A stretch of DNA of 64,000 bases from a bacterium (GTDB taxonomy: Bacteria; Krumholzibacteriota; Krumholzibacteriia; G020349025), in the NCBI GenBank assembly GCA_031362565.1, contig JANLSU010000039.1:64001-128000 (forward strand). Direction: 5' to 3'. Under the pieces are notes generated by a model, which saw only the letters and a list, made by a program, of their open reading frames with translations, had not been told where the DNA came from and searched no databases. Positions 1 to 64,000 of the stretch are shown piece after piece. How positions within the stretch are numbered: position 1 is the first letter of the stretch; each line of letters begins with the position of its first letter. The position numbers and the translations under genes were made by a program.

Positions 1-368
1 TGCAGGCGCGGCCACTCGAGCTTGCCGAGATCACGCTTCGCCGTCTCCAAGATCTCGAGGCGCGCCCCGTGCACTCCCGGCACCCCGAGCCAGGCGCCAC
101 GTTCGAAGCGCACCGGCATGCCCGGCTCCCCGCCCCGGTCGAAGCCCGGCACCGTCCAACCCGACGCCTCGCGCACCGGCTCCGCGGCGCGCAATTCGAG
201 CGTCACACCGGCGTCGCTCTCTTCGAGGACGCGCAGCCAATCGTCACCCGGCGGGGCCGCGGCGGCGGGCGCGGTGAACGGCGCGGTGAGCAATAACAAT
301 AACCCCACGCACCGTTCGACAGTCCCAAATGACCTGACATCCAGGCGCCGAAAGAATCGGCTCGGCAT
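1..368 (-). CDS. N-terminal part (runs off window) of a secreted protein with a peptidase C25 (gingipain/PorU-type) propeptide-like domain
   Basis: Not in ORF track (no stop in window). Manual translation from ATG 368 (GGGGAG RBS): MPSRFFRRLDVRSFGTVERCVGLLLLLTAPFTAPAAAAPPGDDWLRVLEESDAGVTLEL...PGFDRGGEPGMPVRFERGAWLGVPGVHGARLEILE. Signal peptide plus GEPGxP/LGVP pattern typical of C25 propeptides. Confidence 0.6.
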   Translation of the reverse strand, partial: MPSRFFRRLDVRSFGTVERCVGLLLLLTAPFTAPAAAAPPGDDWLRVLEESDAGVTLELRAAEPVREASGWTVPGFDRGGEPGMPVRFERGAWLGVPGVHGARLEILETAKRDLGKLEWPRL

Positions 369-443
369 CGCAACACTCCCCCTGGGCAGGCTCTGGAGTT
401 GGACCGGGCAGCAGAAAGCGAACCGCAAGCGCGGGCAACCCAC

Positions 444-608
444 TCAGCAGGGAACTGCTTCCTCGATCAGCATGATCGGGATGTCCTCGCGAATCGGGTA
501 GCGGAGCTTGCACCGTTCACAGCGCAGGAATTCGCCGCTCGCCTCCAGGACGACGCGGTCTTTGCATTTCGGGCAGGCCAGGATTTCGAGCAGTTCGGGC
601 TTGAGCAT
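444..608 (-). CDS. Trm112/YcaR-family small protein (54 aa)
   Basis: Absent from the ORF track (54 aa). Manual translation MLKPELLEILACPKCKDRVVLEASGEFLRCERCKLRYPIREDIPIMLIEEAVPC; LACPxCK...YPIxxxIPxML signature; GGAGG RBS. Confidence 0.9.
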   Translation of the reverse strand: MLKPELLEILACPKCKDRVVLEASGEFLRCERCKLRYPIREDIPIMLIEEAVPC

Positions 609-629
609 CGACGCCTCCGGCGGGTTGGC

Positions 630-1610
630 CTAGCCCGCCAGGCCGGCCTGGGCGTCCGCGAAGACCCCCATGTGCATGAACTTCTGAAAGCGATTTTCGA
701 GCAACTCGGGTACCGGCAGTCGCGCCAAGTGCTCGAGTTCTTCCGCGAGTGCGGCGCGCAGCGTCTCAGCCATCGCCGCGGCATCACGGTGCGCCCCACC
801 TTTCGGTTCTTCCAGGACGCGATCCACGACACCCAGCGCCGCCAGATCGCGCGCCGTGAGACGCAAAGCCTCGGCAGCACGCGGCGCTTGTGACCGGTCG
901 CCCCACAGGATCGCCGCGCAACCTTCGGGCGAAATGACCGAGTACACCGAGTTCTCGAGCATGAGAATGCGGTCGCCGCAGGCCATCGCCAAGGCGCCGC
1001 CGCTGCCACCCTCGCCAATGATTACGACGACGATCGGCACCGGGATCCGCACCATCTCGCGCAGATTCCGCGCGATGGCTTCGCTTTGACCGCGTTTCTC
1101 CGCATCGACGCCCGGGAACGCCCCGGGTGTGTCGACCAAGGTGACGATTGGCCGCCCGAACTTCCCCGCCATTTGCATCAGGCGGAGCGCCTTGCGATAG
1201 CCTTCCGGGTGCGGCATGCCGAAGTTGCGTGCCAGGTTCTCTTTCACATCACGGCCCTTTTGGTGGCCGAGCACCAGCACCTGGCGGCCCGCCAAGATCG
1301 CCATGCCGCCGACAATGGCGCGGTCATCGCCGAACTGGCGGTCGCCGTGCAGTTCCGTGAACTCGTCGCACAACAAACCGACGTAATCGAGTGTGAACGG
1401 GCGTTTGGGATGGCGCGCCAACTGGACGCGCTGCCACGCAGTGAGGTTCGAGTACACCTCTTCGCGCAATTGCTCGGCTTGGCGCTCGAGCGATTCGATC
1501 TCACGCCCGGCGTCCATGCCCTTGGATGTCGCGAGTTCTTTCAGTTCGCGAATCTTGCCTTCGAGTTCCAAGATGGGGCGCTCGAATTCGAGCCAGCCGC
1601 CGCTCGCCAT
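630..1610 (-). CDS. accA: Acetyl-CoA carboxylase carboxyltransferase alpha subunit
   Basis: LEFERPI, QRVQLARHPKRP, GHQKGR, FGMPHPEGYRKALR, DTPGA, GEGGSGGALA, YSVISPEGCAAILW motifs. Confidence 0.97.
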   Translation of the reverse strand: MASGGWLEFERPILELEGKIRELKELATSKGMDAGREIESLERQAEQLREEVYSNLTAWQRVQLARHPKRPFTLDYVGLLCDEFTELHGDRQFGDDRAIVGGMAILAGRQVLVLGHQKGRDVKENLARNFGMPHPEGYRKALRLMQMAGKFGRPIVTLVDTPGAFPGVDAEKRGQSEAIARNLREMVRIPVPIVVVIIGEGGSGGALAMACGDRILMLENSVYSVISPEGCAAILWGDRSQAPRAAEALRLTARDLAALGVVDRVLEEPKGGAHRDAAAMAETLRAALAEELEHLARLPVPELLENRFQKFMHMGVFADAQAGLAG

Positions 1611-1730
1611 GAACCCTCCCCGCCCGCATCACCGGGCACAGCCACCAAGTCTACTCCTCACCGGGCCGCCGGCGACAGGTCGTCGTCCGGAGCGCCCGTG
1701 CCGCGCCGCGGGTTCCACCGGCAGTCCGCC

Positions 1731-2465
1731 TCATAGATGCAGCAGATAGAAGAAGTTCAGCTCCCGGGCCACCTTGCCGCGCGATTCGTAGTTGCCCAGC
1801 AAGTCGCGCAACAGGAAGCGCAGATGATTGCCGGAGCCAAACCGCCACTGGAACCCCAGGTCCAGGTAACCGCGATTGCCGTCGCTCGCCTTCCGGTCGT
1901 CGAGATTGAAGTCGTAGTCGAGGAGCACCGCGAGGCCCCGGCCGAACGTTTGCGACGCACCCGCGAACATGTCCATCGCCTGCTGGTTGGGCTCGAGCGA
2001 ATAATTGACGCCGCCCGAAATCGAGGTCAGCAGATCATAGGACGTCACGAGCAGATTCTGCGTCGCGACGACGTAGAATCCCGGCGACTTGCGTTCATAG
2101 CGGTTTAGATCCGCGAGCCACAACCCGTGGCCCTGAGAGTCGTAGCCGATGCCGATCGCCGGCAATTGCGGCTCGTCCAAGATCAAGGCGTGAAATTGAA
2201 TCCCGGGGCGAGGATTGGCGACGACGCTGCCGCGGCCCAAGACTTCGGCCATCCCGTAGGACATGCCGATCGACATGCGCTCGAACAACCCGACATTGGC
2301 GCCGGTCAACACCGAGCCGTCGGGTCCCGCTCCGATCTCGAGCCGCACTTCCCCGTGCGCCGGCACGAGCGCCGTATGACAATCGATGATTCGCGTGTCG
2401 GCGTCCGCCCGGCCGCACACCATGCCGAGCGCGACCAGCACGCCCAGTCTCTTCCGTCCGCCCAT
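1731..2465 (-). CDS. Exported YjbH-like outer-membrane beta-barrel protein
   Basis: Signal peptide, amphipathic strands, P-AIGIGYDSQG and FYVVATQN segments; GGAGG RBS. Confidence 0.55.
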   Translation of the reverse strand: MGGRKRLGVLVALGMVCGRADADTRIIDCHTALVPAHGEVRLEIGAGPDGSVLTGANVGLFERMSIGMSYGMAEVLGRGSVVANPRPGIQFHALILDEPQLPAIGIGYDSQGHGLWLADLNRYERKSPGFYVVATQNLLVTSYDLLTSISGGVNYSLEPNQQAMDMFAGASQTFGRGLAVLLDYDFNLDDRKASDGNRGYLDLGFQWRFGSGNHLRFLLRDLLGNYESRGKVARELNFFYLLHL

Positions 2466-2511
2466 CCCAGCCTCCCTTGCGACCGCCGCAAGGGGCGCCG
2501 CGCGAGCAGCG

Positions 2512-5500
2512 TTACGGACTTACGGGAGCCCTGTCAATCGCGCGCGGACCGGCGTCCCGCCTGGGTCCAGGCGGCCCACCACGGCCGAACCCCCCGGCGC
2601 CCGGCGAACGGACCGGCGGCGGCGCCGCGCAGGTCAGCCGGACCGACGTCGCACCGAGCAGTTCGCGGAGCGCATCGAGGAGGGCGCGCGTCGGCGCAAT
2701 GCGCGCATTCCGCGCCTTGACGCGGACGTCACGGGTCGCATTGCGCAAGCGCAGGAACACCTCGCACGGACCGGGGCTGGCAGCCAGAAGGCCTTGCAAG
2801 TGGTCGACCTCGTCGCGCGTCAGCGACTCGGCATCGAGGTCGAGATGCAGCGTGCGGCCGAGCGTCGCCACCGCCTCATCGAGCGTCAGCACCGTGTCGC
2901 AGAGCAGTTTTGTTTCCTGTTCCTCGCGCGCCGAGGCGCGGCCGCTCGCGACCACGACCGCGTCCTCGACGAGCAGTCCTTGGTATTTCTGATACGCGTC
3001 GGCGAACAGGATCAATTCGGCGGCGCCCAGGAAGTCTTCCAACTTCACGAACGCCATCGGCTTGCCTTTTTTGTCGAAGATGATCTTGCAGGACGCCACC
3101 GCGCCGGCAATGACCACCGGTTCGTTGTCGTCGCTCTCCTGCAGCTCGAGCGTCGTCCGCGAGGCGACATCGCGCAGCAACGGCTTGTGTTCGGCGAGCG
3201 GGTGGCCGCTCAGATAGAAGCCGAGGGCCGTCTTCTCGCGCGCCAGGCGATCCGACTCGCTCCACTCCGGCACCAGCGGCAATGCCGGCGCGAGGCCATG
3301 GAGCGCGTGCGCCGCGGCATCGCCGAACAGCGACGTCTGGCCGCGCGCCTTCTCGTTCTGGACCCGTTGGGCGTTGTCGATCGCCATGTCGAGCGCCATG
3401 AGTTTCTGGGCGCGGTGCCCCGGCAATGAATCCATCGCGCCGCCTTGGATGAGGCTTTCCAACACCCGCCGGTTCCACGACCGGCTCTCGACGCGCTCGC
3501 AAAAATCGAACAGCGAGGCGAACGGGCCGGCTGCGCTGCGCTCGCGTTCGACCGCCTCGACCGTGCCGGCGCCGACATTCTTGATGGCGTTCAGGCCGAA
3601 GGTGATCTTGCCGTCGCGCACCCGGAAGTCCGTGACGCTCGAGTTGACGTCCGGCGGCAACACCTCGACACCACGCCGCCGGCAGTCCTCGATGAGCACG
3701 ACGATGCGCGAGGTGTCTTCCATTTCCGACGACAGCGTGGCCGCCATATATTCGGCCGGGTAGTTGGCCTTGAGATAGGCGGTTTGCACCGACACCACAG
3801 CGTAGGCCACCGAGTGCGATTTGTTGAACCCATAGCCGGCGAAATGCACGATCTGCTCCCAGATCGTGGTGGCGACCTCGCGCTTGGCGCCACGCTGCAC
3901 GGCGCCATCCACGAACATGGACATCTGCGCGTCCATGACTTCTTTCTTCTTCTTGCCCATCGCCTTGCGCAAAAGGTCGGCCTGCCCGAGCGAGAAGCCG
4001 GCGAGTTCGCTGGCGATCCGCATCACCTGCTCCTGGTACAGGATGACCCCGTAGGTGTCGCGCAGGATGGGTTCGAGCACCGGGTGCAGCGATTCGATCT
4101 TGCGGCGCTTGTGCTTGCGCTCGATGAAATCGGTCACCATGCCGCTCTTCAGCGGCCCGGGCCGGAAGAGGGCGTTGATGGCCGCGATGTCTTCGAACCG
4201 GTCGGGAGCGATCTTGCGCAGCAAATCGCGCATTCCCGACGACTCGAGCTGAAAGACCCCGACGGTGTCGGCGGCGCGCAGCAGTTCGTAGGTCTTGGGA
4301 TCGTCGAGCGGAATGGCGCGCCAATCCAAGTCGATGCCGCGCGCGTCGCGCAGGAGGCGCGTCGCGCCCGACAGCACGGTGAGCGTGCGCAGCCCCAGGA
4401 AGTCCATCTTGAGCAGCCCGATGTTCTCGAGCACCGTCATGTCCCACTGCGTCGTGACTTCGTCCTTCACCGACTTGTAGAGCGGCACGTGATTCACGAG
4501 CTCGGTGGGCGTGATGACGATGCCGGCGGCGTGAATCGACGCGTGACGCACCAGCCCTTCCAGGTTCTTGCAAATGCTCATGAGCTCGTGCTGCGGATGC
4601 TCCGGCGCATCCATGTCCTTGAGTTCAGGGACGCTCTCCTGGGCCTTCTCCAGCGTCATACCGATCGCATTCGGGATTTGCTTGGCGATCTTGTCGGTGT
4701 CGGAATAGGACAACTTCAGGACCCGGCCCACATCCCGCACCACGCCGCGCGCCGCCATCGTGCCGAAGGTGATGATCTGGCAGACGTTGCTGCGGCCGTA
4801 TTTCTCCTTCACGTATTCGATGACCTCGGCGCGCCGCTCGTCGAAATCGATGTCGATGTCGGGCATCGAGACGCGCTCGGGGTTCAAGAAACGTTCGAAC
4901 AGCAGGTCGTGGGCGATGGGATCGACGTCGGTGATCCCCAGGCAGTAGCACACCAAGCTGCCGGCGGCCGACCCGCGCCCCGGCCCGACGGCGATACCGC
5001 GCTCGCGCGCCGCACGGACGAAATCCGCCACGATCAAGAAATATCCCGCGAACCCCATCTTCTCGATCACCGAGAGCTCGTAGCGCATGCGCTCGCGCAC
5101 GACGTCGTTGGAGTTGGGGTAGCGGTGTGCGAAACCGCGTGCGGTTTCGGATTCCAGGAATGCATCCGGGGTCGCGAAGCCGGGCGGGATCGGGAAATGC
5201 GGCAGGGTGAACTTGCCGAGATCCAACTCCAGCTTGCAGCGGTCAGCCACCAAGAGCGAGTTCTCGACATACTCCAAATGATCCGGCACCAGCGCCGCCA
5301 TGGCGTCGCCGTCCTTGAAGAAGACCTCTTGGGTCGTGAACCGGAAGCGCTTCGGGTCGTCAAAGTCCTTGCCCGTTTGAATGCACAACAAGACATCGTG
5401 CGCCGCGGAATGGTCCTCGCACGTGTAGTGGCTGTCGTTCGTCAGCACGATCGGCGCGCCGGAGTCGCGTCCGAGCTTCGGCAGGAGCGCGTTCACCTGC

Positions 5501-6048
5501 TCCTCGAGATCGATGCCATGCTTCTGCATTTCGATGAAGTAGTGGTCCGGTCCGAACAGCTCGCGCGACTCGTGCACGTGCCGCAGGGCGTCGTCGTAGC
5601 GATCGGCGAGCAGCAATTGCGCCACTTGGCCCTTCAGACACGCCGACAACGCCACGAGACCCTCGGAATGTTTCGCCAACAGCTCCTGATCGATGCGCGG
5701 CTTGTAGTGAAAGCCGGTCAGATAGGCGTCGCTCGCGAGCCGCAGCAGGTTGTGGTAGCCGGCGGTATTCCGCGCCAAGAGCACCAGATGATAGTAGTCG
5801 GACGGGCGCTTCGGTTTGTCGAGACGCGAGCCCATGGCGACGTAGGCTTCCATCCCCAGGATCGGTTGCACACCGGCGGCACGCGCCGCCTTGTAGAAAT
5901 GAATCGCGCCGAACAAGTTGCCGTGATCGGTGAGCGCCAGCGCCGGCATGCCGAATTGCTTGGCACGTTCGACGAGGGTCGGAATGCGTTGCGCGCCATC
6001 GAGCAGGCTGTAGTCGGAGTGCGTATGCAAATGTACGAACGGACGCAT
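2512..6048 (-). CDS. dnaE: DNA polymerase III alpha subunit
   Basis: Likely start MRPFVHLHTHSDYSLLDG (ATG 6048); PHP domain (ALTDHGN), GPGRGSAAGS, FERFLNPERVSMPDIDIDF, FAGYGFNKSHS, C-terminal OB fold. Confidence 0.98.
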   Translation of the reverse strand: MRPFVHLHTHSDYSLLDGAQRIPTLVERAKQFGMPALALTDHGNLFGAIHFYKAARAAGVQPILGMEAYVAMGSRLDKPKRPSDYYHLVLLARNTAGYHNLLRLASDAYLTGFHYKPRIDQELLAKHSEGLVALSACLKGQVAQLLLADRYDDALRHVHESRELFGPDHYFIEMQKHGIDLEEQVNALLPKLGRDSGAPIVLTNDSHYTCEDHSAAHDVLLCIQTGKDFDDPKRFRFTTQEVFFKDGDAMAALVPDHLEYVENSLLVADRCKLELDLGKFTLPHFPIPPGFATPDAFLESETARGFAHRYPNSNDVVRERMRYELSVIEKMGFAGYFLIVADFVRAARERGIAVGPGRGSAAGSLVCYCLGITDVDPIAHDLLFERFLNPERVSMPDIDIDFDERRAEVIEYVKEKYGRSNVCQIITFGTMAARGVVRDVGRVLKLSYSDTDKIAKQIPNAIGMTLEKAQESVPELKDMDAPEHPQHELMSICKNLEGLVRHASIHAAGIVITPTELVNHVPLYKSVKDEVTTQWDMTVLENIGLLKMDFLGLRTLTVLSGATRLLRDARGIDLDWRAIPLDDPKTYELLRAADTVGVFQLESSGMRDLLRKIAPDRFEDIAAINALFRPGPLKSGMVTDFIERKHKRRKIESLHPVLEPILRDTYGVILYQEQVMRIASELAGFSLGQADLLRKAMGKKKKEVMDAQMSMFVDGAVQRGAKREVATTIWEQIVHFAGYGFNKSHSVAYAVVSVQTAYLKANYPAEYMAATLSSEMEDTSRIVVLIEDCRRRGVEVLPPDVNSSVTDFRVRDGKITFGLNAIKNVGAGTVEAVERERSAAGPFASLFDFCERVESRSWNRRVLESLIQGGAMDSLPGHRAQKLMALDMAIDNAQRVQNEKARGQTSLFGDAAAHALHGLAPALPLVPEWSESDRLAREKTALGFYLSGHPLAEHKPLLRDVASRTTLELQESDDNEPVVIAGAVASCKIIFDKKGKPMAFVKLEDFLGAAELILFADAYQKYQGLLVEDAVVVASGRASAREEQETKLLCDTVLTLDEAVATLGRTLHLDLDAESLTRDEVDHLQGLLAASPGPCEVFLRLRNATRDVRVKARNARIAPTRALLDALRELLGATSVRLTCAAPPPVRSPGAGGFGRGGPPGPRRDAGPRAIDRAPVSP

Positions 6049-6068
6049 GCTCGCCTTCTCGCCGTGGT

Positions 6069-8339
6069 TCACGGCACCCGGAACACGAGCTGGCGCTCGG
6101 CCCGATTGCCCAGTTGATCGGTGGCTCGGACCTGCAGCCGGTGCAGCCCGCGGCCGAGCTTGCGTTCGAGATCCAAGACCACACCGCCGGTTTCCGGATC
6201 CCACTCTGGGATCGCGAGCCCGCCATCCAATTCGGTCTCGACGCCGCCATCGCCCATTTCGGCGCCGGCATCGGTGACCACGAACCGTACCCGCTGCGGC
6301 AGTGCACCGCGCGGCGTGACTCGCACGTCGCCGATGACCGGCGGCGTGTCGTCGGCCAGCACGGCGATCCGCGTCAACTGCCGGGCGGTCGCCACAAGCC
6401 TGCCATCCGGATCGCGTTCCGACGCAACCACGGTCAGTTTGCCGTTTTGGTTCGTCGCGAACAATCCCACGTGCGACCCCGCGCCCGCCGGCAGGCGGAC
6501 CTCGATTCGATACGGCGCGTCGAACGCGGCGGTGGACGGTTCCAGGTCCCACCCGGGTCCGGCGCGACGCAGTTCGGGCCGCAGAGTCAGCGGCCCGGCC
6601 CTGGCGCGGGCCCGCACCACGACGTCATCGAGCAGCACCCCGGCGGGCAGGTCGAGCCCCAGCGCCGCATCGAGGTCCTCGATGCGCGCCGCCTCGCCGC
6701 GCCGCACGCCATGCGCCGCGAGCCCGACGCGCTCGACCGCGCGCCGCCCGTCGAGCGCCCGGGCCCGCAGTTCGAGCGCCGCCCAGGGACCGGCGAGATC
6801 CGAGTAGGCGGCGGTGGCACGATAGGCGCGCGTCGCCGTCTGCTCGACACGCAGCGCGAGGCGCCCGCCATCCGGCCTGACCGCCTCGACGCTCGGCGGC
6901 GCCTCTAAGAGCGCCGGCGATGTCACCGCAATGTCGAGCCAGCCCGCTCGCCACCGGGGCGTAATCTCCACTGCGAGTTCGGCGTCGCGTTCGCCGGCCG
7001 CACTCGTCGTCCAAGTGCGGATGACGCTCGTGCCCCCCATGCCCCGGAGCGTGGCGCGCAAGGCAAGCGATCCGTCGACCGGGGTGACCACGCCGCGCCA
7101 TTCACAGCGCTCGCCCGTGACGGTCCCCCGCGGCACCGCGAGCGCCTTCCAGGTCTCACCCCGGTCGCACGAAATCTCCATGCCGAGGCGCAAGGAATCG
7201 CCGCCGGCACCCACGAGGCGCCCGATGCACGTCCAAACGCGCTCGCCGCTTGCCGCCGCACCGCTCCAAAGACTATCGATCCGCGCCGCCGGGACGACGT
7301 CGATCAGGCCGTTGAAACGCGCCACGTGGCCGGCCACGTCGGCGGCTTCGACGCCGATCCGGTGCCGGCCCGGAGCGGCTTGCACGGTGAGGTTCGGGCG
7401 CGGCACCCCGGCCCACAGAGTGCCGTCGGTGCCGTCAGCCACCTGGCGTCCTGCGAGCCGGTTGCCGACATGCCGGTACAACCATTGGATGCGTTCGCCG
7501 CGCCGCAAGCGTTCCGCATCGTACTCCACATTCAACAGGTGGTTGTGCGCGTAGTCGAAGCGTTCGTGCAGCAGCCGGAAGAGCATGTGGCCGTCCACCT
7601 GCAGTTCATACCGGTACGGCGCTTGGCGGTATTCACCCGGCGCGGCGGTATCGGCAGCACGGACTTCAAAGGCCAGAGTTCCAGCCACCCGTAACGGCAC
7701 GCCGCTCCGCAAGATGGCGGCGCTGTTCTTGCCATCGATGGTGGATGCCGCGTCGAGCGGTACGACGCTCACTTCACCAATGGCCGGACTCATGGTATCG
7801 CGGACTGGAAACCCGGCGGTCTGCGGATTGCGCGCCACATCGCCGTCGCGCAATTCGAAATGGAAGTGCGGCACGCCGATTCCGGTGTCGCCGCTCCAAG
7901 CGATGACCGCATCCCGTTGGACGCGAATTTCGCCGGGCGGCAAGTTGACATCGAACGTGTAGCGCCGGCCGCGCTGTTGCTCGGCACGCGCCCGGGCAGC
8001 CATCGGTGCCGCGAAGCGCGACAAATGCGCGTAGACGACCAGCGGCCCGTCATCGAGTTGCACGTAGAGGGCTTTGCCGTACCCGTACGGCGACATGCGC
8101 ATGCGGACGACCGATCCATCGCCGACCGCATGGCAGGCGGCACCAGTGCGGCCGCCGGTGCCCAGATCGATCCCCGCATGGAGGCGTCCGGGACGGTACT
8201 CGCCGAAGCTGCTGGTGAGGACCGGAGGCAGGTCGAGCGGCCAGCGCGGCGGCGGCGACGGCGCCTCGGCCGCACGGGCCGCGCCGAAACCCAGGAGGAG
8301 CCAGGCAATCTTCGGAAACGAGCCGCGATGCACCGCCAC
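6069..8339 (-). CDS. Exported M23 family metallopeptidase with long C-terminal extension
   Basis: HAGID (HxxxD), YAHL and PHFHFELR (HxH) zinc motifs after a signal peptide; probable GTG start 8339 with GAGGGG RBS. Confidence 0.85.
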   Translation of the reverse strand: MAVHRGSFPKIAWLLLGFGAARAAEAPSPPPRWPLDLPPVLTSSFGEYRPGRLHAGIDLGTGGRTGAACHAVGDGSVVRMRMSPYGYGKALYVQLDDGPLVVYAHLSRFAAPMAARARAEQQRGRRYTFDVNLPPGEIRVQRDAVIAWSGDTGIGVPHFHFELRDGDVARNPQTAGFPVRDTMSPAIGEVSVVPLDAASTIDGKNSAAILRSGVPLRVAGTLAFEVRAADTAAPGEYRQAPYRYELQVDGHMLFRLLHERFDYAHNHLLNVEYDAERLRRGERIQWLYRHVGNRLAGRQVADGTDGTLWAGVPRPNLTVQAAPGRHRIGVEAADVAGHVARFNGLIDVVPAARIDSLWSGAAASGERVWTCIGRLVGAGGDSLRLGMEISCDRGETWKALAVPRGTVTGERCEWRGVVTPVDGSLALRATLRGMGGTSVIRTWTTSAAGERDAELAVEITPRWRAGWLDIAVTSPALLEAPPSVEAVRPDGGRLALRVEQTATRAYRATAAYSDLAGPWAALELRARALDGRRAVERVGLAAHGVRRGEAARIEDLDAALGLDLPAGVLLDDVVVRARARAGPLTLRPELRRAGPGWDLEPSTAAFDAPYRIEVRLPAGAGSHVGLFATNQNGKLTVVASERDPDGRLVATARQLTRIAVLADDTPPVIGDVRVTPRGALPQRVRFVVTDAGAEMGDGGVETELDGGLAIPEWDPETGGVVLDLERKLGRGLHRLQVRATDQLGNRAERQLVFRVP

Positions 8340-8598
8340 CCCCTCGGAGCCCCGCGCCCAAGGCGGGTCGCGAACCGAACGCTGAAGATCGAGTCGTTTG
8401 CCGCTCGGGCACCGCGCCGCGGTGGCGGCGACGAGCGATAGCACCGCCGCTCGGGCGCGTCAACCCGACCGGCGCCGTGCGCGCCGCACACCGCGCCTTG
8501 CGGCACCGCGACTGCTATGATAGTTTGCGCCGTTCGGCACCCTGGAGGCATGCGCGCACCAAGGGCAACGGACTCCGGCCCTACAAGGAGACTTCGGC

Positions 8599-10392
8599 AT
8601 GCTGCAACAGATGCGTTCGATGAAAACGCTGATTTTTTGGTTCGTCGCCATCACGTTCTTAGTCGGTTTCGTATTCTTGGGCGACGGCCTCAAGGTCGGC
8701 CGCGCCGATCGCCAGAGCCAAAAGTCCTACGTCGCCGAGATCAACGGCGAGAAGGTTCCGTACGAGACCTACAGCAGCTACGTGAACCAGCTCGTGGAAA
8801 TGGACCGGCGCCAGTACCAGCGCGAGGACCTGTCGACCTCCGACTACGACCGCATCGAAGCACAGGCTTGGGATGGAATCATCTCCGAAATGCTGGTGCG
8901 CCAAGAAGCCCAAAAACTGAATCTGCGGGCCGGCGACGACGAGATCGTCGCGACGCTCACGCAGAGCCCGCCGTCGTTCATTCGCCAGCGCTTCACCGAC
9001 GAGCAGGGACAGTTCAACCAAGCCGCATTTCAGAGCGCCGTCAACGATCCCAATTTCAACTGGGGCCCTGCGGAACAGTATCTGCGTTCGGCGCTTCCAT
9101 CATTGAAACTCGAAAAGATGGTGCGCGCCCGGGCCCAGGTCAGCGAAGACGAAGTGCGGCAGGAATTCGCCCGGCGCAATCAGCGCACCAAGGTGCGTTA
9201 TGCCGGTACCGCATGGCAGTCCATCGATTTGGGCAGCTGGACGCCAACCGACGCCGACATGCACGCGTTCTATGACAAGCACCCCGAGCGTTTCATGCGC
9301 GGCGAAACGGTGTCGCTCGAAATCATCAAGGTTGCCAAGAAGCCGAGCGCCGACGACGAGGCGGACGCCACCGACAACATCAAAAAGGCGCTCGACGACG
9401 AAAAGGCCGGCGAAACGTTCGCGCAAGTCGCCGAAATCTATTCCGACGATGCATCCGCGACGCGCGGTGGCGACTTGGGTTGGCTGAATCCGTCTGCACT
9501 GCCGGGACCGCTCGGCGAAGCGGCCGCGAAGCTGGCCGCCGGGCAGACGACACCCGAGGCAGTGCGCACCGAGAGTGGATACGTGCTCCTGCATGCCGAC
9601 AGCGTGCGCGCGACGGCCGCCGGCACCCAGATGCGCCTGCGGGAGATCGTTGTCATCCCTAAAACGAGTGGCGAGACTCTCGACGCGCTCCGCAGCCATG
9701 TGTTCGAAGTCGCACCCCGCGCCCAGAAAGACTTTGAAGCCGCGGCGCGCGAACTCGGCACCACGGTCGAGAAACTCGAGCCCGTGGAAGCGATGGGCTT
9801 TCTGCCGACTATCGGCTTTGCGAAGCGCCTGGTGGACTGGGCTTTTGCAGCGCAGCCGGGCGAAGTTTCCGACCCGATCGGCACGGACGGCGCGATCCTC
9901 ATCGCCAAACTAGTGGCCAAGAACCCCAAGGCGCCGCGGCCGTTCGACCAAGTGGTCGATCAGGTGCGTGCCGGTGCCCAGGAGCAGGCCAAGAAGGACC
10001 GGGCCCGGGCGCAGGTCGAGCGCGTGCTGGCGCAAGTGAAGGGCGGCGCGACGCTCGACGCCGCGGCCAAGGCGCAGGGCCTCACGGCGGGCGATCCGGC
10101 GCCGTTCAACTACTACGAGAGTGTCCCGGGCGTCGGTGGTGCGAACGAGTTCACGGCCGTGGCGTCGACGCTCGAGCCCGGCAAGACGAGCGGCGTCATC
10201 GAAACGAACGCCGGCACGTACATCGTCCAAGTCGTGTCGCGCGATGCGTTCGACGACAACGCCTACAAGACGCAACGCCAGAACGCGTACCAGAGCCTGC
10301 TCCAGCGGCGCGAGGCCGAAGTCTACGAGGCGTGGATCAAGGACGTTCGGGACCACGCATCGATCAAGGACCACCGGCGCCCACGCGTCTGA
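8599..10392 (+). CDS. SurA/PpiD-like membrane-anchored peptidyl-prolyl isomerase/chaperone
   Basis: N-terminal TM (MLQQMRSMKTLIFWFVAITF), SurA-N region (VAEINGEKV), parvulin motif FAQVAEIYSDD-ATRGGDLGW; AGGAG RBS. Confidence 0.9.
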   Translation: MLQQMRSMKTLIFWFVAITFLVGFVFLGDGLKVGRADRQSQKSYVAEINGEKVPYETYSSYVNQLVEMDRRQYQREDLSTSDYDRIEAQAWDGIISEMLVRQEAQKLNLRAGDDEIVATLTQSPPSFIRQRFTDEQGQFNQAAFQSAVNDPNFNWGPAEQYLRSALPSLKLEKMVRARAQVSEDEVRQEFARRNQRTKVRYAGTAWQSIDLGSWTPTDADMHAFYDKHPERFMRGETVSLEIIKVAKKPSADDEADATDNIKKALDDEKAGETFAQVAEIYSDDASATRGGDLGWLNPSALPGPLGEAAAKLAAGQTTPEAVRTESGYVLLHADSVRATAAGTQMRLREIVVIPKTSGETLDALRSHVFEVAPRAQKDFEAAARELGTTVEKLEPVEAMGFLPTIGFAKRLVDWAFAAQPGEVSDPIGTDGAILIAKLVAKNPKAPRPFDQVVDQVRAGAQEQAKKDRARAQVERVLAQVKGGATLDAAAKAQGLTAGDPAPFNYYESVPGVGGANEFTAVASTLEPGKTSGVIETNAGTYIVQVVSRDAFDDNAYKTQRQNAYQSLLQRREAEVYEAWIKDVRDHASIKDHRRPRV

Positions 10393-10403
10393 CGGCGGCT
10401 GCT

Positions 10404-12629
10404 TTGTCCACCGCGACCGCGCCGCCCGAGACACGCAGACTCCCCGGTCTCGGGATCGTGTTCGCGCTCGCGGCGCTTGTGCGGGTCGTGGCGTTGGCGC
10501 TGCAACCCGGACTGACCTACGACGGCACGTACTACTTGCGGCAGGCCGAACGCCTGGCGCACGGCCATTTCAATGTCATCGGCTTCCCGCCCGGATTCCC
10601 CTGCCTCGTGGCGCTCGTGACGCCGCTCGTGGGCGATCCGGTGCTGGCGGCGCGTCTCGTCTCACTCGTAGCGGGCCTCGCGACGCTCGGACTCGCGCTC
10701 AGTCTCGCGCGCGGCATGCTGACGCCACGCGCCGCGTTCGTCGTCGGCGTGTTCTTGGCGCTCGATCCCGACTACGTCCGCACCAGTGTCGAAGTGCTGA
10801 GCGAACCGCTCTACGGTGCTCTGCTCTGCGGCGCGTTGGTCGCCTTTCGCGCCCGGCGTGATGCAATGGTCGGGGCGCTGCTGGGTCTGGCGTTTCTCGT
10901 CCGTCCGGAAGCGGCGATCGTGCTCGCCGCGCTCCTCTATTTGCGCGCCCGGGAGACCAAACGCGTCCCGTGGCAGGCCTGTCTCGGATGGATTCCGGTC
11001 GTCGCGTATGCGGGACTCGCATCGCACGCCGTGGGACATCCGGTGCTGACGCCGAAACAGGATCAGTGGGACTTGGGCGCCGCCACCTGGCAACGTGCCG
11101 GCACGCTGCTATGGACGCTGCACGGCATCTTCCCGATCGTGCTCGTACCCGGCGCCGTGTGGTGGGCCGTGCGGCACGATCGCAGTTTGCTCGTACCGCT
11201 CCTCCCCACCGTGCTGCTGCCGTTTTTCGCGATTCATATTCAGGAGCGTTTTCACGTCCCGGCGCTGCCGATGCTGGCAATTCTGGCGGCGGCTTGGGTC
11301 GAGTCGCTCGGAGCGCGTCCCCGCCGAGCGTGCCTCGTCTTGGCGGCGGTTGCTTGCGCGGCCGGGACCGCGCCGCGCTGGCACCACCTCGTGCGCCCCG
11401 AACCGCTGACGCCACGCGGGCGCGAAATCGGCACCGCCCTGCGCTCCAGCGTGCGCTTCGACGATCAGATCGCGGCGCGATTCCCCATCGTCCCGTACTA
11501 CGCCGGCGCCGGTTTCGTCCGCGCGCCGCGCACCGCATCGTATGAGGCGATGTTGGATTCGGTGCGCGCCGCCGGCGCGACTCACTTGCTGGTGCTCGAA
11601 AACGAGACCGCTGCCATTCTGCCACAACTGCGGCCGCTGTTCGACAATGCTCAGGTGGCCAGTTCGGAATCGCGTCTCGAAGCGGTCGCGTGGGTGGATG
11701 CACCGGTCGGCGCACGGGCCCTCTTGTACCGCTTCCGGCCGGTGCCGGTGCCGGCGGAGAGCGTCCGAGTCCTCGCGTCCGATGTCGTATCGCTGGCTTG
11801 GAACGATCCGTGGCTCTGTACGAGCGACCGCGGTGGCCGCCTCCGCATCGTGGAGCCGGGCGAATTCGGGTCGACGCCGCTGCCGCCCGGCCGCGAACCC
11901 AGTGCTGGGGCCGGCGACGCCGCCATCGTCACGGTGCGCAACGACGGCCTGACGCGTTGGATCTGCAGTACCGACTTGCGCACCGGACACAGCACCGAGT
12001 TTGCCGCGACGCGCGGCGACGCACCCGCCTGGCCGGCGGCAACCGGCGACGCGATCCTCTATGTGCGTACCGCGCCACCCGGCGGACTGCGAGCCCTCGA
12101 TCCCGAGAGCGGCGAAATTCGCCCGGTGCGCTTCGCGGCCATCGAAGCCAGCGTCGCACGGCCGGTTTTCATCACGGCGCGCGGCCGCGACCTCAGTGTG
12201 ACGTTCGAGCGCGGCGGTAAGTCGAGCGTCGTCGCGACCGGCGAGTGGCCCGGTTGGACTGCGGGACACGACACGCTCGACGTGCCCGGTCGCTGGGCGA
12301 CGGCGTTGCAACTCCACGATCCACGCACCGCGTGGGTTCCCGACACCGACGCATTGTTTGCAAGTGTGACGCTCGCCGACTCGACTCCCGACGTCGCGGC
12401 GCTCTGCGTCGTGCAGGGCGCGACGCTCCGCCGGCTCACGTACGGCGTCGTCGAACCGCGTGCCGCCATCGCGCAGCGTCGAGCCGGTGGGCAACTGACG
12501 CTCGTCTTCGTGGCCGGGCGCAACGACTTGTGCCGCGCCCCCCTGCGCGTCGAGGACTTGCGCATTCCCACCGTGCGCGTCTTCCCAGCCCCCTCGGCCC
12601 GGCACGAATCCGGCTCTTTTCGCCCCTAA
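10404..12629 (+). CDS. GT-C fold (ArnT/PMT, GT39-like) membrane glycosyltransferase fused to a C-terminal soluble, propeller-like domain
   Basis: YDGTYY, PPGFP, SEPLY and LVRPEAA motifs in a multi-TM N-terminal half; start uncertain (TTG 10404 chosen; ORF open from 10332). Confidence 0.65.
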   Translation: MSTATAPPETRRLPGLGIVFALAALVRVVALALQPGLTYDGTYYLRQAERLAHGHFNVIGFPPGFPCLVALVTPLVGDPVLAARLVSLVAGLATLGLALSLARGMLTPRAAFVVGVFLALDPDYVRTSVEVLSEPLYGALLCGALVAFRARRDAMVGALLGLAFLVRPEAAIVLAALLYLRARETKRVPWQACLGWIPVVAYAGLASHAVGHPVLTPKQDQWDLGAATWQRAGTLLWTLHGIFPIVLVPGAVWWAVRHDRSLLVPLLPTVLLPFFAIHIQERFHVPALPMLAILAAAWVESLGARPRRACLVLAAVACAAGTAPRWHHLVRPEPLTPRGREIGTALRSSVRFDDQIAARFPIVPYYAGAGFVRAPRTASYEAMLDSVRAAGATHLLVLENETAAILPQLRPLFDNAQVASSESRLEAVAWVDAPVGARALLYRFRPVPVPAESVRVLASDVVSLAWNDPWLCTSDRGGRLRIVEPGEFGSTPLPPGREPSAGAGDAAIVTVRNDGLTRWICSTDLRTGHSTEFAATRGDAPAWPAATGDAILYVRTAPPGGLRALDPESGEIRPVRFAAIEASVARPVFITARGRDLSVTFERGGKSSVVATGEWPGWTAGHDTLDVPGRWATALQLHDPRTAWVPDTDALFASVTLADSTPDVAALCVVQGATLRRLTYGVVEPRAAIAQRRAGGQLTLVFVAGRNDLCRAPLRVEDLRIPTVRVFPAPSARHESGSFRP

Positions 12630-12686
12630 AGCCGTCCGGGCGCCTGGACGCGACTTGACTTCGACATTCACTTCTTGCGGCAGGGC

Positions 12687-14243
12687 ATGACGTTTCCGAC
12701 CACCGAACGGCGTTTGCGCCGCGACCTCGCTGCCATTCGTGGCGATGGGGTCGCGTTCAGCCTCATGGTGGGGTTGGGCGAGACCTATATTCCCGCCTTC
12801 GCACTTGCCGCCGGACTCGGTTCGGTCACGGCTGGATTGGTGACGAGCGTGCCGCTGCTCGGCGGCGCCTTGTTGCAGCTCGTGTCGCCATTCGCAGTGC
12901 GGAAAATCGGCTCACGGCGCACTTGGGCGGTCGCTTGCGTGACCCTGCAGGCGGCGTGCTACGCACCGCTCGCGATCGCGGCGTGGTGCGGACGTGTTCC
13001 GGCCGTCGCCCTGTTCGCGATCACGTGTCTCTACTGGGGCGCGAGCATGGGCGCCGGGCCGGCGTGGAGCGGCTGGGTCGGAACGATCGTCCCGGCTCGA
13101 GTGCGCACGACGTACTGGGCGGAGCGCAGCCGTCTCGGCCACGTGGCGCTGCTCGCCGGCTTGCTGGTGGGCGGCGCGGTGCTGCACTTTTGCGCGCCGC
13201 CGCATCGCACGGATCTCCTGGCCTTCGCTGCACTGTTCGCCGCGGCCGGGCTCTGCCGCGCCGTTTCGGCGCGTTGCTTGGCAAGCATCCCGGGCGAAGT
13301 CGCCCCGCCACCGGCACGGGTCTTGGGAACGCGCGCGGTGATCGCGCGTCTCGGCAGCGGCGAAACCGGTCGCTTGTTGCGTTTCGCGCTGGCGCTGCAA
13401 GCCGCGGTGCAAGTCGCGGGGCCCTTCTTCACGCCCTACATGCTGCGGCAACTGCATCTGCCCTACACGGCGTATGTCATTCTGCTCGCCGCGTCCTACG
13501 GCGCCAAGATCATCAGCATGCCGCTCGTGGGCCGCGCCGCACGCCGTCACGGTGCGCTGCGTTTGCTGCGTCTCGGTGCTCTGGGCATCGCGCCCTTGCC
13601 GGCCCTTTGGCTCGTGTCGTCATCGCTGCCCTGGCTCATCGCGGTGAACGTGCTCTCGGGCGTCGTCTGGGCGACCTACGAACTGTCGCTCTTTTTGTTG
13701 GTGTTCGAGACCATCGAGGACACCGAGCGCACGAGTGTGCTCGCGGCCTACAACGTCGTGAATGCATTCGTGACCGTCGGCGGTGCGGCACTCGGTGGGA
13801 TTCTCTTGCAGCATGGCGGCATCTTCGCGCCGGTGTTCGCGCTGTCGTCGATCCTGCGCGTTCTGACCCTGCCACTCGCAGCGCGGCTCCGCGCGACAGG
13901 TTCCGGCCGCACGCTCCCGAGCTGGACGTACGGGGTCACCGGGCGCCAGGTTTTGGCGGCTTGTCGGGCACCGCGGGCACAACAGGCGCTACGGGCGCCG
14001 GGCGTACGCGCTTTGGGTTGCCCCGCACTTCCAGATTCGGGCCGAGATGGCACTGCACGCACAGAGCCCGTTTGGGTTCGCGGAGCAACAACCGTTCGTA
14101 GTCGCTGGAATGCGGCGAGTGACACGAGGTGCACTCCAAATCCATCCCCGTCCGTGGATCCTTCGCCGGGCCCTGATACGGATGCGGGTGCACCTTCGAC
14201 ACATCGTGGCATTGCATGCACAACACCGACTGCGGTGCCTTGA
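12687..14243 (+). CDS. MFS transporter with a C-terminal tail overlapping the convergent cytochrome gene
   Basis: About 12 hydrophobic segments, DGVAFSLMVGLGETYIPAFAL, GPFFTPYMLRQL; ATG 12687 (TTG 12675 alternative). Confidence 0.8.
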   Translation: MTFPTTERRLRRDLAAIRGDGVAFSLMVGLGETYIPAFALAAGLGSVTAGLVTSVPLLGGALLQLVSPFAVRKIGSRRTWAVACVTLQAACYAPLAIAAWCGRVPAVALFAITCLYWGASMGAGPAWSGWVGTIVPARVRTTYWAERSRLGHVALLAGLLVGGAVLHFCAPPHRTDLLAFAALFAAAGLCRAVSARCLASIPGEVAPPPARVLGTRAVIARLGSGETGRLLRFALALQAAVQVAGPFFTPYMLRQLHLPYTAYVILLAASYGAKIISMPLVGRAARRHGALRLLRLGALGIAPLPALWLVSSSLPWLIAVNVLSGVVWATYELSLFLLVFETIEDTERTSVLAAYNVVNAFVTVGGAALGGILLQHGGIFAPVFALSSILRVLTLPLAARLRATGSGRTLPSWTYGVTGRQVLAACRAPRAQQALRAPGVRALGCPALPDSGRDGTARTEPVWVRGATTVRSRWNAASDTRCTPNPSPSVDPSPGPDTDAGAPSTHRGIACTTPTAVP

Positions 14244-17226
14244 GAATCTTGCGCGTCGTACTGCCGTGTGGAGAGTGGCAATTCGTACAAGTCTCTACAT
14301 CCGGGTGTTTGTTCTTCTTGGCAAACAGCCCGCGGTCATGACACGCGACGCAGGTCGATTGCAGATCGGCCTTCCGCAACAATGCGTCCGTGGTTCCGCC
14401 ATGCGGGGAGTGACACTCGAGACAGCTCTTGCCACGCAGTAGCGCCACATGCGGCGCGGTCTTGGTCAGATCCGCCTTGTGGTCGTCGTGGCAGGTCAGA
14501 CACAACTCGGGTGCTGGCGCGACGAGTTGCTTCTGCGGCGTGTGGCATGCATCGCATTGGTTTTCGGCGAATGGCGCGTGCTGTTTGGGTGGCAAGAGTG
14601 CGCGCTGACCACTGCCGTGGGGATCGTGGCACTCGGTGCAGGCTTGAATGCCGTCCGCGAATCCTTTGTGTTTGGTGCGGAACACGGCGGCGTTCGCATC
14701 ATGACACTTCACGCACAGTTCGCGATCGGTCGCCGTCCGGCGCAGCCCGCGCGCCTTGCCCTCATGCGGGGCGTGACATTCCAGGCACTTGCCGCTACGC
14801 GCCGGCGAATGCCCATGCGCGCCCTGGGCACGTTTGACGATGTCGGCGTGACACGTGGCACACAGCTCCGCAACCGGGCGCACCAGCAACCCAGGCTCGA
14901 CGCCTTCGTGCGGCCGGTGGCACGTGATGCACTGGCCCTCGCGCACGGGGCGGTGCACGAGCGTGGTATCGCCGGCAGTCGTGACATCGGTGTGACATTC
15001 ACGACACATCTGTCCTGGCTTGGCGACGAGCAGTGGCTTGATGCTGGACGCATGCGGCGCGTGGCAGCTCGTGCACTCACCCGCTTCGAACGGCGCGTGT
15101 TGGGCGTGTCCGGGCGGGGTCTTCGGCGGCGTGTGGCATGTCCCGCAAGTTTCGCCCACCGCGGCCGCCAGTTCAACCTTCGCCCCGGGGGCGGGCGGTT
15201 TGTGGCAGGACGTGCAATCACCTTCCGCAAACGGCGCGTGGACTTGGGCCCGCAGCAGTCCCTTCTTGTCCGACCGATGCGGGTCGTGACACGTGGTGCA
15301 CGAGGCCTCGGTGACTGGGAACTCCTTGTGCGCAGCGCGCAGTTTCGAGGTGCCCAGATCGTGGCAGGCGGTGCAGGCCTTCACGAGCGCGATCTTGCCG
15401 TCCGCGCCGCGCGTCCGGTGGGCGTCGTGGCAGGTGTTGCATTCTCCGGCCCCGACCGGGGCGTGGACAACACCCTTCGACATCAGTGCGTCATGCAAGG
15501 CCGTGTGGCACTGGAAACAAAGCTCCGACCCTGTATTCACGAGCAGCGCCTTGGTTCCGGCCGTTGCATGCGGGCTATGGCAATCGATGCACTCGCCCTT
15601 CCGAACCGGTGTGTGCATCTGGGCCGCGGGCACGGCCGCCAGTTTCTCTCCATGACATTTCGCACACAGACCGGCGGCGTTCTGGACCAGCAGGCCAGGC
15701 GTCGTCGACTGGTGCGGAGCGTGGCAGGTGCCGCATTCGCCCGCCGCGAAAGGCGGGTGCTGGGTGGCCATGCGGAGTTCGTCGGCTTGGGCACGGTGGC
15801 AACTCAGACACAGTTGCGGGGTGGGCTTTTGCAGCATCGCCTTCTGATCATTGCCATGCGGGTCATGGCACGTCGTGCATTCACCGCTCGCATAGGGCAG
15901 ATGGATCACATCGTTCGGTCCGGCAGGCTTGGCCGCGCCATGGCATTCACGGCAATCCGATTCGACATCCTTCTTCAACAGCGCATGCTCGGTGCTCGCA
16001 TGCGCCACGTGACACGTCGAGCAGGCCTCCTGCGCCGGCGGATGGGGTGACTTCGCGGCCTGCACCTTGGCGGCCAACGGGCCGTGACACGCCGTGCACA
16101 GTGCGGGGTCCACCTTTTGCGTCATGTGCGGCGCCCCGCCGCCGTGCGGCGTGTGGCACACCGTACAATCGAAGTCGCGGAAGGGTGCGTGCACCGAGGC
16201 CTTCTTGGCCTCGTCGCGAATGCCCTGATGGCAAGGAGTACACAGCGTTTCAGCGTCGCCGCGCAGCAGCGACGGGCGTTGCGACTGGTGCGGCGCATGA
16301 CAAAACAGGCAGTCGCCCTCGGCGGCCGGTGGATGGCCATCCTTTGCCGCGGCAACCGCCTGCACCGGCGCGTGGCAGGTGACACACAGTTGTTTCTTGT
16401 CCGCCTGCAGTTTCTCGGGATGCGCCGGCAGGTCGGTGTGGCATGCCTCGCACTGGGCGCGCCCATAGGGCGCGTGAATGTACGCGCCCTTCTTCGCGGT
16501 CGACTCGGCGTGCGGGTCGTGGCACGAAGTACAAGATGCGCCCGCCACTTCTGGTTTACGGTGCAGTTCCGGCAACCGCGCGACGTCACCATGGCAGCGG
16601 GCGCACATTTTCGATTCGGGTTCCAGTAAGAGGTGCTTTTCGGGAGCCGAGTGGCCACCGTGGCATTCCTGGCAGCGCCCTTGCGCGAAAGGCGCGTGCT
16701 GCTTCGGGGATGCCATCGCTGCGGCGATCCGGGTGTGGCACGCGGCACACGCTGGTGCCCAGGAGGCAGTGGATGTCGTCGCCGCAGCAGCCGGTTTCTT
16801 CGCCGCGATCGCGCCTTTCGGCGCCGGCGGGCGCGTCGCGGTCGAATCGCTGCGCGCGGCTTCGCGCAAGAGGCCTTTGTTGTTTGCCGCATGCGGGTCG
16901 TGGCACGACGTGCACGAGACATCCGCTTGGTGCAAGTGATCGGAGCCGGCTCCGCCGGGCGCTTTTACGTTCTTGTGGCACTCGAGGCAGAGTTCGGGTT
17001 GTTTGGCGGTGAGAACGAGCTTTTGCGTGAAGCCATGCCGCTTATGGCAGGCCTCGCAGTTCTCTTTCTTGACGGGGTCGTGGACGAAGGCCTTCGCGTA
17101 GGTCTTGCGCGCCGCGGCATGACACTCGTAGCACGAGCGACTCGCCTGCCCGAGAACGCGCCCGGGCCATGCACACAGCAGCAGGGCGAGCAAAATCTGG
17201 CCGCCGACCCACCGACCCGTATTCAT
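13936..17226 (-). CDS. Giant periplasmic multiheme cytochrome c, 42 CXXCH (doubled-CXXCH repeats)
   Basis: Start MNTGRWVGGQILLALLLCAW (signal peptide); 42 CXXCH counted manually in about 1096 aa; repeating HxP-x4-5-CxxCHxPH...LL...LCxxCH units. Confidence 0.95.
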   Translation of the reverse strand: MNTGRWVGGQILLALLLCAWPGRVLGQASRSCYECHAAARKTYAKAFVHDPVKKENCEACHKRHGFTQKLVLTAKQPELCLECHKNVKAPGGAGSDHLHQADVSCTSCHDPHAANNKGLLREAARSDSTATRPPAPKGAIAAKKPAAAATTSTASWAPACAACHTRIAAAMASPKQHAPFAQGRCQECHGGHSAPEKHLLLEPESKMCARCHGDVARLPELHRKPEVAGASCTSCHDPHAESTAKKGAYIHAPYGRAQCEACHTDLPAHPEKLQADKKQLCVTCHAPVQAVAAAKDGHPPAAEGDCLFCHAPHQSQRPSLLRGDAETLCTPCHQGIRDEAKKASVHAPFRDFDCTVCHTPHGGGAPHMTQKVDPALCTACHGPLAAKVQAAKSPHPPAQEACSTCHVAHASTEHALLKKDVESDCRECHGAAKPAGPNDVIHLPYASGECTTCHDPHGNDQKAMLQKPTPQLCLSCHRAQADELRMATQHPPFAAGECGTCHAPHQSTTPGLLVQNAAGLCAKCHGEKLAAVPAAQMHTPVRKGECIDCHSPHATAGTKALLVNTGSELCFQCHTALHDALMSKGVVHAPVGAGECNTCHDAHRTRGADGKIALVKACTACHDLGTSKLRAAHKEFPVTEASCTTCHDPHRSDKKGLLRAQVHAPFAEGDCTSCHKPPAPGAKVELAAAVGETCGTCHTPPKTPPGHAQHAPFEAGECTSCHAPHASSIKPLLVAKPGQMCRECHTDVTTAGDTTLVHRPVREGQCITCHRPHEGVEPGLLVRPVAELCATCHADIVKRAQGAHGHSPARSGKCLECHAPHEGKARGLRRTATDRELCVKCHDANAAVFRTKHKGFADGIQACTECHDPHGSGQRALLPPKQHAPFAENQCDACHTPQKQLVAPAPELCLTCHDDHKADLTKTAPHVALLRGKSCLECHSPHGGTTDALLRKADLQSTCVACHDRGLFAKKNKHPDVETCTNCHSPHGSTTRKILKAPQSVLCMQCHDVSKVHPHPYQGPAKDPRTGMDLECTSCHSPHSSDYERLLLREPKRALCVQCHLGPNLEVRGNPKRVRPAPVAPVVPAVPDKPPKPGAR

Positions 17227-17233
17227 GGCAGCG

Positions 17234-17911
17234 TCACTCGGGCTTCCGGGTTGGCGTGCTGTTGTCGACAGCGGCAGGCTTGACCGGCGTTGCCGGCGCC
17301 GCATGCTTCACGGGGCGCATCGTGGCAGGCGGAGCCAGCCGTGTTGAACGGGGGGCCGGCTTGGCGCTCGCGGCCTGCAACGGCTTCGCAACGCCCGGGC
17401 CCGTCCATCCCTGGATTTCCTTGAGCTGGAAAGTGAAGAAGGACTTCGGAGAGAAGTGCGGCGGGAAATTCAAGAAGGCATAGACACTGTCCGCCATCGC
17501 GCTGTCGCCGCGCACGAAGACATGAATCGCAGGGTTTTTCAGCGAATCGGATGCGGACAGGACCTTGCCGTCGATGGTGCGGAAGTCGGGATACAGATCC
17601 CGGACGACGGCCTCGTTCTGCGTGTCCCCGAGCATGAAGGGCTCGCCGATGTGGACCCGATGTTCTTCCTTCCAGTCCGGATACAGGCGGCTGCCGGCTT
17701 CGATCACCAGCAGCAGCCGGGGGTCCTGGACCGGCGGGGAACTCCGAACCGTTACGGGCTTGAGGGCGGCCGGGGCCTCCGCCGCCGGAACCATTGCGAC
17801 GGCGAGTACAAGCACCATCCCGAAGACCACCGCACCAAGGCCAGCCATCCACAACAAGTCGCCGAGTGCGAGCCTGGGTGGCGATTGATTCGTGGACTCA
17901 AGGTCTTTCAT
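17234..17911 (-). CDS. Membrane-anchored protein with a ResB/Ccs1-like (DUF2155-like) periplasmic domain
   Basis: ATG 17911 after GAAAGGAAG; one N-terminal TM; LYPDF-x4-GKVLSASDSLKNPAIHV...AFLNFPPHF pattern resembles the ResB periplasmic segment (from memory). Confidence 0.5.
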   Translation of the reverse strand: MKDLESTNQSPPRLALGDLLWMAGLGAVVFGMVLVLAVAMVPAAEAPAALKPVTVRSSPPVQDPRLLLVIEAGSRLYPDWKEEHRVHIGEPFMLGDTQNEAVVRDLYPDFRTIDGKVLSASDSLKNPAIHVFVRGDSAMADSVYAFLNFPPHFSPKSFFTFQLKEIQGWTGPGVAKPLQAASAKPAPRSTRLAPPATMRPVKHAAPATPVKPAAVDNSTPTRKPE

Positions 17912-17916
17912 CCGAC

Positions 17917-18573
17917 TCACTTCCTTTCGCGAGAAGCGACGCGAGATTGCTGCGCCTGTTCCATGGCGGCCGCGAACGGGCGCACCGCTTCGTGTGCGAC
18001 CGCCGCGGAAAGCTGTTCCATCGCATTGACGCGGCCGAGGCCGAACAGCCATTCGCCGTCCGCGCCATCTCTGCCGTGAACCGTCGACCACACGACACGT
18101 GAGCCGGGCGTGCGCACCAGCCGCAGTGCCAGCGAAACTTGCGGTGTCCGTCCCTCGCGGTCGTCCCGGCCGCCGTACGCGAGCAACGCACCCTGGAGGA
18201 GCCCGTCTGCATGCAGTTCCGCGCCGATTCGATCGGCCAAGTCCGGCGGCAAACGGTCGAGCAGCAACCAGGGCTCCTTGGCGAGCGCGTCTTCGACGGC
18301 GCCGGGATCCACGACCTCGAGGCCTGGAATACGCGCCAATTCGTTCGCGAGTGCCAAGCCGAGCCGTTGCGGCGCATCGCGATCGGGCGAGTAGTTGGCG
18401 AGTGGTAACAGCGCGACGCGGAAAGGCCGGCTGGAGCTATCGGCCGACGCGAAGGGCCGCTCTTCCGGCGCGATGAAGGTGCGTGGTTGCGGCACGCAGC
18501 CCAGGGCGCAAGCCAGCAAGGCGAAAGCACTGGCCCGAGCTGCACGCCGTACTTCACGACGCAGGTTTCGCAT
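17917..18573 (-). CDS. Outer-membrane lipoprotein, PelC/GNA1162(DUF799)/CsgG-like fold
   Basis: Lipobox ALLACALG-C; RVALLPLANYS...IGAELHADGLLQG...VSLALRLV...RVVWS pattern. Confidence 0.7.
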   Translation of the reverse strand: MRNLRREVRRAARASAFALLACALGCVPQPRTFIAPEERPFASADSSSRPFRVALLPLANYSPDRDAPQRLGLALANELARIPGLEVVDPGAVEDALAKEPWLLLDRLPPDLADRIGAELHADGLLQGALLAYGGRDDREGRTPQVSLALRLVRTPGSRVVWSTVHGRDGADGEWLFGLGRVNAMEQLSAAVAHEAVRPFAAAMEQAQQSRVASRERK

Positions 18574-19147
18574 GCCGAGTCACCTCCGGCAACGTGCGCA
18601 AGAGTTGGCGACAAGTCGCCGCAGCCAGACCGTCGATCGTGCGTTCGGGGCGGCCCAAGAAGGGCACTCCGGGGCCGCTGTGCCGCGTGGCACTGGCGCT
18701 CCACACGAGCCGCCCGGTCGCCACGTCCACGAAGCGCACTTCCAGCGCCACCAGCGGATAGGAATCACGCCCATTCTGCACCATCGTGAATTCGCGCACC
18801 GTGCCGATGAATACGCCTTGCACGTCGGTTTCCTTGCCTAACTTCGTGAGTTCCCCGCTGGACCATGGGTTCGCATAGGGCGTGCCGCCGCGCACCCGCG
18901 TCATGGCGCTTGCGAACTGGCCGGGTTCCAACACTTGATCGAACTTCCGTTGCAGCAGTTCTGAAAAGAACACGTCAGTCACCTTCTCGCCCGCCAGCCG
19001 GTCTTGCGCCAGTGACGAGAACGGAATGACGGCGACTCGCTCGTAGAAGGGCATGTCCGCATCGGGATGCACGAAGCGTGTCATGCCTCCGCAGCCGCAC
19101 AGGAGGGCCAGGGTCGTGACCCACGCCGTCTTGCACCCCATTCTCAT
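18554..19147 (-). CDS. Second PelC/GNA1162/CsgG-like lipoprotein (paralog)
   Basis: ATG 19147 after AAAGGA; lipobox LALLCG-C; RVAVIPF...LGKETDVQGVFIGTV...VRFVDVATGRLVWSAS. Confidence 0.75.
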   Translation of the reverse strand: MRMGCKTAWVTTLALLCGCGGMTRFVHPDADMPFYERVAVIPFSSLAQDRLAGEKVTDVFFSELLQRKFDQVLEPGQFASAMTRVRGGTPYANPWSSGELTKLGKETDVQGVFIGTVREFTMVQNGRDSYPLVALEVRFVDVATGRLVWSASATRHSGPGVPFLGRPERTIDGLAAATCRQLLRTLPEVTRHAKPAS

Positions 19148-19184
19148 CGTCGTCCTTTGCAACCATGACGCGCCCGAGCGCTGG

Positions 19185-20762
19185 TCAGAAGGTCTTCTCG
19201 ACGGTCACACTGTACGAGCGGCGGTCCACGAGACCGGTACTTTGCGTTTCACGGGCATTGCCGCGCAGGCGCGTGCCGTTCGGAAGTTCGAATCCCAGAT
19301 CGAACCCGAACACCCGCTCCGACCCCACGTCGGCCTTGCCACTCACCTGGCGCCACAGCCCGTTCGCTGCCGCCACCATCCGCGGCGTCAGCCGCCAGTT
19401 CGCATTGAGTCCCGTGTGGTGTTCCGCACGGCGAACACGACCTTGGCCGGACAACCGGCGCCAGGTGCCACTGACACTCGTCGAGGCCGACGGATCGAAC
19501 GAACCAGTGACCTGCCACTCACGATCCTGTTGCCCGAGTCCCTCGACGTCCGGCAACTCATCCTGACGCCACGAGACGTTTATGCGCGTGGCGGCGGTGG
19601 GGCGGGTGCGCACTTCGGCCAACTCATGCCATTGCGTTCCCACCGAGCTCGCAGCGCGAATGCGGGCCGCGCGCACCTCCGCCCGGGCCTCGAGGCCGGG
19701 CCGCAGGCGGCCGTCGAGCGAGCCGTACGCCGTGCTCCGCGGCGCGTCGCCGCCGGCACCCGCGAACTGCACCGCGCTCATCCATCCAGTCTGCAGCACG
19801 ACGGCGCGCCAAACGTCGTGACGATAGAGCATTTCGAGCTGCATGTAGTCACTCACATGATTGCTGACCCCGTCGCCTTGGCGGCGGTACTCGCGCACGG
19901 CGCGCAGGTCGAGCCCGGTAAACGGACGCACGCTGAGGTCGGCGGTCAGATCGCGCTCGCCGATCCTCTGGTTACTGGGCGCCGCGTTGTCGTCAGCCCG
20001 GCCCCAGCGTTCGATCACATTGGCGCTGGCCGAAACGCGCCGCTCCGGTGTCCACGCCGCTTGCCCCTGGAGGGTTTGCGTCTGGGTCGAGCGCCGCCGT
20101 GCGAAAGATTGGTATTTCGCCACCAGGCCGTCGTACTGCCCCGTCGTGGTCAATTTCGTCCACGAACGCTCGGCGTGGACACCGCCGCGAAATTCGTCGG
20201 TGCGTTGCGGGGCACCGATGGCGCCGTTGGCTCGAGCGTCAATGCGCCGCACCCCGGCGTTCACACCATACCCGTTGCGACCCCATCCGGCGCGCAGTTG
20301 GCGATCCTCGGACGACGATCGCAGCCCGGCGATTTCACGGTCGAGTCGATTGTATCCGGCGTCGACTTGCGGGCCCCGGCGGGGCGTCCAATGGAGTCCG
20401 AGCTGGGATTGGCGTTCACGCGAGCTGCGGTTGCCGGCGACGTTGCGCTGCCACGGCGCCAGTTGCGCATCGGCGCGCCACCGCGTCGCGCGCAGGTCGG
20501 CAAAGACGCGGCTCCGCAGCAAATCGGTTTCTCGGACGGGCAGGAGCGACTGGTATTGGAGCGAGGCGCGAAGGTGCAGGTCCAAGCCGCGCGGCAGGGG
20601 CTGGCGGCCGCCGATTTCGTACAGATGCCGCATCGCGTCACCTCCGTCGATTCCCTGGACCCGGTTCACGGTTCCCAGGTACCGGCCTTCGATCGCGAGC
20701 GCGGGGTGCACGGCGAGCGCGGCGCCGATCCCGATCGCAAGCTGCAGGTGCCGGGTCCGCAT
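19185..20762 (-). CDS. Outer-membrane beta-barrel protein (about 525 aa)
   Basis: Signal peptide MRTRHLQLAIGIGAALAVHPALA; many alternating amphipathic strands; C-terminal SYSVTVEKTF (BAM-type terminal Phe). Confidence 0.8.
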   Translation of the reverse strand: MRTRHLQLAIGIGAALAVHPALAIEGRYLGTVNRVQGIDGGDAMRHLYEIGGRQPLPRGLDLHLRASLQYQSLLPVRETDLLRSRVFADLRATRWRADAQLAPWQRNVAGNRSSRERQSQLGLHWTPRRGPQVDAGYNRLDREIAGLRSSSEDRQLRAGWGRNGYGVNAGVRRIDARANGAIGAPQRTDEFRGGVHAERSWTKLTTTGQYDGLVAKYQSFARRRSTQTQTLQGQAAWTPERRVSASANVIERWGRADDNAAPSNQRIGERDLTADLSVRPFTGLDLRAVREYRRQGDGVSNHVSDYMQLEMLYRHDVWRAVVLQTGWMSAVQFAGAGGDAPRSTAYGSLDGRLRPGLEARAEVRAARIRAASSVGTQWHELAEVRTRPTAATRINVSWRQDELPDVEGLGQQDREWQVTGSFDPSASTSVSGTWRRLSGQGRVRRAEHHTGLNANWRLTPRMVAAANGLWRQVSGKADVGSERVFGFDLGFELPNGTRLRGNARETQSTGLVDRRSYSVTVEKTF

Positions 20763-20775
20763 GGCGACCGTGCCT

Positions 20776-21867
20776 TCATTGCCCCGGATCGGGGTTGTGC
20801 ACGTTGTGTGCCGCGGGTGAGGTGTAGTCGTTGCCGTGGCAGCCATAGCAGCTCTTGAGGTCGCTCGTGGCGTGCCCATCGCGCCCGGAGAGAGTGTTCA
20901 TGACGATCCCTTGCACGGACTGCGAGCCGGGGATTCCGTCCGCCGGGATGTGACATCCAAAACAGAATTGGCGGGCTTGCGCCGGGTCGTTGACGGTGTC
21001 GTCGAGGCCGCTCCAGCCCGGACGTTGGTCCGAGATCAGGTAGGCGTTGGGGCGCACTCCGTCATTCCCCACCGAGCCATGGACACCGTGGCAGTCGTAG
21101 CACGCCAGTTTGTCGCCGACTTGCACCTGCGGCGGCCAGGACAGCGCGATGGCGGGATTCTTCCGGATGCGGTGGCCGGCGTTCGGTCCGGAGACCGCCG
21201 AGTCATAGAAGTCACCGATGGTGCGATTCGACACATCCATTCCCGGCGGGCCTGCATCCGAATGGCAACGCACACACTGTGCGTAGGCCGCGGGCGGGCC
21301 CGTCTCGGCATGGCCTGAGATCCCGCCGTACGTTCCCACCAACAGGTCGCGCGCCTCCGTGCCATGCGGGTCGTGACAGTTCATGCACGAGCCCTCGCCG
21401 CTCGGGTCGTGCCGCGGCATATCGGGGTCGCTGGCATGCGGCGATACGTAGTGGCCCGTGGAGGTCGTGGTCGGATCGCGGTACGTGCGCTCGCCGGGCC
21501 AGCGGCCGCGCAGGTCGAGCCCCGCCCGCCGCACCCCGCCGGAGTTTATTTCGAAATACCCGGCATCCGGAGTTCCCGTGGGGAGTCGATCCAATTCACG
21601 CAGTGGATACGTCGACGGCCGCACCGAATGACACGTCAGGCACAGCCCGTTGTCGTTGGTCGTGAAGAGCAGGTTCGGGTTCGTGGCGCCCGCATCGCCA
21701 TGTTGCGGATGGCACTGGATACACTGGCCGCGAGTCGAGGGCTGGGTGACGACACGCGAGACGCCGTCTTGGGCATCGCCATGGGGATCGAAAACCGGGG
21801 TTTGCGCAATTGCGGGTTGGGCAGAGGCGGTAAGAATCAGGAGGATCAGGAAGAGGGCCGGTCGCAT
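20776..21867 (-). CDS. Exported heptaheme cytochrome c
   Basis: Signal peptide; 7 CXXCH (CIQCH, CLTCH, CMNCH, CVRCH, CYDCH, CFGCH, CYGCH). Confidence 0.92.
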   Translation of the reverse strand: MRPALFLILLILTASAQPAIAQTPVFDPHGDAQDGVSRVVTQPSTRGQCIQCHPQHGDAGATNPNLLFTTNDNGLCLTCHSVRPSTYPLRELDRLPTGTPDAGYFEINSGGVRRAGLDLRGRWPGERTYRDPTTTSTGHYVSPHASDPDMPRHDPSGEGSCMNCHDPHGTEARDLLVGTYGGISGHAETGPPAAYAQCVRCHSDAGPPGMDVSNRTIGDFYDSAVSGPNAGHRIRKNPAIALSWPPQVQVGDKLACYDCHGVHGSVGNDGVRPNAYLISDQRPGWSGLDDTVNDPAQARQFCFGCHIPADGIPGSQSVQGIVMNTLSGRDGHATSDLKSCYGCHGNDYTSPAAHNVHNPDPGQ

Positions 21868-21917
21868 CGTGCACTCCCACCCCGGCCCGACGCGACGCCG
21901 ATGCGACTCTGTGTTCG

Positions 21918-21993
21918 GTCCGGGCTCCGACAGTGGCCGGATTGGCGGAGCCCGGACGATGCAGCGATCCCGTGGAACCAGGGCCGTTCCACG
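21918..21993 (-). terminator. Two GC-rich hairpins just downstream of the hexaheme gene (partial terminator or mRNA stabiliser)
   Basis: Perfect inverted repeats GTCCGGGCTCCG/CGGAGCCCGGAC (21918-21957) and CGTGGAAC/GTTCCACG (21971-21993); no clear U-tract. Confidence 0.55.
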
Positions 21994-22002
21994 CCGAACG
22001 CG

Positions 22003-23112
22003 TTAGAAGGCAGTGCTGCTGCCACCCATGCTATGGCACTGGCGGCACAGGTTGCGAGTATCGACGCCCGCATCACCCTGCTCGGTAACCGCGCCCGAAC
22101 CCAACATGAAGATCAGACCGAACGCGTTCTGATTCCCATGACCCTTGTGGCACGACATGCAGGACGCCGTCAAGTCCGTGTTTCCAATCGCGTAACTGCC
22201 GGCACGCACGCCGGTCGGCGACATGACTTGCACTTGGTTGCGATTTGGGACGACGGGGCTCGTACCCACGAAGCGCGCCAGGCTCGAGTGTCCGCCACCG
22301 AGCGCGCCGATGTTCACCGTCGATGCCGGGTGACGCTTGAACTCGTCCAACAACCCGAGCGGGTTCGGGGCGGGCGCGAGCACACCGCCAATTTCCGCGC
22401 CACCAAGCGAGCCATGGAAGTCTGTATGACAGCTCTTGCAGAAGGTCGCGTACTGCGATTCCGTCGTCACTGGTTCGTTGAACGTGATGTGGTTGTAACC
22501 GTAGTGGTTGGCGTTCACGCCGCTCGACACGTCTTCGAACACCCAACGAGTCAGGTCGTTCGAGGGTTCGACGTCGCCGCGCGAGTAGCTGAGGCTGATT
22601 CCCGATGGGCCGTACAAATTGCGGTAGCCGCCGTTGCTCGGCAGACCGCTCTGCGTCCGGCCATGCGGTGCGTGACAATCGACGCAGTTCAAGCCGGTCA
22701 GGTTGCGCCACGTTCCGCCAGGGGCCACCAGGCCCGAACCCAGAGTGTGGCCGTTTTCCGGATGGTAGCTGCCGGTGCTGCTCACGTCATTCAGTGCGCC
22801 CGCTTGACGCACGTACCCGGCGCTATGGGTTTCGAGAACGTCAGGCGCGAAGTTCTGGCCGTCATGGCAGGACAAGCACAGGTCGTTGATGTCATTGCGC
22901 AGCAGGAATTCGTACGGTCCGGCGGCGCCGAGCGCCGTGAAGTTTCCGCCACCATTGGCGTTGTAACCGTGGGACTGGCTGGCGTGCATCACATGGCAAT
23001 CTGCACAAATGAGATTGACGCCGGTATGCCAGTCGCCCGCAAAGGCAACTCCGGCCACCAGAGTCATCACGCTGCTCAAGACCACGACGTTTCTTAGGAT
23101 CTTCTTCGTCAT
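22003..23112 (-). CDS. OmcS-like hexaheme cytochrome c (putative nanowire subunit)
   Basis: Signal peptide ending AFA; 6 CXXCH; motif order WH-x6-CADCHVMH, GPYEFLL, GH..APGGTW..LNCVDCHAPHG, GGYRNL, FCKSCHTDFH..RHP, CMSCHKGH, RNLCRQCH parallels the recalled OmcS sequence. Confidence 0.85.
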   Translation of the reverse strand: MTKKILRNVVVLSSVMTLVAGVAFAGDWHTGVNLICADCHVMHASQSHGYNANGGGNFTALGAAGPYEFLLRNDINDLCLSCHDGQNFAPDVLETHSAGYVRQAGALNDVSSTGSYHPENGHTLGSGLVAPGGTWRNLTGLNCVDCHAPHGRTQSGLPSNGGYRNLYGPSGISLSYSRGDVEPSNDLTRWVFEDVSSGVNANHYGYNHITFNEPVTTESQYATFCKSCHTDFHGSLGGAEIGGVLAPAPNPLGLLDEFKRHPASTVNIGALGGGHSSLARFVGTSPVVPNRNQVQVMSPTGVRAGSYAIGNTDLTASCMSCHKGHGNQNAFGLIFMLGSGAVTEQGDAGVDTRNLCRQCHSMGGSSTAF

Positions 23113-23126
23113 GATGTCTCACCTCT

Positions 23127-24131
23127 TCAGTTCGACCCTGGCTCCTCTCGCCGTGGAGTCGGAGCCGTCGTGTTGGACTCGGAACCGGGGTCCGGGCTCT
23201 TCGTCATCCCGACTTCAAGAATCTGGATCCGGGCGCCCGCCCGCTCCAGGACCACGAGTCGATCGGCGGCGAGAAACGCGCACGAAACCGGGTGGATGAA
23301 CTCTCCTGGTTCGCGACCTCGTCCACCGATACGGCCAAGGTACTTTCCCTCCGTGCTGAACACGCTGATGGAGCTTCGAATCGTGTCGGTGATCCACAGC
23401 GTGTTCTCAGGTCCCCAGGCGGCGTGCGTTGGCAACGAGAAGGTGCCGGCGCCCTCGCCATGTGATCCAAACATCGCAATCTGTGTGCCATCGGATTTGA
23501 ACACCCCAATCGGAGTCTCCGCATCCGCATCGACGGTTGAAATCAGCGATTCGTCAGCATTCACCGCGACACAAACCGGGGCCCGAAACGGTGCTTCGCC
23601 GACGTGATCGATGCGCAGGTCGATCGTGCCGTTCGGCCGAACGGCGAAGATCGACGAACTCGGCCCGCCGATCGCCAGCCAAATACGGCCACTCGGCGCC
23701 ACCGCGACGTCGTTGATTTGACCTGCCGGCAGCGAATCGAGCCATGCCAGGGTCGCGCCGGTCGCCGTGAGGACCTCAAGGCCCCGGCCATTGCCGGCGA
23801 CGTACAGCCGGGCCCGTGAATCGAACGCTACGGCCCGCGGTTCGCACTCCCGCCCCTCGGAATCGCTTGTGGCACAAGGGATTCCGCCGCGGGACCGGCC
23901 CGTGCCATCGAACAGCAGCAGGCGGTGATTGCCGGTATCGGCGACCACGAGGAGGCCGCGAGCAGGGTCAGCAGCCAGTCCGAGTGGGCCATGGAAGGCG
24001 TCGAGCGGCGACGGGCCATACCAGATCCGCGGCACCGAAAGGATGACGGGCGCCTGCGCCGCGGCGGCCGCGGCGACGCCGGCGAGGATCGAGGCGTACA
24101 CGAGGGTCCGGCAGAGGCGGCGGGCGCGCAT
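23127..24131 (-). CDS. Exported NHL-repeat beta-propeller protein
   Basis: ATG 24131 after GGAGG; signal peptide; NHL repeats (FHGPLGLA..VADTGNHR, FGSHGEGAGTFSLP, IGGRGREPGEFIHP). Confidence 0.88.
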   Translation of the reverse strand: MRARRLCRTLVYASILAGVAAAAAAQAPVILSVPRIWYGPSPLDAFHGPLGLAADPARGLLVVADTGNHRLLLFDGTGRSRGGIPCATSDSEGRECEPRAVAFDSRARLYVAGNGRGLEVLTATGATLAWLDSLPAGQINDVAVAPSGRIWLAIGGPSSSIFAVRPNGTIDLRIDHVGEAPFRAPVCVAVNADESLISTVDADAETPIGVFKSDGTQIAMFGSHGEGAGTFSLPTHAAWGPENTLWITDTIRSSISVFSTEGKYLGRIGGRGREPGEFIHPVSCAFLAADRLVVLERAGARIQILEVGMTKSPDPGSESNTTAPTPRREEPGSN

Positions 24132-24228
24132 GGTTTTCCTCCGCAGAACAGGGCTGGGGTAACCCACTTCCTCCGGTTCTTCGGTGCGAGGATTCGGTGT
24201 ATTCAAACGACTCAACGCGCGGGTCGAG

Positions 24229-24291
24229 TGTGTCCTTTCGCTCGGGCAGGTCCTTTGGCAACGCTCGAACGGACGCACTGTGTCCTTTCGC
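24229..24291 (-). repeat. 13-bp direct repeat GCGAAAGGACACA (mRNA sense) twice, 50 nt apart, in the operon leader
   Basis: TGTGTCCTTTCGC on + strand at 24229-24241 and 24279-24291, with a partial third copy (AAAGGAC) between; each full copy sits in a short hairpin. Confidence 0.75.
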
Positions 24292-24349
24292 ATCAGGCTC
24301 GGGGCCCCCCCTCGGCGCCCCAACGGGGGGTCGGCCGTTGGGTGGAGAA

Positions 24350-24366
24350 CGCAGCTTGCACGCCAA
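24350..24366 (-). promoter_or_regulatory. Putative sigma-54 (-24/-12) promoter of the cytochrome operon
   Basis: Minus strand TTGGCGTGCAAGCTGCG = GG-N10-GC, about 220 nt upstream of the NHL gene. Confidence 0.55.
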
Positions 24367-24538
24367 CGCAACGCATGGGGATCGTGAAATCAACGCCGAT
24401 CGACAGGCAGTTGGACCTGCCGTACGTCGTGCATGCACGTGCGCCGCGAACTTGCGCTGCGGGGTGGAGTCCGCGGCATTGTGGGAACGACGCGCCGGCG
24501 CCGCGGCACGGCCGCCGGCGTTTCATCGCTCCCCAGGG

Positions 24539-25309
24539 TCACATGGGATGCGTCAGCTTGATCGCTGCGAGAACGGCGCCGGACGGATCCGCAAAAATGG
24601 TGAAGCGCCCAACGTTCTCGATCGTCATCGGCGGCATGTAGACCTGGCCGCCGAGTTCGCCGGCCTTCTTCGCGACGCTGTCGCAATCGTCCACCATCAC
24701 ATACGGCGTCCAGTTCGGCGGCATGTTGCCTTGCTGGGGCTTCATCGCCATCATGCCGGCCACCGAACGGCCGCCGACTTGAAACTCCGTGTACTCGTTC
24801 TTCGGATCCGGCTTTGCGGTCCAATTGAAGAGTTCGGTATAGAACGCCTTGGCGCGCGCCGTGTCACGGGTGGCGAGTTCGCTCCAACCGAAGGGGCCCT
24901 TGTCCGAAGTACCGGGATGCTGATCGAGCAGCGCGATGCCAATCGCCGCGCCGGTCGGATCTTGCAGGAACCCGATGCGGCCGACGCCCGGCACGTCCAT
25001 CGCCGGCATCATCGCCTGGCCGCCCAAGGTGGCGGCGCGCGTCAAGGTTTCGTCGACGTTTTCGACCGCGACGTAGGTCGCCCAATTGGACGGTACGCCT
25101 TCGAACTGCGGCCCTGCCATTTGGTACAAGCCGGCGATGTCCTCGCCGCCCGCCTTGAGAATCGTATACGCGCCGGCCCCACCCGGCATCGGCACTTCCA
25201 TCGCTTCCCAGCCGAAGAGGCGGGTATAAAAACTCTTCGCCTTCGCAGCGTCGCGCGTGGCGCATTCGAACCAGTTGAATGTCCCGGGCGCATGCTTGGA
25301 TGCGGACAT
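24539..25309 (-). CDS. VOC/glyoxalase family protein (two domains)
   Basis: Start MSASKHAPGTFNWFEC (GGAGG RBS); duplicated W-E-x-ATRD-AKxFYTxLFxW and GRxxxxxDPxGA motifs. Confidence 0.9.
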   Translation of the reverse strand: MSASKHAPGTFNWFECATRDAAKAKSFYTRLFGWEAMEVPMPGGAGAYTILKAGGEDIAGLYQMAGPQFEGVPSNWATYVAVENVDETLTRAATLGGQAMMPAMDVPGVGRIGFLQDPTGAAIGIALLDQHPGTSDKGPFGWSELATRDTARAKAFYTELFNWTAKPDPKNEYTEFQVGGRSVAGMMAMKPQQGNMPPNWTPYVMVDDCDSVAKKAGELGGQVYMPPMTIENVGRFTIFADPSGAVLAAIKLTHPM

Positions 25310-25541
25310 GACCAGCCTCCGGTTGCGGTGGGCGGATTCTCGGCGTCGAGTCGAGCGAATCGTCATCGCACGCCTCGAAGCGACATCTTGATCACGGAGC
25401 CAGCGAGGAGCCTGAGTGTAGCCGATTCGCAGGCGGTGTGAAGGTCCGAGGTGAGGGCGCCCGGGAGGGCTGGCGGCGGCCCTCCGGCCATCGGCTATAC
25501 TGCCCCACTGACGAACCCGGATGACTTTTGGAGCGAACCGC

Positions 25542-26924
25542 ATGCGCAAGAGCAAGGCGATGTCCGTGGCACTGGCCGTCTGGTCGCTGGCGGCGATTCT
25601 CTGGGTCGGCGCCTCGCACGGCCTGTCGATCCCGCCCGCCATGATCGCCATGGTGCGTTGGATCGGCATCGCCGCCCTCGTCATCCACGCGTACCGCCGT
25701 CGCTCGCTCACGACGTGGATCCTGGTCGCAATGGTCGCCGGCGCCGCGGTCGGCCATGACTGGCCCACGGCCGGCCAGAACTTGCGCATCCTCAGCCAAA
25801 TTTTTCTGCGCTTGATCAAGACCATTATCGCGCCGCTGATCTTCTCGACTCTAGTGGTCGGCATCGCCGGACACAGCGACATCAAGAAGGTCGGGCGGAT
25901 GGGCATCCGGGCGCTCATCTACTTCGAGGTCGTGACGACGATCGCACTGTTCATCGGGCTCGCCGCAATCAACCTGAGCAAAGCCGGAGTGGGTGTGCAA
26001 CCGCCGGCCGAGATGCACGCCGAGCTCCCGAAAACGGAGAAGCAGTCTGCCACCGACGTCATCCTGCACGCCTTTCCCGAAAACATCTGCAAGTCGATCG
26101 CCGAGGGCCAGGTTCTGCAGGTGGTCATTTTTTCGATCCTCTTCGCAATTGCACTGGCCTCGCTCCCCGAGGTACGCCGCGCGCCGATGATGCGTTTCTG
26201 CGAAAGCCTGTCGGAGACGATGTTCAAGTTCACCAACATCGTCATGCTCTTCGCCCCGATTGGGGTCGGGGCGGCGATTGCCAACACCGTCGGCCACATG
26301 GGACTCGGCGTCCTCGTAAACCTCTTCAAGCTCTTGGCAACGCTGTATGTGGCGCTCATCGTGTTCTTGTTGTTCGTACTGCTGCCGATCGCGCTCCTCA
26401 TGCGCGTGCCGATCCGGCGCTTCGTGCGCGCGATCGCCGAGCCGGTATCGATCGCGTTCGCGACGACGAGCAGCGAAGCCGCCCTGCCACGCGCCATGGA
26501 AGCCATGGTCGCGATCGGCGTGCCGCGCCAGATCGTCGCCTTCGTCATGCCGACCGGTTACAGCTTCAACCTGGACGGTTCGACGCTCTATCTGTCGCTG
26601 GCAGCGGTCTTCGTGGCGCAAGCCGCTGGAATCCATCTCGACTTCGGCCAACAGCTCGCCATCGTGTTCACGTTGATGCTGACGAGTAAAGGCGTCGCCG
26701 GAATTCCGCGCGCCAGTCTCGTCATCCTCCTCGGCACCGCGGCCTCGTTCAACCTCCCGGAATGGCCGATCTTCATCATTCTCGGCATCGACGAGCTGAT
26801 GGACATGGCGCGCACCTCCGTCAACGTCATCGGCAATTGCCTCGCCACCGTCGTCGTCGCGCGCTGGGAAGGCGACTTCGGCCGGGAGCGTCCCTCCGTC
26901 ACAGTTCTGGAAGCCGCCGAGTAA
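25542..26924 (+). CDS. Dicarboxylate/amino acid:cation symporter (GltP/DctA family)
   Basis: FLRLIKTIIAPLIFSTLVVGIA, AFATTSSEAALP, PTGYSFNLDGS, LTSKGVAG, MDMARTSVNVIGN. Confidence 0.95.
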   Translation: MRKSKAMSVALAVWSLAAILWVGASHGLSIPPAMIAMVRWIGIAALVIHAYRRRSLTTWILVAMVAGAAVGHDWPTAGQNLRILSQIFLRLIKTIIAPLIFSTLVVGIAGHSDIKKVGRMGIRALIYFEVVTTIALFIGLAAINLSKAGVGVQPPAEMHAELPKTEKQSATDVILHAFPENICKSIAEGQVLQVVIFSILFAIALASLPEVRRAPMMRFCESLSETMFKFTNIVMLFAPIGVGAAIANTVGHMGLGVLVNLFKLLATLYVALIVFLLFVLLPIALLMRVPIRRFVRAIAEPVSIAFATTSSEAALPRAMEAMVAIGVPRQIVAFVMPTGYSFNLDGSTLYLSLAAVFVAQAAGIHLDFGQQLAIVFTLMLTSKGVAGIPRASLVILLGTAASFNLPEWPIFIILGIDELMDMARTSVNVIGNCLATVVVARWEGDFGRERPSVTVLEAAE

Positions 26925-27046
26925 CCCCCTGGAACGGACGCGGCGCGGATGGGATAGTCCAAAGCGCTGCGGCGGCGCTACAATTCGCCCGGCCGCGCTG
27001 CGAGACACGACCGGCCGTATTCGCTCGAACACGAAAGAAGGAAAAC

Positions 27047-27700
27047 ATGTCAGTACGCATCGGTGACGAGGCGCCGGACTTCACGGCCGACACGACGGAA
27101 GGGCAGCTCCGTTTCCACGAGTGGATCGGCGACAAGTGGGCGATCCTGTTCTCGCATCCGAAGGATTTCACACCGGTGTGCACGACTGAACTCGGCTACA
27201 TGGCCGGCCTGAAGCCCGAGTTCGAGAAGCGCAACACCAAGGTCATCGGATTGTCCGTCGATCCGGTGACCGACCACCAGTCGTGGGTGAAGGACATTCA
27301 GGAGACACAGGGCCATGCCGTGAACTATCCGCTCATCGGCGACGCCGATCTCACGGTGGCGAAGCTCTACGACATGATTCACCCGAACGCCGCCGGCGGG
27401 AAGCGCACCGCGGTCGACAACATGACCGTGCGGTCGGTGTTCGTCGTGGGGCCCGACAAGAAGGTCAAGGCAATGCTCGTCTACCCGATGAGCACGGGCC
27501 GCAACTTCGACGAAGTCCTGCGGCTCCTCGACTCCTGCCAGCTGACCGCCAAGCACACGGTGGCGACACCAGTGAATTGGCAGCCGGGCCAAGACGTGAT
27601 CATCCCGACGTCGGTTTCCGACGAGGATGCCAAAAAGAAATACCCGCAGGGCTTCAAGACGCTCAAGCCCTATCTCCGGACGGTGGCCCAGCCGAAGTGA
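27047..27700 (+). CDS. 1-Cys peroxiredoxin (Prx6 family)
   Basis: Start MSVRIGDEAPDF after AAGGA; FSHPKDFTPVCTTE; YPMSTGRNFDE. Confidence 0.95.
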   Translation: MSVRIGDEAPDFTADTTEGQLRFHEWIGDKWAILFSHPKDFTPVCTTELGYMAGLKPEFEKRNTKVIGLSVDPVTDHQSWVKDIQETQGHAVNYPLIGDADLTVAKLYDMIHPNAAGGKRTAVDNMTVRSVFVVGPDKKVKAMLVYPMSTGRNFDEVLRLLDSCQLTAKHTVATPVNWQPGQDVIIPTSVSDEDAKKKYPQGFKTLKPYLRTVAQPK

Positions 27701-28593
27701 GGCGCAGCCGCTTGCTCGCCTTGCTGGCCACGCTCATCTCGAGCTGTGCCCCGGTCACTGCCGTCGGCGTGAAGTTTCTCTATCGCCGGGCCGACCTGCC
27801 ATCCGCGCAGGTCGTCCGGCACATCTGCTACGCGTCGACCGGGGCTCGCGCCAGCGACGCGCAGACGCTCGATCTATACCTGCCGCTGGGCAAGGGCTGG
27901 CCGGTCATCCTGTTCGTCCACGGGGGCAATTGGGATGCGGGCGATAAGCAACTCCGCGTCGGCGGCGCCGACGTCTACGCCAACATCGGCCGTTTCTTCG
28001 CGTCGCAGGGCATCGGCACCGCGGTGATCAACTACCGGCTGCAACCCACGACCGACTGGCGCGGCCAGGTGGACGACGTGCGGCAAGCCACGCTCTGGGT
28101 TCAGAACAACCTTCAGGCCCGCAGCGGCCGGCCCGAGGAACTCTTCCTGATGGGTCATTCCGCCGGCGCGCACCTGAGTTCGTTCGTAGCGCTCGGCGCG
28201 GCGGATTCACTGCACATTCGCGGCGTGATCGCGGTCAGCGGCGCCGCCCTGGACCTGACCGACCAACAAACCTACGACCTAGGCGAAGCCCCCGACTACT
28301 ACGCCAAACGCTTTCGGGCCAACGACCTCGCCGACCAGTGGAAAACCGTTGCGTCCCCCGTCCACTACGTGACACCCAACGCGCCGCCCTTCCTGATCGT
28401 CTACGCCGGCGGCGAAAAGAAAGCCCTTCAGCGCCAAGCCCGCTGCCTACAAAAGGCGCTCGACACTGCACACGTAGAAAACCAGCTCGTCGTCGTGCCC
28501 GGTGAAAGCCACACCCGCATAGTCCTCACCCTAAGCCGCCCCGATAAAACGTCAGCGCCGGCCATCCTCGATTTCATCCACAAGCACGTGTGA
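27697..28593 (+). CDS. Alpha/beta hydrolase (esterase-like) lipoprotein
   Basis: GTG overlapping the Prx stop (GTGA); lipobox-like LISS-C; HGGNW, INYRL and GHSAG nucleophile motif. Confidence 0.85.
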   Translation: MRRSRLLALLATLISSCAPVTAVGVKFLYRRADLPSAQVVRHICYASTGARASDAQTLDLYLPLGKGWPVILFVHGGNWDAGDKQLRVGGADVYANIGRFFASQGIGTAVINYRLQPTTDWRGQVDDVRQATLWVQNNLQARSGRPEELFLMGHSAGAHLSSFVALGAADSLHIRGVIAVSGAALDLTDQQTYDLGEAPDYYAKRFRANDLADQWKTVASPVHYVTPNAPPFLIVYAGGEKKALQRQARCLQKALDTAHVENQLVVVPGESHTRIVLTLSRPDKTSAPAILDFIHKHV

Positions 28594-28657
28594 AGCACCA
28601 GGCGCCGTCGAGCGTCGCAACCGCAGCGTGCTCCCGCCCCGCGCACGTGGTCCGGCG

Positions 28658-30646
28658 CTACCACACTTCGTGCGGCAACTGCACCGGCACGATAATGATG
28701 TCGAGCCCGCGGTACAGCAACCGCCGCTGCAGCGCAAACGCCACTTCATTGTGCAAGAGCCGCATGGTGAGCGTTTCCTGTGGGAAGACGACCTGTCCCG
28801 CCACAAAGACCGTCTGCGGCTGCTCGCTCGCGATCGTCGTCGCGAGCCGCTCCAGTTCCTGCACGACGTCCGTGCCCACCGCCCAGCGTGTCTCGACCTC
28901 GAGCCCCGCGCCGCGCGCCACACCTTCGTAGCGCTCCAGTTCCTTGCGCCGGGTGTCGTTCAACATTGCCAAGTGATTTTCGTCGCGGAATTGATCCGAG
29001 TCCACTTGGACGACGCTCAGGAAGATGACCTTTTGCAGGTCGCTCCCCATGAGGGCGCGCACCCGTCCGAGCGTGTGCAACCCGAGCCCGTCATAGCGGT
29101 TGACGAAAATCGCCGCAACACGTTCGCGACGCGGCTCGTCGCCGGAGTCGAGGGTGTTTTCGACGAGCAAATTCAGCATCGTGAGCGCGAACTGGAAGCG
29201 CCGGTAGTGGTGCCGCACCAGGAAGGCGACGCCCACCGTGCTCCCCGTCACCAAGACGGTGAGCCAGCCACCCTGGAAAAACTTCAGCGACACCGTGACG
29301 ATCAAGATGGCGAAGGAAATCAGCATGCCGGTGCCGTTCAGACAGAAGCGCCAGAGCCAGTCATGGACCCGGTGCCGTTCGATCCACCAATGCCGGACCA
29401 TGCCGAGTTGCGACAGCGTGAACGTCACGAAGACGTTGATGCTGTACATGATGACGAGCTGTTTGACCGACGCACGGGTGTAGAGCAGCGCGATCGCTGC
29501 GCCCACGCCCATGAGGATCACGCCGTTACCGGTGACGAGGCGGCTGCTCAGGTTGGCGAACCGGTTCGGCACCCAGCGATCGACGGCCATCGACGCCAAG
29601 ATGCGCGGCCCCCCCAGAAACCCGGTCTGCGCCGCCACGAAAAGCAGCGCGCCCTCCGACAAGAGCGTGAGGCCGATGAAAACGCTGCCGAGCTGCCAAC
29701 TGTTCGTATTCCAGCCGTCCGCGACCCGGTGCACCAGCGTCGCGTTCAAGGTGCGCCCCGGTTCGTGCGTCAGGTCGAAGAGCCGGTACGCGATGAGGAT
29801 CCCGGCGGCGGTGATCGCCAACGACACCGCCATGGCCAGCATGGTGCGCTTGCCGGTGCGAACCCGCGGCTCGCGCAGCACCGCCATGCCGTTCGAGACC
29901 GCTTCGATCCCGGTGTAGGTCCCGGCGCCGAGACTGTAGGCGCGCAGGAACAGAAAGACCGTCGCCCACAGGCCCATCGTCCGGATGCTCTCGGCCGTTC
30001 CCGAAACCGATTCACGGAATAGCGCCGGAACGCCGGTTGCATGCCCGCCGAGCGCCACCGAGATGAGGATCGCATGCGTCACGACAAAGATGACGAAGAT
30101 CGGCAGCAGAACGCGCACCGATTCCTTGACGCCGCGCAGATTCAGCATGATGAGCGCCGCAATCGACACCAAACAGATGATGGTCTTGTGCGGCGAGTCG
30201 GCGTGGGCCCCGAAAGAGAGCAACGCGTCGACGCCGCTCGCCACCGACACCGCGATGGTCAGCACATAGTCCACGACCAACGCACAGCCGCTGATGACGC
30301 CGGCGGTCGAATTGAGCAGCGTCGTGGCCACCACGTAGCCGCCGCCACCGCCCGGAAACGCCTCGATGATTTGCGAATAGCTGGCGGCAATCACCCCGAC
30401 CGTGAGCGCGGTGGCAAGGGCCAGAAAGAGCGCCAGATGATTGTGCCCATGCAAAGCGAGATAGGCTTCTTCGGGGCCGTAGCAGGACGACGACAGCCCG
30501 TCGCTCCCCAACCCGACCCAGGCGAAGAACGCCACGAGCGACATGCTGTGGAACACGCCGCGCTCGAGCGGGCTCTTCTCGCGGCCGAGGAGCACGCGCT
30601 CAGTGCGCCGGAACGCCGTGCGGACTCTTTGAGAAGGACTGGGCAT
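28658..30646 (-). CDS. APC-superfamily transporter, YdaO/KimA-like, with C-terminal cytoplasmic domain
   Basis: GLGSDGLSSSCYGPEE, FPGGGGGYVVA, YTGIEAVSNG, YSINVF; ATG coupled to the tldE stop (TGATG). Confidence 0.85.
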   Translation of the reverse strand: MPSPSQRVRTAFRRTERVLLGREKSPLERGVFHSMSLVAFFAWVGLGSDGLSSSCYGPEEAYLALHGHNHLALFLALATALTVGVIAASYSQIIEAFPGGGGGYVVATTLLNSTAGVISGCALVVDYVLTIAVSVASGVDALLSFGAHADSPHKTIICLVSIAALIMLNLRGVKESVRVLLPIFVIFVVTHAILISVALGGHATGVPALFRESVSGTAESIRTMGLWATVFLFLRAYSLGAGTYTGIEAVSNGMAVLREPRVRTGKRTMLAMAVSLAITAAGILIAYRLFDLTHEPGRTLNATLVHRVADGWNTNSWQLGSVFIGLTLLSEGALLFVAAQTGFLGGPRILASMAVDRWVPNRFANLSSRLVTGNGVILMGVGAAIALLYTRASVKQLVIMYSINVFVTFTLSQLGMVRHWWIERHRVHDWLWRFCLNGTGMLISFAILIVTVSLKFFQGGWLTVLVTGSTVGVAFLVRHHYRRFQFALTMLNLLVENTLDSGDEPRRERVAAIFVNRYDGLGLHTLGRVRALMGSDLQKVIFLSVVQVDSDQFRDENHLAMLNDTRRKELERYEGVARGAGLEVETRWAVGTDVVQELERLATTIASEQPQTVFVAGQVVFPQETLTMRLLHNEVAFALQRRLLYRGLDIIIVPVQLPHEVW

Positions 30647-31995
30647 CAGAACCGCGTCGCGCTCGTGAAACGGAACCCGTCGGCCACGAGCGGCGGCGCG
30701 ACCGCGAGATTCGTGGCTTCGGGCCGGCCGAGAGCGCGCACATTGCGCAGCACTTCCAACACGCTTTGATTGAAGCGTAGGTTCAAGACCGCGTGTCGCA
30801 CCCGCCCCTCCTCGATCCAGTACGTGCCGTCGCGCGTCATGCCGGTCACCACCAGGTCCCGGGCCTCGACGACGCGCGAGTACCACAGCCGCGTCACGAG
30901 AAGTCCCCGCTCGACGCCCGCCGCGAGATCTGCCGCCGTCCCATCGCCGCCCTCGAGCACCAGATGGCTGGCGGCAGCGCCGTCCGGCGACGGCACGCGC
31001 AGGCCATGCCCCGTGGGCGCGACACCGTGGCGGGCAGCGGACGCGCGATCATAGACCATTCGGCGGGCGGCGCCTGCCTCCACCAGGAGCACGGCGTCGG
31101 TCGGCCAGCCCTCGGCATCGAACGGCGTCGACTGGTGGAGGGCGTGGTACGGGTCGTCCCAGAGCCGGAGGCTCGGCGCAAACAGTGGCGTCCCGAAGCG
31201 TTCCGAGAGGCAGCTCCGGCCCTCATCGACGACCGTCGCGGCGAATTCCGGCGTCAGGAAGGCCAGGAGGTCGGCCACTGCCGCAGGTTCCAGAAGCACA
31301 GTGTAGGAGCCCGGCGCGATCGCCTGCAGGGACTGGGCTGCGGCCGCCTTGTCGGCCGCCCGGCCGGCCAGCGCCGGCACGTCCACCTGGCCGGCGCTCC
31401 GGCCTGTGCCCTCGACCCAACCCGAGCCGTCCTTGCCCATGACCGTCGCCGACACCTGAAAGGTGGTGCCGGCGTGGAACGCCTCCAGGCCGCTGGAATT
31501 GACGATAGCGACCGCGCCCCGTTCGCCATAATCACCGACCCGGCCGCATACGGTGCGGACGAAACCCGCCGCGACCAGGTTCTTGGCGCGCGCCGCATCG
31601 ATGAACTCGGCGGCCGCGTCGGCGCGCGCCCCGGCGTCCAACCGCGCGGTCGCATCGTCGTAGGCTCCCGGCACCGGTCGATAGGCCTGCGGCCCGGCGA
31701 GCGACAAGACGTCGGCGCTCTCCGGCGCGAGGCGCGCGGCGCGTTCGGAGGTTTCGACCGCGGCGCGAATGCCGTCCGCATCCAAACGCGTCGTCGACGC
31801 CCGGCCCGTGCGCCGCCCCAGAAGGCTGCGCACCGAAATTTCGTACGACTCGCTCGCCATGCTCTGATGCACCTCGTTGGCAGCGAAGCGCGTCCACGCA
31901 TCATTGCCGCCGCCGAGCGTGACCTCGCAGGCGTCGGCCTTGGACGCGTCGAGTGCCGCGCGGCACCATTCGAGAGCCCGGTCACGATCCAGCAC
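30646..31995 (-). CDS. tldE: TldE/PmbA family protein
   Basis: TRFAANEVHQ, PGSYTVLLEPAAV, FDAEG, TGMTRDG, NLRFNQS; GTG start 31995 overlapping the tldD end. Confidence 0.85.
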   Translation of the reverse strand: MLDRDRALEWCRAALDASKADACEVTLGGGNDAWTRFAANEVHQSMASESYEISVRSLLGRRTGRASTTRLDADGIRAAVETSERAARLAPESADVLSLAGPQAYRPVPGAYDDATARLDAGARADAAAEFIDAARAKNLVAAGFVRTVCGRVGDYGERGAVAIVNSSGLEAFHAGTTFQVSATVMGKDGSGWVEGTGRSAGQVDVPALAGRAADKAAAAQSLQAIAPGSYTVLLEPAAVADLLAFLTPEFAATVVDEGRSCLSERFGTPLFAPSLRLWDDPYHALHQSTPFDAEGWPTDAVLLVEAGAARRMVYDRASAARHGVAPTGHGLRVPSPDGAAASHLVLEGGDGTAADLAAGVERGLLVTRLWYSRVVEARDLVVTGMTRDGTYWIEEGRVRHAVLNLRFNQSVLEVLRNVRALGRPEATNLAVAPPLVADGFRFTSATRF

Positions 31996-33436
31996 GCGCC
32001 ACCCCCACCTGAATCTTGCGGAAGCGCGCCGGTGCGGCACCGTGCCCCGTTGCCATGATTTGTCCCGGCTGGCCCTTGCCGCACGACGGAATGCCCCACA
32101 ACACCCAATGCCGGGCGTCACAGATCGCATCGCAGCGATTCCAAAAATCCGTGGTGGTGCCTTGATAGGTGGGATTGCGCAGCATGCGGCCGCGTTTGCC
32201 GTGGCGAATCTCCCAGCCGATTTCGGTCCCGAATTGGAAGTTGAGGCGGTACGAATCGATGCTCCAACTGCGGTTCGTTTCCATCAGGATGCCGTCATCG
32301 GTGTCGGCCACGAGGTCTTCGAACCCCCACGTGCCGGGCACGAGCCACACGTTCACCATGCGGATGAGCGGGAAATTGCGCCAGCCGTCGGCCCGCATGC
32401 AACCACGCGACGCCGATGCGCCGATGCGCCGCGCCGTTTCGCGTGACGTCAGGTAATCCACGAAGCGGCCGTCGCGCACCAGGTCCCAACTTTGCGCCGC
32501 CACACCTTCGTCGTCATACCCGAAGGTGCCCATGCCGCGCGGACTCGTGGCATCGGCACGCAGCGTCACGAGCGGCGAGCCGTAACACAATTCGCCCTGC
32601 AAGTCCGGGGTGAGAAAGGATTGCCCGGCATAGTTCGCTTCGCTGCCCAGCACGCGGTCGAGTTCGGCCGGATGCCCGCACGACTCGTGGATTTGCAGCC
32701 CCAACTGCGAACCCCCGAGAATGACATCCCGCGCCCCGGGGGGACACGGATCGGCGACCAAGAGCGCCGCGGCTTCCGACGCGACGCGCGGCGCGTTCTC
32801 CAGCAGCCGCCAATCGGCCAGCATTTCATAGCCCCGGGTCTCGAACTGGCCGCGGAAAGAGTTCGGATACGACCGCACCTGGATTTCGCCGTCGCCGACC
32901 GCGGTCGCCACATATCCCGCCCCGCTCGACAGGATTTCCTGGTCGATGCGCGCCCCCTCGGTGCTGGCAAAGAATTGCTGCTTTTTGGCGAAATCCATGC
33001 TACTGCGCGCCACGCGCACCGCCTTTTCGGCGCGCAGCGCCCGGTCGATCGCGAATAGAAAATCGAGCTTGGCGTCGAGTGAGATGCTGAACGGATCAAT
33101 CTCGAAGGGGGTGCGGTAGGAGGCTTGGAGGGCCTTTGCCGGGGCCATTTCGACCGGCGAACGGCACCCGCGTGCCGCGGCGCGTGCCAGAACCACCGCT
33201 TCCTGGGCCGCCGCAACCGCCGCTTCCGGCGCGTCGCCGGCGCGCGACGCGAATCCCCACGCTCCGCCGGCGAGAACCCGCACGCCGAAGCCTTCGTCGT
33301 CACGCTCGTCGAGAGATCCGACCTGCTCGTTCTTGGTGGTGAGACTTTGGGTGCGGGTGCGGACGACGCGAACGTCCGCGTAGTCCGCACCGGCGGAGCG
33401 CGCGGCGTCCAATGCGCGGGCAGCGAGGTCTCGCAC
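31982..33436 (-). CDS. tldD: TldD family metalloprotease
   Basis: ADYADVR, GFGVRVL, HESCGHPAELDR (HExxxH), YDDEG, PLIRMVN, CGKGQPGQ. Confidence 0.92.
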   Translation of the reverse strand: MRDLAARALDAARSAGADYADVRVVRTRTQSLTTKNEQVGSLDERDDEGFGVRVLAGGAWGFASRAGDAPEAAVAAAQEAVVLARAAARGCRSPVEMAPAKALQASYRTPFEIDPFSISLDAKLDFLFAIDRALRAEKAVRVARSSMDFAKKQQFFASTEGARIDQEILSSGAGYVATAVGDGEIQVRSYPNSFRGQFETRGYEMLADWRLLENAPRVASEAAALLVADPCPPGARDVILGGSQLGLQIHESCGHPAELDRVLGSEANYAGQSFLTPDLQGELCYGSPLVTLRADATSPRGMGTFGYDDEGVAAQSWDLVRDGRFVDYLTSRETARRIGASASRGCMRADGWRNFPLIRMVNVWLVPGTWGFEDLVADTDDGILMETNRSWSIDSYRLNFQFGTEIGWEIRHGKRGRMLRNPTYQGTTTDFWNRCDAICDARHWVLWGIPSCGKGQPGQIMATGHGAAPARFRKIQVGVARAGS

Positions 33437-33530
33437 GTCCCCTCCCCATCAGTGCAAGATGGCGGAGAGTGTGCCAAAGCGCGGCGCGCGCGGCAAGTGA
33501 GTCACGCGGCGGTCGAGTCTGAGTCGTGGG

Positions 33531-33848
33531 TCAGAATACCGATTCGATGAAGCCCTTGAGCTTCTCGTCGATGGGGCCTTCGGACATTTCCATCTCGACG
33601 CCATGGCGGCCGAAATACTCGACCGCGTCGGCGCCCGCCTGCGTGCAGCAGACCACCTTGCAATCGCGCAAGGTCTCGGCGATGCCCTGCAGCGTTTTCG
33701 GAGAACTGACCGCATCGCGATAGCGGTTCTCGCGCTTCTCGACGAACGAGATCCCCGACAACGACACATCGAAAACGAAGAATTGTTCCGAGGCGTGCAG
33801 ACCGTGGTTGATGTAGGCGCCTTCCATCGATGCAACGGCGATTCTCAA
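33531..33848 (-). CDS. NifB/NifX-family (dinitrogenase FeMo-cofactor domain) small protein
   Basis: TTG start 33848 with GAGGTG RBS; MRIAVAS..G..INH....SEQFFVFDV....FVEKREN...DCKVV...GADAV..F...GV pattern. Confidence 0.7.
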   Translation of the reverse strand: MRIAVASMEGAYINHGLHASEQFFVFDVSLSGISFVEKRENRYRDAVSSPKTLQGIAETLRDCKVVCCTQAGADAVEYFGRHGVEMEMSEGPIDEKLKGFIESVF

Positions 33849-34044
33849 GAGACACCTCACGGGCGGCAGGGCGACGTAAAAGATTCGATCACGTGCATTC
33901 ATCATATCATGGGCGCCGTGCGGGACGCAAACCCACAACCGCGCAAATCCACTGCTGGCGTGCCCTTGCGGGGTGAGATGGCCCAGACGCTCCACGCGCG
34001 CGGAACCCTTGCGCGCCGCGCCTCCAGGCAGCATCATTCCGTCC

Positions 34045-34449
34045 ATGAAGCTTCGAATCCCACGCCTGGAGTCCTGGCGCATCCTCCTGCTGTTCGCGGC
34101 ACTGCTTGTTTCGGCCTGCAACGACACCGCGACGCGCCCGGTACGCACGATCGCCATCACGAGCCCGCTCCAATGGACGCCCACCGGTTCCAACGGCACG
34201 TTCGCTGCGACTGCGGCACTGCGGGTCAACTGGGTGTTTCGCCTCGAACTCGTTGCCCCGACCGACACTCGCGCACCGGTGTTCAGCGCGCAATTCACGG
34301 CGCAAGAACACATGCTGTTCACTTGGGATGGCCGCAGCAATTCCGGTTTTGGCGACTTCGCGATCGGGGACAGTTGTCGCGCCCGGGTCGAGTTTCCGCA
34401 GCTCGCCCCGGCGGACAGACCGCGCGCCGAGGTTCGTTTCCTGTTCTGA
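34045..34449 (+). CDS. Small lipoprotein with FlgD-like Ig motif
   Basis: Start MKLRIPR; lipobox LLVSA-C; FTWDGRSNSG motif. Confidence 0.6.
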   Translation: MKLRIPRLESWRILLLFAALLVSACNDTATRPVRTIAITSPLQWTPTGSNGTFAATAALRVNWVFRLELVAPTDTRAPVFSAQFTAQEHMLFTWDGRSNSGFGDFAIGDSCRARVEFPQLAPADRPRAEVRFLF

Positions 34450-34507
34450 GTCGCGGCTCGAAGGTTGCACCTTTGGGGAGGGCGGGTAGGGTGGGAGCGG
34501 TGGCCCG

Positions 34508-35275
34508 ATGACGACAGTCCGGTCCGAACTGCAGTTTTGGCAGCCGCGGAGCAGCAGCGCGTGGCCGTGGCTACGCGCCCGCGTCAGCACGCGCCACGGC
34601 GGCACGAGCCCGGCGCCTTACACGAGCCTCAACCTTGGACTCGCAACGGGTGATGACGCGGCGAGCGTGCAGCAAAACCGCCGTCTGTTGCAGCGCGCGC
34701 TCGGCCTTGAACCCGCCCGTGTGCACACCCTGCATCAGGTCCACGGCGCCGCGATCTTTCAGGCTCCGACCCCGGCTCGCGACGGCGACGGACTGTGGAC
34801 GGCGGAGCCCGGCGAGGTCCTGGTGGTCGGCATCGCCGATTGCGTGCCGGTCTTCGTATGGGACGACGACGCCCGCCGCATTGCACTCGTGCATGCCGGC
34901 TGGCGTGGTACAGCCGCCGCCATTGTGAGCCGCGCGCTCGAGGAACTGCAGCGCCAAGGCTCCAAGCCCGAACACTTGCACGTCGCTCTCGGCCCGTCGA
35001 TCGGCCCCTGCTGCTACGTGGTCGGCGCCGACACCGCGGCGCAGTTTCCGGCTGCCGCCGTGCAGGCGGACACACCCGGATTTCGTCTCGACTTGCGCAC
35101 CGCCAACCGACTGCAGGCCGAGGCGATGGGGCTCCTGCCCCAACACATCGAATCGGACCCACCCTGCACCGGATGCAACCGCGACGATTTCTTCTCACAC
35201 CGCATGGAAGCGGGCCGCACCGGCAGGCTTTGGGCCCTGCTTTGGATGCCGGTGGACGCCGGGCCGATCTCTTAA
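34508..35275 (+). CDS. pgeF: PgeF/YfiH (laccase-domain, purine nucleoside phosphorylase-like) protein
   Basis: STRHGG, SLNLG, QVHG, ADCVP, HAGWRG, GPSIGPCCY, FFSHR..GR. Confidence 0.92.
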   Translation: MTTVRSELQFWQPRSSSAWPWLRARVSTRHGGTSPAPYTSLNLGLATGDDAASVQQNRRLLQRALGLEPARVHTLHQVHGAAIFQAPTPARDGDGLWTAEPGEVLVVGIADCVPVFVWDDDARRIALVHAGWRGTAAAIVSRALEELQRQGSKPEHLHVALGPSIGPCCYVVGADTAAQFPAAAVQADTPGFRLDLRTANRLQAEAMGLLPQHIESDPPCTGCNRDDFFSHRMEAGRTGRLWALLWMPVDAGPIS

Positions 35276-35311
35276 GACCGCACGGGTCGTCCGACGCGCT
35301 ATACTTACCGC

Positions 35312-36901
35312 ATGAAGCTTGGCGCGGCGAGAATTCCGGCCATCGGGCGAGCCGCTTTGGCGGCCGGCCTGGCCGTGACCGCAAGCTGTTCACGCCCGGT
35401 GGAAACGCAGTCCGAGCGCGCCCTGCACGCCATTTCCGCCGAACACATCAACAGCATCGGCAAAGCTCTCGCGTCCGACGACATGGCCGGGCGCTACTAC
35501 GCCTCACCGGAGGCGGATTCCGCCGCGGCGACGCTGCTCGCGCGCCTGCGCCAGGCCGGGATTCCTTTCGTGCAACGGTCGGAGAACTTGCTGGGCAGCC
35601 ATCCGGCGAGCTTCGCGCATCACTTCAGTGTGACGCTCTATCGGCTCGGGTCGCGCACGCGTCTCGGTGGAACCCGCGGCGCGACAGAGCGGGCGGCCGA
35701 CCTCGGCGCCGATTTCGTGCCCCTCGTCTTCTCCCAATCGACGGCCACGTCGGGGCGGCTCGTGCGGCTCGATGCCAACGCCGAGCGGGCGGCGTATTCG
35801 GTGCGCAACCTCAATGGCGCAGTGGTCCTGGTCGCGGCCGCAGCGGATCGCCGCCAAGACACGGCGCTGTACGCGCGAGCCCGGCGTCTGCAGGAACGCG
35901 GTGCCGCAGCCGTGTTGTTCGAAGGCGACGGGCGCCTTCTGACGACCGCGGCGGCGATCTATCCGTCACACCTCTCGGCGGAACAACGTGCCGCGGCGCT
36001 TTCACCGCGCGGTCAGAGTGCGAATCTGAGCGGCGACCGGGTGAGCCTCGCATCCCAAGCCCTATCGTGGCGCGACGCCGGCGAGCACACGATCCCCGCC
36101 CTCGCGGTGCGATCGAGTTGGGCCGACCGCCTTCAGGACGGCGACCTCGTCCATCTGGAAGTCGATCTGCGCGCCGAGGTATCGCTTGGACAAAACGTGC
36201 TGGTGGGCTTTCGCGGCAAGACGCGACCGAACGACGTCATCGTGCTCGGGGCGAACTACGACCACGCCGGCGTCAACGCGGCCGGCGACGTGCTGAATGG
36301 CGCCAACGACAACGCCAGCGGCGTCGCGGCGCTCAGCGAGGTCGCGACGGCGCTCGCCGCGGTGCGTGGCGAACTGGGGTGCAGCGTCATTATCGCGTTC
36401 TTCTCGGCGAGCCGGGCCGGACTGCAAGGCAGCGAGATGTTGCTGCACGACTGGCGGCTGCTGCTGGGCGGCGATGTCCACCCGGTGGCCATGGTCGGGC
36501 TGCGCGCCATCGGCCGCGCCGACGGCAACTCGTTATTGGTCGTGGGCGGCAAGCAGCGGGGCGATTTCGCGGCCGCACTCGAACGCCACGACCGGCGCGA
36601 AGACCTGCTCGGACCGGTGCTCGCATTGCAGCGCTTCGACGACGAGGTCAACGATGTCAGCCGCATCGAGCTGGCTCCGTCACGCGGCAGCGACCACTTG
36701 TCGTTCCTGCGCGCCGGCATTCCGGCGGTGTTGCTCACCGGTGGAATGGACGCCGCCGACCTGCCGAACGCCGACGACGATTGGCGCGAGGTCGATGCCG
36801 ACAAGGTCGCACGCGTCGCGCGGCTCGTCTTCCGGACGACACTCGACTGGACCAACGACCTACATCCGACCGTCGTGCCGGCGAGCAGTCCGGCGCGTTG
36901 A
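35312..36901 (+). CDS. M28 peptidase-like lipoprotein with PA domain; catalytic residues degenerate
   Basis: Lipobox AVTAS-C; LASDDMAGR, GANYDH, NGANDNASG, SDHLSF..AGIPA; metal/catalytic positions altered (see findings). Confidence 0.8.
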   Translation: MKLGAARIPAIGRAALAAGLAVTASCSRPVETQSERALHAISAEHINSIGKALASDDMAGRYYASPEADSAAATLLARLRQAGIPFVQRSENLLGSHPASFAHHFSVTLYRLGSRTRLGGTRGATERAADLGADFVPLVFSQSTATSGRLVRLDANAERAAYSVRNLNGAVVLVAAAADRRQDTALYARARRLQERGAAAVLFEGDGRLLTTAAAIYPSHLSAEQRAAALSPRGQSANLSGDRVSLASQALSWRDAGEHTIPALAVRSSWADRLQDGDLVHLEVDLRAEVSLGQNVLVGFRGKTRPNDVIVLGANYDHAGVNAAGDVLNGANDNASGVAALSEVATALAAVRGELGCSVIIAFFSASRAGLQGSEMLLHDWRLLLGGDVHPVAMVGLRAIGRADGNSLLVVGGKQRGDFAAALERHDRREDLLGPVLALQRFDDEVNDVSRIELAPSRGSDHLSFLRAGIPAVLLTGGMDAADLPNADDDWREVDADKVARVARLVFRTTLDWTNDLHPTVVPASSPAR

Positions 36902-36909
36902 ACCGGCGC

Positions 36910-38538
36910 CTACTTGGCGTCCGTGACCCACCACTCTTCGATGCTCTCATAGGCGCCGCGGGCGTCGAGATGCACACCCTGCAACCGCGACCGCATGCCG
37001 ACCACATCGTGTTTGTAGTAAAGCCAGGTGTAGGGGTAGTCGCGCGTCACCACGCGCTGCGCTTCGTGCCAGAGGGGACGGGCCGCATCGGGTTCGAGCC
37101 GCACAGCTGCCGTATGCAAGCTGTCGACGCGCGGGTTGCAGTAGCCGAAGTAGTTCAGCCTCTTGCCGCAGCCCCAGACCGGCAGCAGATTCGGGGTAAC
37201 CGTCGCACCCCACCCACCGAGGGACGCCTGAAACAGGCCGTGTTCGCGCGCCGCGCGCGCCGCTTCGGTATCCCGTAAGTCCAAGGTCGCCTTCACACCA
37301 ACGGCCTTCCAGTTCGCCTGAATCGGCACGGCGGCCGCGCGCCGCGCCTCGCTGCTCGCATCCAAAAGCAGCGCGAATTCGAACTTCTTGCCATTGCGAT
37401 CGAGCCAGCCATCGCCATCCGTGTCGCGCCAGCCTGCCGCCGCCAGGAGCAGTGCGGCGCCGGCCGGATCGTACGGCGTGATGGGGAGGCTGCGATCGTA
37501 GGCCCACACGAGTGGTGTCATGGGACTCTCGAAGGGTTCGGCGAATCCATAGCACAAGCCTTTGATGATCGACTCGCGATCGATGGCGCGGGTCAGCGCT
37601 TCGCGCACCGCGCGGCGCGCGAACAAGGAGTCGCGTTCGTTGTAGCCCACGTACTCGTAGCCGCGGCCCGGACCGCTCCAAAGGCGCAGGTCTTGGGACC
37701 CTGCGTCGCGTACCGTCGCGGCGTCACGCGGCGGCATATCGGCCAGAAAATCGATCTGGCCGGCGTGCAGTTGCGCGACCCGCGTCGACGGGTCGGGAAT
37801 CACCTGCAGGACGAGGCGATCGACGTAGGGATGGACCTTGTCGGCGTAGTGTTCGTTGCGAACGAACACCAGTCGCTGCCCGGCCTCCCAGCGCTCGAGC
37901 CGGAACGCTCCACAACCGACCGGCGTGCGCGCCAGGTCGGTCTCGTCCCAGTGATCGCGCGCCACTGATTGGTAGATGTGCTGCGGCAGAATGTAGCCCT
38001 CTTTGGCGTAGCGGAATTGATCCGGGAAGCGCTCCTTGAAATGGAACCGTACGGTGTGTGCATCGACAGCGTCGCAGGCGGTGATCTTGAGTTTCCAATG
38101 GCGCGATGTCCAGTTCACCAGGCTGTCGCACTGCACCTCGAATGTGAAGGTGACGTCGGCGGCGGTCACCGGCACCCCATCGCTCCATTGCATGTCGTCC
38201 CGCAGGCGCATGGTGAGATCCAGATGGTCGGCACTCCACTCCCAGGAGCGAGCCAATGAAGGTTCGTAACCCATGAGGGTACTGTCGGTGTTGGCGAGCA
38301 TCATGAACACGAACCCCAAGGCCTCGCTCGCATTCTGGCTGGCGGCGCTGTACGGGATCAGATTCTTCGGGTCGGCGGAATAGCCGATGGTGACCGTCCC
38401 GCCGCGGCGCGGCGCCATGCCGGCGGTGTGCGCGCCCGGCTTGGTCTCGTCGTGCCCGCTGCAGCCCACGACCGCGAGCCCCACCAGCGCCAGAATCCAC
38501 CCGGCTCGCTTCGACGCCTGCGCGGCAATACGCGCCAT
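36910..38538 (-). CDS. Peptide/nickel ABC transporter substrate-binding lipoprotein (family 5, OppA/AppA-like)
   Basis: ATG 38538 after AAGGAGG; lipobox LAVVG-C; PSLARSWEWS, WSDGVPVTAADV, PVGCGAF, DTDGDGWLDRNG. Confidence 0.92.
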   Translation of the reverse strand: MARIAAQASKRAGWILALVGLAVVGCSGHDETKPGAHTAGMAPRRGGTVTIGYSADPKNLIPYSAASQNASEALGFVFMMLANTDSTLMGYEPSLARSWEWSADHLDLTMRLRDDMQWSDGVPVTAADVTFTFEVQCDSLVNWTSRHWKLKITACDAVDAHTVRFHFKERFPDQFRYAKEGYILPQHIYQSVARDHWDETDLARTPVGCGAFRLERWEAGQRLVFVRNEHYADKVHPYVDRLVLQVIPDPSTRVAQLHAGQIDFLADMPPRDAATVRDAGSQDLRLWSGPGRGYEYVGYNERDSLFARRAVREALTRAIDRESIIKGLCYGFAEPFESPMTPLVWAYDRSLPITPYDPAGAALLLAAAGWRDTDGDGWLDRNGKKFEFALLLDASSEARRAAAVPIQANWKAVGVKATLDLRDTEAARAAREHGLFQASLGGWGATVTPNLLPVWGCGKRLNYFGYCNPRVDSLHTAAVRLEPDAARPLWHEAQRVVTRDYPYTWLYYKHDVVGMRSRLQGVHLDARGAYESIEEWWVTDAK

Positions 38539-38549
38539 GACGACCTCCT

Positions 38550-39476
38550 TCAAGACAGTGAGATTCGATACTGTGCGGCGAGTTGCTGCAACTCGGCGGG
38601 CGGAATGTCGAGTTCCTGCGCGGCGCGAATGGCGTCGCCGGTATGCCGGCGGAGTGCCGCGCGCAGTGCCGACTCGGTGGCCTGGTCGCGGGCCATGGCG
38701 AGCGTCCGCGGCACTGCAGCGCCATCGATCCGCAAGTCCGCCGGACCGATCACATCCCCGGTGAGCAGCGCCGCGCCGCGGCGGATACAGTTTTCCAGCT
38801 CGCGAACATTGCCGGGCCATTCATGCCCTCGTACCACGGCACGCGCTGCGTCGGAGAGACGTAACGTGCGGCCGAGCTCGACACCACGCGCCGCCACGAA
38901 TGCATCCGTCAGCAGATCGAGGTCGCTGCCGCGCGCGCGGAGTGGTGGCAACATCAGCACGATTTCGTTGACGCGGTGATACAGGTCGCGGCGAAACGCG
39001 CCGCCCTCGACCATCCCGGGAAGGTCTTGATGCGTTGCAGCGATGAATCGCACCTCGATGGCGCGGTCGCGGGCACCGCCCAAGCGCTGCACCCGGCGGT
39101 CCTGTACGACGCGCAAGAGTTTGGACTGGACGGTGAGCGGCAGTTCGGCGATTTCATCCAGAAAGAGGCTGCCGCCGTCGGCCCGTTCGATCCATCCGGA
39201 GTGCGCCGCGACGGCGCCGGTGAAACTGCCCTTTTCGAATCCGAAGAGTTCCGACTCCACGAGATTGAGCGGCAAGGCGGCGCAGTTCACGGCAACGAAC
39301 GGACCCGCCGCACACGCACTGCGCCGGTGCAGGCTGCGGGCGACGAGTTCCTTGCCGGTGCCGGTTTCGCCACGCACGAGGATGGTGAGATTGGACGGCG
39401 CGACGCGGTCAATGGCGACGAATACGGCGCGCATCGCCGCACTGTCACCCAGCATGCCATCGAACGGCTCCGCCAT
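38550..39476 (-). CDS. Sigma-54-dependent activator (AAA+ and Fis-type HTH) lacking an N-terminal sensory domain
   Basis: Start [20 protein letters not shown] Walker [45 protein letters not shown]. Confidence 0.92.
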
Positions 39477-39546
39477 CGCCGCCCCCGGAATCGCGCCCCA
39501 CGTGTCGCCACGAGAGGCCGATCTTAGGGAGCGGTGGCGCCCAGCG

Positions 39547-41889
39547 TCAAGGCAGCGGATCGGGCGCGCCGAGGCTGTCGGCGTAGACCTGCGCGAGCAC
39601 CGCAACGTCGGTGCCCGGATAGCGCAACTGGACGGTCGACAAAAGTGCGACGGCGCGTGGTTTGTCGGCGAGTTGTTCGACCGCGACATGGGCGGCCAAC
39701 TCGAGCAATGACCCGGCGCGTGGATCGTTGCCGAAGGACGCCGAGACGCTATCGAGGAAGGCCACGCTGCGCTCCCAGTGCCCTTCGAGACCAAAGCATT
39801 CGCTCATGAAGCGCGCCGCGAGCAGGGCCGGACGCTCGGTGCCGAACTGCTGAATGACGCTCCGGTAGCCTTGCATCACTTCCGGCACCAGGGTGTGCGC
39901 CTCGTCGGCTTGGCCGTGTTCTCGCAGCATGCGAATTTCTTCGAGCGGCGCGACAAGTCCGGCGGCGGTCGCCGGATAGACGTCGCGAAGCTGCGCGTAC
40001 AGGCGCCGCGCGTCGCGAATATCGCCGCGCGCCACTTCGACGCGCGCCAGACCAAGCGTCGCTTCGGACCGGCCGGCCTCCGAGCGCGCCTCCGCCGCGG
40101 CGTGCGTGAACGCGTCGTCCGCCGCGTCGAGTTCCTGAGCGCGCATATGAATCTGCCCGGCCAAAAGCCATCCCAAGACCCGGTGCTGGTTGTCGAACGT
40201 GGCGCGTTCCGAACTCAAACCGGCCAAGATTCCCAGCGCATCCTTGTCGCGGCGCAGCCCACTCGCGAGCAAGCTGGCCTCCGCAACGAGCATCCCGCCG
40301 TCGTGACCTTCGGGGTCGTGGCGGGCGCGCAAGTCATGCAGTGCCGTGAAAGCGTCGTCCCAACGCCCGGCGCCGAGCAGCAGTGCGAACCGGGCCGTGC
40401 GTGCATCGCGCGCTTCTTCGCCGCGTTCGGCTGCCGCCTCGAGGGCCCGGGCGCCGCGCTCGACCCAGGCGGTGCGGGCCTGCTGATCACCGCGACCCTG
40501 AAACCGCTGCACGACATAGCCGGCGATTTCGACACCATTCGCGTGCAGCGGCCAGCGGCCGTCCTGCACGCCCCGCAACCACACCTCGTAAGCGGCGACC
40601 GCGTCGGGCCAATTGCCGTGGGCGTCGAGAACGCGGGCGAGTTCGAGTGCCGCGTCACCGCACACGCCGCGATAGGCGCAGTGGTCGATGAGGTCACTGA
40701 ACTCGGCACGGGCAACGTCCAAGCGCCCGGCGTGCGCATACGCGGCCGCCCGTCCCAGCAAGCCCTGGCACGCGAGCCGCGCGAGGTCGTGCTCCAAGCC
40801 TTCTGGAGCCCGCTTCGCACTCCGTTCGGCGCCAACGCGTTCGACGGCATCGCCATAGAGCTGGGCGACGCCAAGCCAGGCGAGCGTGTCGACCGGCGCC
40901 GCCGTTTCGAGGCCACCTTCGCGAAGCCGCGCGCGTTCGACGCACCGTTCGGCGTCGTAACGCAGCGTCAGGTTGCGGGCGTCACGCTCATGGGCGCAGC
41001 CGGCGCACGCGCCGAGCGCGACAACGACGAGCATCGTCGTGGCGACGCGCACCAACGGCGCTCCGGGCGCGGCTTTACGGCGCACCCGGGTTCGTACCGC
41101 GAAATAGGCCGACAGGCCGGCGGCCAGAAATCCGCCGACGACTTCCGCCGGCAACTGTCCGGCGAGGGCGGCGAGAATCCAGTCTGGATCCTGCGCCGCT
41201 CCGGCGCGAATGGCCGGCGTCCGCAGGATGATTCCCGGCACGTGCAAGATCGCAATCGCGACGACGGCGAGCGGCAGTGAAATCGGCAGATGCGCCACGA
41301 GAGCGACGCTCGCCCGCACCGCCTTCCAGGCTCCAATGTCGTAGAACACGACGAAGGCGGGAGCTGTGAACAGCAAGAGCGAGATGACGCCGCCGGCGAG
41401 CAACGCCACCAGAGCGGCTGATTCTGGGCTCGCCACCAACGCGGTCACGCGCAGCGCGAGTACCGGTACCGCGAGCAGTACCAACGCGAAGACGACGAGG
41501 GTCATTCCACGCCGGATGGCGCCGCGTACCGGTCCGAACAGCGGGACGGGTTGCCGGCCCCAAGCGGCGCCGAGGCGCCGCATCACCACCGCCTGCACGA
41601 ACACGCCAATGGTGACGAAACTCACGATGTCCATCGTTTGCGCGACGAGAGGCAGATGCAGCGGCAGGTCCGGATAGTGAACGTGGCGCACGAGCCCGGG
41701 AGCGATGGCCAGCGCTGGTACGAGCACGAACCATGGCACCCAGTCGAAACGCGCCACGAGCAGCAGCACGCAGCCCTTCAGCAGCGCGACGACGACGAAG
41801 GGCAGCCAGGCAAGCGGATCCAACACCTGGCCAGCTACGGCTCGCATCGCGCTCATGAACGGACGCAATGGATGCGAATGGAATCTCAT
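39547..41889 (-). CDS. Multi-TM membrane domain fused to TPR-repeat domain
   Basis: About 6-7 hydrophobic helices followed by an LGACAG-C-like segment and Ala/Leu-rich TPR-like helices (e.g. [15 protein letters not shown]); start ATG 41889 or 41857. Confidence 0.65.
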
Positions 41890-41900
41890 GCCCTTGCAAC

Positions 41901-41916
41901 AGCAAGGACCTTGCCA
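41901..41916 (-). promoter_or_regulatory. Putative sigma-54 promoter (leftward)
   Basis: Minus strand TGGCAAGGTCCTTGCT, close match to TGGCAC-N5-TTGC(A/T). Confidence 0.7.
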
Positions 41917-42008
41917 CGCACGGCGGGCGACCGTTGGGGCGACAATCGCTGTCCACGTCGGTGTCAGCCGCGGCACCAAGAGGTGCGCCCGAGCCCGGCG
42001 TGTGGACA

Positions 42009-42024
42009 TGGCGCTTCCTTTGCA
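42009..42024 (+). promoter_or_regulatory. Putative sigma-54 promoter (rightward)
   Basis: TGGCGCTTCCTTTGCA = GG-N10-GC with TTGCA, 43 nt before GTG 42068. Confidence 0.65.
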
Positions 42025-42067
42025 GGGACCCGAAGTCCCGAACGTTCCTCCCAAGGGCGACGGCGCT

Positions 42068-42544
42068 GTGAATCCTCGTCTGCTTCTTGTCGGAGCTCTT
42101 GCAGTCGCGACCTGCGGGTTGGGCGTTCTGTTTGGACACCGCAACGCGGTCGCGTGGCAACGCGCCGGTGGACCGGCCCGCATCCCGGACGCGTGGCGCG
42201 GCGCGCCGTCCGAACCTGCCGCCTGGGTTTTCGTGCGCCCCGGGTGCCGCCATTGCGGCGATCACCTTCAAGCCCTCGAGCGCGCCGTTCAAACGCGCCC
42301 GGAATCGTTGCGCGCCGGCATTCTGGCGCGCATTCGCATCGTCGGTGCGGCCGCCGAACGGCCCGGCGGGAGCCTGGCGTTGCCTGATTCCCTGCGCCGC
42401 GTGTTCGACGTCCGGATCGCGCCGACCACGTGGTGGATCACCGGGGATGGCGTGATTCGGAGCGCGTGGCGTGGGGCCCGCGGCGCGGCGGCGTGGAACC
42501 GCGGCCTCGAATTCCTCGCCGCCCAGCCAGGGGTGACGCCATGA
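42068..42544 (+). CDS. Membrane-anchored thioredoxin-fold (redoxin) protein
   Basis: GTG 42068; N-terminal TM; VFVRPGCRHC (CXXC) and VRIAPTTWWITGDGVIR cis-Pro loop pattern. Confidence 0.75.
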   Translation: MNPRLLLVGALAVATCGLGVLFGHRNAVAWQRAGGPARIPDAWRGAPSEPAAWVFVRPGCRHCGDHLQALERAVQTRPESLRAGILARIRIVGAAAERPGGSLALPDSLRRVFDVRIAPTTWWITGDGVIRSAWRGARGAAAWNRGLEFLAAQPGVTP

Positions 42545-43131
42545 CGGCGCGGCGTTGGTTGTGTGCAGCCGCATGGTGTGCGGCAACATCGGCGCGGCAC
42601 ATCGCCGCGGTACCGGCGTCACACCTGTGGGCGCTGGACTTCGGCGCGCTCCAAGATCCGCACGCTTGGGTGGCGCTCGAGAGCTGGGGACCCGATTGCG
42701 CCTGGGTCGGTGCGGCACCGGGCGATCTCCAGCATGCGGTCGACGGCTGTGGACCGGCGGCCCTGGCGCTCCTGCTGCGCACCGCGGGCCGTCCGGTGCC
42801 GCAGGACGTGCTCTGGAGTGCGTGCCGGATGCGCGGCGGCGGCACCACACTCGGATGCCTGGCACGTGCGGCGCGGACTTTCGGTCTCCCGGTTCAAGTG
42901 CGGGTCGTGGCGGATTTTACGGCGCTTGAATTGCCGGCGATCGTGCATTTGCAACGCGGCCACTTCGTGCTGCTGGAGCGCTGCAACGCGGCCGTCGCCG
43001 AGATCACGGATCCGGCCTGCGGCCGGATCCGGGTGCGAGGTGCAACCCTCCGCCGCATGGCATCCGGTGCGGTTCTCGTCCGCGATGCCGCGACGCGTGG
43101 CGCGCCCCACTCCGCTGGAGGCCGGTCATGA
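42541..43131 (+). CDS. Stand-alone C39 cysteine peptidase
   Basis: ATGA-coupled; LQHAVDGCGPAAL (Q, Cys), GTTLGCLARAA, LPAIVH...GHFVLL (His), TDPACG (Asp); no ABC domain. Confidence 0.88.
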   Translation: MTARRWLCAAAWCAATSARHIAAVPASHLWALDFGALQDPHAWVALESWGPDCAWVGAAPGDLQHAVDGCGPAALALLLRTAGRPVPQDVLWSACRMRGGGTTLGCLARAARTFGLPVQVRVVADFTALELPAIVHLQRGHFVLLERCNAAVAEITDPACGRIRVRGATLRRMASGAVLVRDAATRGAPHSAGGRS

Positions 43132-43808
43132 GGCGCGGATGGCACGAACTCCTGCTCTGCACGCGAACAGTCGTCGCACCGGGTGAGATGTGGTCGGCAG
43201 TCGCCGTCGCGCCACGCACGACACTCGCGATCGCCTGCGTCGGCGGCCTCGAAGCACTGAATCTGGTGCTGCAGTCATGCGTTCTGTGGCCGGCATTCGC
43301 CGGCGACCCGTTGGTCTTCGATGCGCCGGGTGGAGCGCCCGCCGCGTTGCGGGCCTTCTGCGTCGCACGAGGTGCGGCGATCGCGCTGGCACCCGCGGCC
43401 GTCGCGGTGCGTGCGACGGCACTCGGGGTCCTGCTGTACGGCGCTTGTGGCCGGGGCGCGCGGCTGCCGCGGGTCGGCGTGCTCGTGGCTCTCGCCGCGT
43501 ACGCCGAGATCATCCCGTGGATCGAGAGTGCGGCCCTGACGATCGCGATCGCGATCGCCGCTCCACAGGACCTCGATGCGCTGCGCACCGTGCAGTTGCA
43601 CGCCGGCCTCGACCTCGTGTGGCCCTCAGCGTCCGCCGGGTGGGCACCATGGCTTGTTGCCGTGAATGCGTTCACCGCCTGGTGGGCGCTCGTCGTGGCT
43701 TGCGGGCTGGTGCGGATTGCCGGCTTATCGCGCCCGCGGGGCCTTGGCGTTGGACTCGTACTGGCAGCATCGCGCGTTGTGATCGACGTCGCGTCGACGC
43801 GATTTTGA
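43128..43808 (+). CDS. Yip1-like multi-pass membrane protein
   Basis: ATGA-coupled; VVAPGEMW start motif, about 5 TM, VNAFTAWWALVVACGLVRIAGLSRPRG C-terminal pattern. Confidence 0.65.
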   Translation: MRRGWHELLLCTRTVVAPGEMWSAVAVAPRTTLAIACVGGLEALNLVLQSCVLWPAFAGDPLVFDAPGGAPAALRAFCVARGAAIALAPAAVAVRATALGVLLYGACGRGARLPRVGVLVALAAYAEIIPWIESAALTIAIAIAAPQDLDALRTVQLHAGLDLVWPSASAGWAPWLVAVNAFTAWWALVVACGLVRIAGLSRPRGLGVGLVLAASRVVIDVASTRF

Positions 43809-43872
43809 GGCGCTGAATCGCCGTCGACCGAAGGAGCGAACCCCGATTGACTTCCCGAGAATTGGATCCGTC

Positions 43873-44211
43873 ATGTTTCGACACATCTGGAACGCCGGAC
43901 GCGTTTTGGCAGGCGCGGCCGCGGTGATCGTACTCTTCGTGCTGCCGGATTCACCGGCATTCACGCCAACGGCTGGCGCCGGCGTCGCCGTTTCGGTTCG
44001 AACCCCAGCGCCGGGCGACTCCAGTGTTTTGGACCCGGTGGCGTTGGCGAGCGACGCGTCCGGTGGGTGGAAGTTCCCATTGGGGCTAAGAGCCTGCGCA
44101 CTCTCGGTCGGAACCGCAATCGCGGGCCTGGCGTTCGTGCCGGTCGCGCCGCTCGGCGCGTTGAATGCATTCACGGCCGGCTTTCTGTCGATGTTGTACA
44201 CGTGTTCATGA
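43873..44211 (+). CDS. Putative bacteriocin/RiPP precursor 1 (signal peptide, GG leader, 47-aa core with 2 Cys)
   Basis: Hydrophobic N-terminus, LASDASGG|WKFPLGLRAC...LYTCS; directly downstream of the C39 and Yip1 genes. Confidence 0.65.
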   Translation: MFRHIWNAGRVLAGAAAVIVLFVLPDSPAFTPTAGAGVAVSVRTPAPGDSSVLDPVALASDASGGWKFPLGLRACALSVGTAIAGLAFVPVAPLGALNAFTAGFLSMLYTCS

Positions 44212-44250
44212 GCTCATTCCCCCGGCACTCTCCTGAAGGATCTTTGAATC

Positions 44251-44628
44251 ATGTGGAGCAAACAGATGTTCATCGCCGCCGCTCTCGTTGCGGCAACGAT
44301 CGCGCCGGCCGCACCGGCGCCGGCGGCGCAGCGCACGGCACCGGTTGCACCGGTGTTCGACGTGAGTTTCTCGACTTCGGTGGCGGCCGCACGGGCTTGT
44401 GACGTGGCGGACGCGTGGTCCCCGTTGGTGCAAACGGATGCCAACGCGGCCCGCGGCGCCGGGTTTCTCACGTGGTGGCGCGGCCACGGCAAGCAGATTG
44501 CCGAGGCCGTCGGATGCGCCGTCGACGGCGCCGCCATCGGCCGCATGCTGGCGATCGGCATGGCCGCCGCCGGCGGTCCTTGGGCGGCAGCCGGTTTGGC
44601 CGCTGCAGCGCTCGCGTGTCTCGGGTGA
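44251..44628 (+). CDS. Putative bacteriocin/RiPP precursor 2 (signal peptide, RGAG leader end, 54-aa core with 2 Cys)
   Basis: AAGGA RBS; Sec-like signal; LVQTDANAARGAG|FLTWW...GCAVDGAAIG...GGPWAAAG...ACLG. Confidence 0.68.
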   Translation: MWSKQMFIAAALVAATIAPAAPAPAAQRTAPVAPVFDVSFSTSVAAARACDVADAWSPLVQTDANAARGAGFLTWWRGHGKQIAEAVGCAVDGAAIGRMLAIGMAAAGGPWAAAGLAAAALACLG

Positions 44629-44638
44629 TGGTTGAGAG

Positions 44639-44678
44639 GGACGGAGCGCGCGGAGCAAAGCCGGCGCTCCGTCCGTTT
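44639..44678. terminator. Hairpin between convergent precursor 2 and tatA
   Basis: GGACGGAGCGC/GCGCTCCGTCC 11-bp inverted repeat followed by GTTT. Confidence 0.65.
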
Positions 44679-44977
44679 CATGGCGCTTCGGACGGCTTTT
44701 CGCGCGGCTGGGTATCTTGGATGTGCGGCGCCGGCGCGGGTGCGGCGGGCGGTGCAGCCGCCGCAGCTTGAGCCGCCGCCGGCTTCGGGGGGTCGTCGTC
44801 GTGCAGCCCAACGATTTTGTCCGCGTCCAACTCGTCGCGTAGTTCGCGCGATGCCTGGCGGAAGCGCTTGATCGTCCGCCCCAAGGACTCACCCACCTCG
44901 GGCAAGCGTTTCGGCCCTAGGAGCAAGAGCGCCAGGACCAGAATGATGAGCAGTTCGGAACTGCCGATGTTTCCCAT
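44678..44977 (-). CDS. tatA: Twin-arginine translocase TatA/TatB subunit
   Basis: MGNIGSSELLIILVLALLLLGPKRLPEVGESLGRTIKRFR. Confidence 0.9.
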   Translation of the reverse strand: MGNIGSSELLIILVLALLLLGPKRLPEVGESLGRTIKRFRQASRELRDELDADKIVGLHDDDPPKPAAAQAAAAAPPAAPAPAPHIQDTQPREKPSEAP

Positions 44978-45057
44978 ATTTCACTCCGTCTCGGGCGAAC
45001 CATCGCCCCAACCGGGCACGCGAACTTCACGGCGCATCACGACAATTCAAGGCTCAC

Positions 45058-45513
45058 TCAGTGCTCCTGGGCCGCGCCACCGAAGTCGCGGCCGAGAACG
45101 ACCGTCACATCGACCAGCAGCGACGCATCGCGCTGTTCGAGGACCTGGCCGTGTCCCAACGTTGCGGCGACTTGCTGCGCGACTCCGATCCGGCCACGGC
45201 GCACGAGGACCAGTGTTTCCCGATAGGTCTGAGCGTCTGCATTCCCGACCGTTACCACGTCCAACCCACGCGCCCGCAGCAGGTCGGCAGCACGTCCGGC
45301 GAGTTCCGGAATCCCACTCCCGTTCATGACCTGCACCTGCGGAGCGCGCGCCGATGCGCCGGTCATCTTGTGCGTCGCACGCAGCGCCAGCGACGCAGTC
45401 GCGGCTACCAGGCCCCCGAGCAAGATCCAAGTCGCCGGCGTCAGACGCTGGGACCAGTGTGTTGCAGCGCGCCGCCGCCGCCGCACCGGCCGCCGCACCG
45501 GCCGCGGGCTCAT
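45058..45513 (-). CDS. LytR C-terminal domain protein
   Basis: N-terminal TM; VQVMNGSGIPELA..AADLLR..G..V..VGNAD; DVTVVLGRDF. Confidence 0.85.
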   Translation of the reverse strand: MSPRPVRRPVRRRRRAATHWSQRLTPATWILLGGLVAATASLALRATHKMTGASARAPQVQVMNGSGIPELAGRAADLLRARGLDVVTVGNADAQTYRETLVLVRRGRIGVAQQVAATLGHGQVLEQRDASLLVDVTVVLGRDFGGAAQEH

Positions 45514-46004
45514 GAACGCTCGCGCTCGAAGGCCACGCGGAGGCGTTCATAACTGCTCTCCAGGCTCTCCGGCAAAACGCGGGTGGCGCCGACGGTGGAC
45601 ATGAAGTTGGTGTCGCCGTTCCAGCGCGGCACGAAATGCACGTGCAGATGCCCGACCGCACCAGCCCCCGCCGGCCGGCCGATATTCACGCCGACGTTCA
45701 GCCCCTGCGGCTCGTACGCGGCGCGCACCGCCGCTTCACAGTGGCGCATCGCCGGGGCGAGTTCCGCCGCTTCCTCGGCGCGCAAGTTCACGAATCCTTC
45801 CTCATGCCGCACGAGCGCCAGCATCAAATGCCCGTTGCTGTACGGGTAGGCGTTGAGAATCGCATACCAGTGGTTCCAACGCCACACGATGCCGTGCCGC
45901 CGGTCGTCACCCGCGGCCGGAAACTCGCACAAGAAACAGCCGCTCGGCGCGCCGGCCGCGCCCTCGACGTAGGCGCGACGCCAAGGCGCCCACAGTCTAT
46001 GCAT
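45510..46004 (-). CDS. HIT family hydrolase (Ap4A phosphorylase-like)
   Basis: MHRLWAPWR..Y, CFLC, LNAYPYSNGHLM, HLHVHFVPRWNGDTNFM. Confidence 0.92.
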   Translation of the reverse strand: MHRLWAPWRRAYVEGAAGAPSGCFLCEFPAAGDDRRHGIVWRWNHWYAILNAYPYSNGHLMLALVRHEEGFVNLRAEEAAELAPAMRHCEAAVRAAYEPQGLNVGVNIGRPAGAGAVGHLHVHFVPRWNGDTNFMSTVGATRVLPESLESSYERLRVAFERERS

Positions 46005-46746
46005 GCCGGACGCGCTCCCGCAGGATCGATTCGACTTCGCGCAACTGTTCCGGCGTGTTGACGCCCAAAACCTCACGCGGATCGCGGCACACCTGCGCTG
46101 CCACCCGCCGCCCGAGACCCAGGAGAATCTCGAGCGTATCGGTCAGATAGTACTCGCCTTGCGCGTTGTCGGCGCGCACTTGTCCGAGCGCCAAGAAAAG
46201 ATCGCTGATCGAAAAGGCGAACAAGCCGGAATTGATTTCGCGCCCCGCCCGCTCCTCTTCGGTTGCATCCTTGTGCTCGACGATGCGCCTGACGGAGCCG
46301 TCCGGGCCGCGCACGATGCGACCGTACCCGGTCGGGTCATCGACTTTGGCGCTCAAGACCGTCGCCGCCGCGCCTGCCGCATGGTGCGTCGCGAGCAAGT
46401 CGCGGAGCGTCTCGGCAGTCAAAAGCGGCGTATCGCCGCACAGCACGAGTACTGTTCCCTCGACGCCGGCGAGCAGCGGTTGTGCTTGCAGCACCGCGTG
46501 GCCCGTACCGAGCTGCTTTTCTTGCCGGGCGAAGGCGACACCGCGCGGCGACACGGCGCGCTGCACCGCATCGGCCTGGTGCCCCACGACCACGACACTC
46601 CGGCGCACCCCGGCGCCTTCGACGGCATCCAGCACGTGGTCGAGCATCGACCGGCCCAGCACCGGATGCAACACCTTCGCGAGGTCCGAATTCATCCGCT
46701 TGCCGACACCTGCGGCAAGAACAATCGCGGCCGTCTCGTGCTTCAT
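45997..46746 (-). CDS. GlmU-like uridyltransferase, N-terminal domain only
   Basis: LAAGVGKRMNSDLAKVLH, QLGTGHAV, GDTPLL, GYGRIVR, NAQGEYYLTD, GVNT; ends without the hexapeptide acetyltransferase domain. Confidence 0.88.
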   Translation of the reverse strand: MKHETAAIVLAAGVGKRMNSDLAKVLHPVLGRSMLDHVLDAVEGAGVRRSVVVVGHQADAVQRAVSPRGVAFARQEKQLGTGHAVLQAQPLLAGVEGTVLVLCGDTPLLTAETLRDLLATHHAAGAAATVLSAKVDDPTGYGRIVRGPDGSVRRIVEHKDATEEERAGREINSGLFAFSISDLFLALGQVRADNAQGEYYLTDTLEILLGLGRRVAAQVCRDPREVLGVNTPEQLREVESILRERVRHA

Positions 46747-47657
46747 CGTGTCCCTCCGGCATGCGGCCCATCCGACCAACCGAGGAGTGGCGCGTCACGC
46801 ACCCCATCACCCTGCACTTCGAGGACGAAATTGTCGATCAAACGCGTGCGGCCCACGAATGCCGCCACGGCGAGTAACACGCGCCCGGCCACCGCCTCGA
46901 GCGGCGCGAGCGTCCCGGGATCCACCACCGCAGCATAGTCGATTATCAGCTGTGAGCCCCGGTCCAAGACGCCGCGCATGCGCGCCGCAATCGCCGGGCC
47001 GTGGCGCTCACCTTGCTGCAGCGCGTCGCGGCCGGCGCCCAAGGCTTCGTGCAAGAGAAGGGCCTCGCGGCGTTCCTCGGGTCCGAGGTAAGCATTGCGC
47101 GACGACATCGCCAGCCCGTCTGGATCGCGCACCGTGGGAACGACCCGCAGTTCCACCGGCCAGTCGAGATCGCGCACCATGCGCCCAAGAATCACCGCTT
47201 GTTGGGCATCCTTCCGTCCAAACACGGCGACCTGCGGCTGTACGAGATGGAACAACTTGGCAACGACGGTCGTGACGCCACGGAAGTGCCCGGGGCGGCT
47301 GCGGCCGCACAGCACATCCCCCATCGAACCCACTTCCACGACCGTGCGCGCGTCGCTCGCATACATGTCGGAGGCGGCTGGTGCGAACAGCAAATCGCAA
47401 CCCGCCCCGGCGAGCATCCGGGCGTCGGCTTCGAGATCGCGCGGGTAGCGCTCGAAGTCCTCACCTGGGCCGAATTGAGTTGGATTCACGAACACCGAAG
47501 CAACGACGAAATCGATTCCGGCGCGCGCGGTGTCGAGGAGCGCCAGGTGTCCGGCATGCAGCGCGCCCATCGTCGGCACAAGCCCGAGCCGCGCCCCTTT
47601 GTCGCGCAGCGTGGCCACCCGCGCCTGCATCGCGGCCCGAGTGCGCACGGTTTCCAC
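46743..47657 (-). CDS. panC: Pantoate--beta-alanine ligase
   Basis: VPTMGALHAGH, VFVNPTQFGPGEDFERYPR, RPGHFRGV, GLAMSSRN, RLIDN. Confidence 0.97.
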   Translation of the reverse strand: METVRTRAAMQARVATLRDKGARLGLVPTMGALHAGHLALLDTARAGIDFVVASVFVNPTQFGPGEDFERYPRDLEADARMLAGAGCDLLFAPAASDMYASDARTVVEVGSMGDVLCGRSRPGHFRGVTTVVAKLFHLVQPQVAVFGRKDAQQAVILGRMVRDLDWPVELRVVPTVRDPDGLAMSSRNAYLGPEERREALLLHEALGAGRDALQQGERHGPAIAARMRGVLDRGSQLIIDYAAVVDPGTLAPLEAVAGRVLLAVAAFVGRTRLIDNFVLEVQGDGVRDAPLLGWSDGPHAGGTR

Positions 47658-47658
47658 G

Positions 47659-48546
47659 TCAGCTCCCGTATTCGTGCTCGGGACGTGGATAACGCCCGGC
47701 GCGTACCGCCGCGGCGAACGCCGCTACCCCGGTACGCGCGGCGTCACCGAGCATTGCGAAGCGCTCGACAAAGCGCGGCATGGCGCCTTCGGTCAGCCCC
47801 AACAGATCGTGCAACACCAGGACCTGTCCATCACACGCCGCGCCGGCGCCGATGCCGATCGTCGGGATGCGCACCGCCGTACGGATTTCGGCCGCAAGTG
47901 CCGCCGGAATTGCTTCGAGCACCAGGCCGAAGCATCCGGCGTCCTGCAACTGACGCGCTTCCCGCCGCAATCGCCGCCGCGCTTCCGCCGAGCGGCCTTG
48001 AACTCGGTACCCACTCATGCGGTGCACCGACTGGGGCGTCAGACCCAAGTGCCCGAGCACCGGGATATCGGCGCGCACGATGGCTTCCACCATCGGCAGC
48101 ATGCGTTCGCCGCCCTCGAGCTTGACGGCTTCGGCACCACCGTGTTGCACGAGCCGGCCGGCGCTCCGCACCGCCTGTTGCGGCGACACCTGGTACGACA
48201 TGAAAGGCAAGTCCGCGACCAAGAGCGCCCGCGGCCGCGCCCGTGCCACCGCTTGCACATGGTGCAGCATGTGTTCGAGGGTGACTGGCAGAGTGCTTTC
48301 GAATCCGAGCACCACCATGCCGAGGGAGTCTCCCACCAGAATGACGTCGGCGCCGGCGGCATCCACCAAGCGCGCGAACGGGAAGTCATAGGCGGTCACC
48401 ATGACGATGGGCTGCCCGGCGCGCTTGAGATCCTGCAGCGAGGCGACCGTCACTTTGGGGCGTGCCGCCACCGCCGCTGCCGCGGTGCGGGCGGCCGGCG
48501 CCTGGCGCCGCGCCGCGGTCTTGCGTCGAGCACTCATGGCGGTCAC
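47659..48546 (-). CDS. panB: 3-methyl-2-oxobutanoate hydroxymethyltransferase
   Basis: MVTAYD, LVGDSLGM, AVKLEGG, GHLGLTPQS, TIGIGAG..CDGQVLV. Confidence 0.97.
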   Translation of the reverse strand: MTAMSARRKTAARRQAPAARTAAAAVAARPKVTVASLQDLKRAGQPIVMVTAYDFPFARLVDAAGADVILVGDSLGMVVLGFESTLPVTLEHMLHHVQAVARARPRALLVADLPFMSYQVSPQQAVRSAGRLVQHGGAEAVKLEGGERMLPMVEAIVRADIPVLGHLGLTPQSVHRMSGYRVQGRSAEARRRLRREARQLQDAGCFGLVLEAIPAALAAEIRTAVRIPTIGIGAGAACDGQVLVLHDLLGLTEGAMPRFVERFAMLGDAARTGVAAFAAAVRAGRYPRPEHEYGS

Positions 48547-49196
48547 CTCTCGCGCTGTGGCGTGTAGTACTGAACGCCTTGGAACGGCGTCTCGATGTGC
48601 CGGCGCAGGTCGTCGTAGTGTGCCCGGCTGTGCACGAAATCGATGTCGTTGGTGTTCACGACGAGGAGTGGTGAGTCCGTGTAGTGAAAGAAGAAATGAT
48701 TGTAGGCTTCCGCCAGGGAATCGATGTAGTCGCGCGGCATGTCGCGTTCGTATTCGCGGCCGCGCCGCACGATGCGCGCCATCAGCACGTCGACCGACGC
48801 TTGCAGAAAAACCACCAGATCCGGCGCCGGGACGCGGCCGTGCAGTTCGTCCGCGACGCGCTCGTACAGGTGCAGTTCGGCGTCGCTCAAGTTGAGGTTC
48901 GCGAAAATGCGGTCCTTGGCGAACACATAGTCGCTGACGACTCGGTGCTGGAAAAGATCCTGCTGAAAGAACTCCTGCTGCTGGCGATATCGCGACAGAA
49001 GAAAAAAGATCTGGGTCGCGAAGGCGTGCCGCCGCGGGTCCTCGTAAAAGCGGGTCAGAAACGGATTTTCCTCGACGACTTCCAGATTGAGCCGGGCGTC
49101 GAGATCGCGGGCCAAAAGGCGCGAGAGGCTCGTCTTGCCCGCGCCGATCACGCCCTCGATGGCAATGTAGCGAATTTCACGCGACGGGCTCGGCAC
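48543..49196 (-). CDS. Deoxynucleoside kinase
   Basis: GTG 49196 after GGAGG; YIAIEGVIGAGKTSL, ENPFL..FY, PDLVVFLQAS. Confidence 0.92.
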   Translation of the reverse strand: MPSPSREIRYIAIEGVIGAGKTSLSRLLARDLDARLNLEVVEENPFLTRFYEDPRRHAFATQIFFLLSRYRQQQEFFQQDLFQHRVVSDYVFAKDRIFANLNLSDAELHLYERVADELHGRVPAPDLVVFLQASVDVLMARIVRRGREYERDMPRDYIDSLAEAYNHFFFHYTDSPLLVVNTNDIDFVHSRAHYDDLRRHIETPFQGVQYYTPQRER

Positions 49197-49698
49197 GCCA
49201 CTCCTCCGGTGTGAGATCGCCCGCCGGGTGCAGCGCCTGATGCGATTCGAGGGCGCGCAGGCAGCGCACCAGCTCGGGCCGCGCGGCCAGAACACCCAGG
49301 TCGTCCAATGGCTGCAACACGAACCGCCGCGCCGCGAGTTGCCGGTGCGGCACGGTGAGCCGGGGGTGGGTGATGGTGCAATCCCCGTACAGGAGGATGT
49401 CGAGGTCGAGCGGACGTGGCAACTGGTGCGTTCCGGGGCGGCGCCCGGCGGCCAGTTCGATCGCCTGGGTGACGTCCAAGAGCTCGAGCGGTGTGAGTCC
49501 GGTGCGAGCCTCGAGCACGCCGTTGAGATACGCCGCCTGCGGTCCTGCCGGGCCGACATAGTCGGTGTCGTACAGCCGCGACACGCGCCGCGGCTCGACG
49601 CCATGGCGCGACAGGGCGCTGACGGCCCGGCAGAGTGCCATCCGGCGGTCGCCCTGGTTGGAGCCCAGACCGATGTACACGATCACCGACGCCTGCAT
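49177..49698 (-). CDS. folK: 2-amino-4-hydroxy-6-hydroxymethyldihydropteridine diphosphokinase
   Basis: YIGLGSNQGD, YLNGV, PRPLDLDILLYG, LTVPH, RRFVLQPL. Confidence 0.93.
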   Translation of the reverse strand: MQASVIVYIGLGSNQGDRRMALCRAVSALSRHGVEPRRVSRLYDTDYVGPAGPQAAYLNGVLEARTGLTPLELLDVTQAIELAAGRRPGTHQLPRPLDLDILLYGDCTITHPRLTVPHRQLAARRFVLQPLDDLGVLAARPELVRCLRALESHQALHPAGDLTPEEWRAEPVA

Positions 49699-49804
49699 GC
49701 GCCCGAACACCCCGCGTGGAAGTGGAGCACGCAACGACGATTCCGCCGCGCTTCCGGGTGGCAGCTTGCGGCGGGGACTCGAACGATGTCAAGGGTGCGC
49801 GAAG

Positions 49805-51370
49805 TCAGTTTTCGAGCTTGATCACCCAAGGCGACGGATAGCGGGTGCGTTTCATTCCGTCCAGCTCCTCGATGATCGCGGGGATATCGGGCACGCTCGC
49901 CGCGCCGGTCGACCGTCCCCATGGCGCCACCGTGTAGTCCGAAATGTAGACCAGCCATTTCTTGTCGCGCTTGAAGCGTGGGAAGAGGTTGTGCGTCACC
50001 GGCGCCGCGTATGGCAACAGGCGCGTCAACGTGTTGTCGTCGATGTCGAGGAGGTACAGATTGACGCGGTTTTCGATCTGGGCTTGGAACGCCACCAGGG
50101 TATGCTCGCCCGTTTGCCAATAGACGGTCGGGCTCAGGATTCGCGCCAGGTCGCTGTCGGGCAGTGCGATGGCGCTGACCGCACCGGTCGCCGCGTCGAC
50201 CCAGGACAAACCGCCGCCGACCGCAACCACGATCCGAGTCCCGTCCGGATGCCAGTCGAATCCCGCCACGCCACCGGTGGTCGTGAGACGGTGGTAGTTC
50301 ACGAGCGTGTCCGAGCGCGCTTCGGGGTGGGTGTGGCGGTCGCGCAGGCTGCCGGTCCACAAATCGTTGCCGCCGACGTCGTGCGACACGTTGCTCAGGA
50401 AGCCGATGCGCGCGTCGCTGCCCGATGCAGTCGGATCCCAGCGCGGCTGGGAGAAGTTGAACGCATACCAAAGCGTGCTTCCAAACCGCGTAAACGTCGA
50501 ATCGAACGTCATCTGCCGCGGCTTGAACGTCGTGCCATCGAGCTGCGGACTGTGCACAACCCAAAGATTGAGCGGCGCGCCGCACGACCCGCCGTTCGGG
50601 CAACGCTCCGGGTACTGGTTGTCCATCCGTGACGCAAAGACGATTTCGGCGCGCTGGGTACTGGCGGGAGCGACATCCGGGAAAAGTTTTGGTGCCGTCG
50701 GGAAGTTGTTCCCGGGCGGGTCTTCGGACACCTGCAGGACTTGCTGCAGCGGGCTGTCCAACGCTCCGTCGAGCGGTGCGAAGGCGTGCAGATACAGAAG
50801 GTTCGTGTTGTTGGCGCTCGGGGCCTCCACGAAGAGGATCTCGTTGCCGAAGAAAGTCGGCGACTGTGTCGGATCGTCGGGCTCCGGGTCGGCCCATGGA
50901 ATGCGCGCGCTCTTCATCCAACGATTCTCGATGACCGCGAACCGCCGGGTGAAACTGCCGGTCTCCGCCCCATTGGTGCCGTCGGCCTTGATGTCGTAGA
51001 AACCAAGCGCCAGAGTCGAGGGCGCGGGAAGCTGCAATGCCACCGACGCGTCATGGATCGTCAAGGCCGCCGTCTTGGGAACGAGCGTACCCAAAGCGGC
51101 CGGGACCGTCCAATTGTAGACGGCACGCGTCGTACCGCCGGTGGCAAACGCGGTCAGGTAGTGCTGCGCGACCTGAGCCGAAGGCAAGCTGCCGGAAGGT
51201 GCCGGCCGCTCGATGGAAATCGGCCGCAGAAAAACGTCGAACACTTTGAACGGACCGCCGTTGGTGCCGCCGCCCCCTGGTGGCGGCGGTGTGATCGAGT
51301 CTTTGTTGCAACTCGACGCGCCCACAACCCCACAGAGCAGGAGCGCCGCAACGATGCGTCGAAGGTGCAT
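49805..51370 (-). CDS. Lipoprotein with TolB/PD40-like beta-propeller
   Basis: Start MHLRRIVAALLLCGVVGASS-C; QPRWDP, FDWHPDGTRIV, PRFKRDKKWLVYISD repeats. Confidence 0.7.
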   Translation of the reverse strand: MHLRRIVAALLLCGVVGASSCNKDSITPPPPGGGGTNGGPFKVFDVFLRPISIERPAPSGSLPSAQVAQHYLTAFATGGTTRAVYNWTVPAALGTLVPKTAALTIHDASVALQLPAPSTLALGFYDIKADGTNGAETGSFTRRFAVIENRWMKSARIPWADPEPDDPTQSPTFFGNEILFVEAPSANNTNLLYLHAFAPLDGALDSPLQQVLQVSEDPPGNNFPTAPKLFPDVAPASTQRAEIVFASRMDNQYPERCPNGGSCGAPLNLWVVHSPQLDGTTFKPRQMTFDSTFTRFGSTLWYAFNFSQPRWDPTASGSDARIGFLSNVSHDVGGNDLWTGSLRDRHTHPEARSDTLVNYHRLTTTGGVAGFDWHPDGTRIVVAVGGGLSWVDAATGAVSAIALPDSDLARILSPTVYWQTGEHTLVAFQAQIENRVNLYLLDIDDNTLTRLLPYAAPVTHNLFPRFKRDKKWLVYISDYTVAPWGRSTGAASVPDIPAIIEELDGMKRTRYPSPWVIKLEN

Positions 51371-51420
51371 CACGATCGTCGGGCCTCCAAGGGCCAACCG
51401 CCGGCGGCACGCGCCGCGGG

Positions 51421-52200
51421 TCAGCGATACAGGGTCTTGATCTGCGACCATCGCATTTGCTGTTTCGAGGGCAGCACGCTCGAGAACGGCGTGAACTCCC
51501 AATCCAGTTTGGTCTGGCTCGGATCGGGCCGGTACCACAGCTCGCCGGCGTCGCGCGTCATGTAATCGCAGAACGGATGATCGTTCGCATCCGAATCGGC
51601 CTTGACGCCGGTAAAGTCAGTGTCGAGCGGATCGGAGAACTGCAGGATGAGCCAGGCCGCCTGGTCGCTTTCCAACACCAGGTTGTCGCCGGCGAGGTCG
51701 ACACAGGTCGGCTCACCGGCCGCGGCCGGGATCAAGAGGTGGCGCAGCGCCCGGAGATCCGAAGTGGCGGGCAATACCGGCGCGTCACGCCTCGTCACAA
51801 CAGCGCCGGCGGCGGCGTACGTGACCGCACGGTTGCTGATGAACGAGAAACTCACGAGTCGCGTCCGCACCGCGCCCGGCTCGAAATACTTCACGATGTA
51901 GTGGGTGAGCCTCGGAGTCTGCAGGCGGTCGAAAAACGACCCGACATTGATATAGCGCGAGGCGCCTGCCTCATAGCAACTGTCGGCGACCCCGACAGCG
52001 CATTCGGCGCGCCGGGCGGACGGCGTGGCAGCAGGAGCCGGGATACCGCTGCCGCCGACCATCGGCGTCGCGGCCGCGAGCGCCGCAATGCCACTCTGGC
52101 CGCTACGGCTCGATGCGGCACGCGCCAGCCCCGGGACGAGGAGCGCGGCTGCGATCAGACATCGAAAGGAGGCACGAAAGCCCGTGGAAGTCGAAATCAT
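51421..52200 (-). CDS. Exported hypothetical protein with C-terminal W-x-x-IK-x-LYR motif
   Basis: Signal peptide (LIAAALLVPGLARA); ends SVLPSKQQMRWSQIKTLYR. Confidence 0.7.
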   Translation of the reverse strand: MISTSTGFRASFRCLIAAALLVPGLARAASSRSGQSGIAALAAATPMVGGSGIPAPAATPSARRAECAVGVADSCYEAGASRYINVGSFFDRLQTPRLTHYIVKYFEPGAVRTRLVSFSFISNRAVTYAAAGAVVTRRDAPVLPATSDLRALRHLLIPAAAGEPTCVDLAGDNLVLESDQAAWLILQFSDPLDTDFTGVKADSDANDHPFCDYMTRDAGELWYRPDPSQTKLDWEFTPFSSVLPSKQQMRWSQIKTLYR

Positions 52201-52205
52201 GCCGT

Positions 52206-52234
52206 AACATAACGGCTGACCTTGGGCCCGTCAA
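52206..52234 (-). promoter_or_regulatory. Sigma-70-type promoter, probably leaderless transcript
   Basis: TTGACG-N17-TATGTT ending 5 nt before ATG 52200; no SD sequence. Confidence 0.6.
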
Positions 52235-52262
52235 CCCCGCCGGGGCGCAAGGGTTGCGCGCG

Positions 52263-52303
52263 AAAGCAAACGGGGAGCGGTGGCCCGAGCCGCCGCTCCC
52301 CGT
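52263..52303 (-). terminator. Intrinsic terminator of groEL
   Basis: ACGGGGAGCGGCGGC-TCGG-GCCACCGCTCCCCGT hairpin followed by TTGCTTT on the minus strand. Confidence 0.8.
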
Positions 52304-52326
52304 CGTCCGATTCGGCCGCCGCCGGC

Positions 52327-54495
<2,169 letters not shown>

Positions 54496-55275
54496 TTACT
54501 TGAATCGAAGCTGCGCCGCGACCGCCTGGAGGCCCAGGGTCATGAGACCGGGCTCCTGGCGGACCGTGCCGGCGAACCAGGGGGCGACGGCAAACGCCGC
54601 GCCGCCGGTCAGAATCAACGCCGCCGTCGCCGGCAGGTCCGCACCCAGGCGAGCGGCGACCGCGGCCACCCCGGCCGCCGTCGGATGCAGCACGCCCGCT
54701 TGCAGCGCCGCCACGGTGTCGCGGCCGATGCGCGGCGCCGCGGCATTCCATTCGAGGCACGGCAACTGCGCGGTTCGCGATCGCAGGGCGCCGAGCTGCA
54801 AATCGAATCCCGGCAGAATCAGACCGCCCTCGAAGCGTCCGTGGCGCAGCACGTCGATGGTGATCGCGGTGCCCACATCGATCGCGATGCCGTCTCGAGA
54901 GCCGAGGGCGCACAGTCCGGCAATGTTCGCAAGGCGATCGACGCCGAGCGTCGACGGGTTGCGCACTGCGATCACGAACGGCCATGGGTCGTCCCACCGC
55001 ACGCGATGCACGTGCCGCACGCCGCAGGCACGCACGATCCGAGTCAGTGACTCGACCGCACCCGGAACGACACTCGCGATGAGCACCGGCAGCGCGCCGT
55101 GCCGCGCCGTCACGGTGAGCGCGGCGCGGAACGCCGCGGCGAGTTGCACGGGCCGGCTCCGCGTCGGCAGTCGGATGCGGCCTGCGACCCGCCCGGCCGC
55201 TACGACACTGATCTCGATCTTGCTGTTGCCGATGTCGATGACCACGACATCGCGCGCCAACCGGCGGCGGTTCAT
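54496..55275 (-). CDS. coaX: Type III pantothenate kinase
   Basis: VIDIGNS, ASVVP, LGVDR, IDVGTAITID, GGLILPG, TGG; ATGA-coupled to birA. Confidence 0.93.
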   Translation of the reverse strand: MNRRRLARDVVVIDIGNSKIEISVVAAGRVAGRIRLPTRSRPVQLAAAFRAALTVTARHGALPVLIASVVPGAVESLTRIVRACGVRHVHRVRWDDPWPFVIAVRNPSTLGVDRLANIAGLCALGSRDGIAIDVGTAITIDVLRHGRFEGGLILPGFDLQLGALRSRTAQLPCLEWNAAAPRIGRDTVAALQAGVLHPTAAGVAAVAARLGADLPATAALILTGGAAFAVAPWFAGTVRQEPGLMTLGLQAVAAQLRFK

Positions 55276-56195
55276 TGCAGGTGGACCTCGCCGGCGGACA
55301 GTTCGCGCAGCGCGCCGTCCGGTAAGCGCAACCGTAACAATCCCGCCGAGGTGATGCCGGCGGCACGTCCCGCGAGCCGGCCGGCGCCGGTTTCGACGCT
55401 CACGTCGCGGCCCAGGCTGCCGTCGACCGCCGTCCATGCGTCGACGAGCGTCGTGAATCGCGCCGCGCGCCAGTCCTCGACGCGGCGTTCGATGCCCTGC
55501 AGCACGGTGGCGAGCAACGCTTCACGCCGCCACCGCGCCCCGTGCGCCTCGAGCGTCGTCGCGAGCGGCAAGACGGCGCCGGCGATGGCTGCATCCATGA
55601 CGTTGATGCCGAGCCCGATGACGGCGTGCGGCGGCGCGCCGTGCCGCGCTTCGACCAAGATGCCGGCCAACTTGCGGCCGTCGAGCAGCACGTCGTTCGG
55701 CCATTTCGTGCAGAGCGGCAGGCCAGTCACTTCTCCGAGCGCTTCGCACACTCCCAATCCCACCGCCAGCGGCAGCAGCGTCGGGTGCGCGGCCGCGTCG
55801 AGCGGCGTATACAGCAAGAACGACGCGAGCAGGCCGGCGTGCGAGCTGCAGAACCAACTGCGTCCTTGGCGCCCGCGGCCATCGGTCTGCATTTCGGCGC
55901 ACCACAGAGCCCCATCCGGCGCACCGGTTGCCGCACCAGCGCGGGCCAAGTCGTTCGTCGACGCGGTCTCTTCCCACACTTCGAAGCAGCGGCCGATCTG
56001 CCCCTGGCATGCAGCACTGAACGCCTGCGGATCGAAATGCTGCGCGGCGCAGCGCAGGACCAAAGCCGCGCCGTCACGGACGATTTCGTGGCCGCGCCGC
56101 CGGAGTTCGTGCAACGCCGGCTCTGGAACCATGGCGGCGTTCAACCCGCCGGGCGACCCGATCAGATCGGCAAGCAGTCGCTCGGCGGCTTGCAT
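55272..56195 (-). CDS. birA: Biotin--protein ligase
   Basis: STND, AEMQTDGRGRQGRSW, KWPNDV, KLAGILVE, GLGINV; TGATG-coupled to nadC. Confidence 0.93.
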   Translation of the reverse strand: MQAAERLLADLIGSPGGLNAAMVPEPALHELRRRGHEIVRDGAALVLRCAAQHFDPQAFSAACQGQIGRCFEVWEETASTNDLARAGAATGAPDGALWCAEMQTDGRGRQGRSWFCSSHAGLLASFLLYTPLDAAAHPTLLPLAVGLGVCEALGEVTGLPLCTKWPNDVLLDGRKLAGILVEARHGAPPHAVIGLGINVMDAAIAGAVLPLATTLEAHGARWRREALLATVLQGIERRVEDWRAARFTTLVDAWTAVDGSLGRDVSVETGAGRLAGRAAGITSAGLLRLRLPDGALRELSAGEVHLQ

Positions 56196-57046
56196 CACAG
56201 TCGAAGTCCTTGCACGAGAAGCGAAAGATCCAGCGCCCGCGCACTGTGCGTCAGCGCCCCGACCGACAGGATGTCGGCGCCGGCGCGCGCGTAGGCCGCC
56301 ACCGTTGCGAGTTCGAGATTGCCCGACACCTCGAGGAGCGGCGCCCGGCGCGGGCCGCGCGCCTGCACGGCTGCGGCTACGGCTTCGGGCGACCAATGAT
56401 CGAGAAGAATGCGGTCGGGCCCAAGACGCAACGCGATATCGAATTCGTCCCGGGTTCGCACCTCGACTTCGACCGGAACTCCCCGCTCTCGCCCCGCCGC
56501 GAGCGCGGCGCCGAGAGCGCGTTCGAGCGAACCTGCGGCCGCGATATGGTTTTCCTTCACCAGGAGCATGGCATCGAGACTGGCGCGATGATTCGTACCA
56601 CCGCCGCAAACCACAGCGTATTTTTCCACCGCCCGCAAGAGCGGTGTGGTCTTGCGCGTATCCGAAATCACAGCGCTCGTCCCCCGCACCGCGGCGACGA
56701 ACTCCGCCGTCAATGTCGCGATGCCGGACAAGCGCTGTAAGAAATTGAGCGCCACCCGTTCGCCGGAAAGCAGCGCCCGCGCCGGGCCGTGCACCCGCAA
56801 GACCACGTCACCGCGCCCGACGCGCGCCCCATCTTCGACCCCGGCGACGCGGCACCCGGCCGCGAGGCGCGTGAAGACACATTCGGCGAGGGCCCGCCCG
56901 CCGATGACTCCGGGCGCCTTGGCGATGATGTGCGCTTCGACCTCGAGGCCGGCCGGCACGGTGCATTCCGTCGTCCAATCCCCGGCTCCGAGGTCCTCGG
57001 CAAGCGCCGCATCGACGAGTGCCGTGATCACTTCGTTGCGCAGCAT
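56195..57046 (-). CDS. nadC: Nicotinate-nucleotide pyrophosphorylase (quinolinate phosphoribosyltransferase)
   Basis: ALAEDLG.GD.TT, ERVALNFLQRLSGIAT, DTRKTTP, KENHI, SVGALTHSA. Confidence 0.96.
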   Translation of the reverse strand: MLRNEVITALVDAALAEDLGAGDWTTECTVPAGLEVEAHIIAKAPGVIGGRALAECVFTRLAAGCRVAGVEDGARVGRGDVVLRVHGPARALLSGERVALNFLQRLSGIATLTAEFVAAVRGTSAVISDTRKTTPLLRAVEKYAVVCGGGTNHRASLDAMLLVKENHIAAAGSLERALGAALAAGRERGVPVEVEVRTRDEFDIALRLGPDRILLDHWSPEAVAAAVQARGPRRAPLLEVSGNLELATVAAYARAGADILSVGALTHSARALDLSLLVQGLRL

Positions 57047-57053
57047 CGCCGCG

Positions 57054-59057
57054 TCACGCTCCTTGCGCGGCAAGCCGCGCCCGTAGTTCCTCGACCCGAT
57101 CGCGCAAACTGGCTGCCGTCTCGAAGCGCAGCGCACGCGCTTCGCGCAACATCTCCGACTCGAGCCGCGCAATGACGCGTTCGAGCGGCTGATCGCCGAG
57201 CGCGAAGTCGGCGACGGGATCGGGCCGCGCCTCCGGCTGCTCGCCACGCTGGTCGGCGGCAGCCGTCTGCTGCATGATGTCGTCCACCGACTTGATGATC
57301 GAACGCGGCACGATGCCGTGCTCGACGTTGTAGGCCGCCTGAATCTCGCGCCGGCGGTTCGTTTCATCGATGGCGCGCCGCATCGAGCCGGTGATCTTTT
57401 CGGCGTACATGACGACCCGGCCCTCGACATTGCGCGCCGCCCGCCCGACGGTTTGGATGAGCGTCGTCTCGGACCGCAGGAAGCCCTCCTTGTCCGCATC
57501 CAGAATCGCCACCAGCGCCACCTCGGGCAAGTCGAGCCCTTCGCGCAGCAAGTTGATCCCGACGAGGACGTCGAACTTGCCGAGCCGCAGGTCACGCAGA
57601 ATCTCCACCCGCTCGAGCGCTTCGATGTCGGAGTGCAGGTAGCGCACCCGGATCCCGAGATCCAGCATGTAGTCGGTCAAGTCTTCGGACATGCGCTTGG
57701 TGAGCGTCGTGACCAGCACCCGATGCTTCGCCGCCACGGTGCGTTTGATCTCTTCCAGCAGGTCGTCCACCTGGCCCTTGGCGGGCCGGATCGTGATCTC
57801 GGGATCCATGAGACCGGTCGGACGGATGATCTGTTCGACGATGACGCCGCCGCTCTTCCGCAGCTCGTATTCACCCGGCGTCGCCGAAACGTACACGGTC
57901 CGCGGCGCCACCCGCTCGAACTCGTCGAAACGCAGCGGCCGGTTGTCGAGCGAACTCGGCAGCCGGAAGCCGTGTTCCACGAGCGTCAGTTTGCGGGACC
58001 GGTCAGCGTTGTACATGCCGTCGATCTGCGGCAGCGTCACGTGCGACTCGTCGATGATCACCAGGAAGTCTTCCGGGAAATAGTCGAGCAGGCACGAAGG
58101 CCGCTCGCCCGGCCGGCGCCCGCCGAGATAGCGCGAGTAGTTCTCGATGCCCGAGCAATAGCCCATCTCGTGCATCATCTCGAGATCGAAGCGGGTGCGC
58201 GATTCGAGCCGCTGGGCTTCGAGGCGCTTGCCGGCCCGCTCGAATTCGACGAGACGCGTTTCGAGATCCTGCTCGACGGCGACCATGGCCTCGCGCAACT
58301 GCGCTTCGGGTGCCACGTAATGACGCGCCGGATAGATGATCGTGCTCTGCAACGACTCGGCCGGCCGGCCGGTCACCGGGTCGATCATGCGGATGGCTTC
58401 GACCTCGTCGCCGAAGAGTTCGATCCGCAAGGCGCGTTCCTCGTACGCCGGCACGACCTCGATCACATCACCGCGAACGCGAAACGTGCCGCGGCCGAGT
58501 TCGTAGTCGTTGCGGGAATACTGGATCCGGACCAACTTGCGCAGCAATTCGTCGCGCGGGATGCTGCCGCCGACCCGCAGCTCGACGGACAGTTCCCGAA
58601 AATCGGTCGGCGATCCAAGGCCATAGATGCACGAGACACTCGCCACCACGATGACGTCGGGGCGCGACAAGAGCGAGCCCGTGGCCCGCAACCGCAGCCG
58701 CTCGATGTCTTCATTGATGGAGGCGTCCTTCTCGATGTAGGTGTTGGTCGCCGGCACGAACGCCTCGGGCTGATAGTAGTCGTAGTAGCTGATGAAGTAC
58801 TCGACGGCGTTGCGCGGGAAATAGCCCTTGAACTCGCCGTAGAGTTGCGCCGCCAGCGTCTTGTTGTGCGACACGACGAGCGTCGGCAGGCCGAGCCGGG
58901 CGATGACGTTGGCCATGGTGAAAGTCTTGCCGGAACCGGTGACGCCGAGCAACGTCTGATAGCGCTCGCCGGCACCAACGCGCTCGATGAGCGCCTCGAT
59001 GGCGGCGGGCTGGTCTCCGGTGGGTCCATAGGGCGCGACGAGCTGGAACTCCGACAT
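57054..59057 (-). CDS. uvrB: Excinuclease ABC subunit B
   Basis: [53 protein letters not shown]-terminal UVR domain. Confidence 0.98.
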
Positions 59058-59116
59058 GCCGCCATTCTACGGCACGCGGTGCGACCGGGACGAGCCGCCA
59101 GTGCGGCGCGCTGGAT

Positions 59117-60847
59117 TCAACGAGGTGGAATCACGCCGCCGTGTGACTCGATCGCGGGTGCGGCGTTGGCAGCGGGTGCCGCGCCGGCCGGCCGCGGCCG
59201 CGGGCGTGGACGGCGGCGATGCGCCGCCGGTTGCGCGCCGGCGGGCTCCAGCGTGCTGCGATCGAGGCTGACGGCGCGCCCATCCGGCGGCGTCGCGATG
59301 GCGCGGCCGTTCAGCGTCAATTGCAAATTTTGACCGTTGCGGGCCACCATGCGGAAGCCGCGCCGCGCCGTCCAACTGCGGCTCTCGCCGGCGCGTGAAA
59401 AGGTGTAGGGAATGCCGCGCCGCGTTTCGCCGTCGGTCACGAGGCGCAGGACACAAGGCCCGGTTGCGGTTGCGGTGAGAACTACGGCGTCGACCACACC
59501 GGCGGCATTGTCACCGGTGCGCACCGCGCCCCGTAGGGGCTCCGCCGGCTTGGCGGTCAACGGCGCGGCGCTGCCCACGGCGGCCGGCAGCGAACTCCCA
59601 ACGACCACCGGCGACATTTCCGCGCGCCCTCGCGGCATCGACGCGGCCGGAATCTCCACGAGATCGGTCATGAGGCTGCCGTCGTGCGGCGACGGCGCGG
59701 AGGCGGTGAACGGCACGGCCGAGGCGACGCTCGCGGGGGCCGGCGCCGCCGTGTCCTCGCTGCTGATGACGCCGGGCGCCGTTGCGGGCGCCGTCTCCAG
59801 TCGCGCCGCCGGAGCGGTCGCCGGATGGACCGGGTTCGAAGCCCGCAGTTCGGTCTCGATCTGCTCGAGCCCCGCCGGGGCCCGCAGTTCGATGGACGAA
59901 CGTTGCAGCATCCAGGTCGCCGCCCCACCGATCGCCACGACAACAGCTGCGGCGGTGGCAATCCACCCGCGGTAGCCACGGCGAATCGTGCGCGCTGCGA
60001 AGAGGTCCACGACGCTCGCCGTTTCAACGACCGGCGCCTGACGCGCCGGTGCGGCCACAGCGACCGTTTCGTCATAGCGTTGCAACAATGTGGTCAGATC
60101 GAGTCCGAGGAATGACCCGTAACTCCTTAGAAATCCGCGCACATAGGCATCGGCCGCGAACTCGTCGAACCGGTCGTTCTCGAGGTGTCCCAGCATCTTG
60201 CTCGACATGCGGGTGCGGGTGCTCGCGGCTTCGAGCGACAATCCGCGGCCTTCGCGGGCGGCGATCAAGAGTTCGCCGACCGTCGGGCCGGCAGGAAGGC
60301 TGGTGGTCTCCTGCGCTGCGACGTCAACCGCGGGGCCAGCGGCGGCCGCTTCACCCTCTGCCACCGGCGCGGGTGACGCGGTGGCGGCCAGCGACTCTGC
60401 AACGGTGGGCGACGACGGGCCGGACGCATCTGGGCCCACGGCCGGCACCACATCGTGTTGCACGACGGCCGGCGGTGCCGCGACGACGGCGATCACATCG
60501 CGAACGGCGACCAACGGCGCGGTCACATCGCCGGCGGCGGCAACCGGCCCGTTGGTGGACTCGCGCGCCGGTTCGTGGCGCCCGCGCGGCACATCGCGGA
60601 TCGAACGCAGACTCGGGCTCGTATTCGGCTTGATGCGCGATGGAATCACCGGGCGGGCGGTAAGGGGCGCCGGTGCCGCGGGCACCGGAGCGGCTGGCTG
60701 AGCCGGAACCGAGGGCGGCAGCGCCGTGACCGGCGCCACCAGCACCCGGGCGGTGCGCGGGTCCCGGTCGTCGAGGAAATCGAATCCGTCGTGGCCCGCA
60801 CCGGGCTGCGAGTGATTCATTCGCCGGCGCTTCGACTTACGGCTCAT
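59117..60847 (-). CDS. RodZ-like protein (HTH, TM, C-terminal DUF4115-like domain) with long low-complexity N-terminus
   Basis: TVGELLIAAREGRGLSLE...LE...YVRGFLRSYGSFLGLD HTH; TM; GQNLQLTLNGR; ATGA-coupled to valS. Confidence 0.8.
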   Translation of the reverse strand: MSRKSKRRRMNHSQPGAGHDGFDFLDDRDPRTARVLVAPVTALPPSVPAQPAAPVPAAPAPLTARPVIPSRIKPNTSPSLRSIRDVPRGRHEPARESTNGPVAAAGDVTAPLVAVRDVIAVVAAPPAVVQHDVVPAVGPDASGPSSPTVAESLAATASPAPVAEGEAAAAGPAVDVAAQETTSLPAGPTVGELLIAAREGRGLSLEAASTRTRMSSKMLGHLENDRFDEFAADAYVRGFLRSYGSFLGLDLTTLLQRYDETVAVAAPARQAPVVETASVVDLFAARTIRRGYRGWIATAAAVVVAIGGAATWMLQRSSIELRAPAGLEQIETELRASNPVHPATAPAARLETAPATAPGVISSEDTAAPAPASVASAVPFTASAPSPHDGSLMTDLVEIPAASMPRGRAEMSPVVVGSSLPAAVGSAAPLTAKPAEPLRGAVRTGDNAAGVVDAVVLTATATGPCVLRLVTDGETRRGIPYTFSRAGESRSWTARRGFRMVARNGQNLQLTLNGRAIATPPDGRAVSLDRSTLEPAGAQPAAHRRRPRPRPRPAGAAPAANAAPAIESHGGVIPPR

Positions 60848-63594
60848 GGTCCCTTTCCAGCGATATCCGCGATCTCGCTTCGCAACCGGTCGCACCGGTC
60901 CGCGAGGTCCACACGGCGGGCTCGTTCGCCGTCGACCACCGCGGCAGGTGCCTTGTCCACGAAACCCGGCTTGGCGAGCTTGCCGTCCAATGCCGCCAGA
61001 TCCCGTTCCGCCTTGTCCAACTCGCGCTGCAACCGGTCCCGTTCGGCGCCCAAATCCACCAGTCCGCCGAGCGGCAAGTAGATCTGCAGATCACGCACCA
61101 AGAGCGAGATCGCGTTGTCCGGCCGCACTGCCGTCGGCTCGACGCTCTCCAGCTTCGCGTGCAGCTTCAGGAGCTCGGTCTCTTCCACACTCAGGCCGGC
61201 ACCGCTTCGCGTGTCTTTCTGCACGAGCGCCGGTGCCTTTTTGCCGGGCGGTACGTTGCGTTCCGAGCGCACCGTCCGGATCGCACTCGCCGCTTCGATC
61301 ATCAGCGCGAACCGGTCGACACTCGCGGCGTCGCGTAGCGCCGCAATTTCGCGCGGGAACCGGCTTGTGATGACCAGCCCCGCGGTCCCGGGGATGCGGC
61401 TCCAAAGCTCTTCAGCCAGGAACGGCATCAGCGGCGCGAGCAACTTCGTTGCGGATGACAGCAAGACGAAGGCCACGGCGTGGGCACTGCGCGCGGTCGC
61501 GCGGTCAGCGCTCTGGAGGCGTGGCTTGATCGACTCCAGATACCAAGCGCAGTACTCGTCCCAGAAGAAGTGATAGAGGTCCGAGGCCGCATCGTTGGCG
61601 CGCAATGAATCCAAGTTCCGGCGCATCGTCGTGACGGCTTCCGTGTAGCGGTGCAGAATCCAGCGGTCCTCCAGTCGCAGGTCCGTCTCGATGCCCGCCG
61701 GCAGCGGCCGTCCGAACGACTCGGCCCAGAGCGCCGCGAGCCCTTCGGCGCCGGCCGCTGGTGGCGTCACCGGCGCATCGCCTTCCAGACCCAGCTCGGC
61801 GACAAACCCATGCGTGCTGGCGCTCGTCAACACGAGACGTGCCGCATTCCAGATCTTGTTGGCGAAGTGCTGGCCGGTCTCGACGTTCTTGGCGTCGAAG
61901 TACGTGTCCTGCCCGGGCGGCGACAACATGACGGTGGAGAAGCGCACCGCGTCCGCACCGCAGTTGGCGATGAGATCGAGCGGGTCCGGCGAGTTGCCGA
62001 GCGACTTCGACAACTTGCGCCCCTTGGCGTCACGCACGATGCCGTTCAAGAGCACTTGCGAAAACGGCACGTCGCCCATGAATTCGAGGCTCGCCATGAT
62101 CATGCGCGCCACCCAGAAGAAAATGATTTCGTAACCGGTGACGAGCAGAGTCGTGGGGTGGAAGCGATTGAGATCCGCGGTCTCCTCCGGCCAGCCCATC
62201 GGCGAGAACGGACACAGCCACGACGAAAACCAGGTGTCGAGGACGCTTTCGTCTTGTTGCAAGCGCGCGTCGCCGCATTTTTCGCACTGTGGCGGCGCGG
62301 CGTGCGCCGCCACCGCATGCTGGCACGCCACGCACTCGTACACCGGGATGCGGTGCCCCCACCAGAGTTGCCGCGAGATGCACCAATCTTGAATGTTGCG
62401 CGTCCAGTGCAGGTAGACGTTGCGCCAACGTTCCGGATAGAAAGTGACGCGGCCGTCTTCGGCGGCCCGCACCGCGGGTTCGGCGAGCGGCTTCATGCGC
62501 ACGAACCATTGCTGGGACAGGTAGGGTTCGATGACCGTCTCGCAGCGATCATGGCGCCCGATCGCCAGCGTGTGCGCTTCCACCTTCTCCAAGAGTCCAT
62601 CGGCCTCCAGCCGTTCGACAACGCGGGCCCGCGCCTTGAAGCGATCGAGACCCGCGAACGGGCCGGCAAGGGCGTTCATGACGCCCGCCGGGTCGATGAC
62701 CACCGGTGACTCGAGGCCATGGCGCTTGCCGACGTGAAAATCATTCGGATCGTGGGCCGGAGTGATCTTCACCATGCCGGTGCCGAACGCCGGGTCGACG
62801 TACGTGTCGGCGATGACCGGGATCTCGCGCCCCAGGATCGGCAGCCGCAGCATGCGGCCGACGAGTTCGCTGGCGCGGGGATCTTCGGGATGAATCGCGA
62901 CCGCGACGTCGCCCAAGATCGTCTCGGGGCGCGTCGTCGCGACGCGCACGAAACCGCTGCCGTCGGCAAACGGATAGCGCAGCGTCCAGATCTTGCCCTG
63001 TTGCTCGACGTGCTCTACTTCTTCATCGCTGATGGCGGTGCGGCAGGCCGGGCACCAGTTGGTGATGTAGGCGCCTTTGTAGATGAGCCCCTTGGCATGC
63101 AACCGAATGAACACTTCGACCACGGCGCGGCTCATGCGTTCGTCGAGCGTGAAGTACTCGCGGTCCCAGTCGAGCGACCAGCCGAGGCGTTGCATCTGTT
63201 GCACGATGTGGGCGTGCGACTTGGCCTTCCACTCCCAGCAGCGCTCGACGAAGGCTTCGCGTCCGAGCGCCGCCGGGTCGATCCCCTCTTGGCGCAGGTT
63301 TTTCTCGACCACCTTCTGGGTCGCGATCCCGGCGTGATCCGTACCCGGCCACCAGACGGTTTCGCGCCCCTGCATACGCGCATAGCGCACGAACACGTCC
63401 TGCAACGTGTTGGCGAGCACGTGCCCCATGTGCAGCACACCGGTGACGTTGGGCGGCGGCAACAGCACGACATAGGGCGGCAGGCCGTTGGTCGACGGCA
63501 CGGGAGCGAACGCCCGGCTCTCCTGCCAGCGCGCCACCCACGGCGGTTCGACTTGCGCGGGGTCGTAGGCCTTGTCGATCGGGGCGCGATCCAT
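60844..63594 (-). CDS. valS: Valine--tRNA ligase
   Basis: Start MDRAPIDKAYDP; PPPNVTGVLHMGH, DHAGIATQ, ATTRPET, DWCISRQLWWGHRIP, KLSKSLGN, C-terminal coiled coil. Confidence 0.98.
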   Translation of the reverse strand: MDRAPIDKAYDPAQVEPPWVARWQESRAFAPVPSTNGLPPYVVLLPPPNVTGVLHMGHVLANTLQDVFVRYARMQGRETVWWPGTDHAGIATQKVVEKNLRQEGIDPAALGREAFVERCWEWKAKSHAHIVQQMQRLGWSLDWDREYFTLDERMSRAVVEVFIRLHAKGLIYKGAYITNWCPACRTAISDEEVEHVEQQGKIWTLRYPFADGSGFVRVATTRPETILGDVAVAIHPEDPRASELVGRMLRLPILGREIPVIADTYVDPAFGTGMVKITPAHDPNDFHVGKRHGLESPVVIDPAGVMNALAGPFAGLDRFKARARVVERLEADGLLEKVEAHTLAIGRHDRCETVIEPYLSQQWFVRMKPLAEPAVRAAEDGRVTFYPERWRNVYLHWTRNIQDWCISRQLWWGHRIPVYECVACQHAVAAHAAPPQCEKCGDARLQQDESVLDTWFSSWLCPFSPMGWPEETADLNRFHPTTLLVTGYEIIFFWVARMIMASLEFMGDVPFSQVLLNGIVRDAKGRKLSKSLGNSPDPLDLIANCGADAVRFSTVMLSPPGQDTYFDAKNVETGQHFANKIWNAARLVLTSASTHGFVAELGLEGDAPVTPPAAGAEGLAALWAESFGRPLPAGIETDLRLEDRWILHRYTEAVTTMRRNLDSLRANDAASDLYHFFWDEYCAWYLESIKPRLQSADRATARSAHAVAFVLLSSATKLLAPLMPFLAEELWSRIPGTAGLVITSRFPREIAALRDAASVDRFALMIEAASAIRTVRSERNVPPGKKAPALVQKDTRSGAGLSVEETELLKLHAKLESVEPTAVRPDNAISLLVRDLQIYLPLGGLVDLGAERDRLQRELDKAERDLAALDGKLAKPGFVDKAPAAVVDGERARRVDLADRCDRLRSEIADIAGKGP

Positions 63595-64000
63595 TTGCGA
63601 TCTCCATCCGAGTTTGGAAGTCGTTGTACGGCAGCGAGATGCCGTGCCTCCACGCTTACCACAGCGGCTGCGGACGGTCAACGTCGGGCAACCCGGGCGC
63701 TATGTGGGTGCGACTGCGGGCCAGTGCTCGCGCCGGCAAGTTGTCGCGGGCACTGGCGTGTGGTGTGAACGGATCGGACAGCAATGAAGCTGGAGGGCCG
63801 CGCCAGGGCCACGCCCGGTCGGAGCCAATCCTGATGTCGCACTCCGGGCATGCAGCCCGTCCCCACGACTCACCGCTCTACAAGCTGGTGCAAGATCGCT
63901 TCGATATCGCTTCGATGCGCTGGCGTTGGTTCACGAGGAGCGGTTCCAGAAGTCGTAGCGGCGTGCTTCGTCAGAAAACGGGGGCAGGTCAGGGACTTCT

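Follow-up and report, generated by a model that had tools for sequence, protein, structure and literature searches.

The window analysed here, a stretch of 64,000 nucleotides, carries a gene for a hexaheme c-type cytochrome whose kinship with OmcS, judged from its sequence, is real but very remote. The gene is one of eight in a conserved module, which also encodes an NHL propeller, a heptaheme cytochrome, a 28-strand barrel, two PelC-like lipoproteins, a small protein and a 42-heme cytochrome (Table 1). We propose, with a probability of about 0.5, that the OmcS-like cytochrome is secreted and serves as a subunit in an extracellular electron-transfer system of the OmcS type.

Table 1. Genes of the conserved module, the OmcS-like gene first and the others in the order in which they are read on the minus strand (positions are those of the window).
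Feature	Position	Strand	Details
OmcS-family hexaheme c-type cytochrome gene	22003..23112	-	369 aa, ATG start
NHL-repeat beta-propeller, signal peptide	23127..24131	-	mechanical ORF to 24371; likely start Met 24131 (MRARRL...)
Heptaheme c-type cytochrome, 363 aa, signal peptide	20776..21867	-	seven CXXCH; Pfam Paired_CXXCH_1 E 2.8e-19
Predicted 28-strand outer-membrane beta-barrel, 525 aa from likely start	19185..20762	-	mechanical ORF to 20879; C-terminus ...VEKTF
PelC-like lipoprotein A, 202 aa	18554..19162	-	lipobox LLCGC; in 60/79 loci
PelC-like lipoprotein B, 218 aa	17917..18573	-	lipobox ALGC; in 56/79 loci
Small membrane-anchored or secreted protein	17234..17911	-	conserved core ~110 aa (HRLYPDF...NPA...WAF...PHF)
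Giant multiheme c-type cytochrome, 1122 aa	13936..17304	-	42 CXXCH; Pfam Paired_CXXCH_1 E 1.5e-192, 21 stretches

The open reading frame proposed in a first-pass annotation stands at the position given there; it lies on the minus strand and encodes 369 aa from an ATG start. Its product has a Sec signal peptide with cleavage after AFA (A25), leaving a mature protein of 344 aa, as that annotation had estimated, and its count of six hemes agrees with the six CXXCH motifs of the translation, at residues 36, 79, 143, 225, 318 and 356. All the motif strings that it had quoted are present, namely VAFA/GDWH...CADCHVMH (the slash marks the cleavage site), ENGHTLGSGLVAPGGTW...LNCVDCHAPHG, GGYRNL, FCKSCHTDFH...KRHP, CMSCHKGHG and RNLCRQCH, but the list had left out the second CXXCH, CLSCH. 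The OmcS counterparts that it had given are borne out by alignments to PDB 6ef8_A, which contain FHSGGVAECEGCHTMH, GHNIV, APGGTYPANQLHCSSCHDPHG, GAYRIL, WCANCHTDIH, LRHP, CLSCHRAHA and RALCNKCH. The most conserved 10-residue blocks of the family lie at the heme-5 motif (residues 321-330, 0.87) and around H43 (residues 41-50, 0.79). Pfam matches of the cytochrome are generic multiheme domains, and a search of NCBIfam returned domain-level matches and no named equivalog.

A single-sequence phmmer search of the PDB did not find OmcS at E <= 10, and low-complexity motifs are common among multiheme cytochromes; both points would fit a resemblance produced by chance CXXCH spacing in an unrelated multiheme cytochrome. 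Profiles of the family tell another story. Against 177,635 distinct PDB sequences, a profile of 40 rows (A1) matched OmcS (6ef8/6nef) at E 9.8e-9 and a profile of 45 rows from about ten phyla (A2) matched it at E 1.4e-12 (50.7 bits). OmcS was the sole significant match in both searches, the next PDB entries standing at E 0.13 and, for A2, 0.15. As both profiles single out OmcS from so many sequences, the resemblance goes beyond chance. The profile alignment is colinear with residues 1-54, 125-336 and 397-404 of the 6ef8_A chain and reaches outside the CXXCH motifs, a point on which the first-pass annotation had made its OmcS-like reading depend. An OmcS orthologue is 25.8% identical to the protein where 287 positions align (about 21-26% overall), and intermediate families connect the OmcS-like family with the OmcS group at E 1e-24 to 1e-66.

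The fold comparison may point the same way. The AlphaFold2 model of the monomer, built with no hemes, has a mean pLDDT of 55.9, and Foldseek found no match with it. VIA-align, run with this low-confidence model against 48,161 chains, placed 6ef8_A first, with a Z of 6.3 (a value below 8 may reflect merely a common arrangement) against 2.3 for the next chain, and aligned 222 residues, from 25-358 of the model to 3-402 of the 6ef8_A chain. Given the profile matches to OmcS alone at E of the order of 1e-9 to 1e-12, the intermediate families, and the six common histidines and shared accessory genes described below, the chance explanation is effectively refuted, and the OmcS-like reading of the first-pass annotation is supported.

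The invariant histidines of the OmcS-like family are those of the six CXXCH motifs and H29, H43, H48, H122, H150, H233, H261 and H325. A bis-His hexaheme needs six distal ligands. A bridge alignment of 27 sequences has exactly six non-motif histidine columns that are common to all groups, H29, H43, H122, H150, H261 and H325, with 15/15 in the OmcS-like family at each column, 6-8/8 in the intermediates and 3-4/4 in the OmcS orthologues; all six are also invariant in 45/45 family rows. We infer that these six are the distal ligands of the bis-His hemes. The mapping of distal histidines, also named by the first-pass annotation as a point on which its reading would turn, thus yields six positions in common with true OmcS orthologues.

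Of these, H43 deserves particular attention. It lies three residues after the first CXXCH, and its counterpart in the OmcS chain is residue 16, which we take to be the inter-subunit ligand of heme 5. The first-pass annotation had the histidine at +3 as kept (CHVMH), and it is found in 74/74 genome-derived and 111/111 metagenome-derived members that include the N-terminus. It is also retained in paralogues and intermediate families; the +3 histidine is therefore needed for a polymer model but is not diagnostic of one. According to Filman et al. 2019, heme 5 of OmcS takes one axial ligand from the neighbouring subunit. The bridge alignment shows H48 and H233 to be specific to the OmcS-like family or partly shared, and either of them could be an intramolecular source of a ligand, in which case a monomer would be allowed. 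Complex prediction with two copies of residues 26-369 and 4 of the 12 hemes gave 0.33, 0.00 and 0.00 in its runs, which speaks neither for nor against binding.

The neighbouring genes are conserved with the cytochrome. The NHL propeller gene is the immediate upstream neighbour of the OmcS-like gene. In the 79 related loci, a homologue of the NHL propeller protein (Pfam NHL E 5e-12; 6-bladed propeller DUF5128 E 5.4e-6) is found in 68, mostly ~1 kb upstream and on the same strand, the heptaheme cytochrome in 64, and a match to the giant cytochrome in 62, with a long match at the equivalent relative place in most. A barrel-position ORF, mostly of 520-600 aa, is present in 39 loci, 22 of which are recognised by the family HMM. 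The small protein has a tblastn match in 31/79 (its alignment, A6, has 18 rows) and its profile matches nothing in Pfam or the PDB. Genes flanking the module, unlike those within it, occur in 0-1/79 related loci, and 24 of the 28 Paired_CXXCH matches in the organism's own genome fall inside the module. A promoter and terminator scan gave no sigma-70-like site; its one terminator-like site, on the plus strand, falls within the giant cytochrome gene, and shuffles gave more. The folding of a 143-nt stretch spanning the 135-nt gap after the OmcS-like gene was not significant as RNA (z -1.46).

The two lipoproteins are paralogous (hhalign probability 100, E 1.3e-43), and the lipobox cysteine is invariant in both family alignments. 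Their nearest solved relatives are PelC proteins of polysaccharide export: the family profile of lipoprotein A matches 5t11_A (E 3.2e-10), 9h80_C (E 8.3e-8) and 5t0z_A (E 2.3e-7), and that of lipoprotein B matches 9h80_C (E 6.5e-15) and 5t11_A (E 1.1e-12). One could therefore imagine that the barrel and lipoproteins export something else, for example a polysaccharide as in PelBC, and that the OmcS-like protein, whose location is predicted only and whose Pfam matches are generic, is a soluble periplasmic hexaheme carrier or a subunit of a redox enzyme. We consider this quite improbable. The conserved module contains cytochromes and envelope proteins and no polysaccharide synthesis genes, and the PelC-like lipoprotein families adjoin OmcS-type genes of another phylum in 14/20 stretches examined. 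In addition, work citing Shen et al. 2025 (Cell Chem Biol) reports that OscEFG are genetically linked to OmcS secretion.

A locus of another phylum, L122, offers a comparison. It encodes an OmcS orthologue that matches 6ef8_A at full length (E 3.5e-112), with an NHL propeller beside it, then a large protein that has no family match and ends in FF, then two lipoproteins, and it likewise ends in a large multiheme cytochrome. The NHL profile from the window matches the 318-aa propeller adjoining this orthologue (E 1.2e-26), the profile of lipoprotein A matches a 218-aa lipoprotein of L122 (E 2.4e-42) and that of lipoprotein B a 382-aa one (E 1e-51). The two loci thus have in common the propeller, the pair of lipoproteins and the order of the genes. 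At the barrel position the likeness is positional: hhalign of the window barrel family against the 738-aa protein of L122 found no similarity (probability 0.3). The presence here of accessory genes of a true OmcS locus gives the OmcS reading independent support. The order D-E-F-G-H published for the osc (omcS-companion) genes, as quoted in PMC13194489 (citing Shen et al. 2025), fits that of L122 and of the window. From the gene order and sizes quoted there, rather than from named sequences, the barrel and the two lipoproteins would be the counterpart of OscE-F-G. Our literature search found no paper that calls the osc lipoproteins PelC-like; Shen et al. 2025 or its supplements may do so, and may list these phyla.

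The correspondence with the osc cluster is incomplete. No OscD-like or OscH-like gene was found among the module ORFs, and the rest of the organism's own genome gave weak, partial matches. A PpiD-like PPIase encoded at 8599-10392 was considered as the OscH counterpart and rejected (E 0.01, conserved in 1/79 loci).

The lack of these two genes would suit a porin-cytochrome conduit of the Mtr type, in which the OmcS-like protein, although still an OmcS homologue, does not polymerise into a wire but is bound to the barrel and acts there as a terminal reductase or oxidase. It would then take the place of MtrC, the heptaheme cytochrome would sit in the barrel as MtrA does in MtrB, with the 42-heme protein spanning the periplasm. 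The mtr genes are ordered mtrC-mtrA-mtrB, and the module has the same order of surface cytochrome, smaller cytochrome and barrel, with the heptaheme gene immediately before the barrel gene in most loci. The barrel profile matches nothing in Pfam or among PDB sequences, but the AlphaFold2 model of the barrel (35-row alignment, mean pLDDT 91.1, 28 strands) brought up large outer-membrane barrels alone in Foldseek, with MtrB (6r2q_B) at the top TM-score (TMq 0.53) and the others at 0.27-0.42. The invariant H48 and H233 could, moreover, close heme 5 within one chain. Other observations speak against such a conduit. It is specifically with the true OmcS locus that the module shares its NHL propeller and its PelC-like lipoproteins, and to our knowledge neither belongs to Mtr systems. 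MtrC carries a lipobox, unlike the OmcS-like protein, which consequently has no obvious surface anchor. Finally, the heptaheme profile has no clear solved relative in the PDB, its best match being OmcS (E 0.0045 over 54 residues), with MtrA (6r2q_A) at E 0.14. We hold a conduit of this kind to be possible but somewhat doubtful.

In the OmcS-type reading that we prefer, the pre-protein would be exported by Sec and cleaved after AFA, and six bis-His c-type hemes would be loaded in the periplasm. The protein would then pass to the cell surface through the 28-strand barrel and the two PelC-like lipoproteins encoded just downstream, the presumed counterpart of OscE-F-G in Geobacter. PelC forms rings, and ring formation by the lipoproteins of the window is assumed from PelC. 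Outside the cell, a head-to-tail stack of subunits might form, in which H43, on the N-terminal arm, binds heme 5 of the following subunit as its sixth ligand, as residue 16 would in OmcS. This would give a continuous heme chain, to which the heptaheme and 42-heme cytochromes would pass electrons from the periplasm. The surface location, the export role of the barrel and lipoproteins, the polymerisation and the direction of electron flow are all inferred. Given the shorter chain, the protein may be a compact nanowire variant, as the first-pass annotation had suggested.

The OmcS-like family has 232 relatives in a collection with one genome per species. They come from about ten phyla, all as metagenome-assembled genomes, and their annotation goes no further than "cytochrome c3 family" or "hypothetical". 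Earlier reports already describe OmcS homologues, with their companion genes, as widespread. One freshwater-sediment DNA run contains the stretch in full and may be where it came from. In a soil metatranscriptome run there are contigs of 151-287 nt with 80-97% likeness to parts of the OmcS-like gene, and one of them, 262 nt long, shows 8 differences over 22891-23152. As these are contigs, were queried with the gene and may stem from DNA in the library, we did not count them as evidence of expression or habitat.

A bolder reading, which we regard as rather unlikely, is that many uncultivated lineages (Eisenbacteria, Krumholzibacteriota, Zixibacteria, Ignavibacteria, Gemmatimonadota, Planctomycetota and others) depend chiefly on this module for extracellular electron transfer, as a compact OmcS-type nanowire system in its own right. 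A 28-strand barrel, topped by hetero-oligomeric rings of PelC-like proteins, would be the base or the channel for filament assembly, and the filament would be connected directly to the cell by a heptaheme plug and a periplasmic 42-heme cable. Such a system would combine two known designs and do without the OscD and OscH that Geobacter needs.

Research on cytochrome nanowires has been almost wholly on Geobacter. Should the present family form polymers, the range of OmcS-type wires, together with an assembly module that can be recognised, would reach into phyla of sediment and soil without cultured representatives, and metagenomes would be read differently with regard to iron cycling, interspecies electron transfer and electrode communities. 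The common core of a propeller, a gene at the barrel position and a pair of PelC-like lipoproteins gives a hint as to which components of the Geobacter machinery are indispensable and which are particular to a lineage. By analogy with PelBC, this core also hints at how a heme-loaded protein might cross the outer membrane in the folded state. For the question of how a protein scaffold tunes heme chains, the shorter subunit would offer a useful comparison.

Among known systems, the OmcE nanowire clusters (mBio 2026, PMC13712944) resemble the module in that both kinds of gene noted in that paper are present here; OmcE itself is a tetraheme protein, unrelated in sequence to the OmcS-like cytochrome. 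The MtrCAB complex (PDB 6R2Q) has a large barrel, the best TM-score match of the barrel model, and a similar order of surface cytochrome, smaller cytochrome and barrel. It differs from the module, which has 28 predicted strands in its barrel, includes PelC-like lipoproteins, and encodes cytochromes with no significant sequence similarity to MtrA or MtrC.

PelC of Pel polysaccharide export (PDB 9H80, 5T10, 5T11, 5T0Z) is homologous to both lipoproteins (best E 6.5e-15 and 3.2e-10), and the lipoprotein genes adjoin that of an outer-membrane barrel. The module differs in its two paralogous copies, its lack of pel biosynthesis genes and its cytochrome context. Like the osc cluster, it has an NHL propeller gene beside that of the cytochrome, a large gene at the barrel position and, after it, two genes for PelC-like lipoproteins, arranged as in the true OmcS locus, and it too closes with a very large multiheme cytochrome. 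Unlike the osc cluster, it has neither an OscD-like ~470-aa YNCE-type propeller nor a SurA/PPIC (OscH-like) chaperone; a heptaheme cytochrome and a small protein are present instead, and the homology of its barrel is undetectable by sequence.

OmcS of Geobacter sulfurreducens (PDB 6EF8, 6NEF), a hexaheme nanowire subunit, shares with the OmcS-like cytochrome six CXXCH motifs in colinear order, a Sec signal peptide, a first ligand histidine at the extreme mature N-terminus, and the blocks APGGT(Y/W), CH.PHG, CHTD.H, RHP and CH(K/R).H. The two differ in mature length (344 aa here, 407 aa in OmcS), and the CXXCH spacings, 43/64/82/93/38 here, are 26/93/102/85/75 in the OmcS orthologue of L122. 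The OmcS-like family is further set apart from OmcS by the extra invariant H48, and its clade by a short C-terminal tail with a terminal aromatic residue.

The first-pass annotation had proposed that the window encodes an OmcS-like hexaheme cytochrome, possibly a compact nanowire variant. The minus-strand ORF in question yields P0001, a protein of 369 aa with a typical Sec signal peptide ending in AFA, a mature chain beginning GDWH, and six CXXCH motifs at residues 36, 79, 143, 225, 318, and 356. The ORF and all the motif strings quoted for it were found in the translation, and the OmcS strings quoted there for comparison are seen in the computed alignments to 6ef8_A, the OmcS chain in the PDB.

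Kinship with OmcS emerges at the level of profiles. With P0001 alone as query, phmmer did not recover OmcS at E <= 10 from the full set of PDB chains, and Pfam and NCBIfam returned generic multiheme domains only. Among 8000 scored candidates, 794 proteins belong to the P0001 family at E <= 0.001, named "hypothetical" or "cytochrome c3 family" by their sources. A profile of 40 of these relatives (A1) had OmcS (6ef8/6nef) as its sole significant sequence in the PDB (E 9.8e-9), with a colinear match from the first mature residue through the last heme motif. The broader profile A2, built from 45 proteins of named MAG loci in many phyla, gave a stronger match (E 1.4e-12, 50.7 bits; runner-up E 0.15). 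Structure prediction lends weaker support than the profiles. AlphaFold2, run without hemes, gave a model of P0001 of low confidence (mean pLDDT 55.9), for which Foldseek found no match. Exhaustive structural alignment of the same model (mean pLDDT 55.9) against 48,161 representative chains placed 6ef8_A first with a Z of 6.3, the second-ranked chain having a Z of 2.3; 222 residues were aligned (model 25-358, chain 3-402) at 5.2 A rmsd and 21% identity. A match of Z 6.3 from such a model would be weak alone and is consistent with the profile result.

Bridging families connect the two proteins. Of 401 genomes from another phylum, 68 contained matches to the A2 profile, whose scores grade continuously, and 20 of the matching regions were fetched. 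One of these loci, L122, encodes a bona fide OmcS orthologue (9616-10941; full-length phmmer match to the 407 residues of 6ef8_A, E 3.5e-112). In an alignment of 27 sequences (15 of the P0001 family, eight intermediates, and four of OmcS type), exactly six histidine columns outside CXXCH are common to all three groups, in P0001 numbering H29, H43, H122, H150, H261, and H325. As six bis-His hemes require six distal ligands, we infer that these residues are probably the distal heme ligands. H48 is invariant within the P0001 family only, and H233 is shared just in part. H43 lies three residues past the first CXXCH, and the +3 histidine noted at first pass holds up: it aligns with OmcS residue 16, which reportedly serves as a ligand of heme 5 in the following subunit (Wang et al. 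2019). The +3 histidine is present in all 74 genome-locus proteins that translate without a stop and in all 111 metagenome proteins with an N-terminus (120 listed, the other nine being N-terminal truncations). Conservation within the family peaks in two 10-residue blocks, one at the heme-5 motif (321-330) and the other around H43 and H48 (41-50). In OmcS, 11 of the 12 axial histidines come from the subunit itself and one, on heme 5, from its neighbour, according to Filman et al. 2019.

Some relatives depart from this pattern. In P0099, a full-length metagenome relative, heme motif 1 reads SDCH, with Ser for its first Cys, and the +3 His is kept; its heme 1 may be attached through a single thioether. 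An OmcS-like subfamily with five hemes (358-404 aa; L111-L117 and L123-L128) is missing the third heme motif, has C..CHTMH.SQ as its first motif, and ends in CHT.KD; its genes stand beside triads of PelC-like genes in 9 of 13 loci. P0001 itself ends in GGSSTAF, and an aromatic last residue (F/W/Y) behind a GG..T.. tail occurs in 66/120 metagenome relatives but in only 8/74 genome-locus relatives. OmcS has no such tail; the feature calls to mind the aromatic signal at the C-terminus of outer-membrane proteins.

The OmcS-like gene lies within a run of eight genes on the same strand (see table).

Features of the OmcS-like module and its surroundings. The last column gives the number of loci, among the 79 kept, with a tblastn hit to the gene at E <= 1e-5; contig ends cut many of these loci short.
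Feature	Positions	Strand	Order of transcription	Loci
NHL beta-propeller	23127-24131	-	1	68/79
OmcS-like hexaheme cytochrome (P0001)	22003-23112	-	2	
C-terminal codons of the P0001 ORF	22003-22029	-		
Gap behind the OmcS-like gene	21868-22002			
Heptaheme cytochrome	20776-21867	-	3	64/79
525-aa protein, C-terminal Phe; predicted barrel (AlphaFold2, Foldseek)	19185-20762	-	4	11/79
Lipoprotein A, profile match to PelC	18554-19162	-	5	60/79
Lipoprotein B, profile match to PelC	17917-18573	-	6	56/79
Small conserved protein, no known family	17234-17911	-	7	31/79
1122-aa cytochrome, 42 CXXCH motifs	13936-17304	-	8 (last)	62/79
Six flanking genes				0 or 1 of 79 each
PpiD-like PPIase	8599-10392			

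The barrel family has no match in Pfam or among PDB sequences. The 525-aa protein was modelled with high confidence (pLDDT 91.1) as 28 beta-strands, which would make it unusually large for an outer-membrane barrel formed by one chain; Foldseek matched the model to large outer-membrane barrels only, MtrB having the top TM-score (0.53). Lipoproteins A and B are paralogues whose profiles match solved PelC proteins (E 3.2e-10 and 6.5e-15, respectively). The small protein, with invariant R..Y.D, NPA, WAF, and PH(F/Y), matches nothing in Pfam or the PDB, and its gene always lies between those of lipoprotein B and the giant cytochrome. The latter carries a CXXCH about every 24 residues, and most related loci have a homologue of similar length in the corresponding position. 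The 135-nt gap behind the OmcS-like gene contains a G+C-rich hairpin of 12 bp that lacks a U tract. It could act to stabilise RNA, or as an attenuator, following the gene of a highly expressed subunit; a 143-nt stretch across the gap does not fold significantly more stably than shuffles (z -1.46).

The reading we prefer, with a probability of about 0.5 as a whole, is that P0001 is the exported, polymerising subunit of an OmcS-like wire. After Sec export and heme loading, the subunit would pass outward through an apparatus of the barrel and a PelC-like ring and polymerise through a bond between H43 and heme 5, with both adjacent cytochromes feeding the wire. In the main rival reading, P0001 remains a homologue of OmcS but would serve on the surface as the cytochrome of an Mtr-like conduit whose barrel holds the heptaheme protein. 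MtrB is the best structural match of the barrel, the gene order of the module mirrors mtrCAB, and two extra invariant histidines could complete the ligation of heme 5 inside a single chain; however, P0001 has no lipid anchor, and the PelC-like and NHL genes are common specifically to OmcS loci. We regard such a conduit as possible, though less likely than the wire.

Conservation of the eight-gene module ends at its borders, as the counts for the flanking genes indicate. A search for related loci found 232 relatives in a collection with one genome per species. The records, MAGs throughout, are labelled Eisenbacteria, Krumholzibacteriota, Zixibacteria, Ignavibacteria, Gemmatimonadota, Acidobacteriota, Latescibacterota, Armatimonadota, Planctomycetota, and "Deltaproteobacteria". 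Most loci share one gene order, and a single rearranged version occurs in the group of Zixibacteria and Ignavibacteria. The barrel is fast-evolving: its identity across phyla is 11-17%, and an ORF of mostly 520-600 aa occupies its position in 39 loci, 22 of them recognised by the family HMM. Within the phylum, the OmcS-like gene occurs in 20/208 genomes at E <= 1e-20 (11/125 high-quality genomes) and in one of the six other genomes of the organism's own taxonomic family. The window's own genome (5.4 Mb) has a single copy, and 24 of its 28 Paired_CXXCH matches lie inside the module, the other four being on contigs C34 and C66. This patchiness and concentration suit an accessory, possibly transferred, module.

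OmcS homologues outside Geobacter have been reported from BLAST at E < 1e-5 (Portela et al. 2024), a FeGenie "OmcS" match in a Krumholzibacteria MAG appears in a preprint (bioRxiv 2020.09.22.307553), and the companion machinery is widespread, going by the title of Shen et al. 2025. This is therefore not a new kind of system. The P0001 group is a distinct, shorter OmcS subfamily, missed by pairwise searches and unnamed in public annotation, with its own conserved accessory gene set. In the literature searched, no paper was found that terms these lipoproteins PelC-like; such a description, and these phyla too, may already appear in Shen et al. 2025 or its supplements.

The L122 locus allows a direct comparison. 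It encodes, in order, an NHL propeller (318 aa; E 1.2e-26 to the window propeller profile), the OmcS orthologue, a YNCE-like propeller lipoprotein (467 aa), a 738-aa protein with no family match and a C-terminal FF, homologues of lipoproteins A (218 aa; E 2.4e-42) and B (382 aa; E 1e-51), a SurA/PPIC-type PPIase (558 aa), and a large multiheme cytochrome; L130, another locus, has the same gene set. This order fits what is published on the osc operon, the omcS-companion genes of Geobacter: PMC13194489, which cites Shen et al. 2025, assigns OscD (473 residues) to filament morphology, OscE/F/G to secretion, and OscH to folding. Hence the window barrel and lipoproteins A and B are read as counterparts of OscE, OscF, and OscG, by order and size and not from named Geobacter sequences; the barrel and the 738-aa protein have no sequence similarity. 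Near OmcS-type genes of the other phylum (L111-L128), PelC-like lipoproteins occur in 14 of the 20 fetched stretches, 9 of the 14 having a triad of about 195, then about 490-570, then about 200 aa. Tandem OmcS-like paralogues, three or four in number, are found in two other genomes (G001 C130:47010-51534, locus L078; G002 C16:91707-96426, locus L076) and recall omcS/omcT/oscC of Geobacter, whereas the window genome has one copy. Unlike the osc cluster and L122, the window module contains neither an OscD-like propeller nor a PPIase, for which the rest of the genome offers weak partial matches only; the PpiD-like PPIase of the window was rejected as an OscH counterpart, being unrelated in detail and not conserved. 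Compared with L122, the window module additionally encodes the heptaheme cytochrome and the small protein.

Follow-up and report, generated by a model that had tools for sequence, protein, structure and literature searches.

A putative bacteriocin-like locus with signal-bearing double-glycine precursors, a free C39 peptidase, a redoxin and a Yip1-family protein

The toxin SDP of Bacillus subtilis is derived from a precursor with a signal, a pro-region and a C-terminal hydrophobic core; the product, which is processed after export, has 42 residues and one disulfide, and the Yip1 protein YknW takes part in protection against it (PMC6818787, PMC4887032). The thermophilin 13 cluster, as described in PMC10059821, comprises a GG site, a C39-ABC protein, tandem hydrophobic cores rich in Gly and Ala, Cys6 and Cys53 in ThmA, and an oxidoreductase. 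FapD is a free periplasmic C39 peptidase acting on exported proteins, for which the catalytic Cys is required (PMC5557850).

The locus described here lies in a window of 64,000 nucleotides, i.e., the whole stretch of DNA that was analysed, from a genome designated G000. Its five open reading frames were all found, on the forward strand, where the first-pass annotation had placed them:

42068..42544, + strand: membrane-anchored thioredoxin-fold thiol-disulfide oxidoreductase (redoxin) with the motif CRHC, assigned from its predicted fold and the CxxC
42541..43131, + strand: free-standing C39 cysteine peptidase with a signal-like N-terminus (PF03412, E 1.7e-14)
43128..43808, + strand: Yip1-family membrane protein, assigned via its orthologs; candidate immunity or handling protein
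43873..44211, + strand: precursor A, with signal-like segment, pro-region, GG and a 47-residue core (Cys10 and Cys46 in the core)
44251..44628, + strand: precursor B, with signal-like segment, pro-region, GAG and a 54-residue core (Cys18 and Cys52 in the core)

The redoxin/C39 and C39/Yip1 junctions are both ATGA overlaps, which bears out the translational coupling proposed earlier, and the layout claimed for the small ORFs (signal-like segment, spacer, GG or GAG, hydrophobic core) was present in both.

It is proposed, in agreement with the earlier idea of Sec export followed by processing outside the cytoplasm, which the evidence supports, that precursors A and B would be exported by Sec as pre-pro-peptides, that the co-exported free C39 peptidase would cut them at GG or G-x-G, and that the membrane-anchored redoxin would close the disulfide of the cut peptides. 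With the signal inward, the pro-region, the GG site and both cysteines would be located at the outer face of the inner membrane, beside both enzymes. The products would be very hydrophobic, disulfide-closed hairpins of 44–54 residues, which would insert into membranes and probably act there as toxins against other bacteria, in the manner of Bacillus SDP or two-peptide bacteriocins; Yip1 would protect the producer. For this reading as a whole, i.e., Sec export, C39 cleavage and disulfide closure outside of the cytoplasm, yielding probable antibacterial hairpins, a probability of about 0.52 was estimated.

Signal-like N-termini, as detected with a heuristic, occur in the redoxin (27/27), in precursors A (14/14) and B (12/12) and in 16 of 19 C39 proteins, where the window's own copy has a weak signal (KD 1.62); for comparison, the heuristic passed 3 of 12 cytoplasmic control proteins and 2 of 16 stretches upstream of ABC-fused C39 domains. 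Export of the precursors and the redoxin appears very probable, and the folds which the redoxin resembles (ResA, CcmG, SdbA) are extracytoplasmic and were counted in its favour. Few of the proteins have a twin-arginine motif (A 2/14, B 0/12, C39 2/19), so that the route would be Sec and not Tat. Tat export via the adjoining tatA-like gene was also considered and rejected, as that gene is convergent, is present in the operon-less relative G004, and twin-arginine motifs are rare. The lack of an ABC exporter at the locus, noted in the first-pass annotation, not only holds but extends genome-wide in 4 of 4 genomes: no fused C39-ABC exporter was found in G000, G001, G005 and G006, and a crude motif scan of the 64-kb window found no ABC ATPase. 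The free C39 is the sole C39 in G001, G005 and G006; G000 contains a single other one, which has no ABC fusion and, being PA2778-like, was rejected as an exporter acting in trans.

The C39 peptidase, a protein of 196 residues, scored 54.3 bits against PF03412 (cut-off 22). The catalytic Cys, His and Asp and the oxyanion Gln (Q64, C70, H141, D157) are invariant in 22 of 22 rows, in agreement with the intact Q/C/H/D set reported before. The free C39 proteins of this type form one clade, with support of 100/99, among ABC-fused C39 domains. That the C39 protein is exported and cleaves at GG is considered probable, with slightly less confidence than the export of its presumed substrates.

In precursor A, the GG (residues 64-65, nucleotides 44062-44067) and both cysteines are invariant in 15 of 15 rows, and GG is rare elsewhere in the pro-regions of this family (5/349 dipeptides). 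The GAG of precursor B (residues 69-71, nucleotides 44455-44463) corresponds to G-x-G in 11 of 12 rows, being absent from P0087; both cysteines and a WW were found in 12/12. A third precursor, C, is added in the operons of relatives, with GG seen in 2/3 and missing in 1/3. The earlier question of whether the small ORFs and their sites are conserved in homologs can thus be answered: relatives carry both precursors, and GG, GA or G-x-G before a hydrophobic core, which is looked for in class II precursors, is retained at the frequencies given for A and B. The span before the site, signal-like segment included, is 37–79 residues in A and B rows. Identity is higher in the core than before the site, both in precursor A (0.57 vs 0.29) and in precursor B (0.67 vs 0.24). 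The dN/dS values were 0.21 for the core of A (G001 vs G006), 0.12 vs 0.98 for B in the core and before the site, and, across precursors, 0.12–0.30 for cores and 0.46–0.98 for pro-regions; judged from these values, the cores are under purifying selection while the pro-regions drift. The invariant cysteines, 35–39 residues apart, flank an uncharged core, and the best 19-mers of the cores have KD values of 1.5–2.2. An amphipathic character of the N-terminal tail of core B was not significant (shuffle p 0.12–0.73). Homology between A and B was undetectable (probability 1.2%). None of the 15 A and 12 B rows matched a bacteriocin family of Pfam or NCBIfam in its core at E up to 5. Precursor B was modelled by AlphaFold at low confidence (pLDDT 63.6, pTM 0.27), and this model was left out of the fold search.

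The redoxin possesses the CxxC and the cis-Pro position in 29/29 rows, and the DsbA/PDI-like variant CxHC in 21 of these. Its AlphaFold model (pLDDT 92, N-terminal helix 3-33) matched ResA best (Z 11.9, rmsd 2.7, 113 aligned); the best folds were those of ResA, CcmG, SdbA and a secreted oxidoreductase of Mtb (Z 10.3–11.9). Fold, CxxC and cis-Pro of a thioredoxin-fold oxidoreductase are thus present. The initial assignment as a redoxin is supported by the CRHC and the ResA-like predicted fold, although the window copy fits no Pfam family. Searches of G000 found neither DsbB nor VKOR, while DsbD was found; since reductases are also among the closest folds, the redoxin may act as a reductase and not as an oxidase. 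A disulfide that joins the two ends of the core, and that the redoxin makes or shuffles, is likely. For the Yip1 protein, the family assignment stood through its orthologs, which match PF04893 (E 1.7e-12, 2e-10 and 5.9e-6; two of three above the cut-off), and not through the window copy, which alone matches no fitting Pfam family; it aligns with the orthologs over its length at 31–35% identity. The orthologs showed a weak similarity to YknW_fam (E 2.1e-5, below cut-off). A role as immunity protein has perhaps an even chance.

Among 208 genomes of the phylum, 4 (G000 included) have close orthologs of the C39 peptidase, the redoxin and precursor A, and the identical order of five genes was found in the three relatives G001, G005 and G006. 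The locus is more than a chance arrangement, because this order is kept and GG is so rare elsewhere in A pro-regions. Two further relatives contain decaying copies. In G003 the promoter is kept, redoxin and Yip1 are broken, C39 and A are absent, and B is without its last Cys; in G002 a B-like leader is kept and the core is lost directly after the site. From these remnants, the parts of the operon are seen to decay together. The conservation of the intact operon was observed within a single family of uncultured bacteria. Weaker redoxin matches in the phylum (57, E 7.8e-7 or worse) look like unrelated redoxins, except for the G003 remnant, the sole one inspected. Metagenome loci L044-L046 closely resemble those of the relatives and were left out as non-independent. 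A Gemmatimonadaceae locus (L049) was rejected as the same system, its C39 being ABC-fused, and a TPR gene adjoining the operon was rejected as a member, since relatives lack a TPR gene there and have only distant matches elsewhere. A plasmid search yielded three NHLP ABC transporters and nothing more; Atlas searches with the locus proteins gave no usable match.

Regulatory elements were recognized around the operon:

42009..42024, + strand: sigma-54-type -24/-12 promoter upstream of the operon, with invariant TGG and TTGC at fixed spacing
38550..39476, - strand: divergent sigma-54 activator, consisting of AAA+ and HTH domains only (PF00158 from residue 9)
44633..44680, no strand: inverted repeat separating precursor B from the convergent tatA-like gene, with 17-nt arms, 88% complementary

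All 5 upstream regions that were aligned have TGG and TTGC at the same distance from each other; on the two strands of the 5.4 Mb, 56 copies of the strict sigma-54 pattern were counted, and a sigma-54 gene is encoded in the genome. In G001, G005, G006 and G003, the activator gene is the immediate divergent neighbour of the redoxin gene. It is a candidate regulator, which would predate or outlive the operon, as G004 has retained it together with the tatA-like gene and is without the operon. The inverted repeat is a probable terminator; the terminator scan did not call it.

The same maturation could also serve a resident function: the hairpins would not leave the inner membrane of the cell that makes them, and A and B (and C) would assemble there into a small complex or pore for envelope stress, dormancy or self-lysis, as part of a programme switched on by the sensor-less activator. 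A sigma-54 activator without an input domain has the architecture of PspF, and a PspA-family gene is present elsewhere in G000. Of 26 cores, 25 have an inter-cysteine ring without charges, with two hydrophobic halves, sequence conservation is strong among cores of one type, and the locus genes encode no outer-membrane channel or exporter, in a host predicted to have two membranes. The hydrophobicity of the cores would suffice to retain them in the inner membrane of the producing cell, which is evidence against the toxin reading, and the survival of the activator without the operon in G004 was likewise counted against it. However, the K/R-rich tail of core B would point outward, which is unusual for an inner-membrane resident according to the positive-inside rule; the patchy distribution, the decay and the divergence among core types are in keeping with competition genes, and the literature links Yip1 with bacteriocin clusters. 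A resident function is rated as unlikely, and an antibacterial role, in which A and B (plus C where relatives have it) act jointly, is slightly favoured.

Improbable, by comparison, is a role of the exported, matured peptides as non-toxic surface, fibre or signalling subunits, as has been suggested for substrates of periplasmic C39 peptidases of the FapD or PA2778 type. FapD, the one characterised periplasmic C39, does serve amyloid secretion (PMC5557850), and G000 has its own PA2779-like/PA2778-like pair with signal, GG and hydrophobic tail, elsewhere in the genome; but no beta-barrel, receptor kinase or repeat-rich subunit is encoded at the locus, the cores are short, hydrophobic and, in the low-confidence model, helical, and the C39 is far closer to the ABC-type model TIGR03796 (E 3.1e-14) than to the FapD model NF058616 (E 0.056, 12.7 bits, below the cut-off of 330), with no match to the PA2778 model NF033920 in the NCBIfam search. 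An invariant GG beside an intact GG-cleaving peptidase, drifting pro-regions next to constrained cores, and invariant cysteine pairs with a ResA-like partner all argue against the view, about as improbable, that the N-terminal segments are ordinary leaders, or anchors that stay uncleaved, the C39 being cytoplasmic or not acting on A and B, and the precursors being small three-helix membrane proteins or cargo of an unlinked transporter; that view draws on the passing of 3/12 cytoplasmic control proteins by the signal heuristic and on the 3 of 19 C39 rows which fail it. Circular, head-to-tail bacteriocins are very improbable: Yip1 occurs in their clusters, but the SpoIIM/DUF95 and transporter genes which define these (PMC8659200) are absent from the locus, and the cysteines near the ends, together with the redoxin, suggest that the ring is closed by a disulfide. 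Among named Atlas clusters, the one nearest to precursor B is a class IIc cyclic bacteriocin family, which at 0.76 is a lead at best.

In the preferred reading, an export-first route, with Sec followed by a small soluble C39, could be a simple means of activating toxic peptides outside of the cytoplasm. A more tentative proposal, somewhat short of even odds, is an undescribed bacteriocin route in which a C39 domain separated from its ABC exporter, acquired a signal and now activates multi-component, disulfide-locked hairpin toxins in the periplasm, with an own oxidase replacing DsbB/VKOR and release by vesicles or contact. If true, a defined GG substrate would be known for a periplasmic C39 for the first time, and the first antibacterial peptides would be at hand from this uncultured phylum, in which the present family is without cultured models. 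Here the peptidase is conserved together with substrates that bear GG, and cleavage by C39 is thus directly testable; the FapD paper left periplasmic C39 without a defined substrate (PMC5557850). Should the cores kill bacteria, they would represent three new families of unmodified, synthesisable peptides of 44–54 residues, from a cluster which exporter-based or family-based mining would likely miss. Titles and abstracts, mostly of open literature, contained no description of a redoxin-C39-Yip1-precursor cluster, nor a combination of C39 peptidase, Yip1 and bacteriocin. The claim of a new system has to be moderated, because a periplasmic free C39 (FapD, PMC5557850) and toxins of the SdpC type with signal, pro-region and hydrophobic core (PMC6818787) are known.

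Compared with SDP, the locus precursors share the layout of signal-like segment, pro-region and hydrophobic core, and a similar core size, known here from sequence. The five proteins gave no match to SdpA/SdpB, SdpI or SdpC families in Pfam and NCBIfam; the locus differs further in its predicted C39 cut at GG, in two or three different cores, in its predicted two-membraned host, and in the absence of YknXYZ, the pump with which YknW works. With the thermophilin 13 cluster it has in common GG, an intact C39, tandem hydrophobic cores rich in Gly and Ala, near-end cysteines and an oxidoreductase. In contrast to class II systems, the C39 is free and signal-bearing, with the C39-ABC exporter absent; the precursors carry a signal-like segment, whereas the class II leader is short, hydrophilic and signal-less; the cores match no bacteriocin family, and a sigma-54 promoter takes the place of a peptide-pheromone system. 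Like FapD, the C39 is free, predicted to be extracytoplasmic and would act on exported proteins; unlike the Fap system, the locus is without a FapF-like barrel, and its substrate A has an invariant GG, while the target of FapD was unclear in PMC5557850. The pair PA2778 (NF033920)/PA2779 (NF033919) similarly combines an exported C39-like peptidase with a small signal-bearing GG protein with hydrophobic tail. No protein of the window matched these two models, and the locus, without TPR or barrel domains, differs in its two-cysteine substrates and in having a redoxin and Yip1 as partners.

Judged from sequence, the operon is real, conserved and coherent, with a narrow distribution and a putative function. 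The five genes which the first-pass annotation had described, i.e., a redoxin, a C39 peptidase, a membrane protein and two small ORFs, were present consecutively on the + strand:

42068–42544, + strand, redoxin (CxxC protein)
42541–43131, + strand, C39 peptidase (PF03412, E 1.7e-14)
43128–43808, + strand, membrane protein (Yip1-like)
43873–44211, + strand, precursor A, small ORF
44251–44628, + strand, precursor B, small ORF

ATGA overlaps form the redoxin/C39 and C39/membrane-protein junctions, and precursors A and B begin after gaps of 64 and 39 bases, respectively. On one side the operon borders on the gene of a TPR membrane protein, with that of a sigma-54 activator behind it; tatA, LytR_C, HIT, nucleotidyltransferase and panC/panB genes lie on the other. 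A crude motif scan of the 64-kb window found no ABC ATPase, in agreement with the proposed absence of an ABC exporter from the locus. The window's redoxin, membrane protein and precursors matched no fitting family in Pfam or NCBIfam; the name Yip1 for the membrane protein thus stands by way of its orthologs, not of this copy alone. Two signal-bearing proteins without Pfam family are encoded at 49805–51538 (-) and 51421–52200 (-).

The same genes, identically ordered and at the corresponding genomic location, were found in three relatives (G001, G005, G006; same family, one other genus), which keep A and B and additionally carry a third precursor, C; synteny and conservation of the small ORFs are thereby established. 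Close operon orthologs, and likewise precursor A, occurred in 4 of 208 genomes of the phylum. The C39 profile had any match in 25 and the redoxin profile in 61 of these genomes, but E values below 1e-80 and 1e-43, respectively, in only 4 each. Decayed copies exist in other family members. In G003 (L077, 9634–10860) the promoter is intact, redoxin and Yip1 are broken, C39 and A are absent, and B, nearly intact, is without its last cysteine. G002 retains the end of Yip1 and the leader of a B-like precursor, with the core missing immediately past the site, where the contig of this 71% complete genome ends; in G004 the activator directly follows tatA, with no operon between. Metagenomic homologs comprised 22 of 34 C39 matches at E below 1e-38, 36 redoxin matches at 50% clustering, and 14 (A) and 12 (B) matches, queries included; five A/B pairs equal in the size of their longest contig suggest linkage there.

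The predicted cleavage site, whose loss in homologs would have spoken against the proposal, is kept. In family A, GG and two cysteines were invariant in 15/15 rows, some of them near-duplicates; in family B, G-x-G was present in 11 of 12 rows, and WW and both cysteines in all 12. The cores of A and B, the parts after the site, have 43–54 residues, and their cysteine pair encloses 35–39 residues, a stretch of two hydrophobic halves which is uncharged in 25 of 26 rows. Precursor C has a 36-residue ring in 3/3, a clear GG missing in one, and a twin-arginine-like start in all three:

L013, 6118–6417, precursor C
L012, 6163–6480, precursor C
L014, 3955–4263, precursor C

Mean identity was 0.57 in the core versus 0.29 before the site for A, and 0.67 versus 0.24 for B. 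Between G001 and G006, a single pair with few codons, dN/dS was 0.21 (A), 0.12 (B) and 0.30 (C) for cores, and 0.46, 0.98 and 0.51 before the site. Relatedness between A and B was not detectable; the window's own cores are divergent types inside their families.

Q64, C70, H141 and D157 of the peptidase were invariant in 22/22 rows (21 of 22 strong matches, one fragment being left out, plus G005), as the intact Q/C/H/D reported earlier had indicated. An unrooted tree built from 45 C39 domains (two rows dropped, FapD absent) placed the 18 free rows together in one group (100/99) amid ABC-fused domains. This grouping, together with the score of the window's C39 for TIGR03796 (E 3.1e-14) versus FapD (E 0.056), suggests a separate escape from ABC fusion. 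The free C39 is the only one in G001, G005 and G006. The window's genome (G000), rated 100% complete, has two, the second, on a long branch elsewhere in the tree, in a PA2778/PA2779-like pair. In this pair (L011, G000:C93:27424-29840) a PA2779-like protein with signal, GG and hydrophobic tail is coupled to the PA2778-like C39, whose 677 residues also include TPR and, probably, a barrel region of the outer-membrane type. Short, signal-less free C39-like ORFs occur in five genomes of genus g64 (L034–L036, L038, L039), several without catalytic Cys and His; a Gemmatimonadaceae locus (L049) is lantibiotic-dehydratase-like and, besides an HlyD and an ABC transporter, carries a separate C39-ABC fusion.

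In the redoxin, the CxxC motif and the position of the cis-Pro were invariant in 29/29 rows (26 of 36 matches were used, fragments and weak matches being left out), and 21 of the 29 rows have CxHC. Its predicted fold (pLDDT 92) matched best ResA, CcmG, SdbA and a secreted mycobacterial oxidoreductase (Z 11.9–10.3). A signal heuristic required a net-positive start followed by a hydrophobic 10-mer free of charges. With five truncated or extended rows set aside, it was passed by 27/27 redoxins, 16/19 C39 peptidases, 14/14 A and 12/12 B, and by 3/12 cytoplasmic controls; 2 of 16 ABC-fused C39s had a signal-like upstream stretch. Twin-arginine motifs were rare.

A -24/-12 motif lies 44 bases upstream of the redoxin start, its TGG and TTGC invariant in 5/5 upstream regions; the strict pattern had 56 matches in 5.4 Mb, and G000 has a sigma-54 gene. 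The divergent sigma-54 activator is without input domain, and since it survives in G004 without the operon, its link to the operon is only likely. A sigma-70-like -35/-10 pair just upstream of it (39521–39550, -), overlapping the TPR stop codon, is also visible in G001, G003, G004, G005 and G006. The membrane-plus-TPR gene (39547–41889, -) stands between activator and operon in G000 only, and its own sigma-54 motif (41901–41916, -) places two divergent motifs 93 bases apart. Relatives showed only distant TPR matches at other places, one near a second similar activator (L079, 10654–11577, G005:C124).

We infer all steps beyond the gene level from sequence. Most likely, precursors, peptidase and redoxin would enter the Sec pathway, signal peptidase would take off the signal, C39 would cleave after the glycine pair, and the redoxin would close or reshuffle a single end-to-end disulfide. 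Membranes would then be the target of the hairpins, which probably form a bacteriocin of two or three parts, and Yip1 would protect against or handle them. The main rival keeps this chemistry but has the products act in the membrane of the producer itself. Several points weaken the main reading: there is no exit through the outer membrane of a host which we take to have two membranes, the cores are hydrophobic enough to remain in the producer, no bacteriocin family match of the precursors was found, and the amphipathicity of the B tail was not significant. Moreover, neither DsbB nor VKOR was found in G000, though DsbD is present. A PspA-family gene lies elsewhere in this genome.

No description of this operon was found in the titles and abstracts of the literature searched, which took in few subscription papers. 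FapD is a periplasmic C39 whose target was not clear in the study describing it (PMC5557850). Genes for Yip1 proteins are found repeatedly in clusters for leaderless and for circular bacteriocins (PMC11580447, PMC8659200); the SpoIIM and transporter genes of the circular clusters (PMC8659200) are absent from the operon locus. The thermophilin 13 cluster (PMC10059821) likewise combines GG, C39 and an oxidoreductase with cysteines near the ends of the cores, but the operon has no ABC fusion and its leaders bear signal-like segments, so it does not belong to that cluster type. The closest working likeness would appear to be SDP, which has a secretion signal, is processed later and yields a hydrophobic toxin of 42 residues that contains one disulfide; the Yip1 protein YknW takes part in protection against it (PMC6818787, PMC4887032). 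The putative system is a novel form of an already known peptide-toxin logic.
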